Origin: Rhodospirillaceae bacterium
Lineage (GTDB): Bacteria; Pseudomonadota; Alphaproteobacteria; SHVZ01
Length of the DNA: 64,000 nt
Assembly: GCA_016792585.1 (NCBI GenBank)
Contig: JAEULB010000165.1
Location: 4,337 to 68,336, forward strand
Reading direction: 5' to 3'
Shown: positions 1-64,000 of the stretch, piece by piece
How the letters are laid out: every line of letters begins with the position of its first letter
How positions within the stretch are numbered: the first letter of the stretch is position 1
The notes under the pieces: model-generated
Told to the model about the DNA's origin: nothing
Database searches by the model: none
The model's input: only the letters and a program-made list of their open reading frames with translations
Made by a program: the position numbers and the translations under genes

Positions 1-660
1 GGTATAGAGACGCTGCGGCATGTCGCCGACGCTGGCGAACCACTCCTGGATCGTGGCGTAGAGCTTGGATGGCCTCGGGTTGGTGATGATCGGATAGGCC
101 TTGAGGTCGGACGGCGTCAGCGCGCGCGACGGGAGGTCCAGGCCGCGACCGGCGACCCAGGCGAGGTCCAGGTCCTCCAGCGGCTCGACCGCGATGTCGG
201 GGCTGAGCTCCGGTTCGGTCAGGATCGCGAAATCGAGCTGGCCCGCCTGCAGCTTGCGGTCAAGGTTGGCCGAGAAGTCGATGACGATCTCGAACTCGGC
301 CGCCGGGTATGCCTTCTCGACCCGCGCCAGCAACGCCGGCATGTGAGTCAGCGCGAAGGAGTCGGCGAAGCCCATCCTGATCGGTCCGCGCAGCGTCTTC
401 GCCGGATCGGCCTGGTCTTCGAGCGCGCGGGCGAGGGTGAGGATCTGCTCGGCATGCCGAACGGTCTGCATGCCGAGGTCGGTCAGTCGAGGGCGGTAGT
501 CGTCGCGATGGAACAGCGAGCCGCCGAGCTGACGCTCGAGCTCGCGGATGCGGCCGGAGATTGCCGGCTGGCTGACGTTCAGCTGATGCGCGGCGGCGCG
601 GAAGCTGCCGAGGCGCGCGATCCAAACCAGCGCCTCAACCTGGTCGAGGCTGATCCTCAT
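1..660 (-). CDS. LysR-family transcriptional regulator; C-terminus cut by the window edge, about 220 N-terminal aa present
   Basis: Absent from the ORF track because there is no stop inside the window. Manual reverse translation from the ATG (complement of 660-658) gives MRISLDQVEALVWIARLGSFRAAAHQLNVSQPAISGRIRELERQLGGSLFHR..., a classic LysR winged-HTH followed by a co-inducer domain. AGGA-type SD upstream. Confidence 0.85.
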   Translation of the reverse strand, partial: MRISLDQVEALVWIARLGSFRAAAHQLNVSQPAISGRIRELERQLGGSLFHRDDYRPRLTDLGMQTVRHAEQILTLARALEDQADPAKTLRGPIRMGFADSFALTHMPALLARVEKAYPAAEFEIVIDFSANLDRKLQAGQLDFAILTEPELSPDIAVEPLEDLDLAWVAGRGLDLPSRALTPSDLKAYPIITNPRPSKLYATIQEWFASVGDMPQRLYT

Positions 661-673
661 GATCCGTCCTGCC

Positions 674-686
674 GATCATCATGATC
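674..686. promoter_or_regulatory. 13-bp perfect palindrome GATCATCATGATC; candidate LysR-type operator in the divergent LysR/TRAP spacer
   Basis: Read directly. Arms GATCAT/ATGATC around a central C, 14 nt upstream of the LysR ATG. Confidence 0.3.
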
Positions 687-817
687 CCGATTTCCAATTA
701 CATCTTATCGTTTTCCTCCGCTAGCCTATCCTTGAACAAAAGAAACATGTGGCCGGAGAGGTGAAATTCCTCCCGTCCATGGGAGCGCGTTCACCACGAA
801 CCAGGAGGAACTGGGAG

Positions 818-1810
818 ATGACTAGGTTGGGGCTTCTCGTCGGAGCGGCACTGCTCGGGTTCGCCTGGCAGGCGTCCGCGCAGCAGATCACGTTCAGGCT
901 CGGGACCGTCGACCCGCAGACGGCCCATTCGGGTGTGGGCGCCGATGCCTTCGCTGCCGCCGTGGACCGTTTGTCGCAGGGCCAGATGAAGGTCCAGGTC
1001 TTCCATGCCGGCCAGCTCGGCCCGATCCCCGAGCAGCAGCGCAACGTGCTCGCCGGCACCCAGGACATGCACCTGCTCTATCCGGAGTTCCTCACAACGC
1101 TAATCGACGAGACCCGGATCATCTCGGCTCCCTACGTCTTCACCTCGCACGCACATCAGGCGAACTTCCTCAAGAGCGACGCCTTCAAGCCCGGCCTCGA
1201 CAAGCTTCGGAGCCTCGGCGCCATCGTCCTCGACGAGGACTGGACCTGGTGGCAGATGGATCCGCGCGGCGTCATCAGCGTCCGTCCCATCAAGACTCCG
1301 GCCGACATGCAGGGGCTCAAGCTCAGGATCTGGGAGTCCAAGGTCGCGATCGACACCTGGAAGGGCCTCGGCGCCAACACGATCGTCGTGCCGCGCCCCG
1401 AGATGTACCTCGCGTTCAAGCAGGGGATCATCGAGGCCGGCCCGGAGACCATCGGCATCGCCTATGACGGCAAGAATGCGGAGATCGGCAAGTTCTGGAC
1501 GCGGACCGACGAGTACTACCAGGTCGTGAACATCATGATGAACCAGCGGAAGTGGGCGGGCTTGACCGACGCGCAGAAGAAGATCCTGGCCGAGGCCGCA
1601 AAGGTCGGCGGCGCCGCCTACAAGGCGGAGTCGGCGCGCGGCTTCACCGAGAAGCGCGGCAAGGCCGAGAAGGAGATGGGCGTCACCGTTCTCGAGCCGG
1701 ATCTCGGTCCGTGGCGCGAGAAGGCCAAGGCGATCAACGCTGCTCTTGAAGCGGACGGCACGATCCCGAAGGGTCTGGCCGCGAAGGTCGCCGCGATCCC
1801 GGCGCAGTGA
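818..1810 (+). CDS. TRAP transporter solute-binding protein (DctP family)
   Basis: ORF 749..1810. Start moved to ATG 818: SD AGGAGG lies 9 nt upstream and the signal peptide is MTRLGLLVGAALLGFAWQASAQ. Followed by DctQ/DctM-type genes. Confidence 0.9.
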   Translation: MTRLGLLVGAALLGFAWQASAQQITFRLGTVDPQTAHSGVGADAFAAAVDRLSQGQMKVQVFHAGQLGPIPEQQRNVLAGTQDMHLLYPEFLTTLIDETRIISAPYVFTSHAHQANFLKSDAFKPGLDKLRSLGAIVLDEDWTWWQMDPRGVISVRPIKTPADMQGLKLRIWESKVAIDTWKGLGANTIVVPRPEMYLAFKQGIIEAGPETIGIAYDGKNAEIGKFWTRTDEYYQVVNIMMNQRKWAGLTDAQKKILAEAAKVGGAAYKAESARGFTEKRGKAEKEMGVTVLEPDLGPWREKAKAINAALEADGTIPKGLAAKVAAIPAQ

Positions 1811-2337
1811 GCCTCGAGCCTGAGACGAAGCGGGGGACGCTCGATCGCGTCCTCCGCTCTTATCTTGTCGCAAGCAAGCGGGTCGTCCTGATCGTATCGA
1901 TCGCGTTCCTCGCCCTTATGGTCGCGATCAACGGGATCGAGATCGTCGGCCGCGGCCTGTTCGGCCGCAGCTTCGTCTGGGTCCAGGAAATCTCGATCAT
2001 GTCGGCGATGTGGGTGTACTTCTTCGCCTATGGCCTGATTGCCAAGGACGAGGAGTACATCCGCGTCGATCTCTTCGCGACCTTCGCCGGTCCGGCGGCG
2101 AAGGCGGCGGTCGCGCTGTTCGCGCGCCTCGCGACGATCGCCTTCCACGCGACCGTGCTCTGGTTCGGGATCGAGGCCTGGCGTTTCTTGGGGCTGTTCC
2201 GGACCAGCATCCTCGACTGGCCGGAGTCGCTGTTCGTCCTGCCGATCCTGATCGGGGCGGCCGACATCCTGATCACCGAATGCATCCATCTTCGGACGAG
2301 CCTTCTCGGCCCGAAGCCGAAACCGAAGCGCGCCTGA
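1807..2337 (+). CDS. TRAP transporter small permease (DctQ family)
   Basis: 176-aa hydrophobic protein. GTG start overlaps the upstream stop (GTGA). Position between DctP and DctM. Confidence 0.8.
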   Translation: MSLEPETKRGTLDRVLRSYLVASKRVVLIVSIAFLALMVAINGIEIVGRGLFGRSFVWVQEISIMSAMWVYFFAYGLIAKDEEYIRVDLFATFAGPAAKAAVALFARLATIAFHATVLWFGIEAWRFLGLFRTSILDWPESLFVLPILIGAADILITECIHLRTSLLGPKPKPKRA

Positions 2338-2340
2338 TCC

Positions 2341-3624
2341 GTGGCGACCTTGGTCATGATCGCGATCCTGCTGGCGCTGATGCCGCTGCGCGTGCCGGTC
2401 TGCGCGGTGATGGGAATCTCGGCGGTCGCCGGCCTCGTCATGCTCGACATGCCGGTCAGCACCCTGGTCCGCTACATGGCGACCGACGTGCGCTCGGTGC
2501 CGCTGCTGGCGATCCCGTTCTTCATCCTCGCTGGCAACCTGATGAACCACTTCGACATGACGAAGCGGATCTTCGAGTTCCTGGAAGCGCTGGTGGGATA
2601 CTTCTCAGGCGGATTGGCCCAGGCCGCGGTGCTGACGACGCTGGTCTTCGGCGGTATCTCGGGCTCGGCGTTGGCGACCATCGCCGGGATCGGCGTGATC
2701 ACGATCCACGCGATGCGGCGCGCGGGATACCGGCCGGAGTTCGCGGCTTCGCTGGTGGTCGCGGGATCGCTGATGGATCCGCTGATCCCGCCCTCGATCA
2801 TGTTCATCCTCTACGCCGTCCAGATGAACGTCTCGATCGCCGACCTGTTCGTCGCCGGCATCATCCCGGGCGTGCTGCTCGGCGTACTGCTGATGCTCAA
2901 CAACGTCGCGCTCTCGAAGCTCGGCATCGAGAAGTTCCCGCCGCCGGAAAAGCCTTCGTTCGAGCGGCTGGTACGAACCTTCTGGCGCGGGCTGCCGGCC
3001 CTGCTGACGCCGATCGTGATCCTCCGCAGCATGACCACCGGCTGGGTCACGCCGACCGAAGCCAGCGTGCTCGCCGTCCTCTACACGCTGCTGCTCGGCG
3101 TCGTGCACCGCGAGATCACCTGGGTGCGGCTGACGCGCGCCTTCGACGACACGGTGCGCGCGACCGCGCTGATCATGTTCCTGACCGCGCTCGGCAGCGT
3201 CATGGGCTTCGTCATGACCTCCGAGCGCACCGCCGAGACCGTCGCCCACTGGATGGTCTCCTTCACCGACAGCAAGTACGTGGTGCTCGCCCTGGTCGTG
3301 CTGGCGCTGCTGATCCTCGGCATATTCCTGGAGGCGGTGCCGGTGCTGCTGATTTCTGTCCCGCTGTTCGGGCCGCTGGTCGTGGGTTACGGCGTCGACC
3401 CGGTCCATTTCGGCGTCGTGCTGACCTTTGCGATCCTGCTCGGCATCGTCCATCCGCCGATCGGGCTTGGGATATTCGCGGTCTGCGCCATCACCAAGCT
3501 GCCGATGGGGCCGGTGGTCCGCGCCACGCTGCTGTTCTATCCGGTGCTGCTGATCTGCCTGCTGCTGCTCACCTTCATCCCGGCGCTGTCGACATGGCTT
3601 CCGACCGTGATGGTGACCAAGTGA
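2341..3624 (+). CDS. TRAP transporter large permease (DctM family)
   Basis: 427-aa polytopic membrane protein with typical DctM length and sequence character (LAGNLMN, GGISGSALAT). Confidence 0.9.
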   Translation: MATLVMIAILLALMPLRVPVCAVMGISAVAGLVMLDMPVSTLVRYMATDVRSVPLLAIPFFILAGNLMNHFDMTKRIFEFLEALVGYFSGGLAQAAVLTTLVFGGISGSALATIAGIGVITIHAMRRAGYRPEFAASLVVAGSLMDPLIPPSIMFILYAVQMNVSIADLFVAGIIPGVLLGVLLMLNNVALSKLGIEKFPPPEKPSFERLVRTFWRGLPALLTPIVILRSMTTGWVTPTEASVLAVLYTLLLGVVHREITWVRLTRAFDDTVRATALIMFLTALGSVMGFVMTSERTAETVAHWMVSFTDSKYVVLALVVLALLILGIFLEAVPVLLISVPLFGPLVVGYGVDPVHFGVVLTFAILLGIVHPPIGLGIFAVCAITKLPMGPVVRATLLFYPVLLICLLLLTFIPALSTWLPTVMVTK

Positions 3625-3709
3625 TCCAGGCTCCCGATCAACATCGATCCTCATTTCAAATGACACCTTGTCGGCGTCCTCCTTTAGCTTGGGCTTGGTG
3701 AACCAGGAC

Positions 3710-5803
3710 ATGAAGAGCATGGCGGAGCGGGTCGGCTATCGCATCGGCATCGACATCGGCGGCACCTTCACCGATCTGGCGCTGCTCGGCACCGACGGGT
3801 CGCTGATCACGCGCAAGGTCTCCTCGACGCCAGACGACTATGGCCGCGGCATCGCCGACGGCATCGTCGAGCTGTTGCGCGAGCTGAGCCTCAAGCCGAG
3901 CGACATCGTCGACCTGGTCCATGCCTCGACCATCGCCACCAACGCGATCCTCGAGCAGAAGGGCGCGGCGACCGCGTTGATCACCACGCGCGGCTTCCGC
4001 GACGTGCTGGAGCTGCGCCGGCTCCGCATCCCGGTTCTCTACGATCTGCAATACGACAAGCCGCCGCCGCTGGTGCCGCGTCACCTCCGCTTCGAGATCG
4101 ACGAGCGGATGGCCGCCGGCGGCAGGGTGAAGCAGCCGCTCGATCATGCTTCCGTCGAGGCCGCGGCCGCGGAGATCGCAAAGAGCGGCGTCAAGGCGCT
4201 GGCGGTCACGCTGCTTCACTCCTACGCGAACGCGGATCACGAGCGTGCGGTCGTCGAGGCGCTCCGCGCGAAGCTGCCCGACGATGTTTTCGTGACCTGC
4301 TCGGCCGATATCCTGCCTGAGATCCGCGAGTACGAGCGCACCAGCACGACGGTCATCAACGCCTATGTCGGCCCGGTGGTGCGTAGCTATCTGGGCGCGC
4401 TCGCCGGCAAGCTGAAAGGGCTCGGGATATCGGCACCGCTGACCGTGATGCAGTCGAATGGCGGCGTGATGACCGCCGATGCGGCGGTCAGGAAGCCGGC
4501 CTATATCGTCGAGTCCGGGCCGGCGGCCGGCGTGATCGCCTGCGCCCATCTCGCCCGCAGGCTCGGCCGCGCCAACGTGATCTCCTTCGACATGGGCGGC
4601 ACCACCGCCAAGGCGGCGATGATCGAGGATGGCGAGGCAGCGCGTACCACCGAATACGAGGTCGGCGCCGGGATAAACCTGTCGAGCAAGCTGGTGAAGG
4701 GCGGGGGATACCCGATCAAGCTTCCCTTCATCGACGTATCCGAGATCGGCGCCGGCGGCGGCAGCATCGTGAACATCGACGATGCAGGCACGCTCAAGGT
4801 CGGCCCGCAAAGCGCCGGGGCGGTACCGGGTCCCATGTGCTACGGCCTCGGCGGCGAGCGGCCGACCTTCACCGATGCGATGGTGGTACTGGGCTATCTC
4901 AACCCGGTCGCGATCGCCGGCGGGCGGGTGAAGCTCGACGCCGCCCGCGCCCACGCCGCGATCGAGGCGGAGGTGGCGAGGCCGCTCGGCCTCAAGATCG
5001 CCGAGGCAGCGCATGGCGTCTACACGCTGGCGGCGGCAACCATGACCCGTGCGGTCAAGGCGGTGACCACATATCGCGGCCGCGACCCCAGAGACTTTGC
5101 GCTGGTTGCCTTCGGCGGCAACGGCCCGATCACCGCGGTCGAGATCGCCCGCGCGCTCGAGATCAAGGATGTTCTGATCCCGCCGGCACCAGGCGTATTC
5201 TCGGCGCTGGGCCTCCTGGTCTCGGCGACCGAGCACAGTGCCGTCCGCACCTTCGTCCGCGAGGTCGATGCGCTGAAGCTCGCCGATATCGAGGCGGCGA
5301 GCCGCGCGCTCGAAGGCGAGGTCATGCAGGCCTTTGCCGCCGAGGGCCATGACGTGAAGAAGGTGGAGCTTCTGCGCACGGCCGAACTCCGTTACGTCGG
5401 CCAGGCATACGAGCTGCCGGTTACCCTGGCGCCGGGCTCGATCGACCTGGGGGCGATGCGTTCGGCCTTCGATGCCGAGCATGCGCGCACCTACGGCCAC
5501 TCATCGCCGGGCGACCCTGTCGACCTGATCAGCCTCAAGGTGATGGGGCGGCTCGCCGCCGGCGACGGCGAGTTCGACCGCTGGTCGCTGGCCTCCAAGC
5601 CGGCCTCGGCCGGCTCCCGGAAAGCCTTCTTCGGTGCGGCCGGCTGGCACGACACGCCCGTGGTCTCGCGCGCCGACCTCGCCGGGAGGAAGCGACAGGG
5701 GCCGGTGATCGTCGAGGAGTACGATTCCACCTGCGTGATCCCGCCTGGCTGCATGGTTGGGCTCGATCCGCTCGGCAACATCGCGGTCGAGGTGACGCCA
5801 TGA
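3710..5803 (+). CDS. hyuA: Hydantoinase/oxoprolinase family, subunit A (N-methylhydantoinase A / acetone-carboxylase-beta-like, ATP-dependent)
   Basis: ORF 3668..5803. N-terminal GIDIGGTFTD sugar-kinase/actin-fold motif, about 690 aa. Start chosen at ATG 3710; 3719 is also possible. Confidence 0.9.
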   Translation: MKSMAERVGYRIGIDIGGTFTDLALLGTDGSLITRKVSSTPDDYGRGIADGIVELLRELSLKPSDIVDLVHASTIATNAILEQKGAATALITTRGFRDVLELRRLRIPVLYDLQYDKPPPLVPRHLRFEIDERMAAGGRVKQPLDHASVEAAAAEIAKSGVKALAVTLLHSYANADHERAVVEALRAKLPDDVFVTCSADILPEIREYERTSTTVINAYVGPVVRSYLGALAGKLKGLGISAPLTVMQSNGGVMTADAAVRKPAYIVESGPAAGVIACAHLARRLGRANVISFDMGGTTAKAAMIEDGEAARTTEYEVGAGINLSSKLVKGGGYPIKLPFIDVSEIGAGGGSIVNIDDAGTLKVGPQSAGAVPGPMCYGLGGERPTFTDAMVVLGYLNPVAIAGGRVKLDAARAHAAIEAEVARPLGLKIAEAAHGVYTLAAATMTRAVKAVTTYRGRDPRDFALVAFGGNGPITAVEIARALEIKDVLIPPAPGVFSALGLLVSATEHSAVRTFVREVDALKLADIEAASRALEGEVMQAFAAEGHDVKKVELLRTAELRYVGQAYELPVTLAPGSIDLGAMRSAFDAEHARTYGHSSPGDPVDLISLKVMGRLAAGDGEFDRWSLASKPASAGSRKAFFGAAGWHDTPVVSRADLAGRKRQGPVIVEEYDSTCVIPPGCMVGLDPLGNIAVEVTP

Positions 5804-7536
5804 CCGACCGCCGTCTCGATCCGATCACCTTCGAGGTGGTCAAGAACGCACTGTCATCGATCGCCGACGAGATGGCCCTGGTGATCATGCGAAGCGCCTA
5901 TTCGCCGGTGGTCCGCGACTCGATGGACTACTCGACCGCGCTTTGCGACCGCCACGGCCAGATCATCGCCCAGGGTCTCACGCTCGCGGTCCAGCTCGGC
6001 GCCTTTCCCGACGGCATGCGCCACCTGCTGGCGCAGTACGGCAACGACGTGAAGGAAGGCGACATCTTCATCTTCAACGATCCGTACGGTTCCGGCGGTC
6101 AGCATCTGCCTGATATCTACGTGATCAAGCCGGTGTTCCACGAAGGCGCGCTCGAAGGCTGGGCCTGCACGATGGCGCATCACTCGGATGTCGGCGGCAT
6201 TACGCCGGGATCGACGGCGATGCATGCGACCGAGATCCTGCAGGAAGGCTTGTGCCTGCCGACGCTCAAGCTCTACGACGCCGGCAAGCCGAACACGACG
6301 CTGCTAAAGATCATCGAGAAGAACACCCGCCAGCCGGTACAGGTGCTGGGCGATCTCAAGGCACAGCTCGCGGCCTGCTCGATCGGCGAGCGCGGATACC
6401 TGCGGCTCCTGCAGAAGTACGGCGCCGCGGCGCTGCATCCCTATCTCGATGAGCTTCAGGATCAGGCCGAGCGGATGATGCGCGCGGTGATCCGCGACAT
6501 TCCCGACGGCACCTATCGCTTCGATGATTGGATCGATGGTCTCGGCGACACGCCGGAGCCGATCCGGATCGCGGTCGCCGTGACGGTCAAGGGCGACGAG
6601 GTCGACATCGACATGGCCGGCACCTCCGGCCAGGTGCAGGCGGCGATCAACTGCCCGATCTCGATGGTGAACTCGGTCGCCTATTGCGCGATCCGCTGCA
6701 TGACCTCGACCGGCATCCCGAACTGCCAGGGCTACATGCGGCCGATCAAGATCCGCGCGCCCGAAGGCACGATCGTCAACCCGCTGTCGCCGGCCGCCTG
6801 CGCCGCCCGCGGCGTCATCGGCTATCGCGTCTTCGATGCGATCGTCGGTGCGCTGGCCCAGGTGGTGCCGGACAAGGTGATCGCCGGCGGCGAGGGTGGG
6901 CCGACGCTGCTGTCGATCGGCGGCCGCCACAAGAACAAGGCCTTCGTGCTGACCGAGGTCATGGTCGGCAACTGGGGCGCCCGCGCCACCAAGGACGGCG
7001 TCGAAGGCATCTCGAACCCCGCCGCCAACCTCTCCAACCAGCCGGTCGAACTGATCGAGGCGGAGCTGCCGCTCGAGATCAACCACTACGCCCTGGTGCC
7101 GGATTCCGGCGGCGCGGGGCGTCAGCGCGGCGGGCTGGCTTTCTCTCGTGAGTACCGGCTGACGGCCGACGAGGCGGTGTTCACACTCCGCTCTGACCGT
7201 CGCGATCACCCGCCCTACGGCATCGCCGAGGGGCGTGCCGGCAGCCCGTCCAAGAACCTGCTGACCCATAGCGGCAAGACCGAAGTCCTGCCGACCATGC
7301 CGATGAAGGCGATGAACCTGAAGAAGGGCGACGTGTTCCGGCACATCTCAGCCGGCGGCGGCGGCTATGGCGACCCGCAGGTTCGCGATGCCGAGCTGGT
7401 GCTTGCCGACGTGGTCGCGGGTAAGGTCTCTCCCCAGGCCGCGCGCGACATCTATGGTGTCGTGATCGAAGGCGGCAAGGTCGACGCGGCGGCGACGGCT
7501 CGGCAGCGCTCGGCGCTCCGGACCGCGGCACAGTAG
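5800..7536 (+). CDS. hyuB: Hydantoinase B/oxoprolinase family, subunit B
   Basis: 578 aa. DPITFEVVKNALSSIADEMALVIMRSAYSPVVRD is typical of HyuB. ATGA overlap with hyuA. Confidence 0.9.
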   Translation: MTDRRLDPITFEVVKNALSSIADEMALVIMRSAYSPVVRDSMDYSTALCDRHGQIIAQGLTLAVQLGAFPDGMRHLLAQYGNDVKEGDIFIFNDPYGSGGQHLPDIYVIKPVFHEGALEGWACTMAHHSDVGGITPGSTAMHATEILQEGLCLPTLKLYDAGKPNTTLLKIIEKNTRQPVQVLGDLKAQLAACSIGERGYLRLLQKYGAAALHPYLDELQDQAERMMRAVIRDIPDGTYRFDDWIDGLGDTPEPIRIAVAVTVKGDEVDIDMAGTSGQVQAAINCPISMVNSVAYCAIRCMTSTGIPNCQGYMRPIKIRAPEGTIVNPLSPAACAARGVIGYRVFDAIVGALAQVVPDKVIAGGEGGPTLLSIGGRHKNKAFVLTEVMVGNWGARATKDGVEGISNPAANLSNQPVELIEAELPLEINHYALVPDSGGAGRQRGGLAFSREYRLTADEAVFTLRSDRRDHPPYGIAEGRAGSPSKNLLTHSGKTEVLPTMPMKAMNLKKGDVFRHISAGGGGYGDPQVRDAELVLADVVAGKVSPQAARDIYGVVIEGGKVDAAATARQRSALRTAAQ

Positions 7537-7546
7537 GACCTAGTCA

Positions 7547-9139
7547 ATGGCGCTCTCCCTGATCCTGCGCAGTGGCACCGTCTATGACGGCACCGGCAAG
7601 CCCGCGGTCATCGCCGATGTCGCGATCGAAGACGGCAAGATCGCCGCGATCGGCAGGATCGATGGCAAAGCCGAGCGCGAGATCGATGCCAAGGGCCTGG
7701 CGGTCGCACCGGGGTTCATCGACATCCACAGCCACTCCGACTACACGCTGCTCTTGGATCCCCGCGCGGTCAGCGCCGTGCATCAGGGCGTGACGCTCGA
7801 GGTGATCGGCAATTGCGGCTTCGGCTGCGGACCGATCCGTCGGCCGGATCTCGCTCCGCAGGCGATCTACGGCTTCGACGGCAGCGTAGAGCTCTCCTGG
7901 AAGACGCTGGGCGGCTATCTCGACCGGCTTTCCTCGGTGAAGCCGGCGGTCAACGTGATCACGCTGGTGCCGAACGGTCAGCTCCGCCTCTCGACGATCG
8001 GCCTCTCCGACCAGCCGGCCAATCGCGAGCAGGTCTCGGCGATGCAGGATCTGCTGCGCGAGGGACTCTCCGACGGCGCCATCGGCTATTCGACCGGCCT
8101 CGAATACGCGACCGAGGTCGGCTGCGGCGAGGAAGAGCTGACCGCGCTCGCAAAGGTCGCCGGTAAGGCCGACGGTCTTTACGCGACGCATACCCGCGAC
8201 CGTGCCGCCAAGGCGCTGGAAGCGATCGAAGAAGGTATCCGTACCGGCCGCAACGCCGAGGTGCGGACCCAGGTCTCGCATCTGGTGCCCCGCAATACCG
8301 CCGATGGCGTGTTCGAGCGCTCGATCGAGCTGGTCGAGAAGGCGCGTGCCGGCGGCCAGGACGTGCGCTTCGACATGCACACGCGCCTCTACGGCACGAC
8401 CATGCTGCACACGATGCTGCCGCCCTGGGCCGGTGCCGGCGGCAAGGAGGCGGCGCGCGCCAACCTGCGCTCGAAGGAGGCGCGGCAGAAGATGCGGCAG
8501 TACCAGAGCATCCTCTCCAGCGTCGGCGACTGGAACCGCGTGGTCCTGCTCGACCTGCCGATCATGTCGGAGTATTCGCGGCGCAGTCTCGCGGACGTCG
8601 CGAAGGAGCGGGGCCAGGACGCCTATGACGCCGCCTTCGACATCATCGAGGCGACCTTAGACCTGCCGCGAAGCCCGATGGTAATCCTGCTGACATATAC
8701 CGAGAGGCAGCAGCAGGCGGTGTTCAGCCATTCGCTCTGCATGCCGGCATCGGATGCCACGACCCTTGCGCCGGATGGACCGCTCGGCGGCGCGGTCTTC
8801 CACGGCGCCTATACCTGGGCCTCGTGGTTCTGGCGCTTCATGGTGCGCGACACCAAGGCGCTTACCCCGGAAGACGCTGTCCACCGGATGACCGGCCTTC
8901 CGGCGGCGGTGCTCGACATCACAGATCGCGGCGTGCTCAAGCCCGGTGCGCGGGCTGATATTGCTGTCTTCGATCCGGCAACCTTCGGCGAGCGCGGCAC
9001 GACCTTCGAGCCGAACCTGCTGGCGACCGGCATGAAGCATGTCGTGGTCAACGGCGTGCTGACGCTCGCCGACGGCAAGCTGACCGGCCATCGCGGTGGC
9101 GAGGTGCTGCGCCGCAAGGGACAGCCGATCACGTTCTAG
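7547..9139 (+). CDS. N-acyl-D-amino-acid deacylase (D-aminoacylase) family amidohydrolase
   Basis: 530 aa. N-terminus ILRSGTVYDGTGKP...VAIEDGKIAAIG...GFIDIHSHSD matches the D-aminoacylase-type metal-dependent amidohydrolase pattern. Confidence 0.85.
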   Translation: MALSLILRSGTVYDGTGKPAVIADVAIEDGKIAAIGRIDGKAEREIDAKGLAVAPGFIDIHSHSDYTLLLDPRAVSAVHQGVTLEVIGNCGFGCGPIRRPDLAPQAIYGFDGSVELSWKTLGGYLDRLSSVKPAVNVITLVPNGQLRLSTIGLSDQPANREQVSAMQDLLREGLSDGAIGYSTGLEYATEVGCGEEELTALAKVAGKADGLYATHTRDRAAKALEAIEEGIRTGRNAEVRTQVSHLVPRNTADGVFERSIELVEKARAGGQDVRFDMHTRLYGTTMLHTMLPPWAGAGGKEAARANLRSKEARQKMRQYQSILSSVGDWNRVVLLDLPIMSEYSRRSLADVAKERGQDAYDAAFDIIEATLDLPRSPMVILLTYTERQQQAVFSHSLCMPASDATTLAPDGPLGGAVFHGAYTWASWFWRFMVRDTKALTPEDAVHRMTGLPAAVLDITDRGVLKPGARADIAVFDPATFGERGTTFEPNLLATGMKHVVVNGVLTLADGKLTGHRGGEVLRRKGQPITF

Positions 9140-9158
9140 AGCTTGAGGGGAGGGGACG

Positions 9159-11201
9159 TTGGCCGGGCGGATCGTCACGAGGTTTCCGCGGAAGGTCCGC
9201 GAGGTCGAGAACGTCTGGATCCCGATGCGCGACGGCGCCAAGCTCGCCTGCCATCTCTGGATTCCAGCCGATGCCGAGAAGAACCCGGTACCGGCGATCG
9301 TCGAGTACATGCCGTATCGCAAGCGCGACCTGCTGAGGCTCCGCGACCAGCCGATCCATCACTACTTTGCCGGCCACGGATACGCGTGCCTGCGCGTCGA
9401 CACGCGCGGCGCTGGCGACTCCGACGGCGTGCTCGAGAACATGTGGACCGAGGAGGAGATCGACGACGGTCAGGATATCATCGCCTGGCTGACCAGGCAG
9501 TCCTGGTGCACCGGCAAGGTCGGCATGATCGGCAAGTCGTGGAGCGGATTCTCCGGCCTCCAGGCTGCCGCCCGCGCCCCCGACGCGCTGAAGGCAGTCG
9601 TCACCGTCTGCTCGGCCGAGGATCGTTACACCACGACGCTGCACTACACCGGCGGCGCGATGCTGACCGACAGCGTGTGGTGGGGCTCATCGATGCAGAT
9701 GTTCAATGCCATGCCGCCGGACCCGCAGACGCGTGGCAAGGACTGGGAGAAGGTCTGGAAGGCGCGCCTCAAGGGCAACAAGGCGATGATGTCGGACTGG
9801 CTCGATCACCAGCATCGCGACGCCTATTGGCGCGAGGGCTCGGTCGCGCCGCGCCTCGGCAAGTTCAAGGCGGCGGTCTACTCGGTCGGCGGCTGGGCCG
9901 ATTACCTCTCGCGCGCCGTCCCCCGCATCCTCTCGCAGATCCCGTCGCCCGGGCGCGGCCTGATCGGCCCCTGGGGGCACCAGTACCCGCAGGACGCGAC
10001 GCCCGGCCCGGCGATGGGCTTCCTGCAGGACTGCGTCCGCTGGTTCGACCGCTGGCTCAAGGACCAGAAGAACGGCATCGACAAGGAACCGCTGCTGCGC
10101 GTCTGGATGCAGGACTCGGTCAGGCCGTCGTCGGATTACGTGACGCGGCCCGGCCGCTGGGTCGCCGAACGCGCGTGGCCGTCACCGAGGATCAAGCCGA
10201 AGGTGCTGAGGCTGAATGCCGGCACGCTGGATGCGAAGCCAGCGAAGGAGGTGGCGCTGACGCACACCTCGCCGCAGTCGATCGGGCTCTGCTCGCCCGA
10301 ATGGCTCGGCGGCGGCGTGAAGGGCGAGCTGCCGCGCGACCAGCGCGAGGATGACGGACGCTCGCTGGTGTTCGACACGGTACCGCTGCAAGGGCGCACC
10401 GAGATCCTGGGAGAGACGGTGGTGACGCTGGAGCTCACGGTCGACAAACCGGTCGCCCATGTGATCGCGCGTCTCTGCGACGTGCATCCGGACGGTGCTT
10501 CGACCCGCGTCACCTTCGGCGTGCTGAACCTCTGCCATCGCACCGGCCACGACAAGCCGAAGGCGATGAAGCCCGGCCAGCGGACCAGGGTCGAGATCCG
10601 CATGCCGTCGGTGGCCTATGCCTTCCCGCCGGGACACAAGATTCGCATCGCGCTCTCCACGTCCTATTGGCCCATCATCTGGCCGGCGCCCGGACCGGTG
10701 CTGTTGACGGTCTTCTCAGGCAAGAGCCAGGTGGCGATACCGGTCCGCAAGCCCGATCCCAGGGACAAGTCACTGCCGGCCTTCGGCAAGCCGGAGAACG
10801 GCCCGCCGACGCCCTATACGATCTTCGAGGGCACGACGCTGCGCCGTTCGATCGAGCGCGATCCGATGTCCGGGCACACCACGGTGACGCTGGCGGGCAA
10901 GGGCGGCGGACTTCTCGGTCCAGTCGCGCACTACCGGATCGACCCGATCGGCACCGAGATGGCGCATTCGATCGAGAAGAAGCTCGATATCGACGACGAC
11001 GATCCGCTTTCGGCCCGCGCCGAGGTGCGCCAGATCATGGACATGGGCCGCAAAGGCTGGCGGGTCTCCATCAACGTCGGCACGGTGCTGACCTGCGATG
11101 CCAAGTACTTCTATGTCGAGGCCGACGCGACGGCATCGCTGAATGGCAGGAAGGTCAGCCAACGCCGCTGGTCGACGAAGCACCGGCGGAACCTGCTATA
11201 G
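9159..11201 (+). CDS. CocE/NonD family hydrolase (X-Pro dipeptidyl-peptidase S15-like), copy A
   Basis: 680 aa. TTG start preceded by a GAGGGGAGGGGA SD. Contains NPVPAIVEYMPYRKRD and the nucleophile elbow GKSWSG. Confidence 0.85.
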   Translation: MAGRIVTRFPRKVREVENVWIPMRDGAKLACHLWIPADAEKNPVPAIVEYMPYRKRDLLRLRDQPIHHYFAGHGYACLRVDTRGAGDSDGVLENMWTEEEIDDGQDIIAWLTRQSWCTGKVGMIGKSWSGFSGLQAAARAPDALKAVVTVCSAEDRYTTTLHYTGGAMLTDSVWWGSSMQMFNAMPPDPQTRGKDWEKVWKARLKGNKAMMSDWLDHQHRDAYWREGSVAPRLGKFKAAVYSVGGWADYLSRAVPRILSQIPSPGRGLIGPWGHQYPQDATPGPAMGFLQDCVRWFDRWLKDQKNGIDKEPLLRVWMQDSVRPSSDYVTRPGRWVAERAWPSPRIKPKVLRLNAGTLDAKPAKEVALTHTSPQSIGLCSPEWLGGGVKGELPRDQREDDGRSLVFDTVPLQGRTEILGETVVTLELTVDKPVAHVIARLCDVHPDGASTRVTFGVLNLCHRTGHDKPKAMKPGQRTRVEIRMPSVAYAFPPGHKIRIALSTSYWPIIWPAPGPVLLTVFSGKSQVAIPVRKPDPRDKSLPAFGKPENGPPTPYTIFEGTTLRRSIERDPMSGHTTVTLAGKGGGLLGPVAHYRIDPIGTEMAHSIEKKLDIDDDDPLSARAEVRQIMDMGRKGWRVSINVGTVLTCDAKYFYVEADATASLNGRKVSQRRWSTKHRRNLL

Positions 11202-11207
11202 GCGGCC

Positions 11208-11228
11208 CGCGGCCGGACTGCGGCCGCG
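11208..11228 (+). terminator. GC-rich hairpin after the operon (CGCGGCCG-gactg-CGGCCGCG); possible terminator
   Basis: 8-bp perfect stem starting 7 nt after the stop of CocE copy A. No T-tract follows. Confidence 0.35.
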
Positions 11229-11288
11229 ACCTGCGCGTTGAGGCCGGCACGCAGGCATTGCGGACGCTGATAAGTCCGGTAGATCGAT

Positions 11289-11306
11289 CCTCATAAGAAT
11301 ATGAGG
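11289..11306. promoter_or_regulatory. AT-rich palindrome CCTCATA-agaa-TATGAGG; candidate operator upstream of the ABC substrate-binding gene
   Basis: 7-bp perfect inverted arms in an otherwise GC-rich 260-bp spacer, about 160 nt upstream of ATG 11463. Confidence 0.3.
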
Positions 11307-11462
11307 CATGGCCGATCATCGAACGCCGCCCTAGACTTTTGATCGGAGGGGCAAAGTCCGGGCTCTCCTGAAGCGAAGCCCGGGTCGTGGCGACGGCAAA
11401 GCGTGCCGTCCTGGAGCCACGAACCGGCGCGACACCGGACGAGGTCAGCAGGGAGATCCGAC

Positions 11463-13010
11463 ATGAAGCCCACACGCATCCTGGCCGGTGCCGCTCTGGT
11501 CGCAGCGGTCTTGGCCGCCGGTTCCGCGCACGCCCAGAAGAAGGGTGGCGACATCACCGCGCTTCTCTATGCCGGCCTCAACAGCGTCGATCCGCACTTC
11601 ACCGGCACGTATCCCGCGCGCAGCATGATCCTGCCGATGTACGAGTCCTTGATGACGGTCGACGAGAATGGCGGGACGATCCCGCTGCTGGCCGAGAAGG
11701 CCGACATCTCGGCCGATGGCCTCACCTACACCTTCCCGCTCCGTAAGGGCGTCAAGTTCCACAACGGCAAGGAGATGACCTCCGCCGACGTCAAGGCGTC
11801 GATGGAGCGCTACGCCAAGATCAGCCCGGGCCGCGCCGCGATGGATCCAGTCGCCTCGTTCGAGGCGCCGGACAAGTACGTGTTCGTCATCAAGCTGAAG
11901 ACGCCGAGCGCCTCGTTCCTCGATCGTCTGGCGTCGCCGACGTCGCCTGCAACCATAATTCCCGAGGAAGAGGCGGCGAAGGAGGTCAACAAGACCGGCA
12001 ACATCTCGACGGGGCCGTTCCAGTTCGTCGAGTGGATCCCCGATAGCCACTTCCGCATCAAGCGCTTCGACGGCTTCGTCAAGCGCGACGTCCCCGGCGA
12101 GAAGATGACCGGCTATGGCGGACCGAAGACGGTCCACATCGACACCGTCACCTTCCGCGTCGTGACCGAGGCGTCCGCCCGCATCGCCGCGCTCGAGGCC
12201 GGCCAGGCGCACCTGGTCGAGGACGTGCCCGGTCCAGCGGCGGAGCGGCTCAAGAGCAACCCGAAGGTCAAGCTCTACGACATGCCGACCTTCCAGATGC
12301 CGGTGCTCTACTTGAACCACTCACTGGGGCCGACCAGCGACCTCAAGGTCCGCCAGGCGATCCAGGCGGCGGTCGACATGGAGGAGGCGATGGGTGCGGC
12401 CGCAGCCGGCGCGCCCTACGTGCTTCAGCACGCCTGGGTCTATCGCGGCCACGCGATGTATTCGGATGCCGGCAAGGCGCTCTACAACATCAATAACGTC
12501 GCCAAGGCAAAGGAGATCCTGAAAGGCTCCAGCTACAAAGGCGAGGAGATCGTCTTCAACGTCGGGAACCTCGGATTCATGACCCGGCTCGCGGTCGTGG
12601 TGCAGCAGGCGCTGAAGGAGACTGGCCTGAACGTCAAGGTCAACACGATGGACCTCGGCACGCTGTTCAGTATCTCCAACAAGGACGAGGCCTGGCACAT
12701 CACGACCTCGGGCTTCGGCTCGCAGCCCTTCCTCGGTCCCTACATGTACCAGCAGATCACCACGGGACCTGCGAACCTGGCGCGGCGCAAGGGCGACACC
12801 GCGCTCGAAGCCGCCTGGGCCAAGTTCGACGGCACGCGTGACATGGCCATCAAGCAGGCAGCCTGGAACGAGATCACCCAGCGCACCTATGACGAGGTCT
12901 ACTTCGTCAAGCTCGGCGACCTCGGCATGAAGTACGCGGCGGTCTCGAACCTCGCAGGCTTCCGCGCGTATCCCGGCTCGCTCCGCTTCTGGGACGCCTG
13001 GTTGGAATAG
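11463..13010 (+). CDS. ABC transporter substrate-binding protein, peptide/nickel family (family 5)
   Basis: ORF 11403..13010. Start at ATG 11463 gives the signal peptide MKPTRILAGAALVAAVLAAGSAHAQ. Followed by two Dpp/Opp-type permeases. Confidence 0.9.
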   Translation: MKPTRILAGAALVAAVLAAGSAHAQKKGGDITALLYAGLNSVDPHFTGTYPARSMILPMYESLMTVDENGGTIPLLAEKADISADGLTYTFPLRKGVKFHNGKEMTSADVKASMERYAKISPGRAAMDPVASFEAPDKYVFVIKLKTPSASFLDRLASPTSPATIIPEEEAAKEVNKTGNISTGPFQFVEWIPDSHFRIKRFDGFVKRDVPGEKMTGYGGPKTVHIDTVTFRVVTEASARIAALEAGQAHLVEDVPGPAAERLKSNPKVKLYDMPTFQMPVLYLNHSLGPTSDLKVRQAIQAAVDMEEAMGAAAAGAPYVLQHAWVYRGHAMYSDAGKALYNINNVAKAKEILKGSSYKGEEIVFNVGNLGFMTRLAVVVQQALKETGLNVKVNTMDLGTLFSISNKDEAWHITTSGFGSQPFLGPYMYQQITTGPANLARRKGDTALEAAWAKFDGTRDMAIKQAAWNEITQRTYDEVYFVKLGDLGMKYAAVSNLAGFRAYPGSLRFWDAWLE

Positions 13011-13039
13011 CGGCTAGGAGACGATCAGGGGGCCGGCCA

Positions 13040-13984
13040 ATGGGGCGGTACCTCGCTGGCCGACTTCTCTCGACGCTGATCGTCCTGGTCATCGTCAGCT
13101 TCATCTCGTTCTGCATCATGCAGATGGTGCCGGGCGACCCGGCGCTGGTCATGGCCGGCGCCGCGGCGCCGGCCGACGAGGTGCAACGCATCCGCGAGCA
13201 GTTCGGGCTCGACCAGCCCTTCCATGTGCAGATGCTCCGCTGGTACGCGGGACTGATCCAGGGCGATCTCGGCCAGTCGATCACGCTCAGCCGCTCGGTG
13301 GTCGCAGCGATCATCGAGCGCCTGCCATCGACCGTGGCGCTGGCCTGCTTCGCCTTCGTGCTGACCCTGGTCTTCGGCCTGGTCGCCGGCGTCGCCGCGG
13401 CGCTGAAGCAGGACAGCTGGATCGACCACGCGATCATGACGCTGGCGGTGGTCGGCGTTTCAGTGCCGAGCTTCTGGATCGGGCTGATCATGATCATCGG
13501 CTTCGCGGTCATGGTCGACTGGCTGCCGGCCGGCGGCTACATCACGATCGCCGAGAGTCCCGGCGGCTGGTTCAGGAGCCTGATCCTGCCGTCGATCGCA
13601 CTCGCCCTCCTGCAGATGGGGTTGCTCGCCCGCATCACCCGCGCCTCGATGATCGAGGTCCTGCGCCAGGACTTCGTCCGCACCGCCCAGGCCAAGGGCC
13701 TGCCGCGCTGGCTGGTGGTCGGCAAGCACGCCTTCATGAACGTGATGATCCCGGTCGTGACCGTGATCGGTATCGTCTTCAGCCTGCTGCTGTCGGGCTC
13801 GGTCGTGATCGAGACCGTCTTCTCGATCCCCGGCCTCGGCCGCCTGATGGCGACCTCTATCGTCACCCGCGACTATCCCGTGATCCAGGGAGCGCTGCTG
13901 ATCACGGCCGCGATGTTCGTCCTGATCAACCTCGCCGTCGACGTTCTCTATGCCTACCTTGACCCTCGCATCCACTACGACTGA
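13040..13984 (+). CDS. ABC transporter permease (DppB/OppB-like)
   Basis: 314 aa. N-terminus MGRYLAGRLLSTLIVLVIVSFISFCIMQMVPGDP is the canonical DppB-type start. Confidence 0.9.
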   Translation: MGRYLAGRLLSTLIVLVIVSFISFCIMQMVPGDPALVMAGAAAPADEVQRIREQFGLDQPFHVQMLRWYAGLIQGDLGQSITLSRSVVAAIIERLPSTVALACFAFVLTLVFGLVAGVAAALKQDSWIDHAIMTLAVVGVSVPSFWIGLIMIIGFAVMVDWLPAGGYITIAESPGGWFRSLILPSIALALLQMGLLARITRASMIEVLRQDFVRTAQAKGLPRWLVVGKHAFMNVMIPVVTVIGIVFSLLLSGSVVIETVFSIPGLGRLMATSIVTRDYPVIQGALLITAAMFVLINLAVDVLYAYLDPRIHYD

Positions 13985-14846
13985 GGCCGCCGCGCGCCGC
14001 TCGCGGTGGCGGAACAGCGCGATCTACCGGATCGCGCGGCATCGCATGGCGATGATCGGTCTCGTCTTCTGCGTCGCAGCCCTTCTGATGGCGCTGTTCG
14101 CCGACGTGCTGGCGACGCATCATCCGGAGCGGACGCGGATCCGCGACGCCTTCCAGGCGCCGTCGCCTGCGCATGTGCTCGGGGCCGACCATCTCGGCCG
14201 CGACATCTGGAGCCGCGTCGTTTTCGGCTCCCGGATCTCGATCGGCATCGGCGTCGCCACCGTGGTGCTGACCGGCGTGATCGGCGCCGCCTTCGGTCTC
14301 GTCTCGGGATACTTCCGCCAGCTCGACGATCCCCTGATGCGCGTGATGGACGCGTTGATGGCCTTTCCCGGAGTCATGCTCGCGGTCGCGGTGACAGCCG
14401 CTTTGGGTCCATCCGCCGTCAATGTCGTGATCGCGCTGACCGCGGTCTATGTGCCGCGAACGGCGCGGATCGTCCGCGCCTCGGTGCTGGTGGTGCGCGA
14501 GATGGACTACGTCCAGGCGGCCAAGGCGCTCGGCGCCGGCCATGCCCGCATCATCCTCCGCCACATCCTGCCGAACTCGCTGGGCCCGCTTGTGGTCCAG
14601 CTCACCTTTGTCTTTGCCTATGCGGTGCTGTCGGAGGCGGCCTTGAGCTTCCTCGGCATGGGGCCGCCGCCGCCGACGCCGACCTGGGGAAACATCATCT
14701 CCGACGGCCGCGACTATCTGAGAGAGGCGCCCTGGATCTGCCTCTATCCAGGGCTCGCGATCTCGGTCACCGTGCTCGGCCTGAATCTTCTCGGCGACGG
14801 ACTCCGCGACGTGCTCGATCCCAGGATGAAGGTGACGCAGGGCTAG
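13950..14846 (+). CDS. ABC transporter permease (DppC/OppC-like)
   Basis: 298 aa. WRNSAIYRIARHRMAMIGLV... matches the DppC-type N-terminus. The start is uncertain: ATG 13950 overlaps the upstream gene by 35 nt. Confidence 0.85.
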   Translation: MPTLTLASTTTEAAARRSRWRNSAIYRIARHRMAMIGLVFCVAALLMALFADVLATHHPERTRIRDAFQAPSPAHVLGADHLGRDIWSRVVFGSRISIGIGVATVVLTGVIGAAFGLVSGYFRQLDDPLMRVMDALMAFPGVMLAVAVTAALGPSAVNVVIALTAVYVPRTARIVRASVLVVREMDYVQAAKALGAGHARIILRHILPNSLGPLVVQLTFVFAYAVLSEAALSFLGMGPPPPTPTWGNIISDGRDYLREAPWICLYPGLAISVTVLGLNLLGDGLRDVLDPRMKVTQG

Positions 14847-15784
14847 AACTTCACCCGATCGCCGCCCTTGAGCTGCAGGATCTGGCGCGCCTCGTCCGGC
14901 GTCGCGATCTCGAGCGACAGTGTCTCCAGCACGTGGCGGATCTTCTTCACTTGGTCGGCATTGCTCTTCGCGAGCTCGCCCTTGCCGACATAGATCGAGT
15001 CTTCCATGCCGACACGGACGTTGCCGCCCATCATCGCACCCATGGTGCAGAGCGACATCTGGTGACGGCCGGCGGCGAGGATCGACCACTGGTAGTCGCC
15101 GAACAGCCGGTCGGCGGTACGCTTCATGTGCTGCAGATCTTCCGGGTGCGGGCCGATGCCGCCCAGGATGCCGAAAATTGTCTGCACGAACAGCGGCGGC
15201 TTGATCAGCTTGCGGTCGAGGAAATGCGCCAGCGTATAGAGGTGGCCGACGTCGTAGCATTCGCACTCGAAGCGCACGCCGTGACCCTCGCCCAAGTCCT
15301 TCATGAACCGCTCGATCTGGCCGAAGGTGTTGCTGACGATCGAGTCCTTGGTCTTCTCGAGGTAGGGCTTCTCCCAGGGGTGCTTCCAGTCCTTGATCTT
15401 GTCGGTGATCTGGAAGAGGCCGAAGTTCATCGAGCCCATGTTGAGCGAGCAGATCTCGGGGCTGGCGCGGAGCGGGGCGGCGAGCCGGTCCTCGATCGAC
15501 ATGCCGAGGCTGCCGCCGGTCGTGATGTTCACCACCACGTTTGAGGCCTGCTTGATCCGGGGCAGGAACTGCATGAACACGTTCGGATCCGGGGTTGGGC
15601 TCCCGTCCGGGTTGCGGGCATGCAGGTGGACGATGGCCGCGCCGGCTTCTGCCGCCGCGATCGAGTCGGCGGCGATCTGGTCCGGCGTGATCGGCAGATA
15701 GGGCGTCATCGTCGGGGTATGGATCGAGCCGGTGACGGCGCAGGTGATGATGACCTTGCGGCCGGCGGGCTTGGCGGTGCTCAT
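14843..15784 (-). CDS. 3-keto-5-aminohexanoate cleavage enzyme family (BKACE, DUF849)
   Basis: 313 aa. KVIITCAVTGSIHTPTMTPYLPITPDQIA...AAIVHLHARNP is the BKACE signature N-terminus. Confidence 0.85.
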   Translation of the reverse strand: MSTAKPAGRKVIITCAVTGSIHTPTMTPYLPITPDQIAADSIAAAEAGAAIVHLHARNPDGSPTPDPNVFMQFLPRIKQASNVVVNITTGGSLGMSIEDRLAAPLRASPEICSLNMGSMNFGLFQITDKIKDWKHPWEKPYLEKTKDSIVSNTFGQIERFMKDLGEGHGVRFECECYDVGHLYTLAHFLDRKLIKPPLFVQTIFGILGGIGPHPEDLQHMKRTADRLFGDYQWSILAAGRHQMSLCTMGAMMGGNVRVGMEDSIYVGKGELAKSNADQVKKIRHVLETLSLEIATPDEARQILQLKGGDRVKF

Positions 15785-15912
15785 CTCGGGGGCTCCACGT
15801 CTCGGGAAGGGCTCTTCGCCGTACAGGCTAGATGCTTTTTGACTTGCCCGTCCAACCTTCCCGGCTACCCTGCGAAATTGCTCCCCAAGCCCCTGCCAGA
15901 CGGAGATTGCTC

Positions 15913-17229
15913 ATGACCGCCGCCCGCTCGATCAACGCGGATGTCGCCGAGGCGCTGGAAGAGGCGAAGGCCAACTACGCCAAGGTCAACCCGAAGAGTC
16001 GGGCGGTCCATGCAAAGGCGCTGAAGAGCCTTCCCGGCGGCAACACCCGGACCGGCATCTTCTTCGACCCGTTCCCCATCGCCTGGGAGCGGGGAGAGGG
16101 CGCGCGGCTGTTCGATGCCGACGGCCACAGCTATGTCGACTTCATCTCGGAAGCGACCGCCGGCATCTACGGCCACAGCCATCCCGGCATCAAGAAGGCG
16201 ATCGAGGATCGTATGGCACTCGGCTGGAACCTCGGCGGCCACACTGCCCTCGAGAGCGAGCTCGCTGAGATCATCATCGACCGCTTCCCCTCGATCGAGC
16301 GGCTTCGCTTCGTCAATTCCGGGACCGAAGCCAACATGTTCAACGTCCAGGTTGCCCGCGTCGCGACCGGCCGGCCGGCGGTCATGGGCTTCAACGGCTG
16401 CTACCACGGCGGCTTCCTCACCTTCACCGCGGCGACCAATCCTCTGAACGTGCCGTTCGAGACCGTGGTCGGCAATTACAACGACGTCGAGGGCACGCGC
16501 GCCCTGATGGCGAAGAACGCCAGCCGCCTCGCCGCCGTGATCTTCGAGCCGATGCTGGGCGGCGGCGGCTGCATTCCGGCGACCCCTGAGTTCCTGAAGA
16601 TGCTGCGCGAGGAGTCGACGAAGCACGGCATCGTCATGATCATGGACGAGGTCATGACCTCGCGGCTGTCTTCCGGCGGCCTGCAGAAGCATACCGGCGT
16701 GATCCCGGACCTGACCTCGCTCGGCAAGTACATCGGCGGCGGACTTCCGGCCGGCGCCTTCGGCGGCAAGGCCGAGTTCCTCGATCGCTTCGATCCGCGC
16801 AAGTCCGACGCACTGCCGCATTCCGGCACCTACAACAACAACGTGATGACGCTCGCCTGCGGCATCGCCGGTCTCGGCAAGATCTACACCAAGGAAGCGG
16901 CGACGACCCTGAATGCCCGCGGCGACGGGCTCCGCAAGCGGCTCAGCGCCGTCTGCGACAAGGCCGGCGTCGGCATGCAGTTCCTCGGCATCGGCTCGAT
17001 GCTCGCCGTTCACATGCAGCGGGGCGACATCAAGACTCCCGAGCAGGCAGCCAAGGGCAATGCCAAGCTGCGCGAGCTCTTCTTCTTCGACCTGCTGGAG
17101 AAGGGAGTCCACGTCATGCCGAAGCGCGGCATGCTGGCGCTCTGCCTGCCGCTGACCGATGCCGATTTCGACACGCTGGTCGCCGCGGTCGAGGAGTTCG
17201 TCCAGGTCCGGCGCTCGCTGTTCGATTGA
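15913..17229 (+). CDS. Class-III (omega / GSA-aminomutase-like) PLP aminotransferase
   Basis: ORF 15832..17229. Start at ATG 15913 (SD GGAGA). Contains MDEVMTSRL and a SLGKYIGGG PLP-lysine region. Confidence 0.9.
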   Translation: MTAARSINADVAEALEEAKANYAKVNPKSRAVHAKALKSLPGGNTRTGIFFDPFPIAWERGEGARLFDADGHSYVDFISEATAGIYGHSHPGIKKAIEDRMALGWNLGGHTALESELAEIIIDRFPSIERLRFVNSGTEANMFNVQVARVATGRPAVMGFNGCYHGGFLTFTAATNPLNVPFETVVGNYNDVEGTRALMAKNASRLAAVIFEPMLGGGGCIPATPEFLKMLREESTKHGIVMIMDEVMTSRLSSGGLQKHTGVIPDLTSLGKYIGGGLPAGAFGGKAEFLDRFDPRKSDALPHSGTYNNNVMTLACGIAGLGKIYTKEAATTLNARGDGLRKRLSAVCDKAGVGMQFLGIGSMLAVHMQRGDIKTPEQAAKGNAKLRELFFFDLLEKGVHVMPKRGMLALCLPLTDADFDTLVAAVEEFVQVRRSLFD

Positions 17230-17231
17230 AC

Positions 17232-18773
17232 ATGACGTCGGCCGGCCGCGTCAGGGGCGGACGCCAGGCGCGGCAGGCGCAGCGGGCGGGTGCGACCGGC
17301 GCGCCTGCCGTCGTTCCCGGCATCAAGCGCGCCATCCCGACCTACGACCTTTTTGGCGAGGAGGGGCTCGTCCGGATTGAAGCGGCGATCGATACGCTGC
17401 TGCAAGAGATCGGCATGGAGTTCCGCGGCGATCCGCCGAGTCTCAAGCTCTGGCGCGACGCCGGCGCCGACGTAGAGGGCGAGCGCGTGCGCTTCCCGAA
17501 AGGCCTGGTGCGGGACATCGTCCTGCGTTCCACGCCGAAGAGCTTTGTCCATCACGCCCGCAACCCGGCGCGGTCGGTCGTGGTCGGCGGAAACAACGTC
17601 GTCTTCTCGCCGGCCTACGGCTCGCCCTTCGTCTACGACATCGACGAGGGCCGTCGCTACGGATCGCTCGAGCATTTCCAGAACTTCGTGAAGCTCGCTT
17701 ATGCGTCGCCCTGGATGCACCACTCGGGCGGCACGGTGTGCGAGCCGGTGGACCTGCCGGTGAACAAGCGCCATCTCGACATGGTCTACTCCCATATCCG
17801 CTGGTCCGACAAAGCCTTCATGGGCTCGGTCACGGCGGAGGAGCGGGCGGAGGAGTCGATCGAGATGGCGCGTCTCGTGTTCGGCACCGACTTCGTCGAT
17901 CGCAACTGCGTCATCATGGGCAACATCAACGTCAACTCGCCGCTCGTCTACGACGCGGCGATGAGCAAGGCGGCCAGGGCCTATGCGCGCGCCAACCAGT
18001 GCACGGTCGTCGTGCCCTTCATCCTCGGCGGCGCCATGGGGCCGGTGACGACGGCCGGTGCCATCGCCCAGTCGATGGCCGAGGCCATGGTCGGCGTCGC
18101 CCTGTGCCAGCTGGAGCGACCCGGGTCGCCGGCGATCCTGGGAAATTTCCTCTCGTCCACGGCACTCCGCTCGGGTGCACCGACCTTCGGCACGCCGGAG
18201 CCGGCACTGGGCTCGCTCGTAATCGGCCAGCTCACGCGCCGTCTCGGCGTGCCGCTCCGCTGCTCCGGCGCCTTTACGACCTCGAAGATTCCCGACGGGC
18301 AGGCGATGCTGGAAAGCGCCGTCTCGATGCAGGCCGCCGTCCAATGCGGCGCGCATTTCATCCTGCACTCGGCCGGCTGGCTCGAAGGCGGGCTGGCGAT
18401 GGGCTACGAGAAGTTCATCCTCGACGCGGACTTCTGCAGTGCGCTCCACACCTATCTCGCCGGCATTCCGCTGGACGACAACGGGTTAGCCCTGGACGCC
18501 TTCCGCGAGGTCGGTCCGGGCAAGCATTTCTTCGGCTGCGCCCACACGCTCCAGAACTACGAAACCGCCTTCTGGGACTCGGCGATCGCCGACAACAATT
18601 CCTTCGAGCAATGGCGCGATGCTGGCAGCAAAGACGTGATGCGGCGCGCCAACGAGAAGTGGCGTGCCATGCTGCAGGCCTACGAAGCGCCGCCGCTGGA
18701 TCCCGGCATCGACGAGGCCTTGCGGGCCTTCATGGCGAAGACGAAGGAATCTCGCCCCGACGCCTGGCACTGA
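17232..18773 (+). CDS. mttB: Trimethylamine methyltransferase (MttB) superfamily protein, non-pyrrolysine type
   Basis: About 513 aa, uninterrupted (no in-frame TAG). Arg-rich N-terminus then PTYDLFGEEGLVRIEAAIDTLLQEIGMEF...NPARSVVVGGNNVVFSPAYGSPFV, typical of MttB homologues. ATG lies 2 nt after the aminotransferase stop. Confidence 0.85.
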   Translation: MTSAGRVRGGRQARQAQRAGATGAPAVVPGIKRAIPTYDLFGEEGLVRIEAAIDTLLQEIGMEFRGDPPSLKLWRDAGADVEGERVRFPKGLVRDIVLRSTPKSFVHHARNPARSVVVGGNNVVFSPAYGSPFVYDIDEGRRYGSLEHFQNFVKLAYASPWMHHSGGTVCEPVDLPVNKRHLDMVYSHIRWSDKAFMGSVTAEERAEESIEMARLVFGTDFVDRNCVIMGNINVNSPLVYDAAMSKAARAYARANQCTVVVPFILGGAMGPVTTAGAIAQSMAEAMVGVALCQLERPGSPAILGNFLSSTALRSGAPTFGTPEPALGSLVIGQLTRRLGVPLRCSGAFTTSKIPDGQAMLESAVSMQAAVQCGAHFILHSAGWLEGGLAMGYEKFILDADFCSALHTYLAGIPLDDNGLALDAFREVGPGKHFFGCAHTLQNYETAFWDSAIADNNSFEQWRDAGSKDVMRRANEKWRAMLQAYEAPPLDPGIDEALRAFMAKTKESRPDAWH

Positions 18774-18780
18774 GGTTGGG

Positions 18781-21195
18781 TCAGATCCTCATCCGCGCGC
18801 CCATGGGATCGTAGGGGGACGGCGCGATGACCTTCGCCTTCCGCTCGATGCCGACGACATGGGTCGTGAGATCGGTGCCGACTGCAGCATGATCGCGGTC
18901 GATCAGCGCCATGCCGATGCTCTTGCCGATCGTGTGCCCATAGGCGCCGGACGTGATGTAACCGATCATCCTGTCGCCCCGCCATACAGGCTCCCAGCTT
19001 GACGGATCGGCGTCCCCGGCGGCGACCTCCAGCGTCACGAGCTGGCGCTTAGGCCCGGCGTCACGTTCTTTAAGCGCCGCGTCCCTGCCGATGAAGTCCT
19101 TCTTGCCGAAGTCGATCCAGCGCGCGAGCCCGGTCTCTCCCGGCGTATAGACCTGCGTGAACTCGCGGTTCCAGAGCCCGAACGACTTCTCGATGCGGAG
19201 GCTCAGCATGGCGTTGAAGCCGATCTCGACCATGCCGAAATCGGCGCCTGCCTCCTTGAGCGTGCGATAGAGCGTCAGGTGCTCGGCCGCGGGTACGTTG
19301 ATCTCGTACCCCAGCTCGCCATTGACCGAGAGCCGGCCGACCTTGGCGCGGGTCATGCCGACATCGAGCTCGCGGCACCCGAGGAAGCGGAAACCCTGGT
19401 TCGAGACGTCGGCGTTCTGCACCACCGCCTGGAGCAGGTCGCGCGAGCGCGGGCCAGAGAGCGAGAAGCCGACCCAGTCGTCGGAGATGTCTCGGACGCT
19501 GACGCCATCCTCGAGGTGATCCCGGAACCAGCGCATATGCCAGGCGCGGAGATAGTAGGACCCCATGATCCAGAAGCTGCCGTCGCCCCAGTTGAACACC
19601 GAGAGGTCGCCTCGGAGCTTGCCGGACGGCGACAGCATCGGCGCCAGCGCGCAACGGCCCGGGCCCGGCAGCTTCGAGGCCATGAGGCGGTCGAGCCACG
19701 CCTGGGCCTTCGGTCCCGTCACCTCGTAGCGCGAGAAGGCCGAGGTATCGAGCAGGCCGATCGTCTCGCGGGTCTTCCGGCACTCCTCGCCGACGATGTC
19801 ATGGGCGTTCGAGCGCTTGAGCGTCGGCTTCTCCTCGAAATCCTTAGACGGTGCCACATAGAGCGGGATCTCGAGGCCCCAGAGCACGCCCCAGCGCATG
19901 CCGTTCTCGGTCATCGCGTCGTATGCAGGCGCGGTCTTGAGCGGCCGGCCGGCCCAGAGCTGTTCGTTCGGGTAGGTCATGACGAAGCGGCGAGAATAGA
20001 ACTGGCCGGTCGTCTGCTTGAGATACTCACGGTTGGATGCCCAGCCGCCGTAGCGGGCGATGTCCATGCCGTAGATATCGGTCGATGGCTCGCCGTTGAC
20101 CATCATTTCGGCGAGGCTGAGCCCCACGCCGCCGCCCTGGAGGAAGCCCGCCATCACGCCGCAGGCGGTCCAGTAGTTGCGCACGCCCGGCGCCGGGCCG
20201 ACCAGCGGATTGCCGTCCGGCGTGAAGGTGAAGGAGCCGTTGACCCACTTCTTGATGCCGACCTGCTGGAGGGCAGGGAAGCGCCTGAAGCCGATCTCGA
20301 GCTCCGGCGCGATCCGGTCGATGTCCTCCTGGTTCAGCTCGATGCCGAAGTCCCAGGGGGCGCCTTCCATGCGCCAGTGCTTGTAGTTGCGCTCGTAAAG
20401 GCCGACCAGCAGGCCTTTGCCTTCCTGGCGCGTATAGGTGAAGCCCTCGAGGTCGACGATCAGCGGCAGCTCGGAGCCCATCGCCGCGATCTCCGGGATC
20501 GTCTCGGTCACCAGGTAGTGGTGCTCCATCGGCGTCACCGGCAGGTCCAGTCCTGCCATCAGGCCCACCTGCTTGGCCCAGAGGCCGCCGCAGTTGACCA
20601 CGTGCTCGCAGCCGATCGTGCCCTTCTCGGTCACCACGTCCCAGCCGCCCGGCTTCTGCTTCAGCTCCAGCACGCGGGCATGCTCGATGATCGTGGCGCC
20701 ACGCTTCCGGGCGGCGCCGGCATAGGCGTAGGTTGTGCCGTAGGTGTCGACGTGCCCTTCGTTGACGTCGTAGAGCCCGCCCAGAACGTCGCTGACGTCC
20801 ATCAGCGGGTGCATCGCCTTGATCTCGTCGCGTGTCACCAGCCGGGCGGTGTCGATGCCCATGGTCTGGAAGATCCGGTAAGCCGCCTGCAGCCACTCCC
20901 AGCGTTCGGGCGCGCTGGCGACGTTGATGCCGCCGGTCATGTGCAGCCCGACGTCCTGGCCCGACTCGGCCTGGATCTCCTTGAACAGCTTGATCGTGTA
21001 GGCTTGGAGCGCGGCGATGTTCGGGTCGGCGTTCAGCGCATGGAAGATACCCGCCGCGTGCCAGCTCGAGCCCGAAGTCAGCACGTTCCGCTCGACCAGG
21101 GCGATGTCGGTCCAGCCGAGTTTCGCCAGGTGGTACAGAACCGAGCAGCCGACGACGCCGCCGCCGATCACCACGACCCGATAGTGCGATTTCAT
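18781..21195 (-). CDS. Dimethylglycine/sarcosine dehydrogenase-like flavoprotein (FAD DAO domain fused to a GcvT-type folate-binding aminomethyltransferase domain)
   Basis: 804 aa. N-terminal VVVIGGGVVGCSVLYHLAKLG dinucleotide fold. The C-terminal half has GcvT character (SGELGYEI-like NGELGYEINVP). Confidence 0.9.
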   Translation of the reverse strand: MKSHYRVVVIGGGVVGCSVLYHLAKLGWTDIALVERNVLTSGSSWHAAGIFHALNADPNIAALQAYTIKLFKEIQAESGQDVGLHMTGGINVASAPERWEWLQAAYRIFQTMGIDTARLVTRDEIKAMHPLMDVSDVLGGLYDVNEGHVDTYGTTYAYAGAARKRGATIIEHARVLELKQKPGGWDVVTEKGTIGCEHVVNCGGLWAKQVGLMAGLDLPVTPMEHHYLVTETIPEIAAMGSELPLIVDLEGFTYTRQEGKGLLVGLYERNYKHWRMEGAPWDFGIELNQEDIDRIAPELEIGFRRFPALQQVGIKKWVNGSFTFTPDGNPLVGPAPGVRNYWTACGVMAGFLQGGGVGLSLAEMMVNGEPSTDIYGMDIARYGGWASNREYLKQTTGQFYSRRFVMTYPNEQLWAGRPLKTAPAYDAMTENGMRWGVLWGLEIPLYVAPSKDFEEKPTLKRSNAHDIVGEECRKTRETIGLLDTSAFSRYEVTGPKAQAWLDRLMASKLPGPGRCALAPMLSPSGKLRGDLSVFNWGDGSFWIMGSYYLRAWHMRWFRDHLEDGVSVRDISDDWVGFSLSGPRSRDLLQAVVQNADVSNQGFRFLGCRELDVGMTRAKVGRLSVNGELGYEINVPAAEHLTLYRTLKEAGADFGMVEIGFNAMLSLRIEKSFGLWNREFTQVYTPGETGLARWIDFGKKDFIGRDAALKERDAGPKRQLVTLEVAAGDADPSSWEPVWRGDRMIGYITSGAYGHTIGKSIGMALIDRDHAAVGTDLTTHVVGIERKAKVIAPSPYDPMGARMRI

Positions 21196-21264
21196 CTCGT
21201 TCCCAAGCCCCCGAACTGGCTACTGTACGAGCCTAGCCAATTCGAACTCCACCTGAGGATCGCC

Positions 21265-22239
21265 TTGTCTTCAACGAAATTCGCCATGGTCGCCACGACC
21301 GGGAACGAGCGCCATCTCAGGACGATGAAGCAGATCGGCGTGGACCATGTCGTCCACTACGCGATGGACGACCTGCCCGAGTCGGCCGACGACCTGAAGG
21401 CGATCCGGCGCCGCTATGCGGATTTCGGGCTGACCTGGTCGATCGCCGAGTCAGGGCCTGCGATCGATCGGATCGTTCTGGCCAAGGAGGGCTGGCAGGC
21501 GCAGACCGAGCGCTACCAACGCATCGTCGAGGTTCTGGGCGATCTCGGCGTCGGCGTCGTCGCCTACAACTTCATGCCGCAGGTCAGCGATGACGCGATG
21601 GTGATCCGGACCGACCTGGAGGCCAAGGCACGAGGCGGGGCCAAGACCAGCCGCTTCGCTCTCGCCGACATCGGCCCCGACACCATGCCGCATGACGAGA
21701 AGGCGATCCCCCGCGACGAGATGTGGCGGAACCTGGAGCGCTTTCTCGAAGCATTACTGCCGGTCGCCGAGAAGGCAGGGGTCAAGATGGCGATGCACCC
21801 GGACGACCCGCCGATGTCGCCGCTCTGCGGGCTCGAGCGGATCATGGACCGGGTCGAGAGCTTCGAGCGTCTCCTGGCGCTGTCGCCGAGCCCGAGCAAT
21901 GCGGTCACCTTCTGCGCCGGCTGCTTCGGCGAGCTCGGCGTCGACGTGGTCGCGCTGTTCGAGAAGTTCATCGACCGCGTGCCTTACGTTCACGTCCGCA
22001 ACATCGAAGGCGGGCCGACCGACTTCATGGAGACCTTCCCGGACGAGGGCCGTATCGACCTCCCGGGGCTGGTCGGCGCGTTCGAGAAGCGCAGCTTCGC
22101 CGGTTTCGTCCGCCCCGACCATGCGCCGCTGCTCGCGACCGACGGCGACGACATGCCGGCCGGCTACGGCATCCAGGGTCATATTTTCACCATCGGCTAC
22201 ATGCGCGGCCTGCAGCAGGCCACCTCTCGACGGCGGTGA
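21265..22239 (+). CDS. Mannonate-dehydratase (UxuA) family protein, short form
   Basis: This is the C-terminal third of track ORF 19279..22239; upstream of it that ORF is the antisense shadow of the dehydrogenase gene. YNFMP, MHPDDPP and RPDH motifs align with UxuA. Start proposed at TTG 21265 (SD GAGGA 5-6 nt upstream); alternative ATG 21286. Confidence 0.7.
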   Translation: MSSTKFAMVATTGNERHLRTMKQIGVDHVVHYAMDDLPESADDLKAIRRRYADFGLTWSIAESGPAIDRIVLAKEGWQAQTERYQRIVEVLGDLGVGVVAYNFMPQVSDDAMVIRTDLEAKARGGAKTSRFALADIGPDTMPHDEKAIPRDEMWRNLERFLEALLPVAEKAGVKMAMHPDDPPMSPLCGLERIMDRVESFERLLALSPSPSNAVTFCAGCFGELGVDVVALFEKFIDRVPYVHVRNIEGGPTDFMETFPDEGRIDLPGLVGAFEKRSFAGFVRPDHAPLLATDGDDMPAGYGIQGHIFTIGYMRGLQQATSRRR

Positions 22240-23474
22240 ACGACACACCGCCAGTCCCGGGGGGCGAGGACGGCTCGCCCCGATGGCGTGCGACGCTGAT
22301 GGCGATGGTCGCCGTCCAGCTGGTCATGAGCCTCTCGTTCACCTTCGTCAGCCCGATCCTGCCGCTGTTCTTGCCGGAGGTCGGTGTTGCCCATGACGCG
22401 CACGTCTATCTGTGGTCGGGCACGCTCGCAGCAATCACCTCGTTCATGGCGGCGCTGGTTTCGCCGATGTGGGGCCGCATGGCGGACCGGCGCGGGCGCA
22501 AGCTGATGGTGCTCCGCTCCTGCATCGCGATCGGCGTCTGCACGGTGTTGATGGGGCTGGCGCAGAACGTCTGGCACCTGCTCGGGGCGCGGGTCCTGAT
22601 GGGCATCTTCGCCGGCTTCTCCGCCGCCTCGGTGGTCCTCATCTCGACCCAGGTGCCGAAGAACCGTCTGGGCTATGCCCTCGGCCTGATGAGCAGCGGC
22701 CAGCTGATCGGATCCTTGCTGGGGCCGGTGTTCGGCGGAGGTCTCGCCGACCTTGCCGACAGCTACCGACTGCCGTTCTTCGTCAGCGGCGTGATGTCGC
22801 TTGCGGCGGCCGTGCTCTGCTGGTGGTCGGTGCCCGAAGCCTTCACGCCGCCTGAGCGCGGCAAGCCGAAAACGCCGGTGCTGGTGGCGCTTCGCCAGGT
22901 CGGCGCGGTACCCGGCATGGCGGTCCTGGTCGTGATGCTGTTCCTCGCCCAGTTCGCGACCCAGGCGGTTCAGCCGATCGTCGCGCTCTACGTGCAGACC
23001 ATCGTCGGAGACCAGCCGAACCTGGCGACCCTGGGCGGTATCGCGTTGTCGGTGACGGGCCTTGCCGGCATCGTCGCGGTCCCCCTTCTTACCCGGTCCG
23101 GCGACCGGCTCGGCGAGAAGACGGTGCTCTTGATCGCGCTCGCCGGCGCGGCGCTGGCGACCGCGCCGCAGGCGCTTGTCGGGTCGTATTGGGCTTTCGT
23201 CGTCGAACGTCTCGGCCTCGGCCTCTTCGTCGGCAGCATCGTTCCAGTCACAAACGCGCTGATCGCCAAGGTCACGCCCGCCAGCGAGCGCGGCATGACC
23301 TTCGGCATCACGTCCTCCGCCTATTTCCTCGGCAATTCGCTGGGCCCGATGACCGGCGGCGTGGTCGCGGCCTATGCCGGCCTGCCCTGGGTCTTCGTGC
23401 TGACCACGGCCTTCCTCCTGGTCGGGCTTACCTGGGTCGCGGCCGCGGTACCGGGGCGAGGAGAGGCTCCCTAG
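22236..23474 (+). CDS. MFS transporter
   Basis: Part of ORF 21723..23474. GTG 22236 overlaps the UxuA-like stop (GTGA). About 12 TM segments; MGRMADRRGRK resembles MFS motif A. Confidence 0.85.
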   Translation: MNDTPPVPGGEDGSPRWRATLMAMVAVQLVMSLSFTFVSPILPLFLPEVGVAHDAHVYLWSGTLAAITSFMAALVSPMWGRMADRRGRKLMVLRSCIAIGVCTVLMGLAQNVWHLLGARVLMGIFAGFSAASVVLISTQVPKNRLGYALGLMSSGQLIGSLLGPVFGGGLADLADSYRLPFFVSGVMSLAAAVLCWWSVPEAFTPPERGKPKTPVLVALRQVGAVPGMAVLVVMLFLAQFATQAVQPIVALYVQTIVGDQPNLATLGGIALSVTGLAGIVAVPLLTRSGDRLGEKTVLLIALAGAALATAPQALVGSYWAFVVERLGLGLFVGSIVPVTNALIAKVTPASERGMTFGITSSAYFLGNSLGPMTGGVVAAYAGLPWVFVLTTAFLLVGLTWVAAAVPGRGEAP

Positions 23475-25489
23475 ACGTTGTCCCTCGGGATCGACTCCTT
23501 CCAGTTCTTGGCGAAGACGCGGACTCCGTTCTCGAAGGCGTCGAGCGTCGCATCCAGTTCGAAGCTCGTCGGCGTCGCCGTCATCACCGTCCGGCACTCG
23601 GTCTCGATCTCCCAGTCCTTCCGTGCGTAGCGGCTCTTGGAGGTGACCTCGGCGCGGGCCTGCGACGGCTCGCTCGGGTGGATCGAGAAGTCGTCCTGCA
23701 TCCGGCTCGACGTCTCGAGGCCGATGCCGTCGATCAGCGTCGTGCCGCTGTCGTTGACGAAGACGTAGCGAAGCGCGCCGGTCGGCCGGTCGCGTGTGTG
23801 GGTCTGGGTGACCTCGCCCTTCTTGATCGTCGTCGTCTTCAGGACTTCCGGCAACTCGTGCGGCGGCAGCGGCTTAAGTTTGGCATCGTGAGGCGAGGCG
23901 CCCCGGACAGGCAGGACCAGGGCGCTGCCCTCGGAGCGGATCGTCAGCGTCGCCGCTTCCGGCGACGGCCAGGCGAGCGGCCAGTAGGTCGTCGAGATCG
24001 AGACCCGGATGCGATGGCCGGCCGGGAAGACCTGCGCCATGTCGTTGAGCTTGACCTTCACCCGATAGGGCTTGCCCGGCGCCAGTGGCGCCGGGGTCTC
24101 GTGGCTGTCGCGATGAGTCAGGTTGAGAAGTCCGTAGCTGATCCGCGTCGCGGCTCCGCCCGGATACACGTTCGAGAGCCGGACGGCGACCAGCGCCTGC
24201 GGCTTGTCGGAGGAGACTTCCAGTTCGACGATGGGCGCGCCCATGATCTCGACCGCCTGGGCAAGCGGCTCAGTGTCGAACACCAACGATCCGCCGTCGT
24301 CGTCGCGCTGGTCTCCGGGCATGTCTGGGAAGAGGCCGTAGGGGCACCATTTGCCGATCGTCTGGCCGACCGTCTGCGGCGAGCGGATCGAGGAGGCCTC
24401 GGCGCGGGCGGGCCCCGTCGAGAGCCGGCCGGCGTTCATGCTGTAGCGGGTCGGCGTCACGCTTGGCGGGGGCCATGACGGCTCGGCGACCCAGCGGCCG
24501 GGAAGCTCCTTGTAGAAGGTCTGCGGGGGCACGCTTTCCTGCATCCAGATCCGCATCATGGGTTCGTCCATGACGCCGGTCTCGACGCCCTTCAGCCACT
24601 TGTCCCACCAGCGGAGCGCTTCCTTGAGGAACCCGACCGGCGGACCTGGATTCGCCATGTGCGGATAGCGGTGGGCCCACTGGCCGATCATCGCCTTCTT
24701 CGGCCCCGATAGATTCTCCATGAGCCTGGGGATCGCGTTGGTGTAGGCATCAGCCCAGCCGCCGATCGCATAGACTGCGCACTGGATCTTCGAATAGTCC
24801 TCGCAGACCGAGCCGTGCTTCCAGAACTCGTCGCGGCGCTGATGCTCGAGCCAGTTCTTGACCCAGAGCCCGCTGTTCTCGAGCCGGTCCATCCACATGT
24901 CGCGCCAGCGCTCGCCGACCACGGTCGGATCCGGCGGCCGGGCGTTGTGCGAGAACATCGTGGACGCCCAGCGCAGATTGTCGTTGATGACGCAGCCGCC
25001 CATGTAGTGGACGTCGTCGGCGTAGCGATCGTCGGTCGAGCACGAGGTGATGATGGCTTTCAGCGCCGGCGGACGGAGCGCCGCGATCTGCAATCCGTTG
25101 AAGCCGCCCCACGAGTTGCCGATCATCCCGACATTGCCCGAGCACCACTTCTGCCGGGCGATCCAGGCGATTATCTCGACGCCGTCGTTCAGTTCCTGGG
25201 CCAGGTACTCGTCGACCAGAACGCCGTCGGAGTCGCCCGACCCCCGCTGGTCGACGCGGATGCAGGCATAGCCGTGGCCGGCGATGTAGGGGTGCATCAG
25301 GGCGTCGCGGGTCGCGGTCCCGTCGCGGCGTCGGTAGGGGAGGTACTCCAGGATCGCCGGCACCGGGTTCGTCTCGGCGTCGTCCGGCATCCAGACCCGG
25401 GCGGCCAGGCGGGCGCCGTCACTTAAGGTGATCCACATCGTCTCGATTTCCCGCACGCTCCGCGGGAAGGACTTCACGATCACGGTCAT
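23471..25489 (-). CDS. CocE/NonD family hydrolase, copy B
   Basis: C-terminal 672 aa of track ORF 23471..27655. Starts MTVIVKSFPRSVREIETMWITLSDGARLAARVWMPDDAETNPVPAILEYLPYRRRD. Nucleophile elbow GNSWGG. Confidence 0.85.
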   Translation of the reverse strand: MTVIVKSFPRSVREIETMWITLSDGARLAARVWMPDDAETNPVPAILEYLPYRRRDGTATRDALMHPYIAGHGYACIRVDQRGSGDSDGVLVDEYLAQELNDGVEIIAWIARQKWCSGNVGMIGNSWGGFNGLQIAALRPPALKAIITSCSTDDRYADDVHYMGGCVINDNLRWASTMFSHNARPPDPTVVGERWRDMWMDRLENSGLWVKNWLEHQRRDEFWKHGSVCEDYSKIQCAVYAIGGWADAYTNAIPRLMENLSGPKKAMIGQWAHRYPHMANPGPPVGFLKEALRWWDKWLKGVETGVMDEPMMRIWMQESVPPQTFYKELPGRWVAEPSWPPPSVTPTRYSMNAGRLSTGPARAEASSIRSPQTVGQTIGKWCPYGLFPDMPGDQRDDDGGSLVFDTEPLAQAVEIMGAPIVELEVSSDKPQALVAVRLSNVYPGGAATRISYGLLNLTHRDSHETPAPLAPGKPYRVKVKLNDMAQVFPAGHRIRVSISTTYWPLAWPSPEAATLTIRSEGSALVLPVRGASPHDAKLKPLPPHELPEVLKTTTIKKGEVTQTHTRDRPTGALRYVFVNDSGTTLIDGIGLETSSRMQDDFSIHPSEPSQARAEVTSKSRYARKDWEIETECRTVMTATPTSFELDATLDAFENGVRVFAKNWKESIPRDNV

Positions 25490-25570
25490 CGGTTCGCCTC
25501 GTCTGCCATTCGATTGCGCAAGGCCGCCGGCTTGGCTCAAACTGCTAAGGAAACGGGGCCGGGGGAAGCG

Positions 25571-27598
25571 ATGCGGGTCGTCGAAAAGCTGCCGCAGTCC
25601 ATTCGCGTCGTCGAGAACATCTTCATCCCCCTGAAAGACGGTTCCAAGGTGGCGGCCAAGCTCTGGATCCCCGAGGACGCCGAGAAGAACCCGGTGCCGG
25701 TGGTGATGGAGTACATCCCCTACCGCAAGCGGGACTTCACTTCCCGCCGCGATGCCCAGACCCATGCCTACCTCGCCGGCCACGGCTATGCCTCGATCCG
25801 GGTCGACTGCCGGGGCGGCGGCGACTCCGACGGCATCATGTACGACGAGTACCTGAAGCAGGAGATCGAGGACGGCGGCGAGGTGATCGGCTGGCTCGCC
25901 AAGCAGCCCTGGTCGACTGGCAAGGTCGGCATGTTCGGCGGCTCCTGGGGCGGCTTCAACTCGCTCCAGGTGGCGGCGATCCGCCCGCCGGCGCTGAAAG
26001 CCATCATCACGGTCGTCTCGACCGACGACCGCTACGCCGACGACATGCACTACATGGGCGGCGCGGTGCTGAACGACATGCTCTCCTGGGGCCAGCAGTT
26101 CTTCACCCAGCGTGGACGGCCGCCCGATCCCGAGATCGTCGGCGAGCGCTGGCGCGAGATGTGGAAGTTGCGCCTCGACGCGATACATCCGCAGATCGCC
26201 GACTGGATGACGCACCAGCGGCGCGACGGCTTCTGGAAGCACGGCTCGATCTGCGAGAACTACGCGGATATCCAGTGCGCGGTCTATGCAATCGGCGGTT
26301 GGGTCGACGGCTATTCGAATGCCGTGTTCCGGATGATGAAGGGGCTGACCTGCCCGAAGAAGGCGCTGGTCGGGCCCTGGGGCCACGGCCGCCCGCACTT
26401 CGCTTATCCGGGGCCGATGATCGGCTACCTGCAGGAGCAACTCCGCTGGTGGGACCATTGGCTGAAGGGCAAGGACACCGGCATCATGACGGAGCCGGCG
26501 TTCAAGGCCTGGATGCAGGACAGCATCGAGCCGAAGTCGTTCTACGACGTCCGCCCCGGCCGCTGGATCGCGGAGCCGGCATGGCCGACGCCGAACGTGA
26601 CCGACCGTCGCTATGCGCTGGGCCAGGGCACGCTGTCCGAGGGGGCGGCGCAGGCGGGGCCGGTTCTCTCGATCCGTTCGCCGGAGACCGTCGGGATCGC
26701 CGGCGGCGAGTGGTGCCCGTTCGGCCTGGGCGGCGTTGGTCCCGAACTGCCCCTCGATCAGCGGATGGACGACGGCGGCTCGCTCGTCTTCGATTCCGGC
26801 CCGCTCAAGGAGAAGCTGGAAGTCCTGGGCGCGCCGGTTGCCGAGCTCACGCTCTCCTCCGACAAGCCGCGGGCCAACCTGATCGTGCGCCTGTCGGACA
26901 TCAGGCCGGACGGCTCGGTGCTCCGCGTCACCTATGGCGTGCTGAATCTGACTCATCGCGAGAGTCATGAGGAGCCGACCGCGCTCGAGCCGGGCAAGAG
27001 CTACAAGATCCGCCTGCCGCTCAACGAGATCGCGCATGTGTTCCCGGCCGGCCATCGATTGAGGATCGCGATCTCGACCGCCTATTGGCCGATCCTGTTT
27101 CCGTCGCCGGATCGGGCGACCCTCTCGATCGCGAGCGGGATCAGCAGCGTGACGCTGCCGGTGCGGCCGCCGCGGTCGGAGGACGCGAGGGTGCCGGACT
27201 TCCAGCCGGTCGAAGGTGCACCATTGCTCCCGGCGGAGACGCTGAGGCCGGCGGCGGTCGTCCGCACGCTCAGGCACGACGTCGGGTCGGGCAAGATCGA
27301 GTACCGGATCGACCGCGACGACGGCCGCCTGAAGCTCTCGCACAGCAGCACCTGCATCGAGACCGTCAAGGCCAACATCTACCGCATCAAGGACGACGAT
27401 CCGCTGGCGGCGGAGTCCACGGTGACGGTCAGCTACAAGATGGAGCGGTCTGGCTGGAACATCGAGATCCGGACCGCGGTGACGCTGACCGGCAGCGCCA
27501 CCCATTTCCGCTTGGTTACCGATTTCGACGCGTTCGAGGATGGTGTGCGCGTCTATAGCCGGACCTGGGACAGCCCCATCGCCCGGGATCTCGTCTGA
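25571..27598 (+). CDS. CocE/NonD family hydrolase, copy C
   Basis: ORF 25514..27598. ATG 25571 gives MRVVEKLPQSIRVVENIFIPLKDGSKVAAKLWIPEDAEKNPVPVVMEYIPYRKRD. Nucleophile elbow GGSWGG. Confidence 0.85.
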   Translation: MRVVEKLPQSIRVVENIFIPLKDGSKVAAKLWIPEDAEKNPVPVVMEYIPYRKRDFTSRRDAQTHAYLAGHGYASIRVDCRGGGDSDGIMYDEYLKQEIEDGGEVIGWLAKQPWSTGKVGMFGGSWGGFNSLQVAAIRPPALKAIITVVSTDDRYADDMHYMGGAVLNDMLSWGQQFFTQRGRPPDPEIVGERWREMWKLRLDAIHPQIADWMTHQRRDGFWKHGSICENYADIQCAVYAIGGWVDGYSNAVFRMMKGLTCPKKALVGPWGHGRPHFAYPGPMIGYLQEQLRWWDHWLKGKDTGIMTEPAFKAWMQDSIEPKSFYDVRPGRWIAEPAWPTPNVTDRRYALGQGTLSEGAAQAGPVLSIRSPETVGIAGGEWCPFGLGGVGPELPLDQRMDDGGSLVFDSGPLKEKLEVLGAPVAELTLSSDKPRANLIVRLSDIRPDGSVLRVTYGVLNLTHRESHEEPTALEPGKSYKIRLPLNEIAHVFPAGHRLRIAISTAYWPILFPSPDRATLSIASGISSVTLPVRPPRSEDARVPDFQPVEGAPLLPAETLRPAAVVRTLRHDVGSGKIEYRIDRDDGRLKLSHSSTCIETVKANIYRIKDDDPLAAESTVTVSYKMERSGWNIEIRTAVTLTGSATHFRLVTDFDAFEDGVRVYSRTWDSPIARDLV

Positions 27599-28542
27599 TG
27601 CTGCTCTATGCCATGAAGCGCCTGGGTCTGATGACCGCGATCGTTGCGGTCGCAATGACGATCCTGTTCACGATGATCCATCTGGTGCCTGGCGATCCCG
27701 CCTCGATCGCGCTGGGTCCGCGCGCGACCCCGGCGATGGTTCAGGATTTCCGCGAGCGCATGGGTCTCGACCAGCCGGTGGCGGTACAGCTATTGCGCTT
27801 CTTCGGCAACGTGCTCAGCGGCAACATGGGCGTCGACGTCTGGACGCAGAAGAGCGTCGCGGTGATCGTGTTCAACGAGCTTCCGTACACGGTCGTCCTG
27901 GCGCTGGCCGGGCTCGGCTGGGCGGTGGTCCTCGGCATTCCGCTGGGATGCTACTCGGCCGTCCGCCGCGGCACCTGGCTCGACCGGTTTACCGGAGTCT
28001 TCTCGGTCGCGGCGATCGCGGTGCCGTCCTTCGTGATAGCGATCTACCTGTTGCTGGTCTTCGCCGTCTGGCTTCGCTGGTTCCCGGCGATCGGCGCCGG
28101 CCCGTCCGACGATCCGCTCCGCCAGGCATGGCATCTGGTGCTCCCGGCCTTCGCCATCGGGCTCGGCTGGGTGGGGTTCCTCGCGCGTCTCGTCCGCGCC
28201 TCGATGCTCGAGATCATGGGGGAGAACCACATCCGGACGGCCAGGGCCTTCGGCCTCTCGCCGCGGAAGATCATCTATCGATATGCGCTGAAGCTGGCGA
28301 TCCTGCCGACCGTGGCGCTGCTGGGCGTCGGCATGGGACGCCTCCTATCGGGCGCCGTATTCGCCGAGATCGTGTTCAACCGTCCCGGCGTCGGCCGACT
28401 CGTGTTCGAGTCGGTCAACAGCCGGAACTATCCGATCGTCATGGGGGCGGTGATGGTCACGACCGTGCTGTTCGCGGTCTCGACCTTGCTCTCCGACCTG
28501 GCAGCGGCCGCGTTGGATCCGCGGACACGCGACAAGCTCTAG
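27598..28542 (+). CDS. ABC transporter permease (DppB/OppB-like), solitary
   Basis: 314 aa. MLLYAMKRLGLMTAIVAVAMTILFTMIHLVPGDP. ATGA overlap with CocE copy C. No other ABC component on this strand nearby. Confidence 0.9.
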   Translation: MLLYAMKRLGLMTAIVAVAMTILFTMIHLVPGDPASIALGPRATPAMVQDFRERMGLDQPVAVQLLRFFGNVLSGNMGVDVWTQKSVAVIVFNELPYTVVLALAGLGWAVVLGIPLGCYSAVRRGTWLDRFTGVFSVAAIAVPSFVIAIYLLLVFAVWLRWFPAIGAGPSDDPLRQAWHLVLPAFAIGLGWVGFLARLVRASMLEIMGENHIRTARAFGLSPRKIIYRYALKLAILPTVALLGVGMGRLLSGAVFAEIVFNRPGVGRLVFESVNSRNYPIVMGAVMVTTVLFAVSTLLSDLAAAALDPRTRDKL

Positions 28543-28901
28543 CCGCCGTACGGCGAGCGGCACAGGATGCGTTCACCCGCGTAGTATCCCTGATAGGTGT
28601 TGTCGTAGGCGTTGTAGCCGGGCGTGTTCGCCGCGCACCAGTCAGTATGCGGGGAACGCGTGTACACCGGCGCCGGAGCGACATAGGCCGGAGCCGGAGC
28701 ATAATAGACAGGCGGCGGCGGGGCCGGGTTGGAGATGGCGGCACCGAGCGCCAAGCCGCCGAGCAGGCCGATCGCGGCAGCGCCGGCGGCGTTGTTGCCT
28801 CCGTGGTGGTGGTGGCGCTGGGCGAACGCCGGTGCAGCCGTACCGAGCGCTGCGACGGTGGCGAGCGCGGCAACGCCAAGGCGGATAGCATTCGCTTTCA
28901 T
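28539..28901 (-). CDS. BA14K-family secreted protein
   Basis: 120 aa. Signal peptide, HHHH tract, Pro-rich linker, and a C-terminal HTDWCAANTPGYNAYDNTYQGYYAGERILCRSPY that resembles the BA14K domain (W-C...Y...D.T(F/Y)Q...G....C). Confidence 0.8.
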   Translation of the reverse strand: MKANAIRLGVAALATVAALGTAAPAFAQRHHHHGGNNAAGAAAIGLLGGLALGAAISNPAPPPPVYYAPAPAYVAPAPVYTRSPHTDWCAANTPGYNAYDNTYQGYYAGERILCRSPYGG

Positions 28902-28944
28902 GTCGGCTCCTTTTCCCCCGAGTGCAACTCGATCGATAAGGAGA

Positions 28945-28970
28945 AACGCCGACTTGGCGAGGAGGTTTCC
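28945..28970 (-). promoter_or_regulatory. Near-consensus EcfG-type promoter (GAAAC-N16-CGTT, or GGAAA-N17-CGTT) upstream of BA14K
   Basis: The minus strand reads GGGGAAACCTCCTCGCCAAGTCGGCGTT. One mismatch in the -35 box. The -10 lies about 44 nt upstream of ATG 28901; SD AAGGAG. Confidence 0.3.
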
Positions 28971-29018
28971 CCCTCGGCCTAGGTCTCCTGTGACATCCTT
29001 GGGCGTACCGGTGCCCGG

Positions 29019-30194
29019 CTACCGCGCCAGCCGTTCAAGCTTCCGCTCGGCCAGCCGGACGAAGAGGCTGGCGCCCAGCGGCAGGATCTCGTCGTTGAAG
29101 TCGTAGGCCGGGTTGTGGACCGCGCAGCCCCCCACGCCTTCGCCGTTGCCGATCATCATGTAGGCGCCGGGGCGGACGTTGAGCATGTAGGAGAAGTCCT
29201 CCGATGCCATGATCAGCGGCCCGTCACGGTTCACGTTCGCCTCGCCGACGAGCTCGGCGGCGGTGTCGGCGATGAAGGCGGTCTCCGCGTCGTCGTTGAC
29301 GGTCGGAAGGAAGATCAGGCGGAAGTCGAGCTGGGCGGTTGCGCCGAAGCCGGCGGCGACGCTCTCCGACAGGCGCCGCATGTTGGCCTCGATCAGCTTC
29401 AGGGTATCCATCGAGAAGGCACGGGCCGTGCCTTTGATCACCGCTTCCTGCGGGATCACGTTGTAGGCGTCGCCGCCGTGGATCTGCGTGATGCTGAGCA
29501 CGGCGGTGTCCGACGGCCTGACGTTGCGCGAGACGATCGACTGGAGCGCCGTGACGATATGGCTTGCGACCAGCACCGGATCGATGCCCGTTTCCGGCTT
29601 GGCGCCGTGGGCGCCCTTGCCGGTGACGGTGACGTCGAAGAACGCGCCGCCCGCCATCATGCCGCCGGGGCGGATCGCGAACTTGCCGACGGCGAGGCCT
29701 GGCCAGTTGTGCATGCCGAAGATCGAGTCGCAGGGAAAGCGCTCGAACAGCCCGTCCTCGATCATCGCCTTGCCGCCGCCGAGGCCTTCCTCGGCCGGCT
29801 GGAAGATGAAGTTGACGGTGCCGTCGAAGTTCTTGGTCTTGGCGAGGTGCTGGGCCGCGCCGAGCAGCATCGTCGTATGCCCGTCATGGCCGCAGGCATG
29901 CATGCGCCCGGAATTCCGCGAACGATAGGCGAAGGTGTTCGCCTCCTGGATCGGCAGCGCGTCCATGTCGGCGCGAAGCCCGATGGACCGGGTCGAGTTG
30001 CCGACCTGCAGACGGCCGACAACGCCGGTCTTGCCGACGCCGCGATGGACCTCGCAGCCGAAGGACTTGAGCTTCTCCGCGACCAGATCGGAGGTCCGCT
30101 GCTCCTCGAACCCCAGCTCGGGATGGGCATGGATGTCCTGGCGCCAGGTCGTCATCTCGGCATGAGCCTGCTTCAGGCGTTCGGTGACGTTCAT
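29019..30194 (-). CDS. M20-family amidohydrolase (hippurate hydrolase / N-acyl-L-amino-acid amidohydrolase-like)
   Basis: 391 aa. WRQDIHAHPELGFEEQRTS...MHACGHDGHT is the M20D signature. Confidence 0.9.
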   Translation of the reverse strand: MNVTERLKQAHAEMTTWRQDIHAHPELGFEEQRTSDLVAEKLKSFGCEVHRGVGKTGVVGRLQVGNSTRSIGLRADMDALPIQEANTFAYRSRNSGRMHACGHDGHTTMLLGAAQHLAKTKNFDGTVNFIFQPAEEGLGGGKAMIEDGLFERFPCDSIFGMHNWPGLAVGKFAIRPGGMMAGGAFFDVTVTGKGAHGAKPETGIDPVLVASHIVTALQSIVSRNVRPSDTAVLSITQIHGGDAYNVIPQEAVIKGTARAFSMDTLKLIEANMRRLSESVAAGFGATAQLDFRLIFLPTVNDDAETAFIADTAAELVGEANVNRDGPLIMASEDFSYMLNVRPGAYMMIGNGEGVGGCAVHNPAYDFNDEILPLGASLFVRLAERKLERLAR

Positions 30195-30210
30195 CGGCTA
30201 TCCTCGGAGC

Positions 30211-31188
30211 TCAGACCAGCGGGAAGTGGCAGCGTACCTCACGGCCGTCTCCGAGCGGAATCGGGCCTGGCGGCTCGATGCGGCAGCGCGCCTGGGCATG
30301 GACGCAGCGGGTGTGGAACTCGCAGCCCGGGGGCCGCCGCCGGAGGCTCGGAATCTCGCCCTTGAGCTCGAGCTGGTCGCGGCGCTTGTCCGGATCGGGC
30401 TGAGGCACCGCTGCAAGCAACGCCTGGGTATAGGGATGCGCCGGCTTGGCGAAGATGCTTCGGGTCGATCCCTGCTCGACCAGGCGGCCGAGATACATGA
30501 TCGCCAAGCGGTCGCTGACATGCCGGATCACCGGCAGGTTGTGAGTGACGATCAGGTAGCTGAGCCCGAACTGCCGCTGCAGCTCGTTCATCAGGTTCAG
30601 GATCTCGCCCTGCACCGAGACGTCGAGGCCGGCGGTCGGCTCGTCGGCGAGGATCATCTTCGGCTTGAGCGCCAACGTCCTGGCGACGCCGACGCGCCGC
30701 GCCTGGCCGCCCGACAGCTGGTGCGCATAGGCTGTGAGAAAACCTTGATGCAGTCCCACGATGGAGAGGAGGCGCCGGGCCTCGGCCTCGGTATCGACGC
30801 CGCGGATACCGTGGATATGGAACGGCTCGGCCAGGAGGTTGCGCACGTTCTTGCGCGGGCTGAGCGAGGCGACCGGATCCTGGAACATCATCCCGAGCTC
30901 GCGGCGGACGGCGCGATACTCGGACTCCTTGAGGCCGACCAGCTCGCGGCCGGCGACGTTGATGCTGCCGGAATGGACCGGTACCAAGCCGAGGACCGCA
31001 CGGGCGAGGGTGGTCTTGCCGGATCCGCTCTCGCCGACCAGGCCCAGCGTCTCGCCCCGGCGCACCTTGAGCGACACGTCGAGGACGGCGTCGATGTAGG
31101 GATCGGCGATGCGATCGATCAGCGCGCGGACGAAGCCCACCGTACGGAAGCGGACGCGCAGCCCCTGGATCGCGAGAAGGTCAGTCAT
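30211..31188 (-). CDS. Peptide-type ABC transporter ATP-binding protein (DppF/OppF-like)
   Basis: Walker A GESGSGKTT, signature LSGGQARRVGVARTL, and a C-terminal oligopeptide-type extension containing Cys residues. Confidence 0.9.
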   Translation of the reverse strand: MTDLLAIQGLRVRFRTVGFVRALIDRIADPYIDAVLDVSLKVRRGETLGLVGESGSGKTTLARAVLGLVPVHSGSINVAGRELVGLKESEYRAVRRELGMMFQDPVASLSPRKNVRNLLAEPFHIHGIRGVDTEAEARRLLSIVGLHQGFLTAYAHQLSGGQARRVGVARTLALKPKMILADEPTAGLDVSVQGEILNLMNELQRQFGLSYLIVTHNLPVIRHVSDRLAIMYLGRLVEQGSTRSIFAKPAHPYTQALLAAVPQPDPDKRRDQLELKGEIPSLRRRPPGCEFHTRCVHAQARCRIEPPGPIPLGDGREVRCHFPLV

Positions 31189-32149
31189 CGGCGTGGAGGA
31201 AGCAGCGCACGTGGTGGCCGTCGGCGATCGTGTAGGTGGGCGGCGCCTCGGCGCGGCAACGCTCGAAGACGCTCGGGCAACGGTCGGCGAAGATGCAGCC
31301 GCGGGGAAGCCGTGCGAGGTCCGGCACCGTGCCGCCGATGGTCGGAAGTGTCCGTTCTTCAGACTCGATGCGCGCGGGATCGCAGGTCAGCAGGAGCTGC
31401 GTGTAGGGATGCGACGGCGCATGGAAAAGGCGCCTGATATCGGCATGCTCGACCACCTCGCCGGCATACATGACCACGACTTCGTCGCAGATCTCCGCGA
31501 TCAGGCCGAGATTGTGCGAGACGAACAGGATCGCGCCGTCGAACTCGGCACGAAGCTGCTTGATCAGGTGGATGATCTGGGCTTCCAGCGTCACGTCTAG
31601 GGCGGTGGTCGGCTCGTCGGCGATCAGCAGCGACGGATTGACGAGGAGCGCCATCGCGATCGCGATGCGCTGGCGCATGCCGCCGGAGAAGCGGTGCGGG
31701 TAGTCCTCGATCCTCTGCTCGGGATCGGCGATGCCGACGCGGGCAAGCCAGGAGATCGCCTTCTTGAGCTTGTCGGCGCGCGTGCCCGAATCGCGATGCT
31801 GGATGTCGATCATCTGGGTCGCGATCGACATCACGGGGTTGAGCGAGGTCATCGGATCCTGGAAGACCATCGCCAGCTGTCGGCCGCGGATGTCGCGCCA
31901 AGCCTCTTCGGACAGCCCCTGGAGCTCCTTGCCCTCGAAGGCGATCGAGCCGGAGGTGACGCGGGCATTGCCGGCAAGCAGCCCCATCACCGCCGAGACC
32001 AAGGTCGACTTGCCGCAGCCGCTCTCCCCGACGATCCCGACGATGCGGCCCGGCCGGACGGCGAGGTCGACCTTGCGGAGCGCCTTGACCTGGCCGCGCG
32101 GCGTCGAGAACTCGACGCTCAGGTCCCTTATGTCGAGAAGCGGCTCCAC
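31181..32149 (-). CDS. Peptide-type ABC transporter ATP-binding protein (DppD/OppD-like)
   Basis: Walker [10 protein letters not shown], signature [15 protein letters not shown]. 8-nt overlap with the downstream ATPase gene. Confidence 0.9.
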
Positions 32150-33030
32150 TAGTGCCGGTTGAGCTTGGGATCGAAGGCGTCGCGCAACGCCTCGCCGAGG
32201 AAGGTGAATCCCAGCGTCGTCAGGATCAGCGGCAGTCCCCCGGCGATCACCAGCCAGGGCGTGTCGCGGATGTACTGGTAGCCGTCCTGGAGGATCGATC
32301 CCCAGGTCGGCGTCGGCGGCCGCACGCCTAACCCTAGGAAGGAGAGGCCGGCCTCGATCGTGATCACCACCGGGATCTCCATGCTGGCGAGGATCAGGAG
32401 CGGCCCGATCACGTTCGGCAGTATATGCGAGAAGAGGATGCGGACAGGACCGGCGCCGAGGGCGCGCTCGGCCAGGACGAACTCGGTCTCCTTCATCGAC
32501 AGCGTCTGGATGCGGACGATGCGGCCATAGACCGGGATCGATGCGACGACGATGACCGTGATGATCGTCGGGATGCTGGGCCCGAGAAGGGTCACCATCG
32601 CGAGTGCGAACATGATGGTCGGGAAGGAGCGGACCGCGTCGAAGACCAGGACCAGCAGGTTATCCAGCCAGCGCGGACCGTAGCCGGCGAGCATGCCGAG
32701 GATCAGGCCGCCAATCAGGGACAGGGATACGGCGGTCAGCGATACCCAGAGCGCGATGCGCCCGCCATAGATCACCCGACTGTAGACGTCGCGGCCTAGC
32801 TGGTCGGTGCCGAGCCAGTGCTCGGCGCTGGGGTCCAGCATCCGCTGGCGCGGCGCCATGCGGAACGGGTCGTGGGTGGCCAGGAAGTCGGCCCCCAGGG
32901 CGCTGATCACGAGCAACACGACGATGATGAACCCCATCGTCCCGAGGGGATCGGCAAAAAGCCGACGGGATACGGTGCGCCAGGCCCGTTCGGTCGGCGG
33001 CGGGGCGGTGGAAGCGATCTGAGCGGTCAT
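32149..33030 (-). CDS. ABC transporter permease (DppC/OppC-like)
   Basis: ORF 32149..33045 (TTG). ATG 33030 preferred. SRRLFADPLGTMGFIIVVLL is a DppC-type N-terminus. Confidence 0.85.
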   Translation of the reverse strand: MTAQIASTAPPPTERAWRTVSRRLFADPLGTMGFIIVVLLVISALGADFLATHDPFRMAPRQRMLDPSAEHWLGTDQLGRDVYSRVIYGGRIALWVSLTAVSLSLIGGLILGMLAGYGPRWLDNLLVLVFDAVRSFPTIMFALAMVTLLGPSIPTIITVIVVASIPVYGRIVRIQTLSMKETEFVLAERALGAGPVRILFSHILPNVIGPLLILASMEIPVVITIEAGLSFLGLGVRPPTPTWGSILQDGYQYIRDTPWLVIAGGLPLILTTLGFTFLGEALRDAFDPKLNRH

Positions 33031-33093
33031 CGCGTGAACGGCCAACCGCCACCCTCAGGCGAGGGCGACGGCCGGCCGGTTGGTTCCGCAGCT

Positions 33094-34659
33094 CTAAGCC
33101 GGCTTGAAGCGGTTCCAGAACTGACGCTGGGCGTCTGGAGAGAGCGCCGGTGCCACCGTGTCGCGATGGACCAAGGCGTTCACGCCGTGGGTCAGGAACA
33201 CGTAGGCGCCCGATGCTTCCATCAGGTCCTGCATGCGCCGGTAGCCCTCGTCGCGCTTCTTCTCGTCCAGCTCGCTGGTCAGCGACTGATGCAGCTTGTC
33301 GAACTCGGGATTGCTGAAGCGCTCCCAGTTCCATTCGCCGATCTGCTCGGTGACGAACCACGCGGTCGCCCAGGACGGATCGGGTTGCATCGAGAACCGG
33401 ACGATGTGCAGGCCCATTTCCTTCCACTTGCCGCCTTTGTCGCCGGCCAGGGCCTTCTGCGCGCCGGTGTCGAAGGTGCGCACGTCGGCCTGGATGCCGA
33501 TGTTAGCGAGGCTCGCCGCGACCGCCTGGGCGGCATTGACGAACTCGGCCGAGTTGCGGACGCCGATGTCGGTCTTGAAGCCGTTCGGGAAGCCCGCGGC
33601 CGCGAGCAGCTGCTTGGCCTTGGCCACGTCCGGCTTCTCGATCTGGTTCTTCGGGCGATGGCCGATCAGGCCCGGCGCGATGATGCCGGTCGAGCGGGTG
33701 GCGACACCGAAGAACGCCGCATCGAGCACCATGTCGACGTCGAGGCCGTACTGCACGGCCTGGCGGACACGGATGTCCTTGAAGGGACCATCCTCCATCT
33801 GCATGCCGAGCCACCAGTAGGCCAGCGACGGCTTCACCACGAGCTTGGACTTGGCCGGCATCTTCTTCTGCAGGCGCGCGACCGACGCGATCGGTAGATG
33901 CGTCATGTCGAGTTCGCCGGCCTCGTAGGCGATCTCGGCAGCGTTGGCGTCGAGGACCACGATGTAGTGGATCTCGTCGTAGGCCGGGCGCTCGCCCTTC
34001 CAGTCGGGATTGCGCTCGAGCACGATGAGGCGGCGCGGCTCCATCGTCTTGATGCGATAGGGGCCGGAGTAGGCGAGCGGATCGGTCGTGATCTTGGTGA
34101 TCCCCTTGGATTCCATCGCCTTCTTGGGCAGCACCAGGCCCGAGCCCGCCGGCAGCGTCGACAGCCACAGCGGCATGAACGGCGCCTTCAGATGGATGAT
34201 GCCGGAGTGCGTACCGGTGATCTCGACGCGGTCGAGCTTCTCCCAATCGGTCCGGTAGGCCATCTTGTTGTCGGGATTGGCGATGCGCTCGTAAGAGAAC
34301 TTGACGTCCTCTGCGGTGATCTCGCCGAAGCCGCCGCTCCACATCACGCCCTTCTTCATCTCGAAGCGGATGCGGGTCGGGGTCTCCTGGACGACCTCGG
34401 TCGCGAGCTGCTTTTCCCAGTTCCAGGATTCGCCCGGAACGACCGAGATCAGGCCCTGCCAGACCGAGCGCATGATGTTGTCGTCGACGGTGCCGAGCCG
34501 CCAGCCCGGATCGATCGTCTCAATCGCCTGGTCGCAACGCGACTTCAGGATCTTGAGCCCGCCCTGGGCGACAACCTCGGTGCCGGGAATGGTCGCGACC
34601 AGTCCTGCACCCGCGGCCGTCTTGAGGAAGTTCCTGCGAGAGAATGCATCGAATGCCAT
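33094..34659 (-). CDS. ABC transporter substrate-binding protein, peptide/nickel family, Tat-type signal
   Basis: ORF 33094..34803. ATG 34659 gives MAFDAFSRRNFLKTAAGAGLVATIPG (twin-arginine motif). Confidence 0.9.
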   Translation of the reverse strand: MAFDAFSRRNFLKTAAGAGLVATIPGTEVVAQGGLKILKSRCDQAIETIDPGWRLGTVDDNIMRSVWQGLISVVPGESWNWEKQLATEVVQETPTRIRFEMKKGVMWSGGFGEITAEDVKFSYERIANPDNKMAYRTDWEKLDRVEITGTHSGIIHLKAPFMPLWLSTLPAGSGLVLPKKAMESKGITKITTDPLAYSGPYRIKTMEPRRLIVLERNPDWKGERPAYDEIHYIVVLDANAAEIAYEAGELDMTHLPIASVARLQKKMPAKSKLVVKPSLAYWWLGMQMEDGPFKDIRVRQAVQYGLDVDMVLDAAFFGVATRSTGIIAPGLIGHRPKNQIEKPDVAKAKQLLAAAGFPNGFKTDIGVRNSAEFVNAAQAVAASLANIGIQADVRTFDTGAQKALAGDKGGKWKEMGLHIVRFSMQPDPSWATAWFVTEQIGEWNWERFSNPEFDKLHQSLTSELDEKKRDEGYRRMQDLMEASGAYVFLTHGVNALVHRDTVAPALSPDAQRQFWNRFKPA

Positions 34660-34819
34660 GTCGCCCCTCCTGTTCGAGAAGTCCCCGTGAGATCGCTTCG
34701 CAGCCGCGTCGCGGCCGGCGATTTCGGGCGATCTTGGCATGTCCGGAGGCAGGCGACAAAGCCGCCGGGGCCGAGATGGAACGGCCTCCGGCGACCAACC
34801 CAAGGTGGCGAGAGTGGCC

Positions 34820-35452
34820 TCAGCCGAGGGCGGTGTTCTCGATCCTCGACGCCGTCGCGTAGGCGCGGGGGGCGTTGAACAATTTCTTCAGCATGAAATG
34901 CGCTGGCAGGAAGATCACGATCGGCAGAAACGCCATGTAAACAAAGAGGTAGGCGAGCGGCGAGGTGATCCACTGGGGTGCGCCCATCGGCCCGTAGACC
35001 CAGTTGATGTTCTCCTCGGGCGTGCCGATGAAGAACGAGGCGGGCAGGACCACCAGGGCTAGCGCCGTCTGGGCCCAGTAGGCGCGCGGGTCGTAGCCCT
35101 GGCGGACCAGCATCCAGATCACGATCGCCGGAAAGAACAGGTGGAACAGCGACAGGGCGCGCAGGAAAAGGGGGAGTCGCGTGTCGAACATGTAGGCGGC
35201 AAGGCCGATGTGCCCACCGGTGAAGAAGTCGAGAGTCCAGACGATCTCGAGCGGCAGCACGCCGACCGCCATCATCGAGGCGAGCAGGCGATTGCCGGTC
35301 CAGATCGCGATCAGCGTCACGAACAGGGCGATGTCGGAGAACCAGAGGAAGTTCTGCGGGCCGTACTGACGAAGATAGATCGGGATCAGCACCAGGACGA
35401 AAGCGAGATACGGCAGCTTCACCCAAAGGGGATAGGTGGCCTTGTCGGTCAT
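34820..35452 (-). CDS. Hypothetical integral membrane protein (about 6 TM)
   Basis: 210 aa, strongly hydrophobic segments, high third-position GC. I recognise no family. Confidence 0.7.
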   Translation of the reverse strand: MTDKATYPLWVKLPYLAFVLVLIPIYLRQYGPQNFLWFSDIALFVTLIAIWTGNRLLASMMAVGVLPLEIVWTLDFFTGGHIGLAAYMFDTRLPLFLRALSLFHLFFPAIVIWMLVRQGYDPRAYWAQTALALVVLPASFFIGTPEENINWVYGPMGAPQWITSPLAYLFVYMAFLPIVIFLPAHFMLKKLFNAPRAYATASRIENTALG

Positions 35453-35483
35453 GGGGCGGGGACCTCAATACTTTGTTGCGCCT

Positions 35484-35509
35484 GGAACCTTGAACGCACC
35501 GGTTCGGTT
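35484..35509 (+). promoter_or_regulatory. Weak EcfG-like motif GGAAC-N17-GGTT upstream of the small ORF and isochorismatase-like gene
   Basis: Read directly. The -35 is perfect; the -10 has G instead of C at its first position. About 35 nt upstream of ATG 35544. Confidence 0.2.
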
Positions 35510-35543
35510 CCCTTGGGCACTCCATCGTCACCGGAGAGTCAGG

Positions 35544-35750
35544 ATGCAGATTCGGAAGGCCCGCCGGGACCGGACCCCGCCCCGAGGCGGCCGTCGGGCG
35601 CCCTCGACCGGCACGGGAATCGATGCCGATGATCGAAAGTCAACCGACGACGTCGGGGACTCGCTCACGCTGATGCGCGCCGTGGAGCATCCCGGCGAGT
35701 TCCCGCCGCCGACGTCGCCCAAGGCCGACAAGGGCCGTCACCAGGACTGA
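35544..35750 (+). CDS. Possible small protein (68 aa; basic N-terminus, acidic centre)
   Basis: Internal ATG of track ORF 35436..35750. SD GGAGAG 5 nt upstream. Third-position GC is very high, as in real genes here. The stop lies 4 nt before the next gene. No family recognised. Confidence 0.3.
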   Translation: MQIRKARRDRTPPRGGRRAPSTGTGIDADDRKSTDDVGDSLTLMRAVEHPGEFPPPTSPKADKGRHQD

Positions 35751-35754
35751 GCCG

Positions 35755-36357
35755 ATGGAACGGCTGCCGTTCGGTCCGATCGGCGACCGTGCGCGGCACC
35801 TGTGTATCGACATGCAGCGGCTGTTCGCGCCCGGCGGTCCGTGGCCGACGCCGTGGATGCCAAGGGTACTGCCGGTCGTGGCCGAACTCGCCCAGCGCTT
35901 CGCCGAGCGCACCATCTTCACGCGATTCGTTCCGCCCAGGCGTCCCGAAGACATGCCGGGCGCTTGGCAACGCTACTACCAGCGCTGGCGCGAGGTGACG
36001 CGCGAGAAGCTGGACCCGGCCCTGCTGGAGCTGGTGCCGCCCCTGCTCGAGTTGAGCTCACGTTCGCGCGTGGTCGACAAGCAGACCTACTCCGCGTTCG
36101 CGACTCCCGACCTGGCGCGTGTCCTCCGCCAGGAAGGCGTGAACACCCTGATCGTAACCGGCGCGGAAACCGACGTCTGTGTCCTCGCGAGCGTGCTTGG
36201 GGCAGTCGATCGCGGATATCGGGTAATCGTCGTCACCGATGCCGTCTGCAGCTCGACGGACGAAGGCCACGACGCTCTTCTCGGCCTCTATCGTCACCGT
36301 TTCGACCAGCAGATCGAAACGGCCGATTGCGAAACCGTGATGCGGTCCTGGACGTGA
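35755..36357 (+). CDS. Isochorismatase-family cysteine hydrolase
   Basis: 200 aa. Asp in LCIDMQRLF, Lys in VVDKQTYSAF and the nucleophile in LIVTGAETDVCVLASV form the family's D-K-C triad pattern. Confidence 0.85.
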   Translation: MERLPFGPIGDRARHLCIDMQRLFAPGGPWPTPWMPRVLPVVAELAQRFAERTIFTRFVPPRRPEDMPGAWQRYYQRWREVTREKLDPALLELVPPLLELSSRSRVVDKQTYSAFATPDLARVLRQEGVNTLIVTGAETDVCVLASVLGAVDRGYRVIVVTDAVCSSTDEGHDALLGLYRHRFDQQIETADCETVMRSWT

Positions 36358-36359
36358 CG

Positions 36360-36384
36360 GGAACACCGGTCCTCCGCGGGCGTT
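36360..36384 (+). promoter_or_regulatory. Consensus EcfG-type (alphaproteobacterial general stress response) promoter GGAAC-N16-CGTT
   Basis: Read directly: GGAACaccggtcctccgcgggCGTT. It begins 3 nt after the isochorismatase stop. The -10 lies 29 nt upstream of ATG 36413, which has SD AAGGAG at 8-nt spacing. Confidence 0.6.
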
Positions 36385-36412
36385 AATGCCGCAGGGACAA
36401 GGAGATCGCCAG

Positions 36413-36820
36413 ATGCCGACCAGGCCGAATGCGGGATTCCGCGACGGTAAGACGATCCGGCGGTGGACCACCTACGCCATGCCGCCAAGCGATGACGACA
36501 CAGTCGTCAACAAGGAGCTGTTTCCAAGGCCTCCAGGCCAGGCGACCGAAACGTCGATTGCGCCAGACCCCGTCTTCGCGCCGGTCGACAACAGCCGTCC
36601 CGATCTTCCGGACGAGAACGCTGACGGCCTCGATCCGTTGACCGAAGAGGTCATCCGTCAGGCCGAGGACATCACGACCGGCTCGGACGAGCGCCCGCCT
36701 GGCCTTGACGACACGACGGTCGAGCCGCGCGAAGCGATCGAGAACCAGGGTGAGTTCCCAGGTCTTGCCGATCAGGGCGACGAGTCGCCCAACCCTCGCA
36801 AGCGGAGGAGGAAGTCATGA
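36413..36820 (+). CDS. Hypothetical acidic, Pro/Asp/Glu-rich (probably disordered) protein with a C-terminal KRRRK tail
   Basis: ORF 36386..36820. ATG 36386 sits inside the promoter, so ATG 36413 is preferred. High GC3. No family recognised. Confidence 0.6.
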   Translation: MPTRPNAGFRDGKTIRRWTTYAMPPSDDDTVVNKELFPRPPGQATETSIAPDPVFAPVDNSRPDLPDENADGLDPLTEEVIRQAEDITTGSDERPPGLDDTTVEPREAIENQGEFPGLADQGDESPNPRKRRRKS

Positions 36821-37017
36821 GCAGCAAGATGCCGCCGGTCCCGCCGACGAACCGCAATCCGAAGGATCCGGAGAACGACCCTCAAGTGACGCCGGAGCAG
36901 ATCAAGAACCGGCAGATGGAGCAGTCCAAGTCCGGCGGCGCGCAGGAGAACATCCACCAGAACACCCGGAACCAGGGCAACCCCACGAGCCGCGGCGGCA
37001 ATCCGCACGCGCGTTAG
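36817..37017 (+). CDS. Small hydrophilic protein (66 aa), N/Q/P/K-rich
   Basis: ATGA overlap with the upstream gene. SD GGAGGAGG. High GC3. Sequence ...PPVPPTNRNPKDP...ENIHQNTRNQGNP... resembles small stress-type proteins I recall from Rhizobiales (unverified). Confidence 0.6.
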   Translation: MSSKMPPVPPTNRNPKDPENDPQVTPEQIKNRQMEQSKSGGAQENIHQNTRNQGNPTSRGGNPHAR

Positions 37018-37018
37018 A

Positions 37019-37750
37019 TCATTCTTCGTAGATCATCTTCCGGGTCATGCCGCCGTCGACGACGAAGTTGGCGCCGGTGACGAATCCCGAGCGCCTTTCG
37101 TCCAGCAGATAGGCGACGATTTCGGCGATGTCTCCCGGCTTGCCGACCCGACCGGCCGGATGTTGAAGGTGATCCTTGCGGCGGAGCGACGCGTAGCTCT
37201 TGGTCTCGATCCATCCAGGGCTCACGCAGTTGACGCGGACATCGGGGGCGAGGCTTGCCGCCAGCGAATGGGTGAGAGCCAGCAAGCCGCCTTTCGACGC
37301 CGAATAGGACTCGGTATCGGGCTCGGACATCAGGGCACGGGTGGACGCGACCAGGACCATCGCTCCCTTCGAGCGGCGGAGCGGCCTCTCGGCGGCGCGG
37401 GCGAATAGGAAAGACGCCGTCAGGTTGATGTCGATCACCCGCCGCCAGTCGGAGAGCGTGTGCCGGTGGAGCGGCACACGGTTCATGACCCCGGCATTCG
37501 AGACGACGCCGTCGAGACGGCCGAAGCGCTTCAGGACGGTCGCGACGGCGATCTTCGCCGTCGACTCCTCGGCGACGTTGCCTTGGATGACCTCCGCTTG
37601 GCGCTTCCGGTTGCCGAAGACACGCCCGAGAGCAGCGGCCGACAAGTCGACGGCCCCGATCCGCCAGCCGGCATCGAGGAGGTGGCGCGCGGTCGCACGA
37701 CCGATCCCGCTGGCCGCGCCGGTGACGATCGCGACACGGGACTCCACCAT
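37019..37750 (-). CDS. Short-chain dehydrogenase/reductase (SDR)
   Basis: 243 aa. VAIVTGAASGIGRA Rossmann motif and a YSASKGG catalytic region. Confidence 0.9.
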   Translation of the reverse strand: MVESRVAIVTGAASGIGRATARHLLDAGWRIGAVDLSAAALGRVFGNRKRQAEVIQGNVAEESTAKIAVATVLKRFGRLDGVVSNAGVMNRVPLHRHTLSDWRRVIDINLTASFLFARAAERPLRRSKGAMVLVASTRALMSEPDTESYSASKGGLLALTHSLAASLAPDVRVNCVSPGWIETKSYASLRRKDHLQHPAGRVGKPGDIAEIVAYLLDERRSGFVTGANFVVDGGMTRKMIYEE

Positions 37751-37765
37751 GGACCTCTCTTCAGA

Positions 37766-38269
37766 TCAGCGCGATGCGAGCTGCTGGACGCTCGAATAGT
37801 GCTCGCGGAGCGTTGGCAGCGCCCGCCCGGCGAGGAACTTCAGGCTGCGATTGTCGCCTCCCCGCGCATAGGCGGTAAAGAGGGGGATCGCGTCGCCATG
37901 CATGCGGCTCATCTCGGTCATGAACAGGAGGTCAATCTCGTTGGACGAGGCATTGGCCAGGCGGTCCAGGCGGGACTGGAGATCGGCGTCGAGCCTGTCC
38001 GGCAGACTGAGCTTCGCCGCCGCCGCCGCCTCGAAGATGTAGGCCTTGCCGGTCTCGTAGTCGTCGATGAGCTGCTCGGCGAACTTGCGGACCCGTCGGT
38101 CGGTCGAGCGCTTCAGCAGATGGTCGCTGGCGGCGATCGCGAACTGGCTGGCGGCTGCGGCGCGCTCGGCGAATTCCTGCGAGGTCGGGACCGCCTGAGC
38201 CCGTACCGTCTGGAGTGCGCCGGGGGCGAGAGCGATCAAAATCACGAGCAAGAATTGAACCCGCTTCAC
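37766..38269 (-). CDS. DUF4142-like periplasmic protein
   Basis: ORF 37766..38359. GTG 38269 gives the signal peptide VKRVQFLLVILIALAPGALQTVRAQA. Two helical repeats (VRKFAEQLIDDYETG; FMTEMSRMHGDAIPLF) resemble the DUF4142 pattern. Confidence 0.6.
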   Translation of the reverse strand: MKRVQFLLVILIALAPGALQTVRAQAVPTSQEFAERAAAASQFAIAASDHLLKRSTDRRVRKFAEQLIDDYETGKAYIFEAAAAAKLSLPDRLDADLQSRLDRLANASSNEIDLLFMTEMSRMHGDAIPLFTAYARGGDNRSLKFLAGRALPTLREHYSSVQQLASR

Positions 38270-38367
38270 GACCCGGCTCCCTGTCGACGGTGGCGGCAAG
38301 TGGCCGCTTAACCATCGGGGCCCCGAGGCGTTGCGGGAGGGGCGAGTACAAAATGGCAATCGAGGTG

Positions 38368-39501
38368 CTAGAGCACCCGCTCGCCGTATTTCCTCAGCGC
38401 GGAATCGGAGAGGGTGAGGCCGAGACCGGGTGCGTCGTTCAAGGTCAGCCAGCCATCGGCGATCCTGGGTGGGTTCTCGAACAGCTCGGCCTGCAGCGGA
38501 TCGCGCTCGGGATCGGTGAAGGATTCGACGATCAGCCCTGCCGGGGTCGAGGCGACCAGCTGGGCATGGATGAAGCAGTCGTGATGCGGGGCGACGTGCA
38601 CGTGGTTCAGCTCGCAGAGCGCCGCCAGCTTGCGACCCTCGGTGAAGCCGCCGGCCATGGTGCAGTCGAACTGCAGGATCTGGATCGCCTGCTCCTCCAG
38701 CATCGCCCTGCAGCCATAGCTGGTGAGTTCGCTCTCCCCACCGGAGAGCGGTATTCGAGTGTGACGCGCCAGCAGCTTGAGTTCGCGCCGATCGTCAGCC
38801 CAGCGCACCGGCTCTTCGAGCCAGCGCGGGTTCAGAGGCTCGAGCAGGCGTGCGCCTTCGATCGCGGTCTGGAGATCCCAGGCACGGTTCACGTCGATCA
38901 TCAGATCGCGCTCGGGCCCGATCACCTCGCGGACGACCTCCATCCGCTTCACGTCTTCGGCGAGGCTCAGGCCGCCGACCTTGCCCTTGAAGCCGGTGTG
39001 CCCCTGGGCCTTAAGCTTCTCGATTTCGTCGCGGAGCTCGGCCAGGTCCTTACCGTCGCGGTAGTAGGCGCAGGTGACGTAGCAGGGGACCCGGTCGCGG
39101 AAGCCGCCGAACAACCGGTGGAGCGGCAGGCCCGCCGCCTTGCCGACGATGTCCCAGCAGGCGAGGTCGACCGCGGCGGCGATCCGGATCAGTGGCTCGC
39201 GACCCCAGCCCTTCTCATGTGCGAGGCGCTGCGAGGTCAGCGCGAAGAGCTTCTGGTAGAGACGCTCCGGCGCCAGCGCGTCCGCTCCGACGATCTGCTC
39301 GGCGATGCCGGTCTTGAATGCCTGGATGGCGCCGGCGATCGAGGTGTAGTTGGTCGCGAGGCCGAAGCCCTCGATACCCTCGTCCGTCCTGAGCCGCACC
39401 AGGATCTCGTTGGCGCGCGGCACGACGAAGTGGCTGACCCAGTGCGGCCGGCCGGTTTCGGGCGCGGTCAGGATGAAGGCGTCGAGGCCGATGATCTTCA
39501 T
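38368..39501 (-). CDS. Enolase-superfamily enzyme (mandelate racemase/muconate lactonizing enzyme family)
   Basis: 377 aa. Typical layout: EGIEGFG capping domain, barrel with metal ligands in DVNRAW / LEEP / GGESE contexts. Confidence 0.9.
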   Translation of the reverse strand: MKIIGLDAFILTAPETGRPHWVSHFVVPRANEILVRLRTDEGIEGFGLATNYTSIAGAIQAFKTGIAEQIVGADALAPERLYQKLFALTSQRLAHEKGWGREPLIRIAAAVDLACWDIVGKAAGLPLHRLFGGFRDRVPCYVTCAYYRDGKDLAELRDEIEKLKAQGHTGFKGKVGGLSLAEDVKRMEVVREVIGPERDLMIDVNRAWDLQTAIEGARLLEPLNPRWLEEPVRWADDRRELKLLARHTRIPLSGGESELTSYGCRAMLEEQAIQILQFDCTMAGGFTEGRKLAALCELNHVHVAPHHDCFIHAQLVASTPAGLIVESFTDPERDPLQAELFENPPRIADGWLTLNDAPGLGLTLSDSALRKYGERVL

Positions 39502-39595
39502 TGGATATTTCGCGTCTGAGGGGCTGGGACGGCATGGTGCGCGGCCTCAAGCTCTAGTGCAAACCCTGTTCGGCTCAACTAGCATCCCGGCATCA

Positions 39596-40363
39596 ATGAC
39601 AGCCTTCGTCACCGTCAACGGCACCCGGCTCGAATACCAGCTGATCGATTCCTCCCAGGGGCGGAACGATACACTCGTCTTTCTGCATGAGGGCCTGGGC
39701 TCGGTCGCCGGCTGGCGCGACTACCCGGCGAAGATCGCCGCAGCGACCGGTTGGCGGGTCCTCGCCTATTCGCGTCGGGGCTATGGACAGTCCGACCCGA
39801 TTACGGGGCCTCGCGCGGTCGACTTCATGCACGACGAAGGCCGGATCGTGCTTCCGGCGCTGCTCGACCAACTCGGCATCGACCGTCCGATGCTGATCGG
39901 CCATTCCGACGGTGGGTCGATCTCGTTGATCCATGCCGGCGGCACCGACCGTCCGATCCGTGGTGTCGTCACGCTGGCGGCGCACGTCTTCGTCGAGGAT
40001 CTGACGATCGCCGGCATCGTCGATGCGAAGAAGGCCTTCGAGACGACCGATCTCCGGCAACGCCTGGGTCGCATCCACAAGGACGTGAAGAGTGCCTTCT
40101 GGGGATGGAACGATATCTGGCTGCATCCAGATTTCCGCGCCTGGAACATCGAGGCGTTCCTGCCGACGATCCGCTGCCCGGTGCTGGCGATCCAGGGTGT
40201 CGACGATCAGTACGGGACGCCAGCCCAGGTCGACGCGATCGTTCGTGGTGTCGGCACGAAGGGGCGTGGCCTGATGATCGAGAACTGTCGCCATGCGCCC
40301 CACCGGGAAGCCGAGGCGGCGACGACCAGGGCGATCGTGGATTTCGTGGCAGGGCTCGGATGA
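39596..40363 (+). CDS. Alpha/beta-fold hydrolase
   Basis: ORF 39350..40363. ATG 39596 gives MTAFVTVNGTRLEYQL...LVFLHEGLGS. Nucleophile elbow GHSDGG. Confidence 0.85.
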   Translation: MTAFVTVNGTRLEYQLIDSSQGRNDTLVFLHEGLGSVAGWRDYPAKIAAATGWRVLAYSRRGYGQSDPITGPRAVDFMHDEGRIVLPALLDQLGIDRPMLIGHSDGGSISLIHAGGTDRPIRGVVTLAAHVFVEDLTIAGIVDAKKAFETTDLRQRLGRIHKDVKSAFWGWNDIWLHPDFRAWNIEAFLPTIRCPVLAIQGVDDQYGTPAQVDAIVRGVGTKGRGLMIENCRHAPHREAEAATTRAIVDFVAGLG

Positions 40364-40788
40364 GCGGCCAGGTCTTCCGCTGCACCTTCACGGTGCGCTT
40401 CGGCGACTGCGATCCGGCGGCGATCGTCTTCTATCCCCGCTATGTCGAGATGCTGAACAACGTCTGCGAGGAGTGGTTCGAGACGGCGCTCGATCTTCCC
40501 TGGGGACGGATGCACGCGACCGAGCATCGCGGGATGCCGATCGTCGACCTGCATGTCCGCTTCCTGAAGCCGAGCCGACTCAGTGAGAAGCTCGACTTTG
40601 CGCTCGTCCTGACCCGGCTCGGGCGCAGCGCGGTCGAGCTCGAGATCGTCGCCGAATGCGACGGCGAGCGCCGGCTGGATGCCCGGCTCAAGGTCGTGCA
40701 CAGCGATCTTCGGGAACCGAAGGCGATTCCGATCCCGCCGGATCTGCGCGAGAAGATGAAGCCGTTCCTCGTCGAGGGCGGGACTTAG
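40360..40788 (+). CDS. Hotdog-fold acyl-CoA thioesterase (4HBT/YbgC-like)
   Basis: 142 aa. FRCTFTVRFGDCDPAAIVFYPRYVEM is the 4HBT-type N-terminal catalytic region. ATGA overlap with the hydrolase gene. Confidence 0.85.
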   Translation: MSGQVFRCTFTVRFGDCDPAAIVFYPRYVEMLNNVCEEWFETALDLPWGRMHATEHRGMPIVDLHVRFLKPSRLSEKLDFALVLTRLGRSAVELEIVAECDGERRLDARLKVVHSDLREPKAIPIPPDLREKMKPFLVEGGT

Positions 40789-40792
40789 GGAG

Positions 40793-42442
40793 ATGCCGAT
40801 GTTCGTGTTCGACCGTCATCCCAGCCGCTACAGGCACTGGAAGCTCACCTTCGACGGAGCGGTCGCGACCCTGTCGATGGATGTCGACGAGAATGGCGGG
40901 CTGGTCGAAGGTTACGCGCTCAAGCTCAATTCCTACGATCTCGGGGTAGATATCGAGCTGAGCGACGCGCTCCAGCGGATCCGGTTCGAGCATCCCGAGG
41001 TCAGGACCGTCGTCATCACCTCGGCGAAGGAGCGGATGTTCTGTGCCGGCGCCAATATCTACATGTTGGGCGCCTCCAGCCATGCCTGGAAGGTGAACTT
41101 CTGCAAGTTCACCAACGAGACCCGGAACGGCATCGAGGACTCCTCGCGCCATTCCGGCCTCAAGTTCCTGGCGGCGGTCAACGGCGCCTGTGCGGGCGGC
41201 GGCTACGAGATGGCGCTCGCCTGCGACGAGATCCTGATGATCGACGATCGCTCGTCGACGATCAGCCTGCCCGAGGTGCCGCTGCTCGGCGTCCTGCCGG
41301 GTACCGGGGGCTTGAGCCGCCTCGTCGACAAGCGGAAGGTCCGCCGCGACTTGGCCGACCTCTTCTGCACCAACCCGGACGGCATCCGCGCCGACCGGGC
41401 GAAGGCCTGGGGGCTCGTCGACGCGACCGCAGCCCCTCGCGACATGGTGGCGAAGACCAAGGAGCGGGCGCTCGCTCTTGCTGTCGGGTCGGATCGGCCG
41501 GCGAATGCCAAGGGCGTCGAGCTCACGCCGATCGACCGGCGGATCAAGGACGACAACCGCATCGACTACGATTGCGTCTCGGTCGAGATCGATCGCGCAC
41601 GCCGGATCGCGACGATCATGGTTCGCGCCCCAGAGGTGCTGCCTCCATCCGACATTGCCGCGATCGAGGCGGAGGGCGCCGGCTGGTGGCCGCTCAGGAT
41701 GGCGCGCGAGCTCGACGACGCGATCCTGATGCTGAGGCTGAACGCGCTCGACATCGGGCTCTGGGTGCTTCGGACACGCGGCGACGCCCCGCATGTGGTT
41801 GCCGCCGACACGTCGCTCGCCGAGCATGCCGCGCATTGGTTCGTGCGCGAGACCATCGGGCTGCTTCGCCGGACCCTTGCCCGCCTCGACGTCTCCTCGC
41901 GCAGCCTCTACGCCGTGGTCGACGAGGAGTCGTGCTTTGCAGGGACGTTGGCGGAGCTGCTGATGGCTGCCGACCGCAGCTACATGATCGACCGCACCGC
42001 TTCCGGCGAGGCCGGGCCGAGCCTCATGCTGTCCCAGGCGAATTTCGGCCTCTATCCGACGGTCTCGGGTCGGACGCGGCTGGTGGCCCGCTTCAATGAC
42101 GAGACCGCGCCTGAGAGGCTGAAGGCGCATATCGGCGAGGCTTTCGATGCGCCGGCGGCGCTGGCGGCCGGGCTGGTGACGGTGACGCCGGACGATCTGG
42201 ACTGGGAAGAGGAGATCCGCCTCGCGCTCGACGATCGGGCAAGCCTTTCGCCCGATGCGCTGACCGGCATGGAGGCAAGCCTGCGCTTCGCCGGATCGGA
42301 GACCATGGAGACCAAGATCTTCGGCCGTCTCTCGGCCTGGCAGAACTGGATCTTCAACCGGCCGAACGCGGTCGGCGACAAGGGCGCGCTCAAGCTGTTC
42401 GGGTCCGGCAGCAAGGCCCAGTTCGACTGGCAGAGGGTCTGA
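40793..42442 (+). CDS. boxC: Benzoyl-CoA-dihydrodiol lyase / 2,3-epoxybenzoyl-CoA dihydrolase BoxC
   Basis: 549 aa. HWKLTFDGAVATLSMDVDENGGL..GYALKLNSYDLGVDIEL.DALQRIRFEHPEVRTVV...AWKVNFCKFTNETRNGIEDSSRHSGLKFLAAVNGACAGGGYE matches BoxC as I remember it, nearly residue for residue. Confidence 0.9.
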   Translation: MPMFVFDRHPSRYRHWKLTFDGAVATLSMDVDENGGLVEGYALKLNSYDLGVDIELSDALQRIRFEHPEVRTVVITSAKERMFCAGANIYMLGASSHAWKVNFCKFTNETRNGIEDSSRHSGLKFLAAVNGACAGGGYEMALACDEILMIDDRSSTISLPEVPLLGVLPGTGGLSRLVDKRKVRRDLADLFCTNPDGIRADRAKAWGLVDATAAPRDMVAKTKERALALAVGSDRPANAKGVELTPIDRRIKDDNRIDYDCVSVEIDRARRIATIMVRAPEVLPPSDIAAIEAEGAGWWPLRMARELDDAILMLRLNALDIGLWVLRTRGDAPHVVAADTSLAEHAAHWFVRETIGLLRRTLARLDVSSRSLYAVVDEESCFAGTLAELLMAADRSYMIDRTASGEAGPSLMLSQANFGLYPTVSGRTRLVARFNDETAPERLKAHIGEAFDAPAALAAGLVTVTPDDLDWEEEIRLALDDRASLSPDALTGMEASLRFAGSETMETKIFGRLSAWQNWIFNRPNAVGDKGALKLFGSGSKAQFDWQRV

Positions 42443-42444
42443 CG

Positions 42445-43872
42445 ATGGCGACGCTGAACTACCAGGAGCTGATCCCCAACAACGTCGACCTCGGCGGCAA
42501 TCGCCAGCTCCAGCGCGCGCTCGAGCACTGGCAGCCGCGCTTCATCAGCTGGTGGAAGGAGCTTGGACCGGAGCGCTACCAGGGCGCGGACGTCTATCTT
42601 CGCACCGCGACCTCGGTCGACATCAAGGGCTGGGCGACCTACGGCTATGTGAAGATGCCCGAATACCGCTGGGGTATCTTCCTCGCCGAGCAGGAGCCGG
42701 ACCGTCGGATCGGCTTCGGCGACTTCTACGGCCAGCCGGTCTGGCAGCAGGTGCCGGCCGACTTCCGCTCGGTCCTGCGCCGCCTGATCGTGACCCAGGG
42801 CGATACCGAGCCGGCATCTGTCGAGCAGCAGCGGCTCCTAGGCTTGACCGCGCCATCGCTCTACGACCTCCGCAACCTGTTCCAGGTCAACGTCGAGGAG
42901 GGGCGGCATCTCTGGGCGATGGTCTATCTGCTCCATGCCCATTTCGGCCGCGACGGCCGCGAGGAGGCCGAGGAGCTGCTGGCGCGTCATTCGGGCGATG
43001 CCGACAAGCCGCGGATCCTCGGCACCTTCAACGAGCCGATCTCCGACTGGCTCTCCTTCTTCATGTTCACCTACTTCACCGACCGCGACGGGAAGTACCA
43101 GCTGAAGAGCCTGGCCGAGAGCGCCTTCGATCCGCTGGCGCGGAGCTGCCGCTTCATGCTAACCGAAGAGGCCTATCACATGCATGTGGGCGAGAACGGC
43201 ATCGGCCGTATCGTCAGGCGGACGCTCGAGGTCATGAAGGAGATCGGTAGCGAGGATCCGGACGCGGTACGTCGAGCCGGCGCAATCGACCTCGCCACGA
43301 TTCAGCGCTACGTGAACTTCTGGTTCTCCTCGTCGCTCGATCTGTTCGGCTCCGAGCAGTCGTCGAACGCGGCGACCTCCTTCGCCAATGGCATCAAGGG
43401 GCGGCCGGACGAGGCGACCTTCGACGACCATCTTGCGATCGACAAGGTTTGGGAGATCGACGCGCCGGACGGCGCCGGCGGCATCCGGCTCGACGCAGTG
43501 CCGCTCCGCAACGCGATGAACGAGGTGACACGCCGCGCCTTCATCGCCGACTGTGAGACCGGCTTCGTTCGCTGGAACCGGCTAATCGAGAAGGCCGGGT
43601 ATCAGGCCCGGCTGTCGCTGCCCTCGGGCCGGTTCCGCCGGGCGATCGGCGTCTGGGCGAACCAGCCGGTGGCGCCGGATGGAGCCATCATTCCGCGCGA
43701 AGCCTGGGAGGCGCGGAAGGCGGGCTGGCTGCCGTCGGAGGCTGACGGCGCTTTCATCCGCTCGCTGATGCGCCAGGTGGTAGAGCCCGGCAAGGTCGCC
43801 GGCTGGATCGCGCCGCCGGGCCGCGGTGTCGATCACCTGCCGGCCGACTATGAGTATGTGAAGTTCCACTGA
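42445..43872 (+). CDS. boxB: Benzoyl-CoA 2,3-epoxidase, di-iron oxygenase subunit BoxB
   Basis: 475 aa. IVTQGDTEPASVEQQRLLGLTAPSLYDLRNLFQVNVEEGRHLWAMVYLLHAHFGRDGREE and MLTEEAYHM are the di-iron E..H motifs of BoxB. Confidence 0.95.
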   Translation: MATLNYQELIPNNVDLGGNRQLQRALEHWQPRFISWWKELGPERYQGADVYLRTATSVDIKGWATYGYVKMPEYRWGIFLAEQEPDRRIGFGDFYGQPVWQQVPADFRSVLRRLIVTQGDTEPASVEQQRLLGLTAPSLYDLRNLFQVNVEEGRHLWAMVYLLHAHFGRDGREEAEELLARHSGDADKPRILGTFNEPISDWLSFFMFTYFTDRDGKYQLKSLAESAFDPLARSCRFMLTEEAYHMHVGENGIGRIVRRTLEVMKEIGSEDPDAVRRAGAIDLATIQRYVNFWFSSSLDLFGSEQSSNAATSFANGIKGRPDEATFDDHLAIDKVWEIDAPDGAGGIRLDAVPLRNAMNEVTRRAFIADCETGFVRWNRLIEKAGYQARLSLPSGRFRRAIGVWANQPVAPDGAIIPREAWEARKAGWLPSEADGAFIRSLMRQVVEPGKVAGWIAPPGRGVDHLPADYEYVKFH

Positions 43873-44007
43873 CGGCCGGCGAGGCCGATTGCGCAGGCGG
43901 TCGGCGCTGTTATTCTTCTCAAGTCGGCAGGATGTCGGACGGGGGAATCCGACGCGCAGCTGGGGTGGCTGCGGCGTACCGACGTCTTTTGTCCAAAGGA
44001 GATGAAG

Positions 44008-44670
44008 ATGACGCTTCGTATCAATTCGACCGCCCCGGACTTCCAGGCAAAGACCACCCAGGGCGACATCAAGTTCCACGATTGGATCGGTGACGGCTGG
44101 GCGATCCTGTTCTCGCACCCGAAGGACTTCACACCGGTCTGCACCACCGAGCTCGGCTACATGGCGCGTCTCAAGCCCGAGTTCGACAAGCGCAACACCA
44201 AGATCGTCGGCCTCAGCGTCGATCCTGTCGATAATCACTCGCGCTGGGCCAAGGACATCGAGGAGACCCAGGGCGCGGCCGTCACCTATCCGATGATCGG
44301 CGATCCGGAGCTCAAGGTGGCGACCGCCTACGACATGCTGCCGGAAGGGGCGGGCACGACCTCCGAAGGCCGCACCGCCGCCGACAACGCGACCGTCCGG
44401 TCGGTGTTCATCATCGGCCCTGACAAGAAGATCAAGGCGATGCTGACCTACCCGATGAGCTCGGGCCGGAACTTCGACGAGGTGCTGCGGCTGCTCGACT
44501 CCTGCCAGCTGACCGCCAAGCACCAGGTGGCGACGCCGGTGAACTGGAAGCAGGGCGAGGATGTGATCATCGTCCCCGCTGTCACCGACGAGGTGGCGAA
44601 GCAGCGGTTCCCGAACGGCTGGAAGGCGCCGAAGCCCTATCTCCGCATCGTGCCACAGCCGAAAGGCTGA
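44008..44670 (+). CDS. 1-Cys peroxiredoxin (Prx6 subfamily)
   Basis: ORF 44002..44670. ATG 44008 has better SD spacing (AAGGAG-N6). Contains LFSHPKDFTPVCTTEL with the peroxidatic Cys. Confidence 0.9.
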   Translation: MTLRINSTAPDFQAKTTQGDIKFHDWIGDGWAILFSHPKDFTPVCTTELGYMARLKPEFDKRNTKIVGLSVDPVDNHSRWAKDIEETQGAAVTYPMIGDPELKVATAYDMLPEGAGTTSEGRTAADNATVRSVFIIGPDKKIKAMLTYPMSSGRNFDEVLRLLDSCQLTAKHQVATPVNWKQGEDVIIVPAVTDEVAKQRFPNGWKAPKPYLRIVPQPKG

Positions 44671-44680
44671 AGACGGAGCC

Positions 44681-44719
44681 GCCGGCTGCGGGATTCCATC
44701 CTCGCAGCCGGCGTTTCTT
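44681..44719 (+). terminator. Rho-independent terminator
   Basis: Perfect 10-bp stem GCCGGCTGCG / CGCAGCCGGC, 12-nt loop, followed by GTTTCTT. Starts 11 nt after the peroxiredoxin stop. Confidence 0.8.
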
Positions 44720-44843
44720 GCGACTCGGATTCCGCTCCGGGTCCGTATTCCTGTGCGGTTCGTCCTAACGTGGTGTAGGAAGCGGGGCCTCCACCGGCTA
44801 AACTTGGTGCCGCGCGGGAGCCTCTTGTGGGGAGCGGGCCAGC

Positions 44844-46424
44844 TTGCGTGTTGATGCCGCTGACGTAGCAGCGACCGACGGGCAGCTGCGCCAGGTTCTC
44901 GACGGCGTCGACGCCGGCGTCTGCATCGTCGATGCCGAGGGTCGGATCGTCCTCTACAACAAACGGCTGCCGGAGATCCTGGGCCTGCCCGAGTCCCTAC
45001 TCGCGGGGAATCCGAGCCAGGACGAGGTCATCCGCTTCCAGGCGAGCCGGGGCGACCTGGATGCGCTCGGCATCGATACCGAGGCGCAGATGGCGCGCGT
45101 TTCGGCCGAGGTCCAGAATGCAACCTCGCCGTTCCGCTACGAGCGGACCAACCGCGACGGTCGCATCATCGAGGTCCTGATCCATCCGCTGGCGGACGGG
45201 CGTCAGGTCCGGACCTTCACCGACGTCACCGCGGTCAGGGCTGCCGAGCGCAGGCTCGCGACCAGCGAGGCGCTGCTGGCGGAAATCCTGTCCGGCGTGG
45301 AGGCGGAAGTCTCGGTCTTCGATGCGGACGAGACCTTCCTGCTCGGGAACCGGCGGTTCCGCGAGCGAAACCCGCACCTGCCGCCCGATGGCGAGCTGGT
45401 CGGGAAGAAGTATGCGGACCTGGTCCGTCTTTCTCTCGCGGCCGGCATGGCAGCCGATCCGCAGGCAAAGAAGGATCCGGAAACCTATGTCGCGCGTCGC
45501 ACGGTGGAGTGGCGCGAGGCCAAGGGCGCCCGAAACGAGTACCACGCGGCGTCAGGGCGCTGGCAACAGGTCCGCACGCATCGATCGCCAACCGGGTTAA
45601 CCGTCCAGTTCGTCTTCGACGTCAGCGACCAGAAGCGGGCGGAGGAGAAGCTTGCCGCCAAGTCCGCCTTGCTCGAGCTGGCGCTCGAGAACATGGGCGA
45701 CGGCCTCGCTCTCTACGACAAGGACATCAACATCATCTTCCACAATCGCCAGATGCGAGAGTTCTTCGGCTTTCCCGAGGAGCTCCTGAGGGGCAAGGCG
45801 ACGGCGGAAAGGATGGCGCGCTTCCTTGCGATCCGCGGCCGGTACGGCGGCGGCGACCCGGGGGTCCAGGTCGAGCGCGTGCTCGCGGGGTTCCGCAAGC
45901 GCGACCGGCACATGTACGAGCACATGCTGCCGGACGGACGTACAATTGAGGTCCACCACAATCCGCTGCGCGACGGCACGTTGATCCGCCGCTACGTTGA
46001 CGTGACCGAGCAAAAGCGCATGCAGGCCGAGATCGACGCGAAGACGGCGTTGCTGCAGACCACGCTGGATCACATGGGCGACGGCATCGCGGTGTTCGAC
46101 CGCGACCTCAACGTCGTCCTTCACAATCGCGCGCTGAGGGAGATCTTCGATATCCCCGGCGCCGTGATGCAGGGCAAGGCGATCCCGGCCGAGCGGATCC
46201 TGCATGCGATGGCGGCGAGGGGCCAGTACGGTGCAGGCAGCCCCGAGGAGCACGCGAAACGCATGGTCGAGGAATTGAAGAGCCGGACGCCGGCGACTTA
46301 CGAGGTCGCGACCGCGGGCGGCTGGGCCGTCTCGGTGCATCACATACCGCTGGCCGATGGCGGACTCGTCCGCCGATACGTGGATGTGACGGCCAGAAAG
46401 GGCGAGGTGTCGAGGAAAGATTGA
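44844..46424 (+). CDS. Stand-alone sensor-like protein made of four tandem PAS-type repeats; no output domain
   Basis: 526 aa, TTG start. Four modules of about 125 aa each begin ..LL...L..(V/M).(A/D)G(V/L/I)..(V/Y/F)D.. and end (R)(R/T)(Y/F).DV(T/S). Translation stops 12 aa after the fourth module. Confidence 0.8.
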   Translation: MRVDAADVAATDGQLRQVLDGVDAGVCIVDAEGRIVLYNKRLPEILGLPESLLAGNPSQDEVIRFQASRGDLDALGIDTEAQMARVSAEVQNATSPFRYERTNRDGRIIEVLIHPLADGRQVRTFTDVTAVRAAERRLATSEALLAEILSGVEAEVSVFDADETFLLGNRRFRERNPHLPPDGELVGKKYADLVRLSLAAGMAADPQAKKDPETYVARRTVEWREAKGARNEYHAASGRWQQVRTHRSPTGLTVQFVFDVSDQKRAEEKLAAKSALLELALENMGDGLALYDKDINIIFHNRQMREFFGFPEELLRGKATAERMARFLAIRGRYGGGDPGVQVERVLAGFRKRDRHMYEHMLPDGRTIEVHHNPLRDGTLIRRYVDVTEQKRMQAEIDAKTALLQTTLDHMGDGIAVFDRDLNVVLHNRALREIFDIPGAVMQGKAIPAERILHAMAARGQYGAGSPEEHAKRMVEELKSRTPATYEVATAGGWAVSVHHIPLADGGLVRRYVDVTARKGEVSRKD

Positions 46425-46431
46425 CGCGGCT

Positions 46432-46466
46432 CGGCTCCGGCCGCCTTTCGGGGCAAGCCGGAGCCG
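46432..46466. terminator. Hairpin between convergent genes; possible bidirectional terminator
   Basis: CGGCTCCGGC ... GCCGGAGCCG: 10-bp stem, 15-nt loop. No clear T-tract. Confidence 0.45.
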
Positions 46467-46476
46467 GCGACCTGCG

Positions 46477-46839
46477 TCAGCCCCAGTAGGGCGGGACCTT
46501 GTAGTAGGTGAACGACTTGCCGCGGATGTCGCCGTCCGAGCGGATGAGGTCGTCAAGATCGTAGGCCGGCGCCTTCTGCAGGACGTCCTTCGACATCGGC
46601 ACGACGTACCCGCCTTTGTCCTCGCTGTAGTCGAGCAGTGACCACGGCACCGGATGATACTTCTCGCCCATGCCGAGGAAGCCGCCGAAGCCGAGCACGG
46701 CGTACATGATGTTGTTCGACGTCTTGTCGAGCACGACGTCCTCGACGTGGCCGATCTTCTCGCCGGCGGTGTTGTAGACCGAGGTCCCGGAGACCTTCGA
46801 GCTCAGGATCGCCTTGGTGTGGCCGGTGGCAGTAGGCAT
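46477..46839 (-). CDS. PRC-barrel domain protein
   Basis: 120 aa. SSKVSGTSVYNTAGEKIGHVEDVVLDKTSNNIMYAVLGFGGFLGMGEKYHPVPWSLL is the typical PRC-barrel pattern. SD GAGGAG. Confidence 0.85.
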   Translation of the reverse strand: MPTATGHTKAILSSKVSGTSVYNTAGEKIGHVEDVVLDKTSNNIMYAVLGFGGFLGMGEKYHPVPWSLLDYSEDKGGYVVPMSKDVLQKAPAYDLDDLIRSDGDIRGKSFTYYKVPPYWG

Positions 46840-46904
46840 GGGAATATCTCCTCAAGAAATGCGCATGGGCGGCACGATCTTCGCGGATCGTGCCGGGTGC
46901 ATCT

Positions 46905-46932
46905 GGAACGTCTGGACCGACGGCGCCGTTCC
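46905..46932. promoter_or_regulatory. Palindromic dual EcfG-type promoter GGAACG-N16-CGTTCC, reading GGAAC-N17-CGTT on both strands
   Basis: Read directly: GGAACGTCTGGACCGACGGCGCCGTTCC, in the 126-bp spacer between the PRC-barrel (minus) and YjbQ-family (plus) genes. Confidence 0.6.
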
Positions 46933-46965
46933 CGCTTCGGGCTGCGACATCGTAGTCTCAAGCGC

Positions 46966-47385
46966 ATGAAGCAGGCTCAGCACGCGATCGCGGTATCGAC
47001 ATCCGGCAAGGGGCTGGTCGAGATCACCGCCGAGATCGCCGGATGGCTGGCGAAGCAGCGAATCGCGACCGGCCTCCTGACCATCTTCTGCCGCCACACC
47101 TCGGCCTCGCTGCTGATCCAGGAAAACGCCGACCGTGACGTGCGGATGGATCTGGAGACCTATTTCGATCGGATCGCGCCGGAGGAGCCCGAGCGCTATG
47201 TCCACGACGCCGAGGGTCCCGACGACATGCCCTCGCACATCCGGACGGCGCTGACCCAGGTGCAGCTGACCATTCCGGTTTCAGGAGGGCGGATGGCGCT
47301 CGGCATCTGGCAAGGCGTCTATCTGTTCGAGCATCGCCGCGCCGCGCACCGGCGCGAGGTCGTGCTCCACCTGATCGGTGAGTGA
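46966..47385 (+). CDS. YjbQ/UPF0047 family protein (secondary thiamine-phosphate synthase-like)
   Basis: ORF 46654..47385; ATG 46966 gives 139 aa. LLTIFCRHTSASLLIQENADRDVRMDLE...DMPSHIRTALT...GIWQGVYLFEHR matches the UPF0047 pattern. Confidence 0.85.
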   Translation: MKQAQHAIAVSTSGKGLVEITAEIAGWLAKQRIATGLLTIFCRHTSASLLIQENADRDVRMDLETYFDRIAPEEPERYVHDAEGPDDMPSHIRTALTQVQLTIPVSGGRMALGIWQGVYLFEHRRAAHRREVVLHLIGE

Positions 47386-47388
47386 GAC

Positions 47389-49473
47389 CTAGAGATCGAT
47401 GACGATGTTGCCAGCCGCATCCAGGCTGGCGCGGGCCCCGGGCGGCACCACGCAGGTCGCGTCGTATTCCTCGACGATCAGGGGCCCCGCCTTGCCGGCA
47501 GCGAGGTCAGAGCGCCGCAGGACCGGCGTCTCGACCCAGCCGGACTCCGGGCCGAAATAGGCCGGCCGCGGCGGCGGCGGCTCCGGCTCGGCCCGGGTCG
47601 AGCGCACGCGCTCGGGCACGCCGGCGCCGTCGCGAAGCCCAAAGCCGATCACCTGCATCGCCACCAGCTCGACTGGCTCCTCCGGCCCGGCGCGATGGCC
47701 ATAGGTCTTCTCGTGCTCGCGCCCGAAGCCTTCCTCGAGATGGGCCACCATCGCCTGGTCGATCGGACCGTCCGGCATCGGCACGACCAGCTCATAGCTC
47801 TGGCCGTGGTAGTGGAGTGACGCTGAACGGCGGAGCCGCGCACGAGATCCGGTGAAACCTTCGCTGGCGAGCTGGTCGAGGGCTTGGCGGGCAAGCTCGG
47901 TCCAGGCATCCTCGATCTCGCCGAGGTCGGCCTTCCGCAGCAGCCGGCGGAAGGTCCGGGCATAGTGGTGCTCGACATCGGCGTAGAGGAGCCCGAAGGA
48001 CGAGAAGAGGCCGGCCGAGGGCGGGACCACGACGCGGGACATGCCGAGCGACTTCGCCATGCCGGCGGCGAACAGCGGGCCGTTGCCGCCGAAGGCGAAG
48101 AGCGCGAACTCGCGCGGGTCGCGGCCGCGCTCTGTCGAGACCGCCTTGATCGCGCGGATCATGTTGGAAGCAGCGATCTGGTGCGCACCGTAGGCAGCCT
48201 GCTCGATCGACATCTTCATCGGCGTCGCCACCGTCGCGGTGAAGACCTGCTTTGCCTTGGATGCGTTCAGCTTGACCGCGCCGCCGACCAGATGCCGCGG
48301 GTTGATGTAGCCGAGGATGACATTGGCGTCGGTGACGGTCGGCATCGCGCCGCCCTTGTCGTAGCAGACCGGGCCAGGCGTGGCCCCGGCGCTCTCAGGT
48401 CCGATCTGCAGCGATCCGCCGGCATCGATCCAGACATGCGAGCCGCCGCCGGCCCCGACCTCGGCCAGATCGATGGCCGGGACCTTGAGGGTATAGCCGG
48501 CGCCGGTCAAAAGGCGCGAGCCGATCATGATGCCGGCGCCGACCGAGTACTCGGTCGCGCGCGTGACCTCGCCGTCCTCGACCATCGAGGCCTTGGCGGT
48601 GGTGCCCCCCATGTCAAAGGTCAGGATCTTCTTGAGACCTTTCGCACGCGCCAGCGCCTGCGCCCCCACGACACCGCCGGCGGGGCCGGACTCGATGATG
48701 TTCATCGGCCGCTCGGCCGCCGCCTGGTCGGTGGTGAGCCCGCCATTCGACTGCATCAGCAAAAGGCGCGCCGGGATGCCGGCGGCATCGAGGCCCTTGC
48801 GAAGCGCCCGCAGGTAGCTGGAGACGATCGGCATGACATAGGCGTTCACGACTACGGTCGAGGTGCGTTCGTACTCCTTCACTTCAGGCAGCACCTCATA
48901 GGAGACGGAGAGGGGAAGCGACGGCGCCTTCCGCCGCACGATCTCGGCGATCGCGAGCTCATGCGCCGGGTTGGTGAAGGAGTTGAGCAGGCAGACGGCG
49001 ATCGCCTCGACCTTCTCGGCCAGCAGAGCCGCGACCGCACGTTCGGCGTCGGCCGGATCGAGGGCCCGCTCGACCCTGCCGTAGGCGTCGACCCGCTCGT
49101 CGACGACCTGACGGAGATAGCGCTCGACCAGCGGCGGCGGCTTGGTCCAGGTGAGGTCGTAGAGCCTGGGCATCCGGAGCGTCCGGATCTCCAGCACGTC
49201 GCGGAAGCCCTTGGTGGTGATGAGGCCGGTGCGGGCCCCCTTGTGCTCGAGGATCGCGTTGGAGGCGACCGTGGTGCCGTGGCGGATCTCCTCCAGCACC
49301 TTGCCGTCGAGGCCGGTCTCGCGGAACAGCTGGGACAATCCTTCGACGATCGCCGCAGCATAGTTGCCGACGCTGGAGGAGATCTTGGCCGTGTGGATCG
49401 TGCCGTCCTGGCCTAAGAGCACGATGTCGGTGAAGGTGCCGCCGATGTCGACGCCGACGCGGTAGGTGGTCAC
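47389..49473 (-). CDS. hyuA: Hydantoinase/oxoprolinase family subunit A, second copy
   Basis: 694 aa. MTTYRVGVDIGGTFTD. GTGA overlap with the upstream hyuB. Confidence 0.9.
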   Translation of the reverse strand: MTTYRVGVDIGGTFTDIVLLGQDGTIHTAKISSSVGNYAAAIVEGLSQLFRETGLDGKVLEEIRHGTTVASNAILEHKGARTGLITTKGFRDVLEIRTLRMPRLYDLTWTKPPPLVERYLRQVVDERVDAYGRVERALDPADAERAVAALLAEKVEAIAVCLLNSFTNPAHELAIAEIVRRKAPSLPLSVSYEVLPEVKEYERTSTVVVNAYVMPIVSSYLRALRKGLDAAGIPARLLLMQSNGGLTTDQAAAERPMNIIESGPAGGVVGAQALARAKGLKKILTFDMGGTTAKASMVEDGEVTRATEYSVGAGIMIGSRLLTGAGYTLKVPAIDLAEVGAGGGSHVWIDAGGSLQIGPESAGATPGPVCYDKGGAMPTVTDANVILGYINPRHLVGGAVKLNASKAKQVFTATVATPMKMSIEQAAYGAHQIAASNMIRAIKAVSTERGRDPREFALFAFGGNGPLFAAGMAKSLGMSRVVVPPSAGLFSSFGLLYADVEHHYARTFRRLLRKADLGEIEDAWTELARQALDQLASEGFTGSRARLRRSASLHYHGQSYELVVPMPDGPIDQAMVAHLEEGFGREHEKTYGHRAGPEEPVELVAMQVIGFGLRDGAGVPERVRSTRAEPEPPPPRPAYFGPESGWVETPVLRRSDLAAGKAGPLIVEEYDATCVVPPGARASLDAAGNIVIDL

Positions 49474-51269
49474 GCGCGACGCCTCGCCGGCTCAGCAGCG
49501 GACGAATCCTCACGCTGCACCTTGGGAATCTCCCGCCAGCCTCGCGCCTGACGAAGTGCCGAGCGCCGCGCGTCGGTCGCCTTGGCGTCGATGGCCCAGA
49601 TCTTCGTGTCGACGACCACGCCGTAATCGGCCTCCGCCTTCGCCGGCGACAGCAGCTCGTTCCTTACGTCCTTGAGCACAGCCGCCGGATCGCGCTCGAG
49701 CGGGTCGCCCCAGCCGCCGGCGCCGGCCAGCACATGGCGGAAGACGTCGCCCTTCTTGACCGTCATCGTCAGCTTGCCGGGCAGAACGCGGTTCTCGCCG
49801 TCAGGGTTGAGGTAGTTCTCGGAGGCCTTGCCCGGGCTGCCGCCATAGAGGCCGAAGGGTCTGTGGTCGCGGCGGTCGGAACGGACCTGCAGCGTCCCTT
49901 CCTCCTCGAGGAAACGGTAGTCGCGACGGAACGGCACACCGCCGCGATGCTTGCCCGCACCGGCCTTGTCGGCGACGAACTCGTAGGCCAGCAGCTGGAT
50001 CGGGTGCTCGGCCTCCGTCACCTCGATCGAATGGGAGGCCATGTTGGCGAACATGTGCGAGTTGCCGTCGAGCCCGTCGGCCCAGGGCCTGGCACCCCAG
50101 GCGCCGCAGGTGAAGTCGACATAGATGAAGGGCGAGCGGTCAGCGTAGTAGCCGCCGATCGAGATGCCGGTGTTGCCGCCGTCGCCCGCCGCCTTGACCT
50201 TGTCCGGCAGCATCATCGCCAGCGCCCCGAACATGCAGTCGGTCATGCGGAAGCCGGTCAGGCCGCGCGCGGCGCAGGCGGCCGGCAGCACGCCGTTGCC
50301 GACGGTGCCCGGCGGGCAGATCACGTCGATGGCGCGGAACACGCCCTCGTTGTTGGGAATGCCTTGCGGCAGCACCGAGCGCACGCCGCAATACGAGGCC
50401 GCCTTGGTGAAGGAGAGCGTGTTGTTGATCGCCCCCTTCACCTGTGGGCTGGTGCCCGTCCAGTCGACCGTCATCTGGTCGCCCGCCTTCTTGATGGTGA
50501 CGAACAAGCGGATCGGCTTGCCGTAGTCGACGCCGTCGTCGTCGATCCAGTCCTCGAAGCTCCATTCGCCGTCAGGCAGCTTCCGGAGCTCGGCCCGGGT
50601 CAGGCGCTCGGCGTAGTCGATGGTCTCTTTCATGTAGAGGCGGGTGCCGTCGGTGCCGTACTTGGCGACGAGCTCGGCGAACTGCTTCTCGGCGATGTGG
50701 CAGGCTGCGAGCTGGGCCCGGAGGTCGCCGAACACCTTGACCGGCAGACGGACGTTCTTCTCGATGAAGGTCATGATCGTCTTGTTGACCTTGCCGGCCT
50801 CGTAGAGCTTGAGCGGGGCGATCCGCAGCCCCTCGGCATAGATCTCGGTCGAGTCCGACGCATTCGATCCGGCGACGCGGCCGCCGACGTCGGTGTGATG
50901 GCAGACGGTGGCGGCGAAGGCGAGACGCTGGCCCTGATTGTAGAGCGGCTTGAAGACGAAGATGTCCGGCAGGTGCATGCCGCCGTCGAAGGGGTCGTTC
51001 ATGATGAACACGTCGCCTTCGACCATGTCGTCGCCGTAGTGCCTCATGATCGAGGCGAGTGCGGTCGGCACCGATCCGAGATGGCCGGGCAGGGTGAGGC
51101 CCTGGGCGACCAGCTTGCCGTCGGCGTCGGCGAGGCCGGTCGAATAGTCCATGTTGTCCTTGAGCACGCCGGAATAGGTCGTGCGGAACACCGTCAGCGC
51201 CATCTCGTCGGCGATCGAGAAGACGGCGTTCTTGAACAGCTCGAAGGCGATCGGGTCGACGGCTGCCAT
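49470..51269 (-). CDS. hyuB: Hydantoinase B/oxoprolinase family subunit B, second copy
   Basis: 599 aa. DPIAFELFKNAVFSIADEMALTVFRTTYSGVLKD. Confidence 0.9.
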   Translation of the reverse strand: MAAVDPIAFELFKNAVFSIADEMALTVFRTTYSGVLKDNMDYSTGLADADGKLVAQGLTLPGHLGSVPTALASIMRHYGDDMVEGDVFIMNDPFDGGMHLPDIFVFKPLYNQGQRLAFAATVCHHTDVGGRVAGSNASDSTEIYAEGLRIAPLKLYEAGKVNKTIMTFIEKNVRLPVKVFGDLRAQLAACHIAEKQFAELVAKYGTDGTRLYMKETIDYAERLTRAELRKLPDGEWSFEDWIDDDGVDYGKPIRLFVTIKKAGDQMTVDWTGTSPQVKGAINNTLSFTKAASYCGVRSVLPQGIPNNEGVFRAIDVICPPGTVGNGVLPAACAARGLTGFRMTDCMFGALAMMLPDKVKAAGDGGNTGISIGGYYADRSPFIYVDFTCGAWGARPWADGLDGNSHMFANMASHSIEVTEAEHPIQLLAYEFVADKAGAGKHRGGVPFRRDYRFLEEEGTLQVRSDRRDHRPFGLYGGSPGKASENYLNPDGENRVLPGKLTMTVKKGDVFRHVLAGAGGWGDPLERDPAAVLKDVRNELLSPAKAEADYGVVVDTKIWAIDAKATDARRSALRQARGWREIPKVQREDSSAAEPARRRA

Positions 51270-51347
51270 ATCAGTCCCTCTGCTCCGCCGCCAGCTTGGC
51301 GGCGAGTCGGGAGGGGGGCAAGTCCCAACGCCGCCGGACGAACGGGC

Positions 51348-52124
51348 TCAGACGACGACGGGAGCGACCGCACCGTCCATCGAGACGATCACGCCGGTGA
51401 CGTAGCTGGCCTTGGACGAGGCGAGGAACAGCGTTAGGTTCGCGATCTCTTCCGGCTCGGCCATGCGGCCCATCGGGATGCGCTGGACTGCGCGCTTCAA
51501 CGCTTCGTCCTCGGTGATGCCGTTGAGCTTGGCGTCGGACTTGAGGCCCTCGGCGACACGGTCGGTGTTGGTCAGGCCCGGGTTGATGCCGACGACGCGC
51601 ACGCCCTTGCCGGCATAGGCGGTGGCGAGACCGGCGGTCGCCAGCATCAGCGCGGCATTGGCGGCGCCGCCCGCCAGGTGCGTCGGGCTCGCAACCTTGC
51701 CACCATTGCCGATGATGTTGACGATGACGCCCGATCCGCGTTTGCTCATGCGCTTCACCGCCGGATCGAAGACGTTCACGTAGGAAAAGTACTTGGCGTC
51801 CATCGCCGCCCTCCAGGCGGCCGGCGTCAGGTCGTCGGGCGCCGTTCGCTTCGCCGCGCCCGCGGAGTTGACCAGGATGTCGATAGGACCGAGGTCGCGC
51901 TCGGTCGCATCGACCATGCGCTGTGCCTGGTCGGCGTCGATCAGGTCGGCGGCGTAGCCTTTGGCACCTGAAAGGCCCTTGAGGGCGCGGTCAATGTTAG
52001 CCTGGGAGCGGGACGCGATCGCGACCTTGGCGCCCTCGGCGAAAAAGGCCTTGGCGCAGGCAAGCCCGATGCCCTTGGAGCCGCCGGTGACGACGACGAC
52101 CTTGCCCTTGAGATCGAGATTCAT
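51348..52124 (-). CDS. SDR oxidoreductase
   Basis: ORF 51348..52151. ATG 52124 (SD GGAG) gives MNLDLKGKVVVVTGGSKGIGLA. Confidence 0.9.
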   Translation of the reverse strand: MNLDLKGKVVVVTGGSKGIGLACAKAFFAEGAKVAIASRSQANIDRALKGLSGAKGYAADLIDADQAQRMVDATERDLGPIDILVNSAGAAKRTAPDDLTPAAWRAAMDAKYFSYVNVFDPAVKRMSKRGSGVIVNIIGNGGKVASPTHLAGGAANAALMLATAGLATAYAGKGVRVVGINPGLTNTDRVAEGLKSDAKLNGITEDEALKRAVQRIPMGRMAEPEEIANLTLFLASSKASYVTGVIVSMDGAVAPVVV

Positions 52125-52125
52125 C

Positions 52126-52869
52126 TCAGACTCCAAGATAAAGGCCGCCATTCACATGGATCGCCTGGCCGGTGACGTAGCGGCCCTGCGGCCCGGCGAG
52201 CCAGCGGACGGCGGACGCGATCTCATCGGGACGGCCGCGGCGTCCGACCAGCGGCGCGTGGGTCGAATGATGGCTCGGCTGCTTGCCGCCTGCGCGCGAC
52301 GTGTCGATCTGCCCGGGAACCACGCAGTTGGCGGTGATGCCGTCGGGGGCCAGGTCATGGGCGAGGCCGCGGGTGAAGCCGACGAGGCCGAGCTTGGCGG
52401 TGAGGACATGCGCTCGGTCAGCGGCGCCGAGATGCGCGCTCACGCCACCGATGTTGACGATCGCGCCGCTGCCCCCCGCCTTCAGCGCCGCATGTGCTGC
52501 CTTGGTGCAGTGGAAGGCGCCGTCGAGGCAGGTGCCCAGGACGGCACGCCATCTCGCGAAGTCGAGCTCGGCGAAGGGGACCTCGCCGCGCAGCGCGGCG
52601 TTGTTCACCAGGATATCGAGCCGGCCGAAGTGCGAGACAGCGGCCTCCACCATGCGCCTGACCGCCTCGGGATCGGCGACGTCGGCGAGATGAGCGACAG
52701 CCTTGCCGCCGGCAGCGGCGATCTCCTTCACCACAGCGTCGGCTTCCGCCTGGTTTGAGCGGGCGTTGACCACGACCGAAGCGCCGGCCTTGGCAAGGTC
52801 GAGCGCGATCGCGCGGCCGATGTTGCGTCCGGCGCCGGTGACCAGTGCCACCCGTCCGTCGAGTTCCAT
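52126..52869 (-). CDS. SDR oxidoreductase
   Basis: ORF 52126..52980. ATG 52869 (SD GGGAG) gives MELDGRVALVTGAGRNIGRAIA. Confidence 0.9.
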   Translation of the reverse strand: MELDGRVALVTGAGRNIGRAIALDLAKAGASVVVNARSNQAEADAVVKEIAAAGGKAVAHLADVADPEAVRRMVEAAVSHFGRLDILVNNAALRGEVPFAELDFARWRAVLGTCLDGAFHCTKAAHAALKAGGSGAIVNIGGVSAHLGAADRAHVLTAKLGLVGFTRGLAHDLAPDGITANCVVPGQIDTSRAGGKQPSHHSTHAPLVGRRGRPDEIASAVRWLAGPQGRYVTGQAIHVNGGLYLGV

Positions 52870-52873
52870 GGAG

Positions 52874-54238
52874 CTACTCCCTGAACGGCGTGAGGTCGAT
52901 GCGCGCCGAAGAGAAAGCCTGGCGCACGAAGGTGAGGAACGATTGGGCCTTGGCGTCCGTCCAGCCACCGTAGCGGGCATTGGAGACGAACTTGGCGTCG
53001 ATCTCGGCGCGGGTCAGCGGCTCCGAGGCGCCGCCGCGGAAATGCGGTTGGCGGAGCTCAATCACCTTGCCGTCCACGAGCGTCGCCCTGATATGGCCGG
53101 TGAAGCGTTTGGGGTAGGGATCGTTCGGGTCGATGCGATAGCGCACCTTCGCCGCCACCGCCTGCAGGCGCGGGTCCTGGGATCGCTCGTCGCTGAAGGC
53201 GTCCAGGCCTGCGTCGCCGAGCACCAGCCCGGCGGCGATGCAGTAGGGGATCGAGAACTTGCCGGCATAGCCGTTGGGCACGCGCTGCTTGTCGGCGAGC
53301 GGTTCCCACAGGCGATGGACGTAGCCGTCGGCGGTATCGCAGAGGATGTCGGTGATCTGCTCCGGCTTGACCCCTTGATCCGCCAGCCGCCGCGCGCAGT
53401 CGATGTAAGGGTGGGTCATCGTCCCGCAGGCATAGGGCTTGAAGGCGATCGTCTCGGTGACCCAGTTCTCCCCGAACGTATCGAGCAGGACCGCCCAGTC
53501 GCCGCTCGTCGCATGCGCGAAGCCGTGGAACAGGCCGTGCTGCCCCTCGAAAACGGTGCGCGGACCGACGAAGCCCGACTTCGCCAGCATTGCCGCGCGA
53601 TAGCCGCTCTGCGCCGCCCAGCCCGGATGCAGCCGCTTGGTCCAGGTGCCTTCGGTCAGGTACTCGATGATGCCCGACGCCATGCTGCCGGCGACGCCGA
53701 GAGCGGAGGCGATGTCCTTGGCCGGAAGGCGCAGCGCGGCGGCAACGCCCGCTGCGGCGCCGAGCGCGCCGAACACCGCCGTCGGATGGAATCCGGCCTT
53801 GTGCACAGCCTTCGGGATCACCGTGGAGAGCCGGCAGGTGACCTCGAGGCCGACCGCGATGCCGCGGAGCGTGTCGGCACCGGAGAGCCGGTGCCGCTCG
53901 GCCGTCGCCAGGATCGCCGGCAGGATGACGACGCCGGCATGCACCGGGCCGCCTTCAAAGGTGTCGTCGAAGTCCTCGCCATGGGAGGCGGTGCCGTTGA
54001 CGATCGCGGCGCCGGCGGGATCGAAGCCGCCAGCATGGCCGATGATGGTGCAGGGGCCGCCCGGATCGATCGCGGCTTTGGCCGATGCCACGTATTCGAG
54101 GCCGCGCGCGGCGACGCAGAGACCGACGAAATCGGTCAGTAACGCCTCGCACATAGCGCGAAGCGCGGGCGGAAACTTGGCGACATCGAGGGAGACGATA
54201 CGCTCGGCAAGGCGTTCGGCGACGGCAAGTTCAGGCAT
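52874..54238 (-). CDS. MmgE/PrpD family protein (2-methylcitrate-dehydratase-like)
   Basis: 454 aa. GTASHGEDFDDTFEGGPVHAG is the conserved PrpD-family block. Confidence 0.9.
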   Translation of the reverse strand: MPELAVAERLAERIVSLDVAKFPPALRAMCEALLTDFVGLCVAARGLEYVASAKAAIDPGGPCTIIGHAGGFDPAGAAIVNGTASHGEDFDDTFEGGPVHAGVVILPAILATAERHRLSGADTLRGIAVGLEVTCRLSTVIPKAVHKAGFHPTAVFGALGAAAGVAAALRLPAKDIASALGVAGSMASGIIEYLTEGTWTKRLHPGWAAQSGYRAAMLAKSGFVGPRTVFEGQHGLFHGFAHATSGDWAVLLDTFGENWVTETIAFKPYACGTMTHPYIDCARRLADQGVKPEQITDILCDTADGYVHRLWEPLADKQRVPNGYAGKFSIPYCIAAGLVLGDAGLDAFSDERSQDPRLQAVAAKVRYRIDPNDPYPKRFTGHIRATLVDGKVIELRQPHFRGGASEPLTRAEIDAKFVSNARYGGWTDAKAQSFLTFVRQAFSSARIDLTPFRE

Positions 54239-55721
54239 TCTTGAGCTTTCGTGCGGGCTTGATGAATTCGGACCAGACCGAATAGGCGGTCAGTGCCACG
54301 GCGGCGAGCAGCAGTCCCAGCGACACCGGATCCTGGATGAAGATCGAATGGTCGCCGCGAGCCAGGACCAAGCTGCGTCGGTAGTTGGATTCGACCAGGA
54401 AGCCCAGCACCGCGCCCAGCACCATCGGCAGAGTGGGGATCCCGAGCCAGCGCATGCCGTAGCCGACCACGCCCATGATCAGCACGAGCCAGAGGTCGGA
54501 GAGCGAGGCGTCGGTCGCGTAGACGCCCGAGACCACGATCGCGAGGATGAAGGCGATCAGGTAGGGCTTCGGTCGGTTCACCAGCCAGATGCAGGGCGTC
54601 AGGATCACGAGGCCGACCAGCACCATCAGGATGTTGGCGGCGAACAGCCCGCCATAGAGCCCGTAGACGACATCAGGTGCCTTCTGGAACAGCATCGGTC
54701 CCGGTATCAGGCCATGCAGCAGGAATCCGGCGAGCAGCACCGCGGCCGAGTTCGATCCGGGAATGCCGAAGCTCAGCATCGGGATCAGCGCGGTCGCGGT
54801 GACGACATTGTTGGCGCATTCGGGCGCGGCGACGCCCTCGATCGAGCCCTTGCCGAACTCCTCGGGATGCGACGACCAGCGCCTTGCCTCGTTGTAGGAG
54901 AGGAAGGCGGCGATGCTGCCGCCGCCGCCGGGCGTGAGACCCTCGAAGGTGCCGATGGTGCAGCCGATCACCTGGCTCTTCCAGAGGCGCTTCCACATCT
55001 TGAAGCTCGGAAGCTTGAGTCGTGTATCGCGGCTGCTTGCCTTGTCCCAGGCCGGGGTCGAGATCTGCGAGAGCATCTCGGTCACGGCGAAAAGGCCGAC
55101 CATCACCAGGATCGGGCGGATGCCGCCGAGCAGGTCGGGGCTGCCGCCGGTGAAGCGCGAGACGCCGGAGACCGGATCGGTGCCGACCGTCGCGATCATC
55201 AGGCCCAGGATGCCGGAGATCAGGCCCTTGATCAGCGACTTGCCCGACAGGCTGGCGATCACCGACAGGCCGAGGATGCCGAGCGCGCAATAGGCGGGCG
55301 GCGTGAAGGCGAGCGCCACCGCCGCCATCGGCTCGGTCGCGATCGTCAGGAGGATCAGGCCGAAGAGGCCGCCGACGAATCCCGCCATCAGCGAGATGCC
55401 GAGCGCTTCGCCAGCACGGCCCTGGCGCGCGAGTTCGTAGCCATCGATCGTCGTCGCGGCCGCGGCATTGGTACCGGGCGTGCGGATCAGGATCGCCGGG
55501 ATCGAGCCGCCATACTCGGCGCCGACATAGACGGCGGCAAGCATCGTCAGCGCCGCGGTCGGATCCATGCCGTAAGTGAGAGGCAGCAGCAGCGCCATCG
55601 CCACCGACGGCGAAAGGCCGGGAAGTGCGCCGCCGAGGATGCCCCAGACGACGCCGGCGAGCGCCGCGGGCAAAGTCCAGCCGCCGAGCAAGGCGCTGAC
55701 GGCCGATGAGAGAATATCCAT
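54231..55721 (-). CDS. tctA: Tripartite tricarboxylate transporter (TTT) large permease TctA
   Basis: ORF 54231..56144. Start at the internal Met (MDILSSAVSALLGGW...) gives 496 aa. GALPGLSPSVAMALLLPLTYGM is typical of TctA. Confidence 0.9.
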   Translation of the reverse strand: MDILSSAVSALLGGWTLPAALAGVVWGILGGALPGLSPSVAMALLLPLTYGMDPTAALTMLAAVYVGAEYGGSIPAILIRTPGTNAAAATTIDGYELARQGRAGEALGISLMAGFVGGLFGLILLTIATEPMAAVALAFTPPAYCALGILGLSVIASLSGKSLIKGLISGILGLMIATVGTDPVSGVSRFTGGSPDLLGGIRPILVMVGLFAVTEMLSQISTPAWDKASSRDTRLKLPSFKMWKRLWKSQVIGCTIGTFEGLTPGGGGSIAAFLSYNEARRWSSHPEEFGKGSIEGVAAPECANNVVTATALIPMLSFGIPGSNSAAVLLAGFLLHGLIPGPMLFQKAPDVVYGLYGGLFAANILMVLVGLVILTPCIWLVNRPKPYLIAFILAIVVSGVYATDASLSDLWLVLIMGVVGYGMRWLGIPTLPMVLGAVLGFLVESNYRRSLVLARGDHSIFIQDPVSLGLLLAAVALTAYSVWSEFIKPARKLKNA

Positions 55722-55726
55722 CGGTC

Positions 55727-56203
55727 TTAAGGCATCCAGGTGCCGAGCGGCAGCATCACGCCCAGGAATTTCGCGAAGAACAGCCAGAAGGCGAGGCCGC
55801 CGATGGCCGCGATCGCGACGAGCGTCGGCGACAAGCGCGCGCCGCCATAGACCGCCACCCCGCCGATCAGCAGGGCCAGCGCCAGCGGGTATCCGAGGAT
55901 AGGCAGGAGCACGGCGTAGGCGCCGAGACCGGCGACCAGTCCGGCCGCACGCAGATTTGTCCGCCGGCGCACGGCCGGATCGGCCTCGTCCTCGCCGTCT
56001 CCGGCGGGTACCGGCTTCAAGCGTGTCGCGACGACGAGGAGCGCACCGCAGACGGCGAGCGCGATCGCCAGCATCTTCGGCGCGCCGTCGGCGCCGACCG
56101 CATCGGAAAGAAGGCTCACCGGAATCTGGGCGGCGGCGGCCCAATAGGCCGCCGCCAGCACCATCACGCCGAGACCGAGAAAGTCGTCCCGGCTCAACGT
56201 CAC
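55727..56203 (-). CDS. tctB: TTT small membrane subunit TctB
   Basis: ORF 55727..56368. GTG 56203 overlaps the tctC stop (GTGA) and gives 158 aa with about 4 TM. Confidence 0.75.
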   Translation of the reverse strand: MTLSRDDFLGLGVMVLAAAYWAAAAQIPVSLLSDAVGADGAPKMLAIALAVCGALLVVATRLKPVPAGDGEDEADPAVRRRTNLRAAGLVAGLGAYAVLLPILGYPLALALLIGGVAVYGGARLSPTLVAIAAIGGLAFWLFFAKFLGVMLPLGTWMP

Positions 56204-57156
56204 TTGATCACTCCGAGCTCGGTCAGTGACGCCTTCACCTCGTCGGCGAACTTCGCGGTGAAGGCGCGGGCCTGCTCGCGTCCCAGGGCCACGGGCTCGA
56301 GGGCCTCCTTCGAATAGACGTCCTTGTAGGCTGGGCTCGCCAGCGCCTTCTTGACCGCGTCCTCCCACATCTTGGCCACGTCGTCGGGCACACCCTTCGG
56401 ACCGGCGAGGCCGCGGAACTTGCTTACGACGAGATCGACACCCTGTTCCTTCGCCGTCGGCAGGTCAGGGAGCTCGGGCAGGCGCTTGTCGCCGAGGACG
56501 GCGAGCAGGCGGACCTTTTTGGCCTCGATCTGCGAGCGTAGCTCCTGCACCTCGCCGACGCCGATGTCGAGCGTGCCGTTCAGCACGTTGATCATCAGGT
56601 CGCCGCCGCCCTCGTGGCTGACGATGGCCGCCTTGGCGCCGGTGATCTTGTTCAGCTTCTCGAAGGCGATGCGCTCGAGCGAGGCCGGGTTGGCGGCGCC
56701 CCACTTCTGCTTGCCTACGTTCTTCTTCGCATCCGCCACCACATCGGCGAAGGTCTTATGCGGCGACTCGGTGCGGGTGTAGATGATCGTCGGATCGAAG
56801 AAGACGATGACCATCGGATCGAGCTGGTCATAGCCTACCGCCGGCTTCGAGAGCAGCGTCGTCTGGATGTAGGTCGGCGTCGTCGCGTAGAAGATGCTGC
56901 CGTTCGCCGGCGACTTCGCCAGTTCCGCCATCGCTCTGGCGCCGCTGCCGCCGGTGATGTTGCTGACCGCGAGGTTGGCGCCGATGATCGGCTGGACGTG
57001 CTTCACCAGCTCTCGTAGGAACACATCGCTGCCGCCGCCGGCGCTGGAGTGGGTGGCCAGGGTCACCGTCGGAACCGGATACTTGGCCTGGGCCATCGAG
57101 GCTGCCGGGGACAGCGCCAGCCCCACGGCGAATGCCGCCGCCGCTAATCGCATCAT
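56200..57156 (-). CDS. tctC: TTT periplasmic solute receptor TctC (Bug family)
   Basis: ORF 56200..57174. ATG 57156 is preceded by AAGGAGGAG at 6-nt spacing. Signal peptide MMRLAAAAFAVGLALSPAASMAQA. Confidence 0.9.
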   Translation of the reverse strand: MMRLAAAAFAVGLALSPAASMAQAKYPVPTVTLATHSSAGGGSDVFLRELVKHVQPIIGANLAVSNITGGSGARAMAELAKSPANGSIFYATTPTYIQTTLLSKPAVGYDQLDPMVIVFFDPTIIYTRTESPHKTFADVVADAKKNVGKQKWGAANPASLERIAFEKLNKITGAKAAIVSHEGGGDLMINVLNGTLDIGVGEVQELRSQIEAKKVRLLAVLGDKRLPELPDLPTAKEQGVDLVVSKFRGLAGPKGVPDDVAKMWEDAVKKALASPAYKDVYSKEALEPVALGREQARAFTAKFADEVKASLTELGVIK

Positions 57157-57183
57157 GATCGTCTCCTCCTTCATTATCCGGGG

Positions 57184-58914
57184 TTATCCCCCTCTGAGCC
57201 GGACGCCGGAGCCGACGCCGGTAATCCAGTTGGCGAAGCCGACCACCGCGAAGGTGATCAGCAGCATCGCGGTGCCGAGCACGGCGATCGCGCCGAGATC
57301 GCCGCTTTCGTTGAGGTCGTAGATCACCACCGAAAGCACCTTGGTGTCGGAGGTGAACAGCATGATCGCAGCCGACAGCTCGCGGACGACGCCGATGAAG
57401 ACGAAGCACCAGGCGGCGACGACGCCGCTCTTCAGCAGCGGCGCGGTGATGCGGGCGAGCGTCTTCAGCCGCCCGGCGCCGAGGATGCGGCTCGCTTCCT
57501 CGAGCTCCGGATGGACGGCGCGGAAGGACGAGCGCAGCTGCTGGAACGCCGCCGGAAGCTCGATGGTCAGGAAGGCCAGAAGCAGGATCCACAGCGTGCC
57601 GTAGAGCGCCAAGGGTGGTCGCGCATAGGCGAGGAACAGCCCGACGCCGAGCACGATGCCGGGGATCGCCACGGGTGCCGTCGCGAGGAATTCGAGGGTC
57701 TTCGATCCGGGAATCGCCCGCCTGGCCGTCAGGTAGGAGATGAACAGCGCCAGCAGGGTGCCGAGCGTCGCAGTGGAGAGCGCGAGCACGACCGTGTTCC
57801 AGAAGGCTTTCTGGGTCTGCGAGAACTCGAGGAAGACGAAGCGCAGATGCTTCAGCGTCATCGCCTCCGGCACGAAGGGGGCGCCGGGATAGGTGCTTAT
57901 CGCCGCCTTCAGCAGCGCCGTATACGGAAGGAACAGCGGCAGCGCCAGGATCGCGAGCACTAGGAGCAGCGCGGGGATCCGGAAGGCCCCGAGACGGATC
58001 AGCCGAGGATCGCCCGACTTGCCGCTGACCACGGTGTAGCCGCGCCGGCCGAGCAGCCGGCTTTGCACCATCAGCAGCACCACGGTGACAACGAGCAGCG
58101 GCAGCGCCGCGGCGGCGGCGAGCTGCGGCTTCGGCGGGAACTGGAACAGCGCGAAGATCTTGGTCGTGATCGTGTGGAAACCTGCCGGCAGCGCCAGGAT
58201 CGCGGGCGAGCCGAACAGGGTCATCGCCTGCAGGAAAGCGATCAGCGCGCCGGCCAGGATCGCCGGCACGACCAGCGGTACGGTGATCGTCAGCACCGTC
58301 CGCCAGCGACCCGCGCCGAGGATGCCGGCCGCATCCTCGAGGTCGGCCGGGATGCGGTCCAGCGCATTGCTGACCAGCACGAAGGCGAAGGGTGCGGTGT
58401 AGCAGGAGATGACGAACACCAGCCCCGGCAGCGAGTAGATGTCGAGCAACGGGTCGGGCGAGCCGGTAAGGCCGCGCCAAAGCTGATTCAGGATGCCGCT
58501 GTTCGGCGCCGCCAGGATCTCCCAGGCGATGGCGCCGAGGAAGGGCGGGGTGACGAAGCTGGCGGTCATCAGCGCGCGGATGGTTCGCCGCGCAGGGAGG
58601 TCGGTGCGTGCCACCAGCCAGGCGAGCGGCGACGCCACGGCGGGGGCGGCGATGGCGACGCAGAAGCAGAGCGTCAGCGTCGTCAGCATCGGCTCGCGCA
58701 GCGCCGGGTCGGAGGCCAGCGCGACGAAATTGGCCAGGGTCGGTGCGCCGGTACGGTCGGTCAGTGCGTAGTAGAAGAGCCAGCCGACCGGCAGGCCGAT
58801 CAACAGGACGAGCAGCACCGCGGCCGCCGACAGCACCAGCAGCGAGGCATCGAAGCCGCCGAGGATGCGAGCCCGGCGCGCAGCCGAGGGCGTGACGATG
58901 GTTTCCGCGGTCAT
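57184..58914 (-). CDS. ABC transporter permease, fused double-domain (Fe3+/FbpB-like architecture)
   Basis: 576 aa with two tandem MetI-like permease halves (about 12 TM). Confidence 0.85.
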   Translation of the reverse strand: MTAETIVTPSAARRARILGGFDASLLVLSAAAVLLVLLIGLPVGWLFYYALTDRTGAPTLANFVALASDPALREPMLTTLTLCFCVAIAAPAVASPLAWLVARTDLPARRTIRALMTASFVTPPFLGAIAWEILAAPNSGILNQLWRGLTGSPDPLLDIYSLPGLVFVISCYTAPFAFVLVSNALDRIPADLEDAAGILGAGRWRTVLTITVPLVVPAILAGALIAFLQAMTLFGSPAILALPAGFHTITTKIFALFQFPPKPQLAAAAALPLLVVTVVLLMVQSRLLGRRGYTVVSGKSGDPRLIRLGAFRIPALLLVLAILALPLFLPYTALLKAAISTYPGAPFVPEAMTLKHLRFVFLEFSQTQKAFWNTVVLALSTATLGTLLALFISYLTARRAIPGSKTLEFLATAPVAIPGIVLGVGLFLAYARPPLALYGTLWILLLAFLTIELPAAFQQLRSSFRAVHPELEEASRILGAGRLKTLARITAPLLKSGVVAAWCFVFIGVVRELSAAIMLFTSDTKVLSVVIYDLNESGDLGAIAVLGTAMLLITFAVVGFANWITGVGSGVRLRGG

Positions 58915-58965
58915 TCGGAAGAGGCGGAGACGGTGATTAGCCGCCTCCGCCCATGTCCTTCAGGC

Positions 58966-60012
58966 TCAGGTCTTGAACAGGCGCGTGTAGCGGGCCTTGA
59001 TCTCTTCGGCCTGCTTGTCGACCGCTTCGGCGTCGTCCTTCATCAGCTTGATCTCCGACAGCGGCTTCTGGCCGGCCGGCACCTTGATGCCGGGATGGGC
59101 CGAACGCAGCGAACCGATGTCGATGAGGTACTGCTGCCCTTCGACGGTGAAGAGCCATGTGTAGAACAGCTTCGCCGCATTCTGGTTGGGCGCGCGCTTC
59201 ATGACACCGGCGGGGCCGATGACCAGGGGCGTTCCCTCGGCCGGGTAGACCAGCTCGATCGGCGCCTTTTGCGCCTTGAGCAGCGCCACGTTGTACTCGT
59301 TGCCGTCGGCCATGACGGCACGCTCGCCGGAGGCGACCTTGTTCGGCGGGTCGACCGACGACTGGACCTGCATGATCCGCTGCTGGGCCAGCTTCTCGAA
59401 GAAGGACCAGCCGATGTCGCGGGAGATCTGGAAGGTCGAAGTCAGGATCGTGCCGCTATATCCGGGATGCGCCTTGACTATCTTGCCGGCCCATTTCGGG
59501 TCGAGCAGGTCGGCGAAGCTCTTCGGCGCTTCCTCGGGTTTCACCTGCTGGGTGTTGTAGGCGATGACGCTGAGATTGATGCGCCAGGCCGCGAACAGTC
59601 CGCCCGGATCCTTGTAGGCCGGCGCGTAGTGCTTGGCGACATCCTCCGGCACGACAGGCTGCAGCCAGCCTTCGCGCTTCCAGTAGACGAAGTGCGCCGC
59701 ATCGGAGCTGTCGACGACGTCGACTGCGGCGATATTGCTCGCGTACTCCTGGCCGATGCGCTGGAACACGCGCTCGGCACCGGAGCGCTCGACCTGGACC
59801 TTGACGCCTGGGAACTTGGCCTCGAACGCCTTGGCAAGCTGCTCGGCCACCTTGACGTCGACGGCGGTGTACCAGACGACCTTGCCTTCCTTCTTCGCCG
59901 CCTCGATCAGCGCGGGCGTGATCGTGGTGGGTGCCGGCTGGGCCGCGGCCGGCGCTGCCAGCGCCAGCATGGCTCCCAGTCCCAGCAGAAGATTGCGCAA
60001 CCTGATCTTCAT
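58966..60012 (-). CDS. ABC transporter substrate-binding protein (family 1, Fe3+/polyamine-type)
   Basis: 348 aa. Signal peptide, then KKEGKVVWYTAVDVKVAEQLAKAFEAKFPGVKV, typical of this SBP class. Confidence 0.85.
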   Translation of the reverse strand: MKIRLRNLLLGLGAMLALAAPAAAQPAPTTITPALIEAAKKEGKVVWYTAVDVKVAEQLAKAFEAKFPGVKVQVERSGAERVFQRIGQEYASNIAAVDVVDSSDAAHFVYWKREGWLQPVVPEDVAKHYAPAYKDPGGLFAAWRINLSVIAYNTQQVKPEEAPKSFADLLDPKWAGKIVKAHPGYSGTILTSTFQISRDIGWSFFEKLAQQRIMQVQSSVDPPNKVASGERAVMADGNEYNVALLKAQKAPIELVYPAEGTPLVIGPAGVMKRAPNQNAAKLFYTWLFTVEGQQYLIDIGSLRSAHPGIKVPAGQKPLSEIKLMKDDAEAVDKQAEEIKARYTRLFKT

Positions 60013-60075
60013 CGTCTCCTCCTTGCCGGTGGTTGTTGCCGCTTCTTGTTCTTGGCCGTCGTTGCGACGGCGTCT

Positions 60076-61137
60076 CTACGATGGCAATGGCCGGCAGCGC
60101 TCGGTCGGCAGGTCGACCCAGACCCGCGTGTCGGCCGGGATAGCGAGATCGGGCGGGGCCGAGGCACGGATGACAGTGCCGTCGGCGAGCTCGAGGGCGA
60201 GGTCGCGGAGCGAGCCTAAGAAGGTCTGGCGCACCACGCGGGCTTCGAGCCGGTTGCCGCCGCCACCGCCGCCATTCGCATGCACGCGCACCTCGTGGAA
60301 GCGGATCGACAACGAGGCCTCCGATCCAGCGACGAACGCTGATTCGGCGCAGCGAAGAACCGCGGCCCCGACATCGAGGCGTATCGCATCGACGGCGCGG
60401 CCCTTGAGGATATTGGCGCCGCCGAGGAATCCGGCGACGAAGGCCGATCGGGGGCGAGAGTAGATCTCCTCCGCCGTGCCGGCCTGCTCGATCCGCCCAT
60501 GGTTCATCACAACGATCAGGTCGGCGGTGGTCATCGCCTCGGCCTGGTCGTGGGTGACGTAGACGGTGGTGTAGCGGAAGGCATCGTGGAGGCGCCGGAT
60601 CTCGAATCGCATCTCCTCGCGGAGCGCGGCATCGAGGTTCGACAGCGGCTCGTCGAGCAGAAGGATATTCGGCTCGATCACCAGCGCGCGGGCAAGCGCC
60701 GCCCGCTGCTGCTGCCCGCCGGAGAGCTCTCCGGGATAGCGGTCGGCCAAGGCCCCGAGCTTGACCGCGGCCAGCATCTCGCCGACACGCCGGGAGATAT
60801 CCGCCTTCGGCAGGCGACGGAGCGTCAGTCCATAGGCGACGTTGTCCGCGACCGTCATGTGCGGCCAGAGCGCGTAGCTTTGGAAGATCATCGACATGCC
60901 GCGCTGCTCCGGCGGCGTGGCAAAGCCGGGTGACGACAGCACCTTGCCGTCGACGTGGATCTCTCCTCCGGTCGGCTCGACGAACCCGGCAATCAGGCGA
61001 AGCGTCGTCGTCTTGCCGCAGCCCGACGGACCCAGAAGGCAGACGAGATTGCCGGCCGGCACCGCCAGGTCGATGCGGTCGACGACGGCGTTGCCGTCGT
61101 AGTGCTTGCTCAGGCCCCGGAGATCGAGATGGGCCAT
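60076..61137 (-). CDS. ABC transporter ATP-binding protein (PotA/FbpC/MalK-like with a C-terminal regulatory domain)
   Basis: Walker A GPSGCGKTT, signature LSGGQQQRAALARAL. Confidence 0.9.
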   Translation of the reverse strand: MAHLDLRGLSKHYDGNAVVDRIDLAVPAGNLVCLLGPSGCGKTTTLRLIAGFVEPTGGEIHVDGKVLSSPGFATPPEQRGMSMIFQSYALWPHMTVADNVAYGLTLRRLPKADISRRVGEMLAAVKLGALADRYPGELSGGQQQRAALARALVIEPNILLLDEPLSNLDAALREEMRFEIRRLHDAFRYTTVYVTHDQAEAMTTADLIVVMNHGRIEQAGTAEEIYSRPRSAFVAGFLGGANILKGRAVDAIRLDVGAAVLRCAESAFVAGSEASLSIRFHEVRVHANGGGGGGNRLEARVVRQTFLGSLRDLALELADGTVIRASAPPDLAIPADTRVWVDLPTERCRPLPS

Positions 61138-61850
61138 CAGGCGGCCGTTCGCGGCGTCGCGGCGTCGGCCGCCGCCATCATCCGGTTGCGTCCTGACCGG
61201 ACGTGATCGCGCATGGCCGCGGCGGCGGCTTCTGCGTCGCGGCTGGCGAGCGCGGCGACGATGGCTCGGTGCTCGTCGTTGGAGACCAGGAGCCCGCCGC
61301 CGCGCAGCAGGCCGCGCCGGCGCAGCAGGTGCATCTCGTTGATCAGGCGGCGGTACATGACGAGCAGTTTGCCGTTGCCGGTCATCTCGACGATGCGGTC
61401 GTGGAAGCGGAGGTTGAGGGGGAAGTATGTGGCGAAGGTTTCCGGCGCGAGCAAGACCTCGAGATCGTCGACGAGACGTTTCAGCTCGTCGACCTGGTCC
61501 GCTGTGATGCGGGGAGCCAGAAGCCGCCCGGCCAGCTCGTCGAGCCCGGCGCGGACGGCGTACATCTCTTCGGCCTCGTTGTCGCCGATTTCGCGGACGA
61601 AGACGCCGCGGTTCTTCTCGAGCCGCACCAGGCCGGCCTCTTCAAGCGCGCGAAACGCCTCGCGGACGCTGGATCGGCCGACCCCGAGCCGGTCGGCGAT
61701 CGCGAATTCCTTGACCTGGGCACCGGCGTCGAGCTCGCCGGAGAGGATCATCCGGACGATCTCCTCCTGTACCAGGCTCGTCAGCGAGGTCGAGCGGAGG
61801 AAGCCGATCGCGGACTGCGCGCTGTCGCCGTTGCTCCGGAACTCGGTCAT
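61137..61850 (-). CDS. GntR-family transcriptional regulator (FadR/FCD subfamily)
   Basis: 237 aa. wHTH ...FAIADRLGVGRSSVREAFRALEEAGLV... plus a helical FCD-type C-domain. Its stop overlaps the ATPase ATG (TGATG). Confidence 0.9.
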   Translation of the reverse strand: MTEFRSNGDSAQSAIGFLRSTSLTSLVQEEIVRMILSGELDAGAQVKEFAIADRLGVGRSSVREAFRALEEAGLVRLEKNRGVFVREIGDNEAEEMYAVRAGLDELAGRLLAPRITADQVDELKRLVDDLEVLLAPETFATYFPLNLRFHDRIVEMTGNGKLLVMYRRLINEMHLLRRRGLLRGGGLLVSNDEHRAIVAALASRDAEAAAAAMRDHVRSGRNRMMAAADAATPRTAA

Positions 61851-61862
61851 CGCCTCGCTCCT

Positions 61863-62660
61863 CTAGCTTCCGGTGAAGGCGGGCTTCCGCTTCTCGAGGA
61901 AGGCCTTCCGGCCCTCGACATAGTCGCTGCTGGCGAAGCAGGCCTTGACCATCTCCTCGACCTTCCTCAGGTCGCGCTTGTCCGGATCCTTGTGGACCTC
62001 GTTCAGGCTCGCCTTGATCGTGGCGATGGTCAGCGGCGCGTTGCCGGCGATGGTTTCGGCCATGTCCATCACGGTCTTCTCCAGGTCGCCGTCGGCAACG
62101 ACCTGGTGGACCATGCCGCGCGCATAGGCCTCGGCGGCGTTGTACTGGCGGGCGGTGAAGAAGATCTCCTTGGTCACCGGCGTGCCGATGGTCTCGGAAT
62201 AGCGGCGCAGGCCCGGATAGCCGTACCCCAACCCCAGCTTCGCCGCCGGCAGCGCGAAGCGCGAGCCCTCTGTCGCGATGCGGATGTCGCAGCAGATCGC
62301 GAGGTTGAGCCCGCCGCCGATGCAGTGGCCGCGGATCATCGCGATGGTCGGCTTCGGAAACGCGTAGATGTGGCTGTAGAGGCGCTCGACCAGCGCGTTG
62401 TAGCGCTGCACGGCTTCCTCGGACTGGCGCTCGTCGGCGAACTTCGAGATGTCGGCGCCGGAGACGAAGGCCTTCCCGCCGGCGCCCGTGAGCACGACGA
62501 CGCGTACTTCCTTGTCTGCGAGAAAGCCGGCGAGGATCTCCTCGGCCTTCGCCCACATCTCGAAGGAGACGGCGTTGTGCTTCTCCGGATTGTTGAAGGT
62601 CATGATGCCGACCTTGCCTTCCTTCCGGGACAGCATCTTGTCGGTCATGGGCGTATCCAT
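61863..62660 (-). CDS. Enoyl-CoA hydratase/isomerase (crotonase) family
   Basis: 265 aa. VVVLTGAGGKAFVSGADI and an IGGGLNLAICCD oxyanion-hole region. Confidence 0.9.
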   Translation of the reverse strand: MDTPMTDKMLSRKEGKVGIMTFNNPEKHNAVSFEMWAKAEEILAGFLADKEVRVVVLTGAGGKAFVSGADISKFADERQSEEAVQRYNALVERLYSHIYAFPKPTIAMIRGHCIGGGLNLAICCDIRIATEGSRFALPAAKLGLGYGYPGLRRYSETIGTPVTKEIFFTARQYNAAEAYARGMVHQVVADGDLEKTVMDMAETIAGNAPLTIATIKASLNEVHKDPDKRDLRKVEEMVKACFASSDYVEGRKAFLEKRKPAFTGS

Positions 62661-62670
62661 CGCTCGACCC

Positions 62671-63870
62671 TCAGATCGTGTTGGTGGCGCGGAGCCGGGC
62701 GATCTCGTCCTTGGCCAGGCCGAGCCCGGCCAGGATCTCGTCGGTGTGCTGGCCGCGGGCCGGAGGCGGGGAGGCGAGCTTGCTCGGCGTCCGCGACAGC
62801 TTCACCGGCTGGCCCACCAGCGACAGCGGCTTGGCAGTGCCTTCGACCTTCGCCGCCATGCCGAGGTGCTGCACCTGCGGATCGGCGAAGACCTGGCCGA
62901 TATCGTTGATCGGGCCGCAGGGAACGCCGGCCGCGTTCAGCTTGGCGATCCAGTTGGCCGTGGTGTCGGTCTTCAGGACCTTGGCGATCTCGGCGTTCAG
63001 CTTGTCGCGGTTCTTGGAGCGGAGCTGGCCGGTGGCGTAGTCCGGATTGGTCAGCAGGCTGTCCTGCTCCGTGCACTTGGCGAAGCGGGCCCAGATCGCG
63101 CCGCCGGTGGCGGCGAGGTTGATCAGCCCGTCGGAGGTCTCGAACACGCCGGTCGGGATGCTGGTCGGGTGGTTGTTGCCGGCCTGCTTGGCGACCTCGC
63201 CGTTCACCAGGTAGCGCGCCGCCTGGAAGTCGAGCATGAAGATCTGCGCCTGCAGAAGCGAGGTCTGCACCCACTGTCCTTCGCCGGACTTGGTGCGCTC
63301 CATCAGCGCCACCAGGATGCCGAGCGCGCAGAAGAGTCCGGCGGAGAGATCTGCAAGAGGAATGCCGACGCGCACCGGGCCCTGGCCGGGAAGGCCGGTG
63401 ATCGACATCAGCCCACCCATGCCCTGCGCGATCTGGTCGAAGCCCGGACGTGCGCCGTAAGGCCCGTCCTGGCCGAAGCCAGAGATGCTCGCATAGACGA
63501 TCCGCTTGTTGACCTTCCTCAGGTCTTCGTAGGCGATGCCGAGGCGGTCCTTCACATCGGCGCGGAAGTTCTCGACGACGACGTCGGCCTTCTCGACCAG
63601 GCGCTTCAGCAGCGCCACGCCTTCGGGCGACTTCAGGTTCAACGTCATCGCCCGCTTGTTGCGATGAAGGTTCATGAAGTCCGGGCCTTCGCGCGGACCG
63701 CCCATGCCTTCGCCCTCTTCGAGGCTCTCGGGCATCTCGATCTTGATGACGTCGGCGCCCCAGTCGGCGAGCTGACGGACCGCGGTCGGTCCCGAGCGAA
63801 CCCGCGTCAGGTCGAGGACAGTGAGTCCGGAAAGTGCAGCCGATGCCTGCGGACGGCCAGAATTCGGCAC
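62671..63870 (-). CDS. Family III CoA-transferase (CaiB/BaiF)
   Basis: 399 aa. LSGLTVLDLTRVRSGPTAVRQLADWGADVIKIE is the family N-terminal signature. Confidence 0.9.
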   Translation of the reverse strand: MPNSGRPQASAALSGLTVLDLTRVRSGPTAVRQLADWGADVIKIEMPESLEEGEGMGGPREGPDFMNLHRNKRAMTLNLKSPEGVALLKRLVEKADVVVENFRADVKDRLGIAYEDLRKVNKRIVYASISGFGQDGPYGARPGFDQIAQGMGGLMSITGLPGQGPVRVGIPLADLSAGLFCALGILVALMERTKSGEGQWVQTSLLQAQIFMLDFQAARYLVNGEVAKQAGNNHPTSIPTGVFETSDGLINLAATGGAIWARFAKCTEQDSLLTNPDYATGQLRSKNRDKLNAEIAKVLKTDTTANWIAKLNAAGVPCGPINDIGQVFADPQVQHLGMAAKVEGTAKPLSLVGQPVKLSRTPSKLASPPPARGQHTDEILAGLGLAKDEIARLRATNTI

Positions 63871-63933
63871 GTCGATCCTCCCTGAATGCGCTCGTTGTCG
63901 CCTCGGCGCGTTGGCCGGACGCTAGGGTGCGGA

Positions 63934-63951
63934 TTGACGATTGTCAACAAT
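63934..63951. promoter_or_regulatory. Overlapping inverted repeats TTGAC-gatt-GTCAA and ATTGT-ca-ACAAT; candidate GntR-type operator upstream of the 14-gene cluster
   Basis: Read directly, 64-81 nt upstream of the CoA-transferase ATG. The GT-N-AC core fits the general GntR-family operator pattern. Confidence 0.3.
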
Positions 63952-64000
63952 TCGGCCCACGATCGCGACATGGCGAACTTCGGCGACAAGACCATCAGTC

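Follow-up and report, generated by a model that had tools for sequence, protein, structure and literature searches.

An MtgB-like methyltransferase paralogue encoded in an operon with a beta-transaminase in a narrow alphaproteobacterial lineage

Introduction

All characterised members of the MttB superfamily depend on a corrinoid protein (PMC12478193, PMC13080624). In the aerobe Ruegeria pomeroyi, pfam06253 MtgB proteins act together with the corrinoid protein MtgC and the pterin-binding protein MtgD, both of which are encoded apart from MtgB and are common to a split methionine synthase, an arrangement backed by genetics and proteomics (PMC12478193). Up to seven pfam06253 paralogues have been found per genome, and several Eubacterium MttB-family enzymes use one common corrinoid protein (PMC12478193), so that the premise of the initial annotation of the present locus, a corrinoid gene always adjacent to the methyltransferase gene, was too strong. 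MtgB followed by the later enzymes of glycine betaine demethylation is the arrangement in many aerobic bacteria (PMC12478193). In Phaeobacter inhibens an mtgB1 knockout has been made, but only mtgB1 of the four genes mtgB1-4 is characterised and mtgB2-4 are termed 'related uncharacterized methyltransferases' (bioRxiv 10.64898/2025.12.19.695462). Given the Ruegeria and Phaeobacter work of 2025, it is no longer up to date to call the role of such proteins in aerobes unresolved. Here we describe a further homologue, in a 64-kb stretch of alphaproteobacterial DNA (the window).

Results

Four core genes were found where they had initially been annotated, with agreeing coordinates and matches to Pfam. 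The BKACE gene (14843-15784, minus strand) is monocistronic, convergent with a permease gene and divergent from a class-III aminotransferase gene (15913-17229, plus strand; PF00202), from which it is separated by a 128 bp intergenic region (15785-15912). The stop codon of the aminotransferase gene (TGA, 17227-17229) is followed after a spacer of 2 nt by the ATG (17232) of the gene for the MttB homologue (17232-18773, plus strand, 513 aa). Convergent with the latter, its stop codon 7 nt away from that of MttB, is the gene for a DMGDH-like flavoprotein of 804 aa, a fusion of an FAD oxidoreductase with a folate-binding GcvT domain (18781-21195, minus strand; DAO, FAO_M, GCV_T and GCV_T_C). The orientations first proposed for the BKACE and flavoprotein genes were thereby borne out, and their domains were confirmed by Pfam. 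What had been read as a set of five neighbours contains one operon, aminotransferase-MttB, and no other; the BKACE and DMGDH-like genes are transcription units of their own, and there are at least four such units overall. All four core genes are genuine genes, and compared with orthologues they are under purifying selection (dN/dS 0.03-0.32 at dS 0.33-0.56).

The surroundings are dense in unrelated hydrolases, hydantoinases and transporters throughout the 64 kb. On the lower-numbered side of the BKACE gene are a family-5 solute-binding protein gene (11403-13010, plus strand; SBP_bac_5) and two ABC permease genes (13040-13984 and 13950-14846, plus strand; BPD_transp_1, OppC_N) of a Dpp/Opp-type importer (11403-14846), a trio also present in this position in loci L001, L081 and L086. 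No ATPase genes follow it. We count this importer, which may take up the substrate, as mere context, together with the MFS and S15 genes described next. On the other side, an MFS transporter gene (21723-23474, plus strand; MFS_1), divergent from the DMGDH-like gene, keeps its position in L001, L002, L081, L083 and L086; its start codon is uncertain, since the Pfam match begins only at residue 197. Beyond it are two divergent genes for CocE/NonD (peptidase S15) hydrolases (23471-25426, minus strand; 25427-27598, plus strand), and a third copy is found at 9159-11201 (plus strand); the family is recognised by Peptidase_S15, PepX_C and TIGR00976 matches. Genes for S15 hydrolases are again found close to DMGDH-MttB pairs in L019, L022 and L027, and one adjoins the MttB gene in L023.

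The MttB homologue matches PF06253 with 735.6 bits over 498 of the 500 profile positions, which settles its family membership, and reaches 247 bits against TIGR02369, under the cutoff of 525 bits. Its matches in the PDB are the Sinorhizobium meliloti structure 4YYC (E 1.8e-185, 55% identity), Desulfitobacterium hafniense MtgB (2QNE and 9YCE, E 1e-115, 40% identity) and MttB (7XCL, E 9e-33). As initially annotated, it is a non-pyrrolysine member without an in-frame TAG, since the reading frame is uninterrupted, and Phe348 aligns with Pyl334 of Methanosarcina MttB (7XCL). Of the four residues with which D. hafniense MtgB binds betaine, three are conserved, the two carboxylate-binding ones among them: Tyr97, Arg312 and His348 of its glycine betaine site correspond to Tyr129, Arg343 and His379. 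In contrast, Phe356 of D. hafniense MtgB is replaced by Gly387, with Trp383 close by, and glycine occupies this position throughout the proteobacterial and actinobacterial clade. The F356L variant of D. hafniense MtgB has a Km raised about 800-fold. The active-site signature Y-R-x-H-W-E-G-G is identical to that of homologues directly adjoining corrinoid genes.

Pfam scans of every credible ORF, including those inside gaps between called genes, detected no B12-binding, Pterin_bind, RACo, DUF1638 or MTHFR domain in the 64 kb, in agreement with the initial annotation, and an Rfam search found no cobalamin riboswitch in the window. Such an absent partner is ordinary, because unlinked MtgC and MtgD are already documented in aerobes. 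Among 80 loci encoding relatives of the MttB homologue, 32 have at least one of the B12-binding, Pterin_bind, RACo and DUF1638 genes within 10 kb (B12-binding in 19, Pterin_bind in 23, the RACo activator in 26 and DUF1638 in 17). The closest subclade, with 61-68% identity and Phe at the Pyl position, includes members in complete mtgC-DUF1638-PF13769-mtgD-RACo clusters (L017, L021, L024, L025, L070 and L037) and one near mtgC (L010). Relatives at 70-78% identity are found in unrelated contexts, with genes of the 2OG oxygenase, DHDPS, ATP-grasp and IF-2B families. Homologues in typical glycine betaine contexts (GlxA/GbdR-like regulator, ProV, BetA, mtgCD) are 57-60% identical and have Leu at the Pyl position. 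Acidimicrobiia loci combine a Phe-type with a Leu-type paralogue within a single mtgCD cluster, implying that their substrates differ.

The longest ORF of the aminotransferase spans 15832-17229 (plus strand), but the more likely start, judged from the sequence, is the ATG at 15913, which is preceded by GGAGA and gives a protein of 438 aa beginning MTAARSIN, the same as the L081 orthologue. In the PDB it is closest to the beta-Phe aminotransferase 4AO9 (E 1.8e-130), followed by the beta-transaminases 6IZ9 and 2YKU (E about 6e-129), whereas GSA aminomutases reach about 1e-63. Positions aligned with the substrate-binding Arg54 and Arg412 of MesAT and with the lysine of GKYIGGG are conserved, and by these sequence features we assign the protein as a beta-transaminase of the MesAT/VpAT type. 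The BKACE scores 349 bits against PF05853 and 518.6 bits against NF053538, over the cutoff of 430 bits; NCBIfam names the latter family 3,5-dioxohexanoate:acetyl-CoA acetone transferase. Its PDB matches are 3E02 (E 5e-130) and Paracoccus BKACE15 (8RIO, E 5e-114), which it resembles and whose cleavage substrates are C5-C6 beta-keto acids and malonate semialdehyde. The best solved relatives of the DMGDH-like protein are rat and human DMGDH (E about 1e-155), and no NCBIfam equivalog matched it at or above its cutoff. Of the 80 loci, 25 have a DMGDH-like gene in the vicinity of the MttB homologue. Pfam scans of the 64-kb window gave no evident sarcosine oxidase or dehydrogenase gene, and no third demethylase was evident in the window near the aminotransferase-MttB operon.

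The beta-transaminase-MttB operon with BKACE upstream is conserved, but in only one narrow alphaproteobacterial lineage, where the DMGDH-like gene follows the operon wherever the contig extends that far. The initial annotation had taken these genes for an amine-catabolic set; that reading makes sense, and recognition of the aminotransferase as a beta-transaminase gives it a sharper form, although the neighbourhood is limited to this lineage. The initial attribution to Rhizobiales is only putative; the closest relatives of the locus are unclassified Alphaproteobacteria MAGs, then Dongiaceae MAGs. Linkage of the beta-transaminase and BKACE to MttB was seen only on contigs with an MttB of 90% identity or more, and beta-transaminase relatives at 73-76% identity are without MttB and BKACE where the contig permits a view. 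In seven of 11 lineage members the aminotransferase stop and MttB start overlap or are 2-3 nt apart, which points to co-translation. The synteny persists at a dS of about 0.5 and through several insertions and deletions. Every relative examined has a PTE-family gene, with a Pfam match to PTE, between the BKACE and beta-transaminase genes; tblastn with this protein gave matches in 10 of 10 relatives and none in the window. L001 and L002 have an extra SBP gene in the same gap, and in L087 a Rieske oxygenase gene separates the beta-transaminase gene from MttB. The O2-dependent betaine N-demethylases are Rieske enzymes of this kind.

Discussion

The MttB homologue is probably a paralogue, so far uncharacterised, of MtgB, the cobalamin-dependent betaine methyltransferase of aerobes, and its corrinoid partner is most likely encoded elsewhere. 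It would bind a carboxylate-bearing quaternary ammonium compound, a betaine, and transfer one of the N-methyl groups to MtgC in its Co(I) form, from which the pterin-binding methyltransferase MtgD would carry it to tetrahydrofolate. MtgC, MtgD and a reductive activator would be common to other MttB paralogues and to methionine synthesis and be encoded elsewhere, which would account for a window without a partner. The next methyl group would most likely be taken oxidatively, onto folate, by the adjacent DMGDH-like flavoprotein. That the source genome encodes MtgC and MtgD is an inference, as are the order of the demethylation steps and the nature of the substrate.

An unlinked corrinoid protein was one of two options offered initially, and it is well supported by the literature on aerobes and by the 32 of 80 loci. 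The other, an undescribed chemistry, finds no support, as the active-site signature is the same as in homologues adjoining mtgC, mtgD and RACo. Direct methyl transfer to tetrahydrofolate or another acceptor, or a reaction other than methyl transfer, would agree with the corrinoid gene being absent from the 64 kb and with the Phe356-to-Gly difference, but the corrinoid dependence of every characterised superfamily member (PMC12478193, PMC13080624) and the precedent for unlinked partners in aerobes make it extremely improbable. It is also very unlikely, if slightly less so, that four independent catabolic genes lie side by side by chance in a gene-dense region of nitrogen-compound catabolism, sharing no pathway and co-occurring because the few genomes concerned are close relatives with a recent ancestor in common. 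The restriction of synteny to contigs with MttB at least 90% identical, the unrelated genes filling the 64 kb and the proneness of the region to rearrangement (PTE lost in the window, SBP gained in L001 and L002, the Rieske oxygenase inserted in L087) fit such a juxtaposition. However, the apparent co-translation in most lineage members and the endurance of gene order argue against it, as does the membership of the gene inserted in L087 in a demethylase-type family.

A more serious competitor, though still on the unlikely side, is the ordinary glycine betaine route, in which MttB would be an MtgB isozyme producing dimethylglycine and the flavoprotein a true dimethylglycine dehydrogenase producing sarcosine, while the beta-transaminase and BKACE would form an unrelated beta-amino-acid pathway placed alongside by genomic accident. 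This route, too, would need a corrinoid partner encoded elsewhere. The retained Tyr, Arg and His of the glycine betaine site, the similarity of the flavoprotein to mammalian DMGDH and the reported arrangement of MtgB with later demethylation enzymes (PMC12478193) are consistent with it, and DMGDH-like genes accompany MttB in 25 of 80 loci, as against a single lineage for the beta-transaminase and BKACE. Yet the translational coupling of MttB is with the beta-transaminase rather than with the DMGDH-like gene, and it has been maintained throughout the lineage; homologues in typical glycine betaine contexts are more distant and have Leu, not Phe; the paired Acidimicrobiia paralogues imply different substrates; and a gene for sarcosine oxidation is not evident in the window.

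For the MtgB paralogue that we favour, co-translation with a beta-transaminase beside a BKACE raises the possibility that the substrate is an N-trimethylated beta-amino acid. This is a speculative hint from the operon partners, and we regard it as rather unlikely. In its favour are the beta-transaminase matches with their conserved arginines, the near contact of the two genes in seven of 11 lineage members, the lasting synteny, the Rieske oxygenase gene in L087 and the closeness of the BKACE to BKACE15. Points that weigh against our explanation are Gly387 in place of Phe356, the confinement of the beta-transaminase and BKACE linkage to close relatives, the unrelated contexts of MttB relatives at 70-78% identity, the separate transcription of the BKACE and DMGDH-like genes and the lack of an evident third demethylase near the operon in the window. 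Full demethylation would then yield a beta-amino acid and transamination a beta-keto acid, which BKACE would cleave with acetyl-CoA to acetoacetate and an acyl-CoA.

An aerobic B12-dependent betaine demethylase was already known; new here is a probable extra copy in a beta-transaminase operon, together with the MesAT/VpAT-type assignment of the predicted beta-transaminase, the likeness of the BKACE to BKACE15, and the restriction of the operon to one lineage, under purifying selection.

Organization of the locus

Genes in the window (~66% G+C) were called from third-position G+C and subsequently confirmed with Pfam. All four core genes described in the initial annotation were found: a BKACE gene (14843–15784, − strand; PF05853, 349 bits), a class-III aminotransferase ORF (15832–17229, + strand), the MttB-family gene (17232–18773, + strand) and a dimethylglycine dehydrogenase (DMGDH)-like gene (18781–21195, − strand) encoding an 804-aa DAO/FAO_M/GCV_T/GCV_T_C fusion by Pfam. 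The stop codon of the aminotransferase gene, TGA, ends at 17229, and the MttB gene opens with an ATG at 17232, which bears out the 2-nt gap noted initially. The genes of what had been called a five-gene set are present, but they fall into at least four transcription units, and only the aminotransferase and MttB genes make up an operon. Translation of the aminotransferase likely starts at ATG 15913, which has GGAGA ahead of it and yields the same 438-aa protein as in the orthologs, leaving a 128-bp intergenic region between the divergent BKACE and aminotransferase genes.

A promoter and terminator scan of 14500–22000 returned nothing beyond the shuffled expectation. The sole element common to the BKACE/aminotransferase and DMGDH/MFS intergenic regions is a 14-nt TyCCCAAGCCCCyG, present with 2 mismatches at 15882–15895 and 21200–21213, just upstream of the aminotransferase and DMGDH-like starts. 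It is too weak to be taken as a common operator, and its recurrence is probably chance, as it is not oriented in the same way with respect to each of the two genes.

The entire window is a dense block of genes for nitrogen-compound and organic-acid catabolism. Other genes include two hydantoinase/oxoprolinase A+B pairs (3617–7536, + strand; 47389–51347, − strand), an amidohydrolase (7544–9139), an M20 peptidase (29019–30197), a second Dpp/Opp system (30211–34887), and TRAP (725–3624) and TTT (54231–57183) transporters. A 214-aa ORF at 34820–35464 (− strand) has a strong coding signal (GC3 0.89) and no Pfam match at E ≤ 0.001.

Family and active site of the MttB homologue

The MttB homologue matches PF06253 with 735.6 bits (cutoff 25) over profile positions 2–498 of 500, which places it in the MttB superfamily at full length, as initially proposed. 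Its reading frame has no internal stop, in agreement with the reported lack of an in-frame TAG, and the residue aligned with Pyl334 of the Methanosarcina enzyme (7XCL) is Phe348. The score against TIGR02369, the pyrrolysine-type trimethylamine methyltransferase equivalog, is 247 bits, well below the cutoff of 525. A pyrrolysine-containing trimethylamine methyltransferase can thus be ruled out.

In the alignment, the protein is 55% identical to a Sinorhizobium meliloti structure (4YYC) and 40% identical (E 1e-115) to Desulfitobacterium hafniense MtgB (2QNE, 9YCE), the structurally defined glycine betaine:corrinoid methyltransferase of the same fold family. Glycine betaine is bound in D. hafniense MtgB by Tyr97, Arg312, His348 and Phe356 (PMC13080624). 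The first three are kept as Tyr129, Arg343 and His379; unlike in D. hafniense MtgB, Phe356 is replaced by Gly387, and Trp383 lies one turn earlier. The glycine is found in all proteobacterial and actinobacterial homologues, corrinoid-linked ones included, so the change is not peculiar to orphan copies and can be dismissed as a mark of new chemistry. The whole active-site signature (Tyr129, Arg343, His379, Trp383 and Glu-Gly-Gly 385–387) is identical in corrinoid-linked homologues. With Phe rather than Leu at the pyrrolysine position, the protein falls in a Phe-type subclade. Its N-terminus (17232–17310) is an Arg/Gly/Ala-rich tail of ~30 residues, MTSAGRVRGGRQARQAQRAGATGAP..., similar to one in 4YYC and in the lineage relatives; D. 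hafniense MtgB has none.

Corrinoid partners in the window and in relatives

The initial annotation had claimed that no corrinoid or methyltransferase partner is encoded in the 64 kb, and Pfam scans of all credible ORFs and gap ORFs agree, with no B12-binding, pterin-binding, RACo (corrinoid activator), DUF1638 or MTHFR domain detected. Neither cobalamin nor other riboswitches were matched in the window by Rfam at gathering scores. A regular-expression search of six-frame ORFs for the B12 motif DxHxxG...SxL...GG gave one match, inside an S15 hydrolase (23471–25426) that Pfam assigns to Peptidase_S15, and this was rejected as chance.

An orphan MttB had been regarded as an anomaly in an aerobic-type genome, but it is the documented norm of aerobic MtgBCD systems (PMC12478193; bioRxiv 10.64898/2025.12.19.695462), so the arrangement itself poses no new question. 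In aerobic Ruegeria pomeroyi, the pfam06253 protein MtgB demethylates glycine betaine with the corrinoid protein MtgC and the pterin-binding MtgD; the genes of the latter two lie at separate loci, and both proteins are also indispensable for a split methionine synthase (PMC12478193, Mausz et al., 2025). Up to seven pfam06253 ORFs occur per genome and were suggested to act on other methylated compounds, and in Eubacterium a single corrinoid protein is common to several MttB-family enzymes (PMC12478193). For Phaeobacter inhibens, an mtgB1 knockout has been described and mtgB2–4 were termed "related uncharacterized methyltransferases" (bioRxiv 10.64898/2025.12.19.695462).

We then looked at relatives by scanning a single genome from each species, which gave 80 loci with proteins 56–96% identical to the MttB homologue. 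ORFs were clustered, recurrent clusters were annotated with Pfam, the loci were searched with tblastn, and neighbors within 10 kb of the MttB homologue were counted. A RACo-type activator was present at 26 of the 80 loci, a Pterin_bind protein at 23, a B12-binding protein (DxHxxG...SxL...GG) at 19, a PF13769 ("Virulence_fact") protein at 19, a DUF1638 protein at 17 and a DMGDH-like gene at 25. At least one of the B12-binding, Pterin_bind, RACo and DUF1638 genes was found at 32 of 80 loci, a lower bound since many contigs are short. Methyltransferase homologues are thus physically linked to mtgC, mtgD, RACo and DUF1638 genes in other genomes. Phe-type members, 61–68% identical to the window protein, reside in complete mtgC-DUF1638-PF13769-mtgD-RACo clusters in five Acidimicrobiia MAGs (L017, L021, L024, L025, L070) and one Stappiaceae MAG (L037), and a further Phe-type member lies near mtgC (L010). 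In the Acidimicrobiia loci (~1300–11500 each) the order is mtgC, DUF1638, PF13769, mtgD, RACo, a Leu-type MttB, a gap and a Phe-type MttB. In these Actinomycetota, the two paralogues apparently depend on one and the same corrinoid protein.

Taking together the literature, the corrinoid-linked relatives and the shared active-site signature, we conclude that the MttB homologue is predicted to be corrinoid-dependent, with a putative partner encoded elsewhere; of the two options raised initially, the unlinked corrinoid protein is the one that these data favor. Relatives and literature likewise support membership in the aerobic MtgBCD type. The window shares with the R. pomeroyi and P. inhibens systems (PMC12478193; bioRxiv 10.64898/2025.12.19.695462) a pyrrolysine-free pfam06253 protein in an aerobic-type alphaproteobacterial setting, the absence of an adjacent corrinoid gene, the expectation of several paralogues per genome, and nearby DMGDH-type enzymes for downstream N-demethylation. 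The genes adjoining relatives of the window protein (mtgC, mtgD, RACo, DUF1638) are the accessory set of those systems. Unlike in them, the window MttB is Phe-type rather than Leu-type and is co-transcribed with a β-transaminase gene. The D. hafniense mtgB gene, in contrast, sits in an mtgBC-type cluster of an anaerobe.

The aminotransferase, BKACE and flavoprotein neighbors

The aminotransferase is not a generic class-III enzyme; by its sequence it belongs to the MesAT/VpAT β-transaminase subgroup. Its closest solved relatives are the Variovorax β-phenylalanine aminotransferase 4AO9 (E 1.8e-130) and the β-transaminases 6IZ9 and 2YKU (~6e-129, to 6.5e-129), whereas glutamate-1-semialdehyde aminomutases reach only ~1e-63. 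The window enzyme retains the PLP-lysine motif and the residues that align with Arg54 and Arg412 of MesAT; the motifs PGGNTR, GKYIGGG and P(K)RG are intact. The PLP lysine and both substrate-binding arginines are shared with the Mesorhizobium sp. LUK (2YKU) and Variovorax paradoxus (4AO9) enzymes. Unlike the window aminotransferase, these have no known co-encoding with an MttB homologue or BKACE, and the window enzyme may differ from them in having an aliphatic substrate. β-Transaminases convert β-amino acids to β-keto acids, which are the substrate class of BKACE.

The BKACE passes the equivalog cutoff of NF053538 ("3,5-dioxohexanoate:acetyl-CoA acetone transferase") with 518.6 bits (cutoff 430), and has a close homologue in Paracoccus denitrificans BKACE15 (8RIO, E 5e-114; also 8RIP, 9HNF), which falls in the same NCBIfam equivalog class. 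With acetyl-CoA, BKACE15 cleaves β-ketohexanoate, 3,5-dioxohexanoate and β-ketopentanoate, and non-natively it converts malonate semialdehyde to formyl-CoA and acetoacetate (PMC11961710). Its genomic context suggested aromatic degradation and not amine catabolism (PMC11961710), in contrast to the amine-type genes around the window BKACE. Skeletons of 3-aminopentanoate, 3-aminohexanoate or β-alanine would be compatible with what BKACE15 accepts, namely C5–C6 β-keto acids and malonate semialdehyde.

The flavoprotein has the DMGDH architecture with all four domains (FAD oxidoreductase, FAO_M and the GcvT folate-binding domains). Compared with the DMGDH-like genes next to other MttB homologues, it is 27% to 53% identical, a spread that indicates several subfamilies.

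Conservation and plasticity of the neighborhood

We searched for co-occurrence of the BKACE, β-transaminase, MttB and DMGDH-like genes, and found it only on contigs whose MttB is 90–97% identical to that of the window: L001–L003 from the genome scan and L081–L087 from a metagenome scan with the aminotransferase as query. The neighborhood is therefore conserved within this lineage, but not beyond it. Named relatives that carry it are unclassified Alphaproteobacteria MAGs, and the next, at 77%, are Dongiaceae MAGs, so the earlier attribution to Rhizobiales is not established. MttB relatives at 70–78% identity lie in unrelated contexts; the neighbors at five such loci (L004–L008) were considered as a substrate clue and gave none, being heterogeneous. 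Aminotransferase relatives at 73–76% identity lack MttB and BKACE wherever the contig is long enough.

Against the lineage relatives, all four genes have dS of 0.33–0.56 and dN/dS of 0.03–0.32: the lineage genomes have diverged, and purifying selection acts on the four genes. At the aminotransferase-MttB junction, stop and start overlap as TGATG in five contigs, are 2–3 nt apart in two (window included) and are separated by ~50 nt with GGGAGG in three. The dN/dS and junction data support functional coupling within the lineage.

A phosphotriesterase-family (PTE; PF02126) gene lies directly upstream of the aminotransferase in all ten relatives (5750–6802 in L081 and 7504–8553 in L001; also in L002, L003 and L082–L087). 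It is absent from the whole window (1–64000) and was accordingly rejected as part of the window's system. With only 128 bp left between the BKACE and aminotransferase genes, the window appears to have arisen by deletion from a PTE-β-transaminase-MttB operon. L001 and L002 have an extra solute-binding protein gene, and in L087 a Rieske-type oxygenase α-subunit ORF (1684–2973, + strand; CRHRG...CPYHSW) lies between the aminotransferase and MttB genes. The Rieske enzymes GbcA, Stc2 and CntA are O2-dependent N-demethylases of betaines. In P. inhibens, glycine betaine is handled by a cobalamin-dependent route alongside a Rieske route (bioRxiv 10.64898/2025.12.19.695462). By this analogy, the L087 insertion lends modest support to an operon that handles a methylated amine, and the Rieske enzyme may be an O2-dependent alternative to a B12-dependent first demethylation.

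Other contexts were seen among the more distant homologues. In Steroidobacteraceae-like MAGs, one locus (L022, 3–12562) holds a TonB-receptor fragment, an S15 (CocE/NonD) hydrolase, a POT peptide transporter, a Rieske oxygenase (− strand), a DMGDH-like gene, an MttB homologue and an AraC-type regulator, and L019, L027 and L015 are similar. Around its MttB, the window has three S15 paralogues (9159–11201, 23471–27598) together with an importer of the Dpp type. These sets hint at small peptides or esters as the source of some substrates of this MttB clade. At three further loci, a Phe-type MttB homologue (64–67% identical) is directly followed by an Oxidored_FMN + Pyr_redox_2 flavoprotein (L011, 1904–3955; L016, 11467–13494; L017, 11575–13617). 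N-methylproline demethylase and trimethylamine dehydrogenase have this domain architecture, which suggests that those copies act on a proline-betaine-like substrate.

Proposed pathway and alternatives

In the mechanism that we consider probable, the MttB homologue would bind a carboxylated quaternary amine and methylate Co(I)-MtgC, MtgD would hand the methyl group from MtgC to tetrahydrofolate, MtgC and MtgD would be shared and unlinked, and the DMGDH-like neighbor would oxidatively remove a further methyl group. The same principle is seen in the anaerobic acetogen Eubacterium limosum, where the paralogues MtpB, MtcB, MtyB and MthB (proline betaine, carnitine, γ-butyrobetaine and phosphocholine methyltransferases) have one corrinoid protein in common; a β-transaminase or BKACE partner is reported for none of them. 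Corrinoid-independent chemistry, the second option raised initially, is highly improbable: it has essentially no support, and the active-site signature is the same as that of corrinoid-linked homologues.

The main rival concerns the substrate. The protein could be an ordinary glycine-betaine isozyme next to a true DMGDH, with the β-amino-acid genes as unrelated neighbors. In its favor, the flavoprotein matches rat and human dimethylglycine dehydrogenase structures at E ~1e-155; no NCBIfam equivalog reaches its cutoff. Against it, homologues from typical glycine-betaine contexts are only 57–60% identical to the MttB homologue. We regard this rival as possible, if somewhat unlikely. A tentative extension of the corrinoid-dependent mechanism, rather unlikely at present, is that the substrate is the betaine of a β-amino acid, with β-alanine betaine or a C5–C6 3-(trimethylammonio)alkanoate as candidates. 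Stepwise demethylation would give the β-amino acid, the β-transaminase would convert it to the β-keto acid, and BKACE with acetyl-CoA would yield acetoacetate and an acyl-CoA. It is unlikely, but conceivable, that the lineage-specific (PTE)-β-transaminase-(Rieske)-MttB operon with BKACE and the DMGDH-like gene represents an undescribed aerobic, cobalamin-dependent catabolism of N-trimethylated β-amino acids.

Since the orphan state is accounted for, what interest remains lies in the hint at a substrate that this lineage-specific β-transaminase operon gives. The substrates of many extra MtgB paralogues were named as an open problem in the 2025 papers, and the window supplies one of the few such paralogues whose operon partner is informative; with BKACE and a folate-linked demethylase next to the β-transaminase-MttB pair, it leads to a concrete, testable substrate hypothesis. 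A β-amino-acid betaine route, if true, would bring a new substrate specificity or class to the MttB superfamily, and aerobic heterotrophs would have a broader need for B12 than is now recognized. This BKACE class and the MesAT-type β-transaminases, two families known mostly from biocatalysis screens, would also acquire a physiological role.

Follow-up and report, generated by a model that had tools for sequence, protein, structure and literature searches.

The 28-bp intergenic element GGAACGTCTGGACCGACGGCGCCGTTCC occupies positions 46905-46932 of the 64-kb stretch of DNA analysed here (the window) and can be read as GGAAC-N17-CGTT on both of its strands. The explanation that we favour, and regard as probably correct, is that the element is a conserved EcfG-type promoter of the PRC-barrel gene, that the mirrored copy facing yjbQ is a lineage-specific by-product of the symmetry of the consensus, and that yjbQ has a promoter of its own. 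According to this explanation an EcfG-type (ECF15) general-stress sigma factor would transcribe the PRC-barrel gene from a -35 box at 46932-46928 and a -10 box at 46910-46907 on the minus strand, and transcription would start near 46898, with a stable hairpin at the head of the resulting leader of about 60 nt. Consensus symmetry would have given six of the nine bases of the mirror, with G46905, G46906 and C46927 completing a perfect mirror in the lineage of the window; two unconstrained bases would have turned it into a perfect consensus in the window's sub-clade. The yjbQ gene would be expressed mainly from a sigma-70-like promoter with the -10 hexamer TAGTCT (46953-46958), probably as a leaderless mRNA.

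The element sits in the 126-bp spacer between two divergent genes. On the minus strand is a PRC-barrel domain gene (46477-46839, 120 aa; Pfam PF05239, E 1.3e-16) with a GAGGAG Shine-Dalgarno sequence at 46848-46853, and on the plus strand a yjbQ/UPF0047 gene (46966-47385, 139 aa; PF01894, E 1.6e-39), the ATG of which, at 46966, has no Shine-Dalgarno sequence upstream. An exact-protein look-up with the PRC protein gave no record. A motif scan of the window returned strict EcfG-type matches, each of the form GGAAC-N17-CGTT, at 46905-46930 (plus strand) and 46907-46932 (minus strand), which bore out the claim of an earlier note on this DNA that the motif is present in both directions. The gene starts given there (46839 for the PRC gene and 46966 for yjbQ), the length of the spacer, the GAGGAG sequence and the distances from predicted transcription start to ATG were all correct, and the element agrees, as had been proposed, with the EcfG/RpoE2/SigT consensus. 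Two descriptions had to be amended. What had been called a 28-bp palindrome is an inverted repeat in its outer 6+6 bp, GGAACG-N16-CGTTCC, and the inner 16 bp contain no palindrome; and the promoters, described as face-to-face, are in reality divergent, lying back-to-back and overlapping fully. The -35 box of either copy overlaps the -10 box of the other, and about 40 bp lie between the two predicted starts. From these starts the 5' UTR would be about 60 nt for the PRC gene and about 27 nt for yjbQ. Convergent with the PRC gene is an open reading frame (44844-46424, plus strand) for a 526-aa protein that is composed solely of PAS domains (four PAS_7/PAS_4 units) and has no output domain; this PAS-only neighbour recurs in loci L172-L179, and a response-regulator gene takes its place in L161 and L183.

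Sequences for comparison came from 80 loci obtained by a PRC-protein scan, with one genome per species, together with extra contigs found through close YjbQ relatives. The PRC-yjbQ set comprised 19 distinct orthologous spacers, and in 17 of these the PRC gene was intact. The PRC-directed -35 box, GGAAC (46928-46932, minus strand), was invariant in all 19, as was its extended form GGGAACG. The corresponding -10 box, CGTT (46907-46910, minus strand; predicted start near 46897-46900), was kept in 16 of the 17 intact spacers, the sole departure from the core being TGTT in L187 (yjbQ at 401-820), a variant reported to work as an EcfG -10 (PMC7083833). The 16 or 17 nucleotides that separate the boxes diverged freely among the orthologous spacers and also changed in length. 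This pattern of conservation points to strong purifying selection on the PRC-directed copy.

The same arrangement was seen in PRC genes at greater distance. Among loci that were labelled as alphaproteobacterial or were unassigned, 46 of 57 distant PRC homologues (81%) carried the motif on the gene strand with at most one mismatch, and where it was present CGTT was mostly 29-44 nt from the start codon; at loci with gamma or beta labels the motif was found, at the same threshold, for 4 of 16 homologues. No perfect match was found on the opposite strand for any of 73 distant PRC homologues. The statement in the earlier note that PRC-barrel genes are recurrent members of the EcfG regulon is upheld both by these counts and by the literature: in Sphingomonas melonis Fr1 the PRC-barrel gene #1478 ranks near the top of the EcfG-dependent genes (PMC6599016), and in Sinorhizobium meliloti expression of the PRC-barrel gene SMb20522 depends on RpoE2 (PMC6180224). 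Outside the core boxes independent PRC promoters had no informative positions, and a weight matrix for ranking the two strands was therefore dropped. In its motif and spacing, in the conservation of its boxes over a diverging spacer and in the family of its target gene, the PRC-directed copy agrees with promoters of the EcfG type (ECF15). It looks like an EcfG-type promoter, for which we infer both the sigma-factor dependence and the start position, and this half of the element is an ordinary, very well conserved instance of a well-known regulon. A Pfam scan of 14 open reading frames in the window found no ECF sigma factor and no PhyR.

Near the predicted 5' end of the PRC mRNA is a 10-bp stem-loop (46870-46895, minus strand; MFE -22.8 kcal/mol, z -2.76) that is kept in relatives, where a consensus fold showed four pairs retained through two-sided changes. 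In the window's clade CGTT is 67 nt from the ATG, compared with 29-44 nt for most PRC homologues, and the stem-loop lengthens the leader by about 25-35 nt relative to the distant PRC homologues. One possible effect is greater stability of the mRNA at its 5' end. A search of Rfam gave nothing at the gathering threshold over the whole window, and in the region 46700-47100 it gave chance-level matches alone at E<=5.

The 12-base pattern GGAACG-N16-CGTTCC occurred once in the window and in none of 100 shuffles. For the mirrored copy the relevant chance is conditional on the presence of one true promoter, and on that basis a mirror is expected in about 1 in 30 EcfG-type promoters. Part of the EcfG consensus is its own complement: reverse-complementing the AAC of the -35 box gives the GTT of the -10 box, and the spacing is equal when read on the other strand, so any GGAAC-N17-CGTT promoter already supplies six of the nine bases of a mirrored copy. 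A perfect mirror requires three further bases, G following GGAAC and CC following CGTT, which at the base composition found here should occur together about 3.3% of the time. Among 51 independent motifs, taken as the distinct strict matches at loci unrelated to that of the window, the mirrored copy had 0, 1, 2 or 3 mismatches in 0, 10, 21 and 20 cases, respectively, in agreement with chance expectations of 3.3, 20.9, 44.4 and 31.4%.

That mirrors occur at chance frequency among these motifs counts against the alternative in which the element is a selected bidirectional EcfG promoter in the window's sub-clade, with the PRC gene and yjbQ both under stress control and the two orientations in competition. 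We consider this unlikely, although it draws on a consensus that is perfect on both strands and at a suitable distance from each start codon. The mirrored -35 box, GGAAC, is at 46905-46909 and the mirrored -10 box, CGTT, at 46927-46930, both on the plus strand, with a predicted start near 46937-46940. AAC of the former is common to the PRC -10 and GTT of the latter to the PRC -35; specific to the mirror are only G46905 and G46906 in the one box and C46927 in the other. Among the 17 distinct intact spacers the mirrored -35 was GGAAC in five, GAAAC in seven, CAAAC in four, L003 among them, and AAAAC in one, and the GG was thus missing from 12. Its carriers were the window, L001, L182, L184 and L006. 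The presence of GG in four of the five closest distinct spacers and in the distant L006 keeps selection alive as a reading, but L161, which has 95% YjbQ identity and belongs to the closest group (at least 94%), has GA, so that the GG varies even among the closest relatives. C46927, which could be cited in favour of selection, was conserved in all 19 spacers; by itself this says little, because the base belongs as well to the extended PRC -35, GGGAACG, which is itself invariant.

The picture was similar on the side of the target gene. For 74 more distant yjbQ homologues from metagenomes, no strict motif was found on the yjbQ strand within 150 nt upstream, and the eight with a one-mismatch motif represent the background level. 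None of the papers searched connected UPF0047/YjbQ to the general stress response. Furthermore, yjbQ persists in a lineage from which the mirrored -35 has been lost. In this freshwater lineage, which has 92% YjbQ identity and is represented by at least 13 contigs (P0009/P0011; L162-L171 and L186), the PRC gene has become a pseudogene (at 414-647 in L163, for example). It has lost codons 1-42, its leader and the PRC -10, and with the latter the mirrored -35, and the PRC remnant has two in-frame stops. The yjbQ gene and about 60 nt upstream of it are still intact. The mirrored copy has the motif and spacing of an EcfG-type promoter, with six of nine bases set by the PRC promoter, and departs from that type in its conservation among orthologues and in its target family. 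Of the dual promoter proposed in the earlier note, the PRC-directed half stands, its boxes being kept across the orthologous PRC/yjbQ spacers, whereas the yjbQ-directed half is not supported as a designed promoter.

A start from the mirrored copy would also leave yjbQ with a 27-nt leader that has no Shine-Dalgarno sequence, yet a conserved -10-like hexamer is found 7 nt before the ATG. Comparison of the spacers revealed a conserved block, GCTGCGACATCGTAGTCT (46941-46958, plus strand), that adjoins the ATG of yjbQ and includes TAGTCT (46953-46958), a sigma-70-like -10 hexamer of the form TAnnnT. In 18 of the 19 distinct spacers TAGnCT or TAATCT preceded the ATG by 6-8 nt, with variable bases between the hexamer and the ATG and no Shine-Dalgarno sequence, and the PRC-pseudogene lineage retained the hexamer in the changed form TAATCT. 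For other yjbQ homologues, 7 of 21 occurrences of TAnnnT in the 60 nt upstream fell 6-9 nt before the start, which is an enrichment, and 17 of 65 had a Shine-Dalgarno-like sequence. Taken together, the conserved -10-like hexamer near the ATG and the absence of a Shine-Dalgarno sequence suggest that yjbQ has a leaderless mRNA transcribed from this candidate sigma-70-type -10. The putative -35 that would accompany it is weak (TTCCCG) and overlaps the PRC -35 on the opposite strand. A generic scan for sigma-70 promoters and terminators over 46300-47500 called no site, so that the proposal of a yjbQ -10 rests on conservation. Since GCTGCGACATCGTAGTCT is longer than a -10 requires, it is possible that it holds an additional regulator-binding site; further copies of the block GCTGCGACATCGTAG in the window, with up to three mismatches, were found in a chance-level count that gave no sign of a regulon motif.

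Even if the mirror arose as a by-product, it may allow some EcfG-dependent initiation under stress, as its core match is as perfect as that of the PRC copy and minimal templates suffice for EcfG-RNAP in vitro; with Sphingopyxis EcfG-RNAP, templates extending from the -35 to the transcription start were enough for transcription (PMC7083833). GAAAC-type -35 boxes are known in real RpoE2 promoters, and relatives with GA may thus keep a weak mirrored activity. Mutual exclusion of two RNA polymerases on the 28-bp site is physically plausible, and such competition has been documented at symmetric sigma-70 promoters, but in Escherichia coli it was confined to cases of strong activation in one direction (PMC12825309). 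We think it rather doubtful that the site is a working ECF bidirectional promoter in the sub-clade that co-induces yjbQ and the PRC gene while the two orientations of the same holoenzyme compete. The sequences lend poor support to the mirrored copy as a conserved two-way switch or regulatory device, and it is most likely a by-product.

Two further readings do without a pair of sigma-factor promoters. The inverted repeat GGAACG-N16-CGTTCC could be the operator of a dimeric transcription factor for the divergent gene pair rather than a pair of sigma-factor promoters, as might be suggested by the perfect inverted repeat that its 6-bp arms form in the window. This we rejected as very improbable, since the left arm is unconserved, with its GG varying in 12 of 17 spacers, and the distance between the arms is either 16 or 15 bp among relatives; in addition, the same half-motifs are found upstream of PRC homologues that lack any mirrored arm, and the inner 16 bp are asymmetric. 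That both matches are accidents and neither gene is EcfG-dependent is scarcely credible: short degenerate motifs do arise randomly, with 0.66 strict matches expected per 64 kb, but the conservation of the PRC-directed boxes (-35 in 19 of 19 spacers and -10 CGTT in 16 of 17 intact ones, in spite of the diverging sequence between them) excludes pure chance for the PRC half, and the fixed distance of the motif from the start codon in 81% of alphaproteobacterial PRC homologues and the experimentally shown place of PRC-barrel genes in the regulon (PMC6599016, PMC6180224) argue in the same direction.

Against the expected 0.66, the window contained three strict matches to the EcfG motif. The third, GGAAC-N16-CGTT at 36360-36384 on the plus strand, is directly after an isochorismatase gene and is followed by two open reading frames, 36413-36820 (about 135 aa) and 36817-37017 (66 aa), whose products are small, highly charged and hydrophilic and gave no Pfam match. 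These resemble typical general-stress proteins, and the locus is probably another EcfG-type target; its presence fits an EcfG-type regulon that is active in this organism. The nearby DUF4142 gene (37766-38359, minus strand) had no strict match to the EcfG motif in its upstream region. EcfG-like sites were also noticed outside the alphaproteobacterial loci. Three Steroidobacteraceae-labelled MAGs (L041, L048 and L060) have a near-identical GGAACCAATCGCG...GAGTT 35-42 nt upstream of the PRC homologue; in these bins, which are labelled as Gammaproteobacteria, it forms an EcfG-like -35/-10 pair that has a single mismatch. EcfG is regarded as confined to Alphaproteobacteria, and the GGAACCAATCGCG sites would represent either a related ECF promoter or mislabelled bins.

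The symmetry of the consensus has a practical consequence. In a GC-rich genome roughly 1 in 30 EcfG promoters would also look like a perfect promoter from the opposite strand, and because the consensus is self-complementary motif scans will wrongly count divergent neighbours among the genes of the general-stress regulon in a few per cent of cases. Should the mirrored copy prove active, symmetry-driven divergent transcription would extend from sigma-70 to ECF sigma factors, and the element would provide a small, easily mutated test bed in which G46905 and G46906 separate the two directions. If the bidirectional reading were true, the element would be the ECF analogue of the symmetric sigma-70 promoters, with the -35 of each direction serving as the -10 of the other.

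A search of the literature for a bidirectional or mirrored ECF or EcfG promoter found no description of one, and the only relevant case was occlusion by HrpL. In Pseudomonas syringae, HrpL-RNAP bound at the hrpJ promoter occludes the divergent hrpL promoter (PMC5263251). As in that system, an ECF holoenzyme at one promoter of the shared intergenic region would interfere with divergent transcription here; the hrpJ/hrpL region differs in that two sigma factors (HrpL and sigma-54) are used and the elements are adjacent, not superimposed mirrors. Sigma-70 bidirectional promoters have overlapping -10 hexamers, a typical distance of 18 bp between the starts (range 7-25 bp) and a separate -35 for each direction (Warman et al., bioRxiv 10.1101/2020.01.31.928960), and competition between the directions is negligible at basal activity, being seen only with one direction strongly activated (PMC12825309). 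The 28-bp element resembles them in that a pseudo-symmetric consensus places divergent signals on opposite strands (bioRxiv 10.1101/2020.01.31.928960; PMC12825309), in that binding of one RNA polymerase would exclude the other, and in that such sites can arise without selection. It does not have the sigma-70-type geometry of overlapping -10 hexamers and starts 7-25 bp apart: here a -35 overlaps a -10, about 40 bp separate the predicted starts, and an ECF sigma factor would be used. The closest likeness of the PRC-directed copy is to the EcfG/RpoE2/SigT (ECF15) promoters of PRC genes, in which GGAAC-N16/17-CGTT likewise stands just upstream of a small PRC-barrel gene (PMC6599016, PMC6180224). 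Unlike those promoters, the one in the window's clade precedes a longer leader with a 5' hairpin, and its dependence on the sigma factor is predicted from the motif and its conservation.
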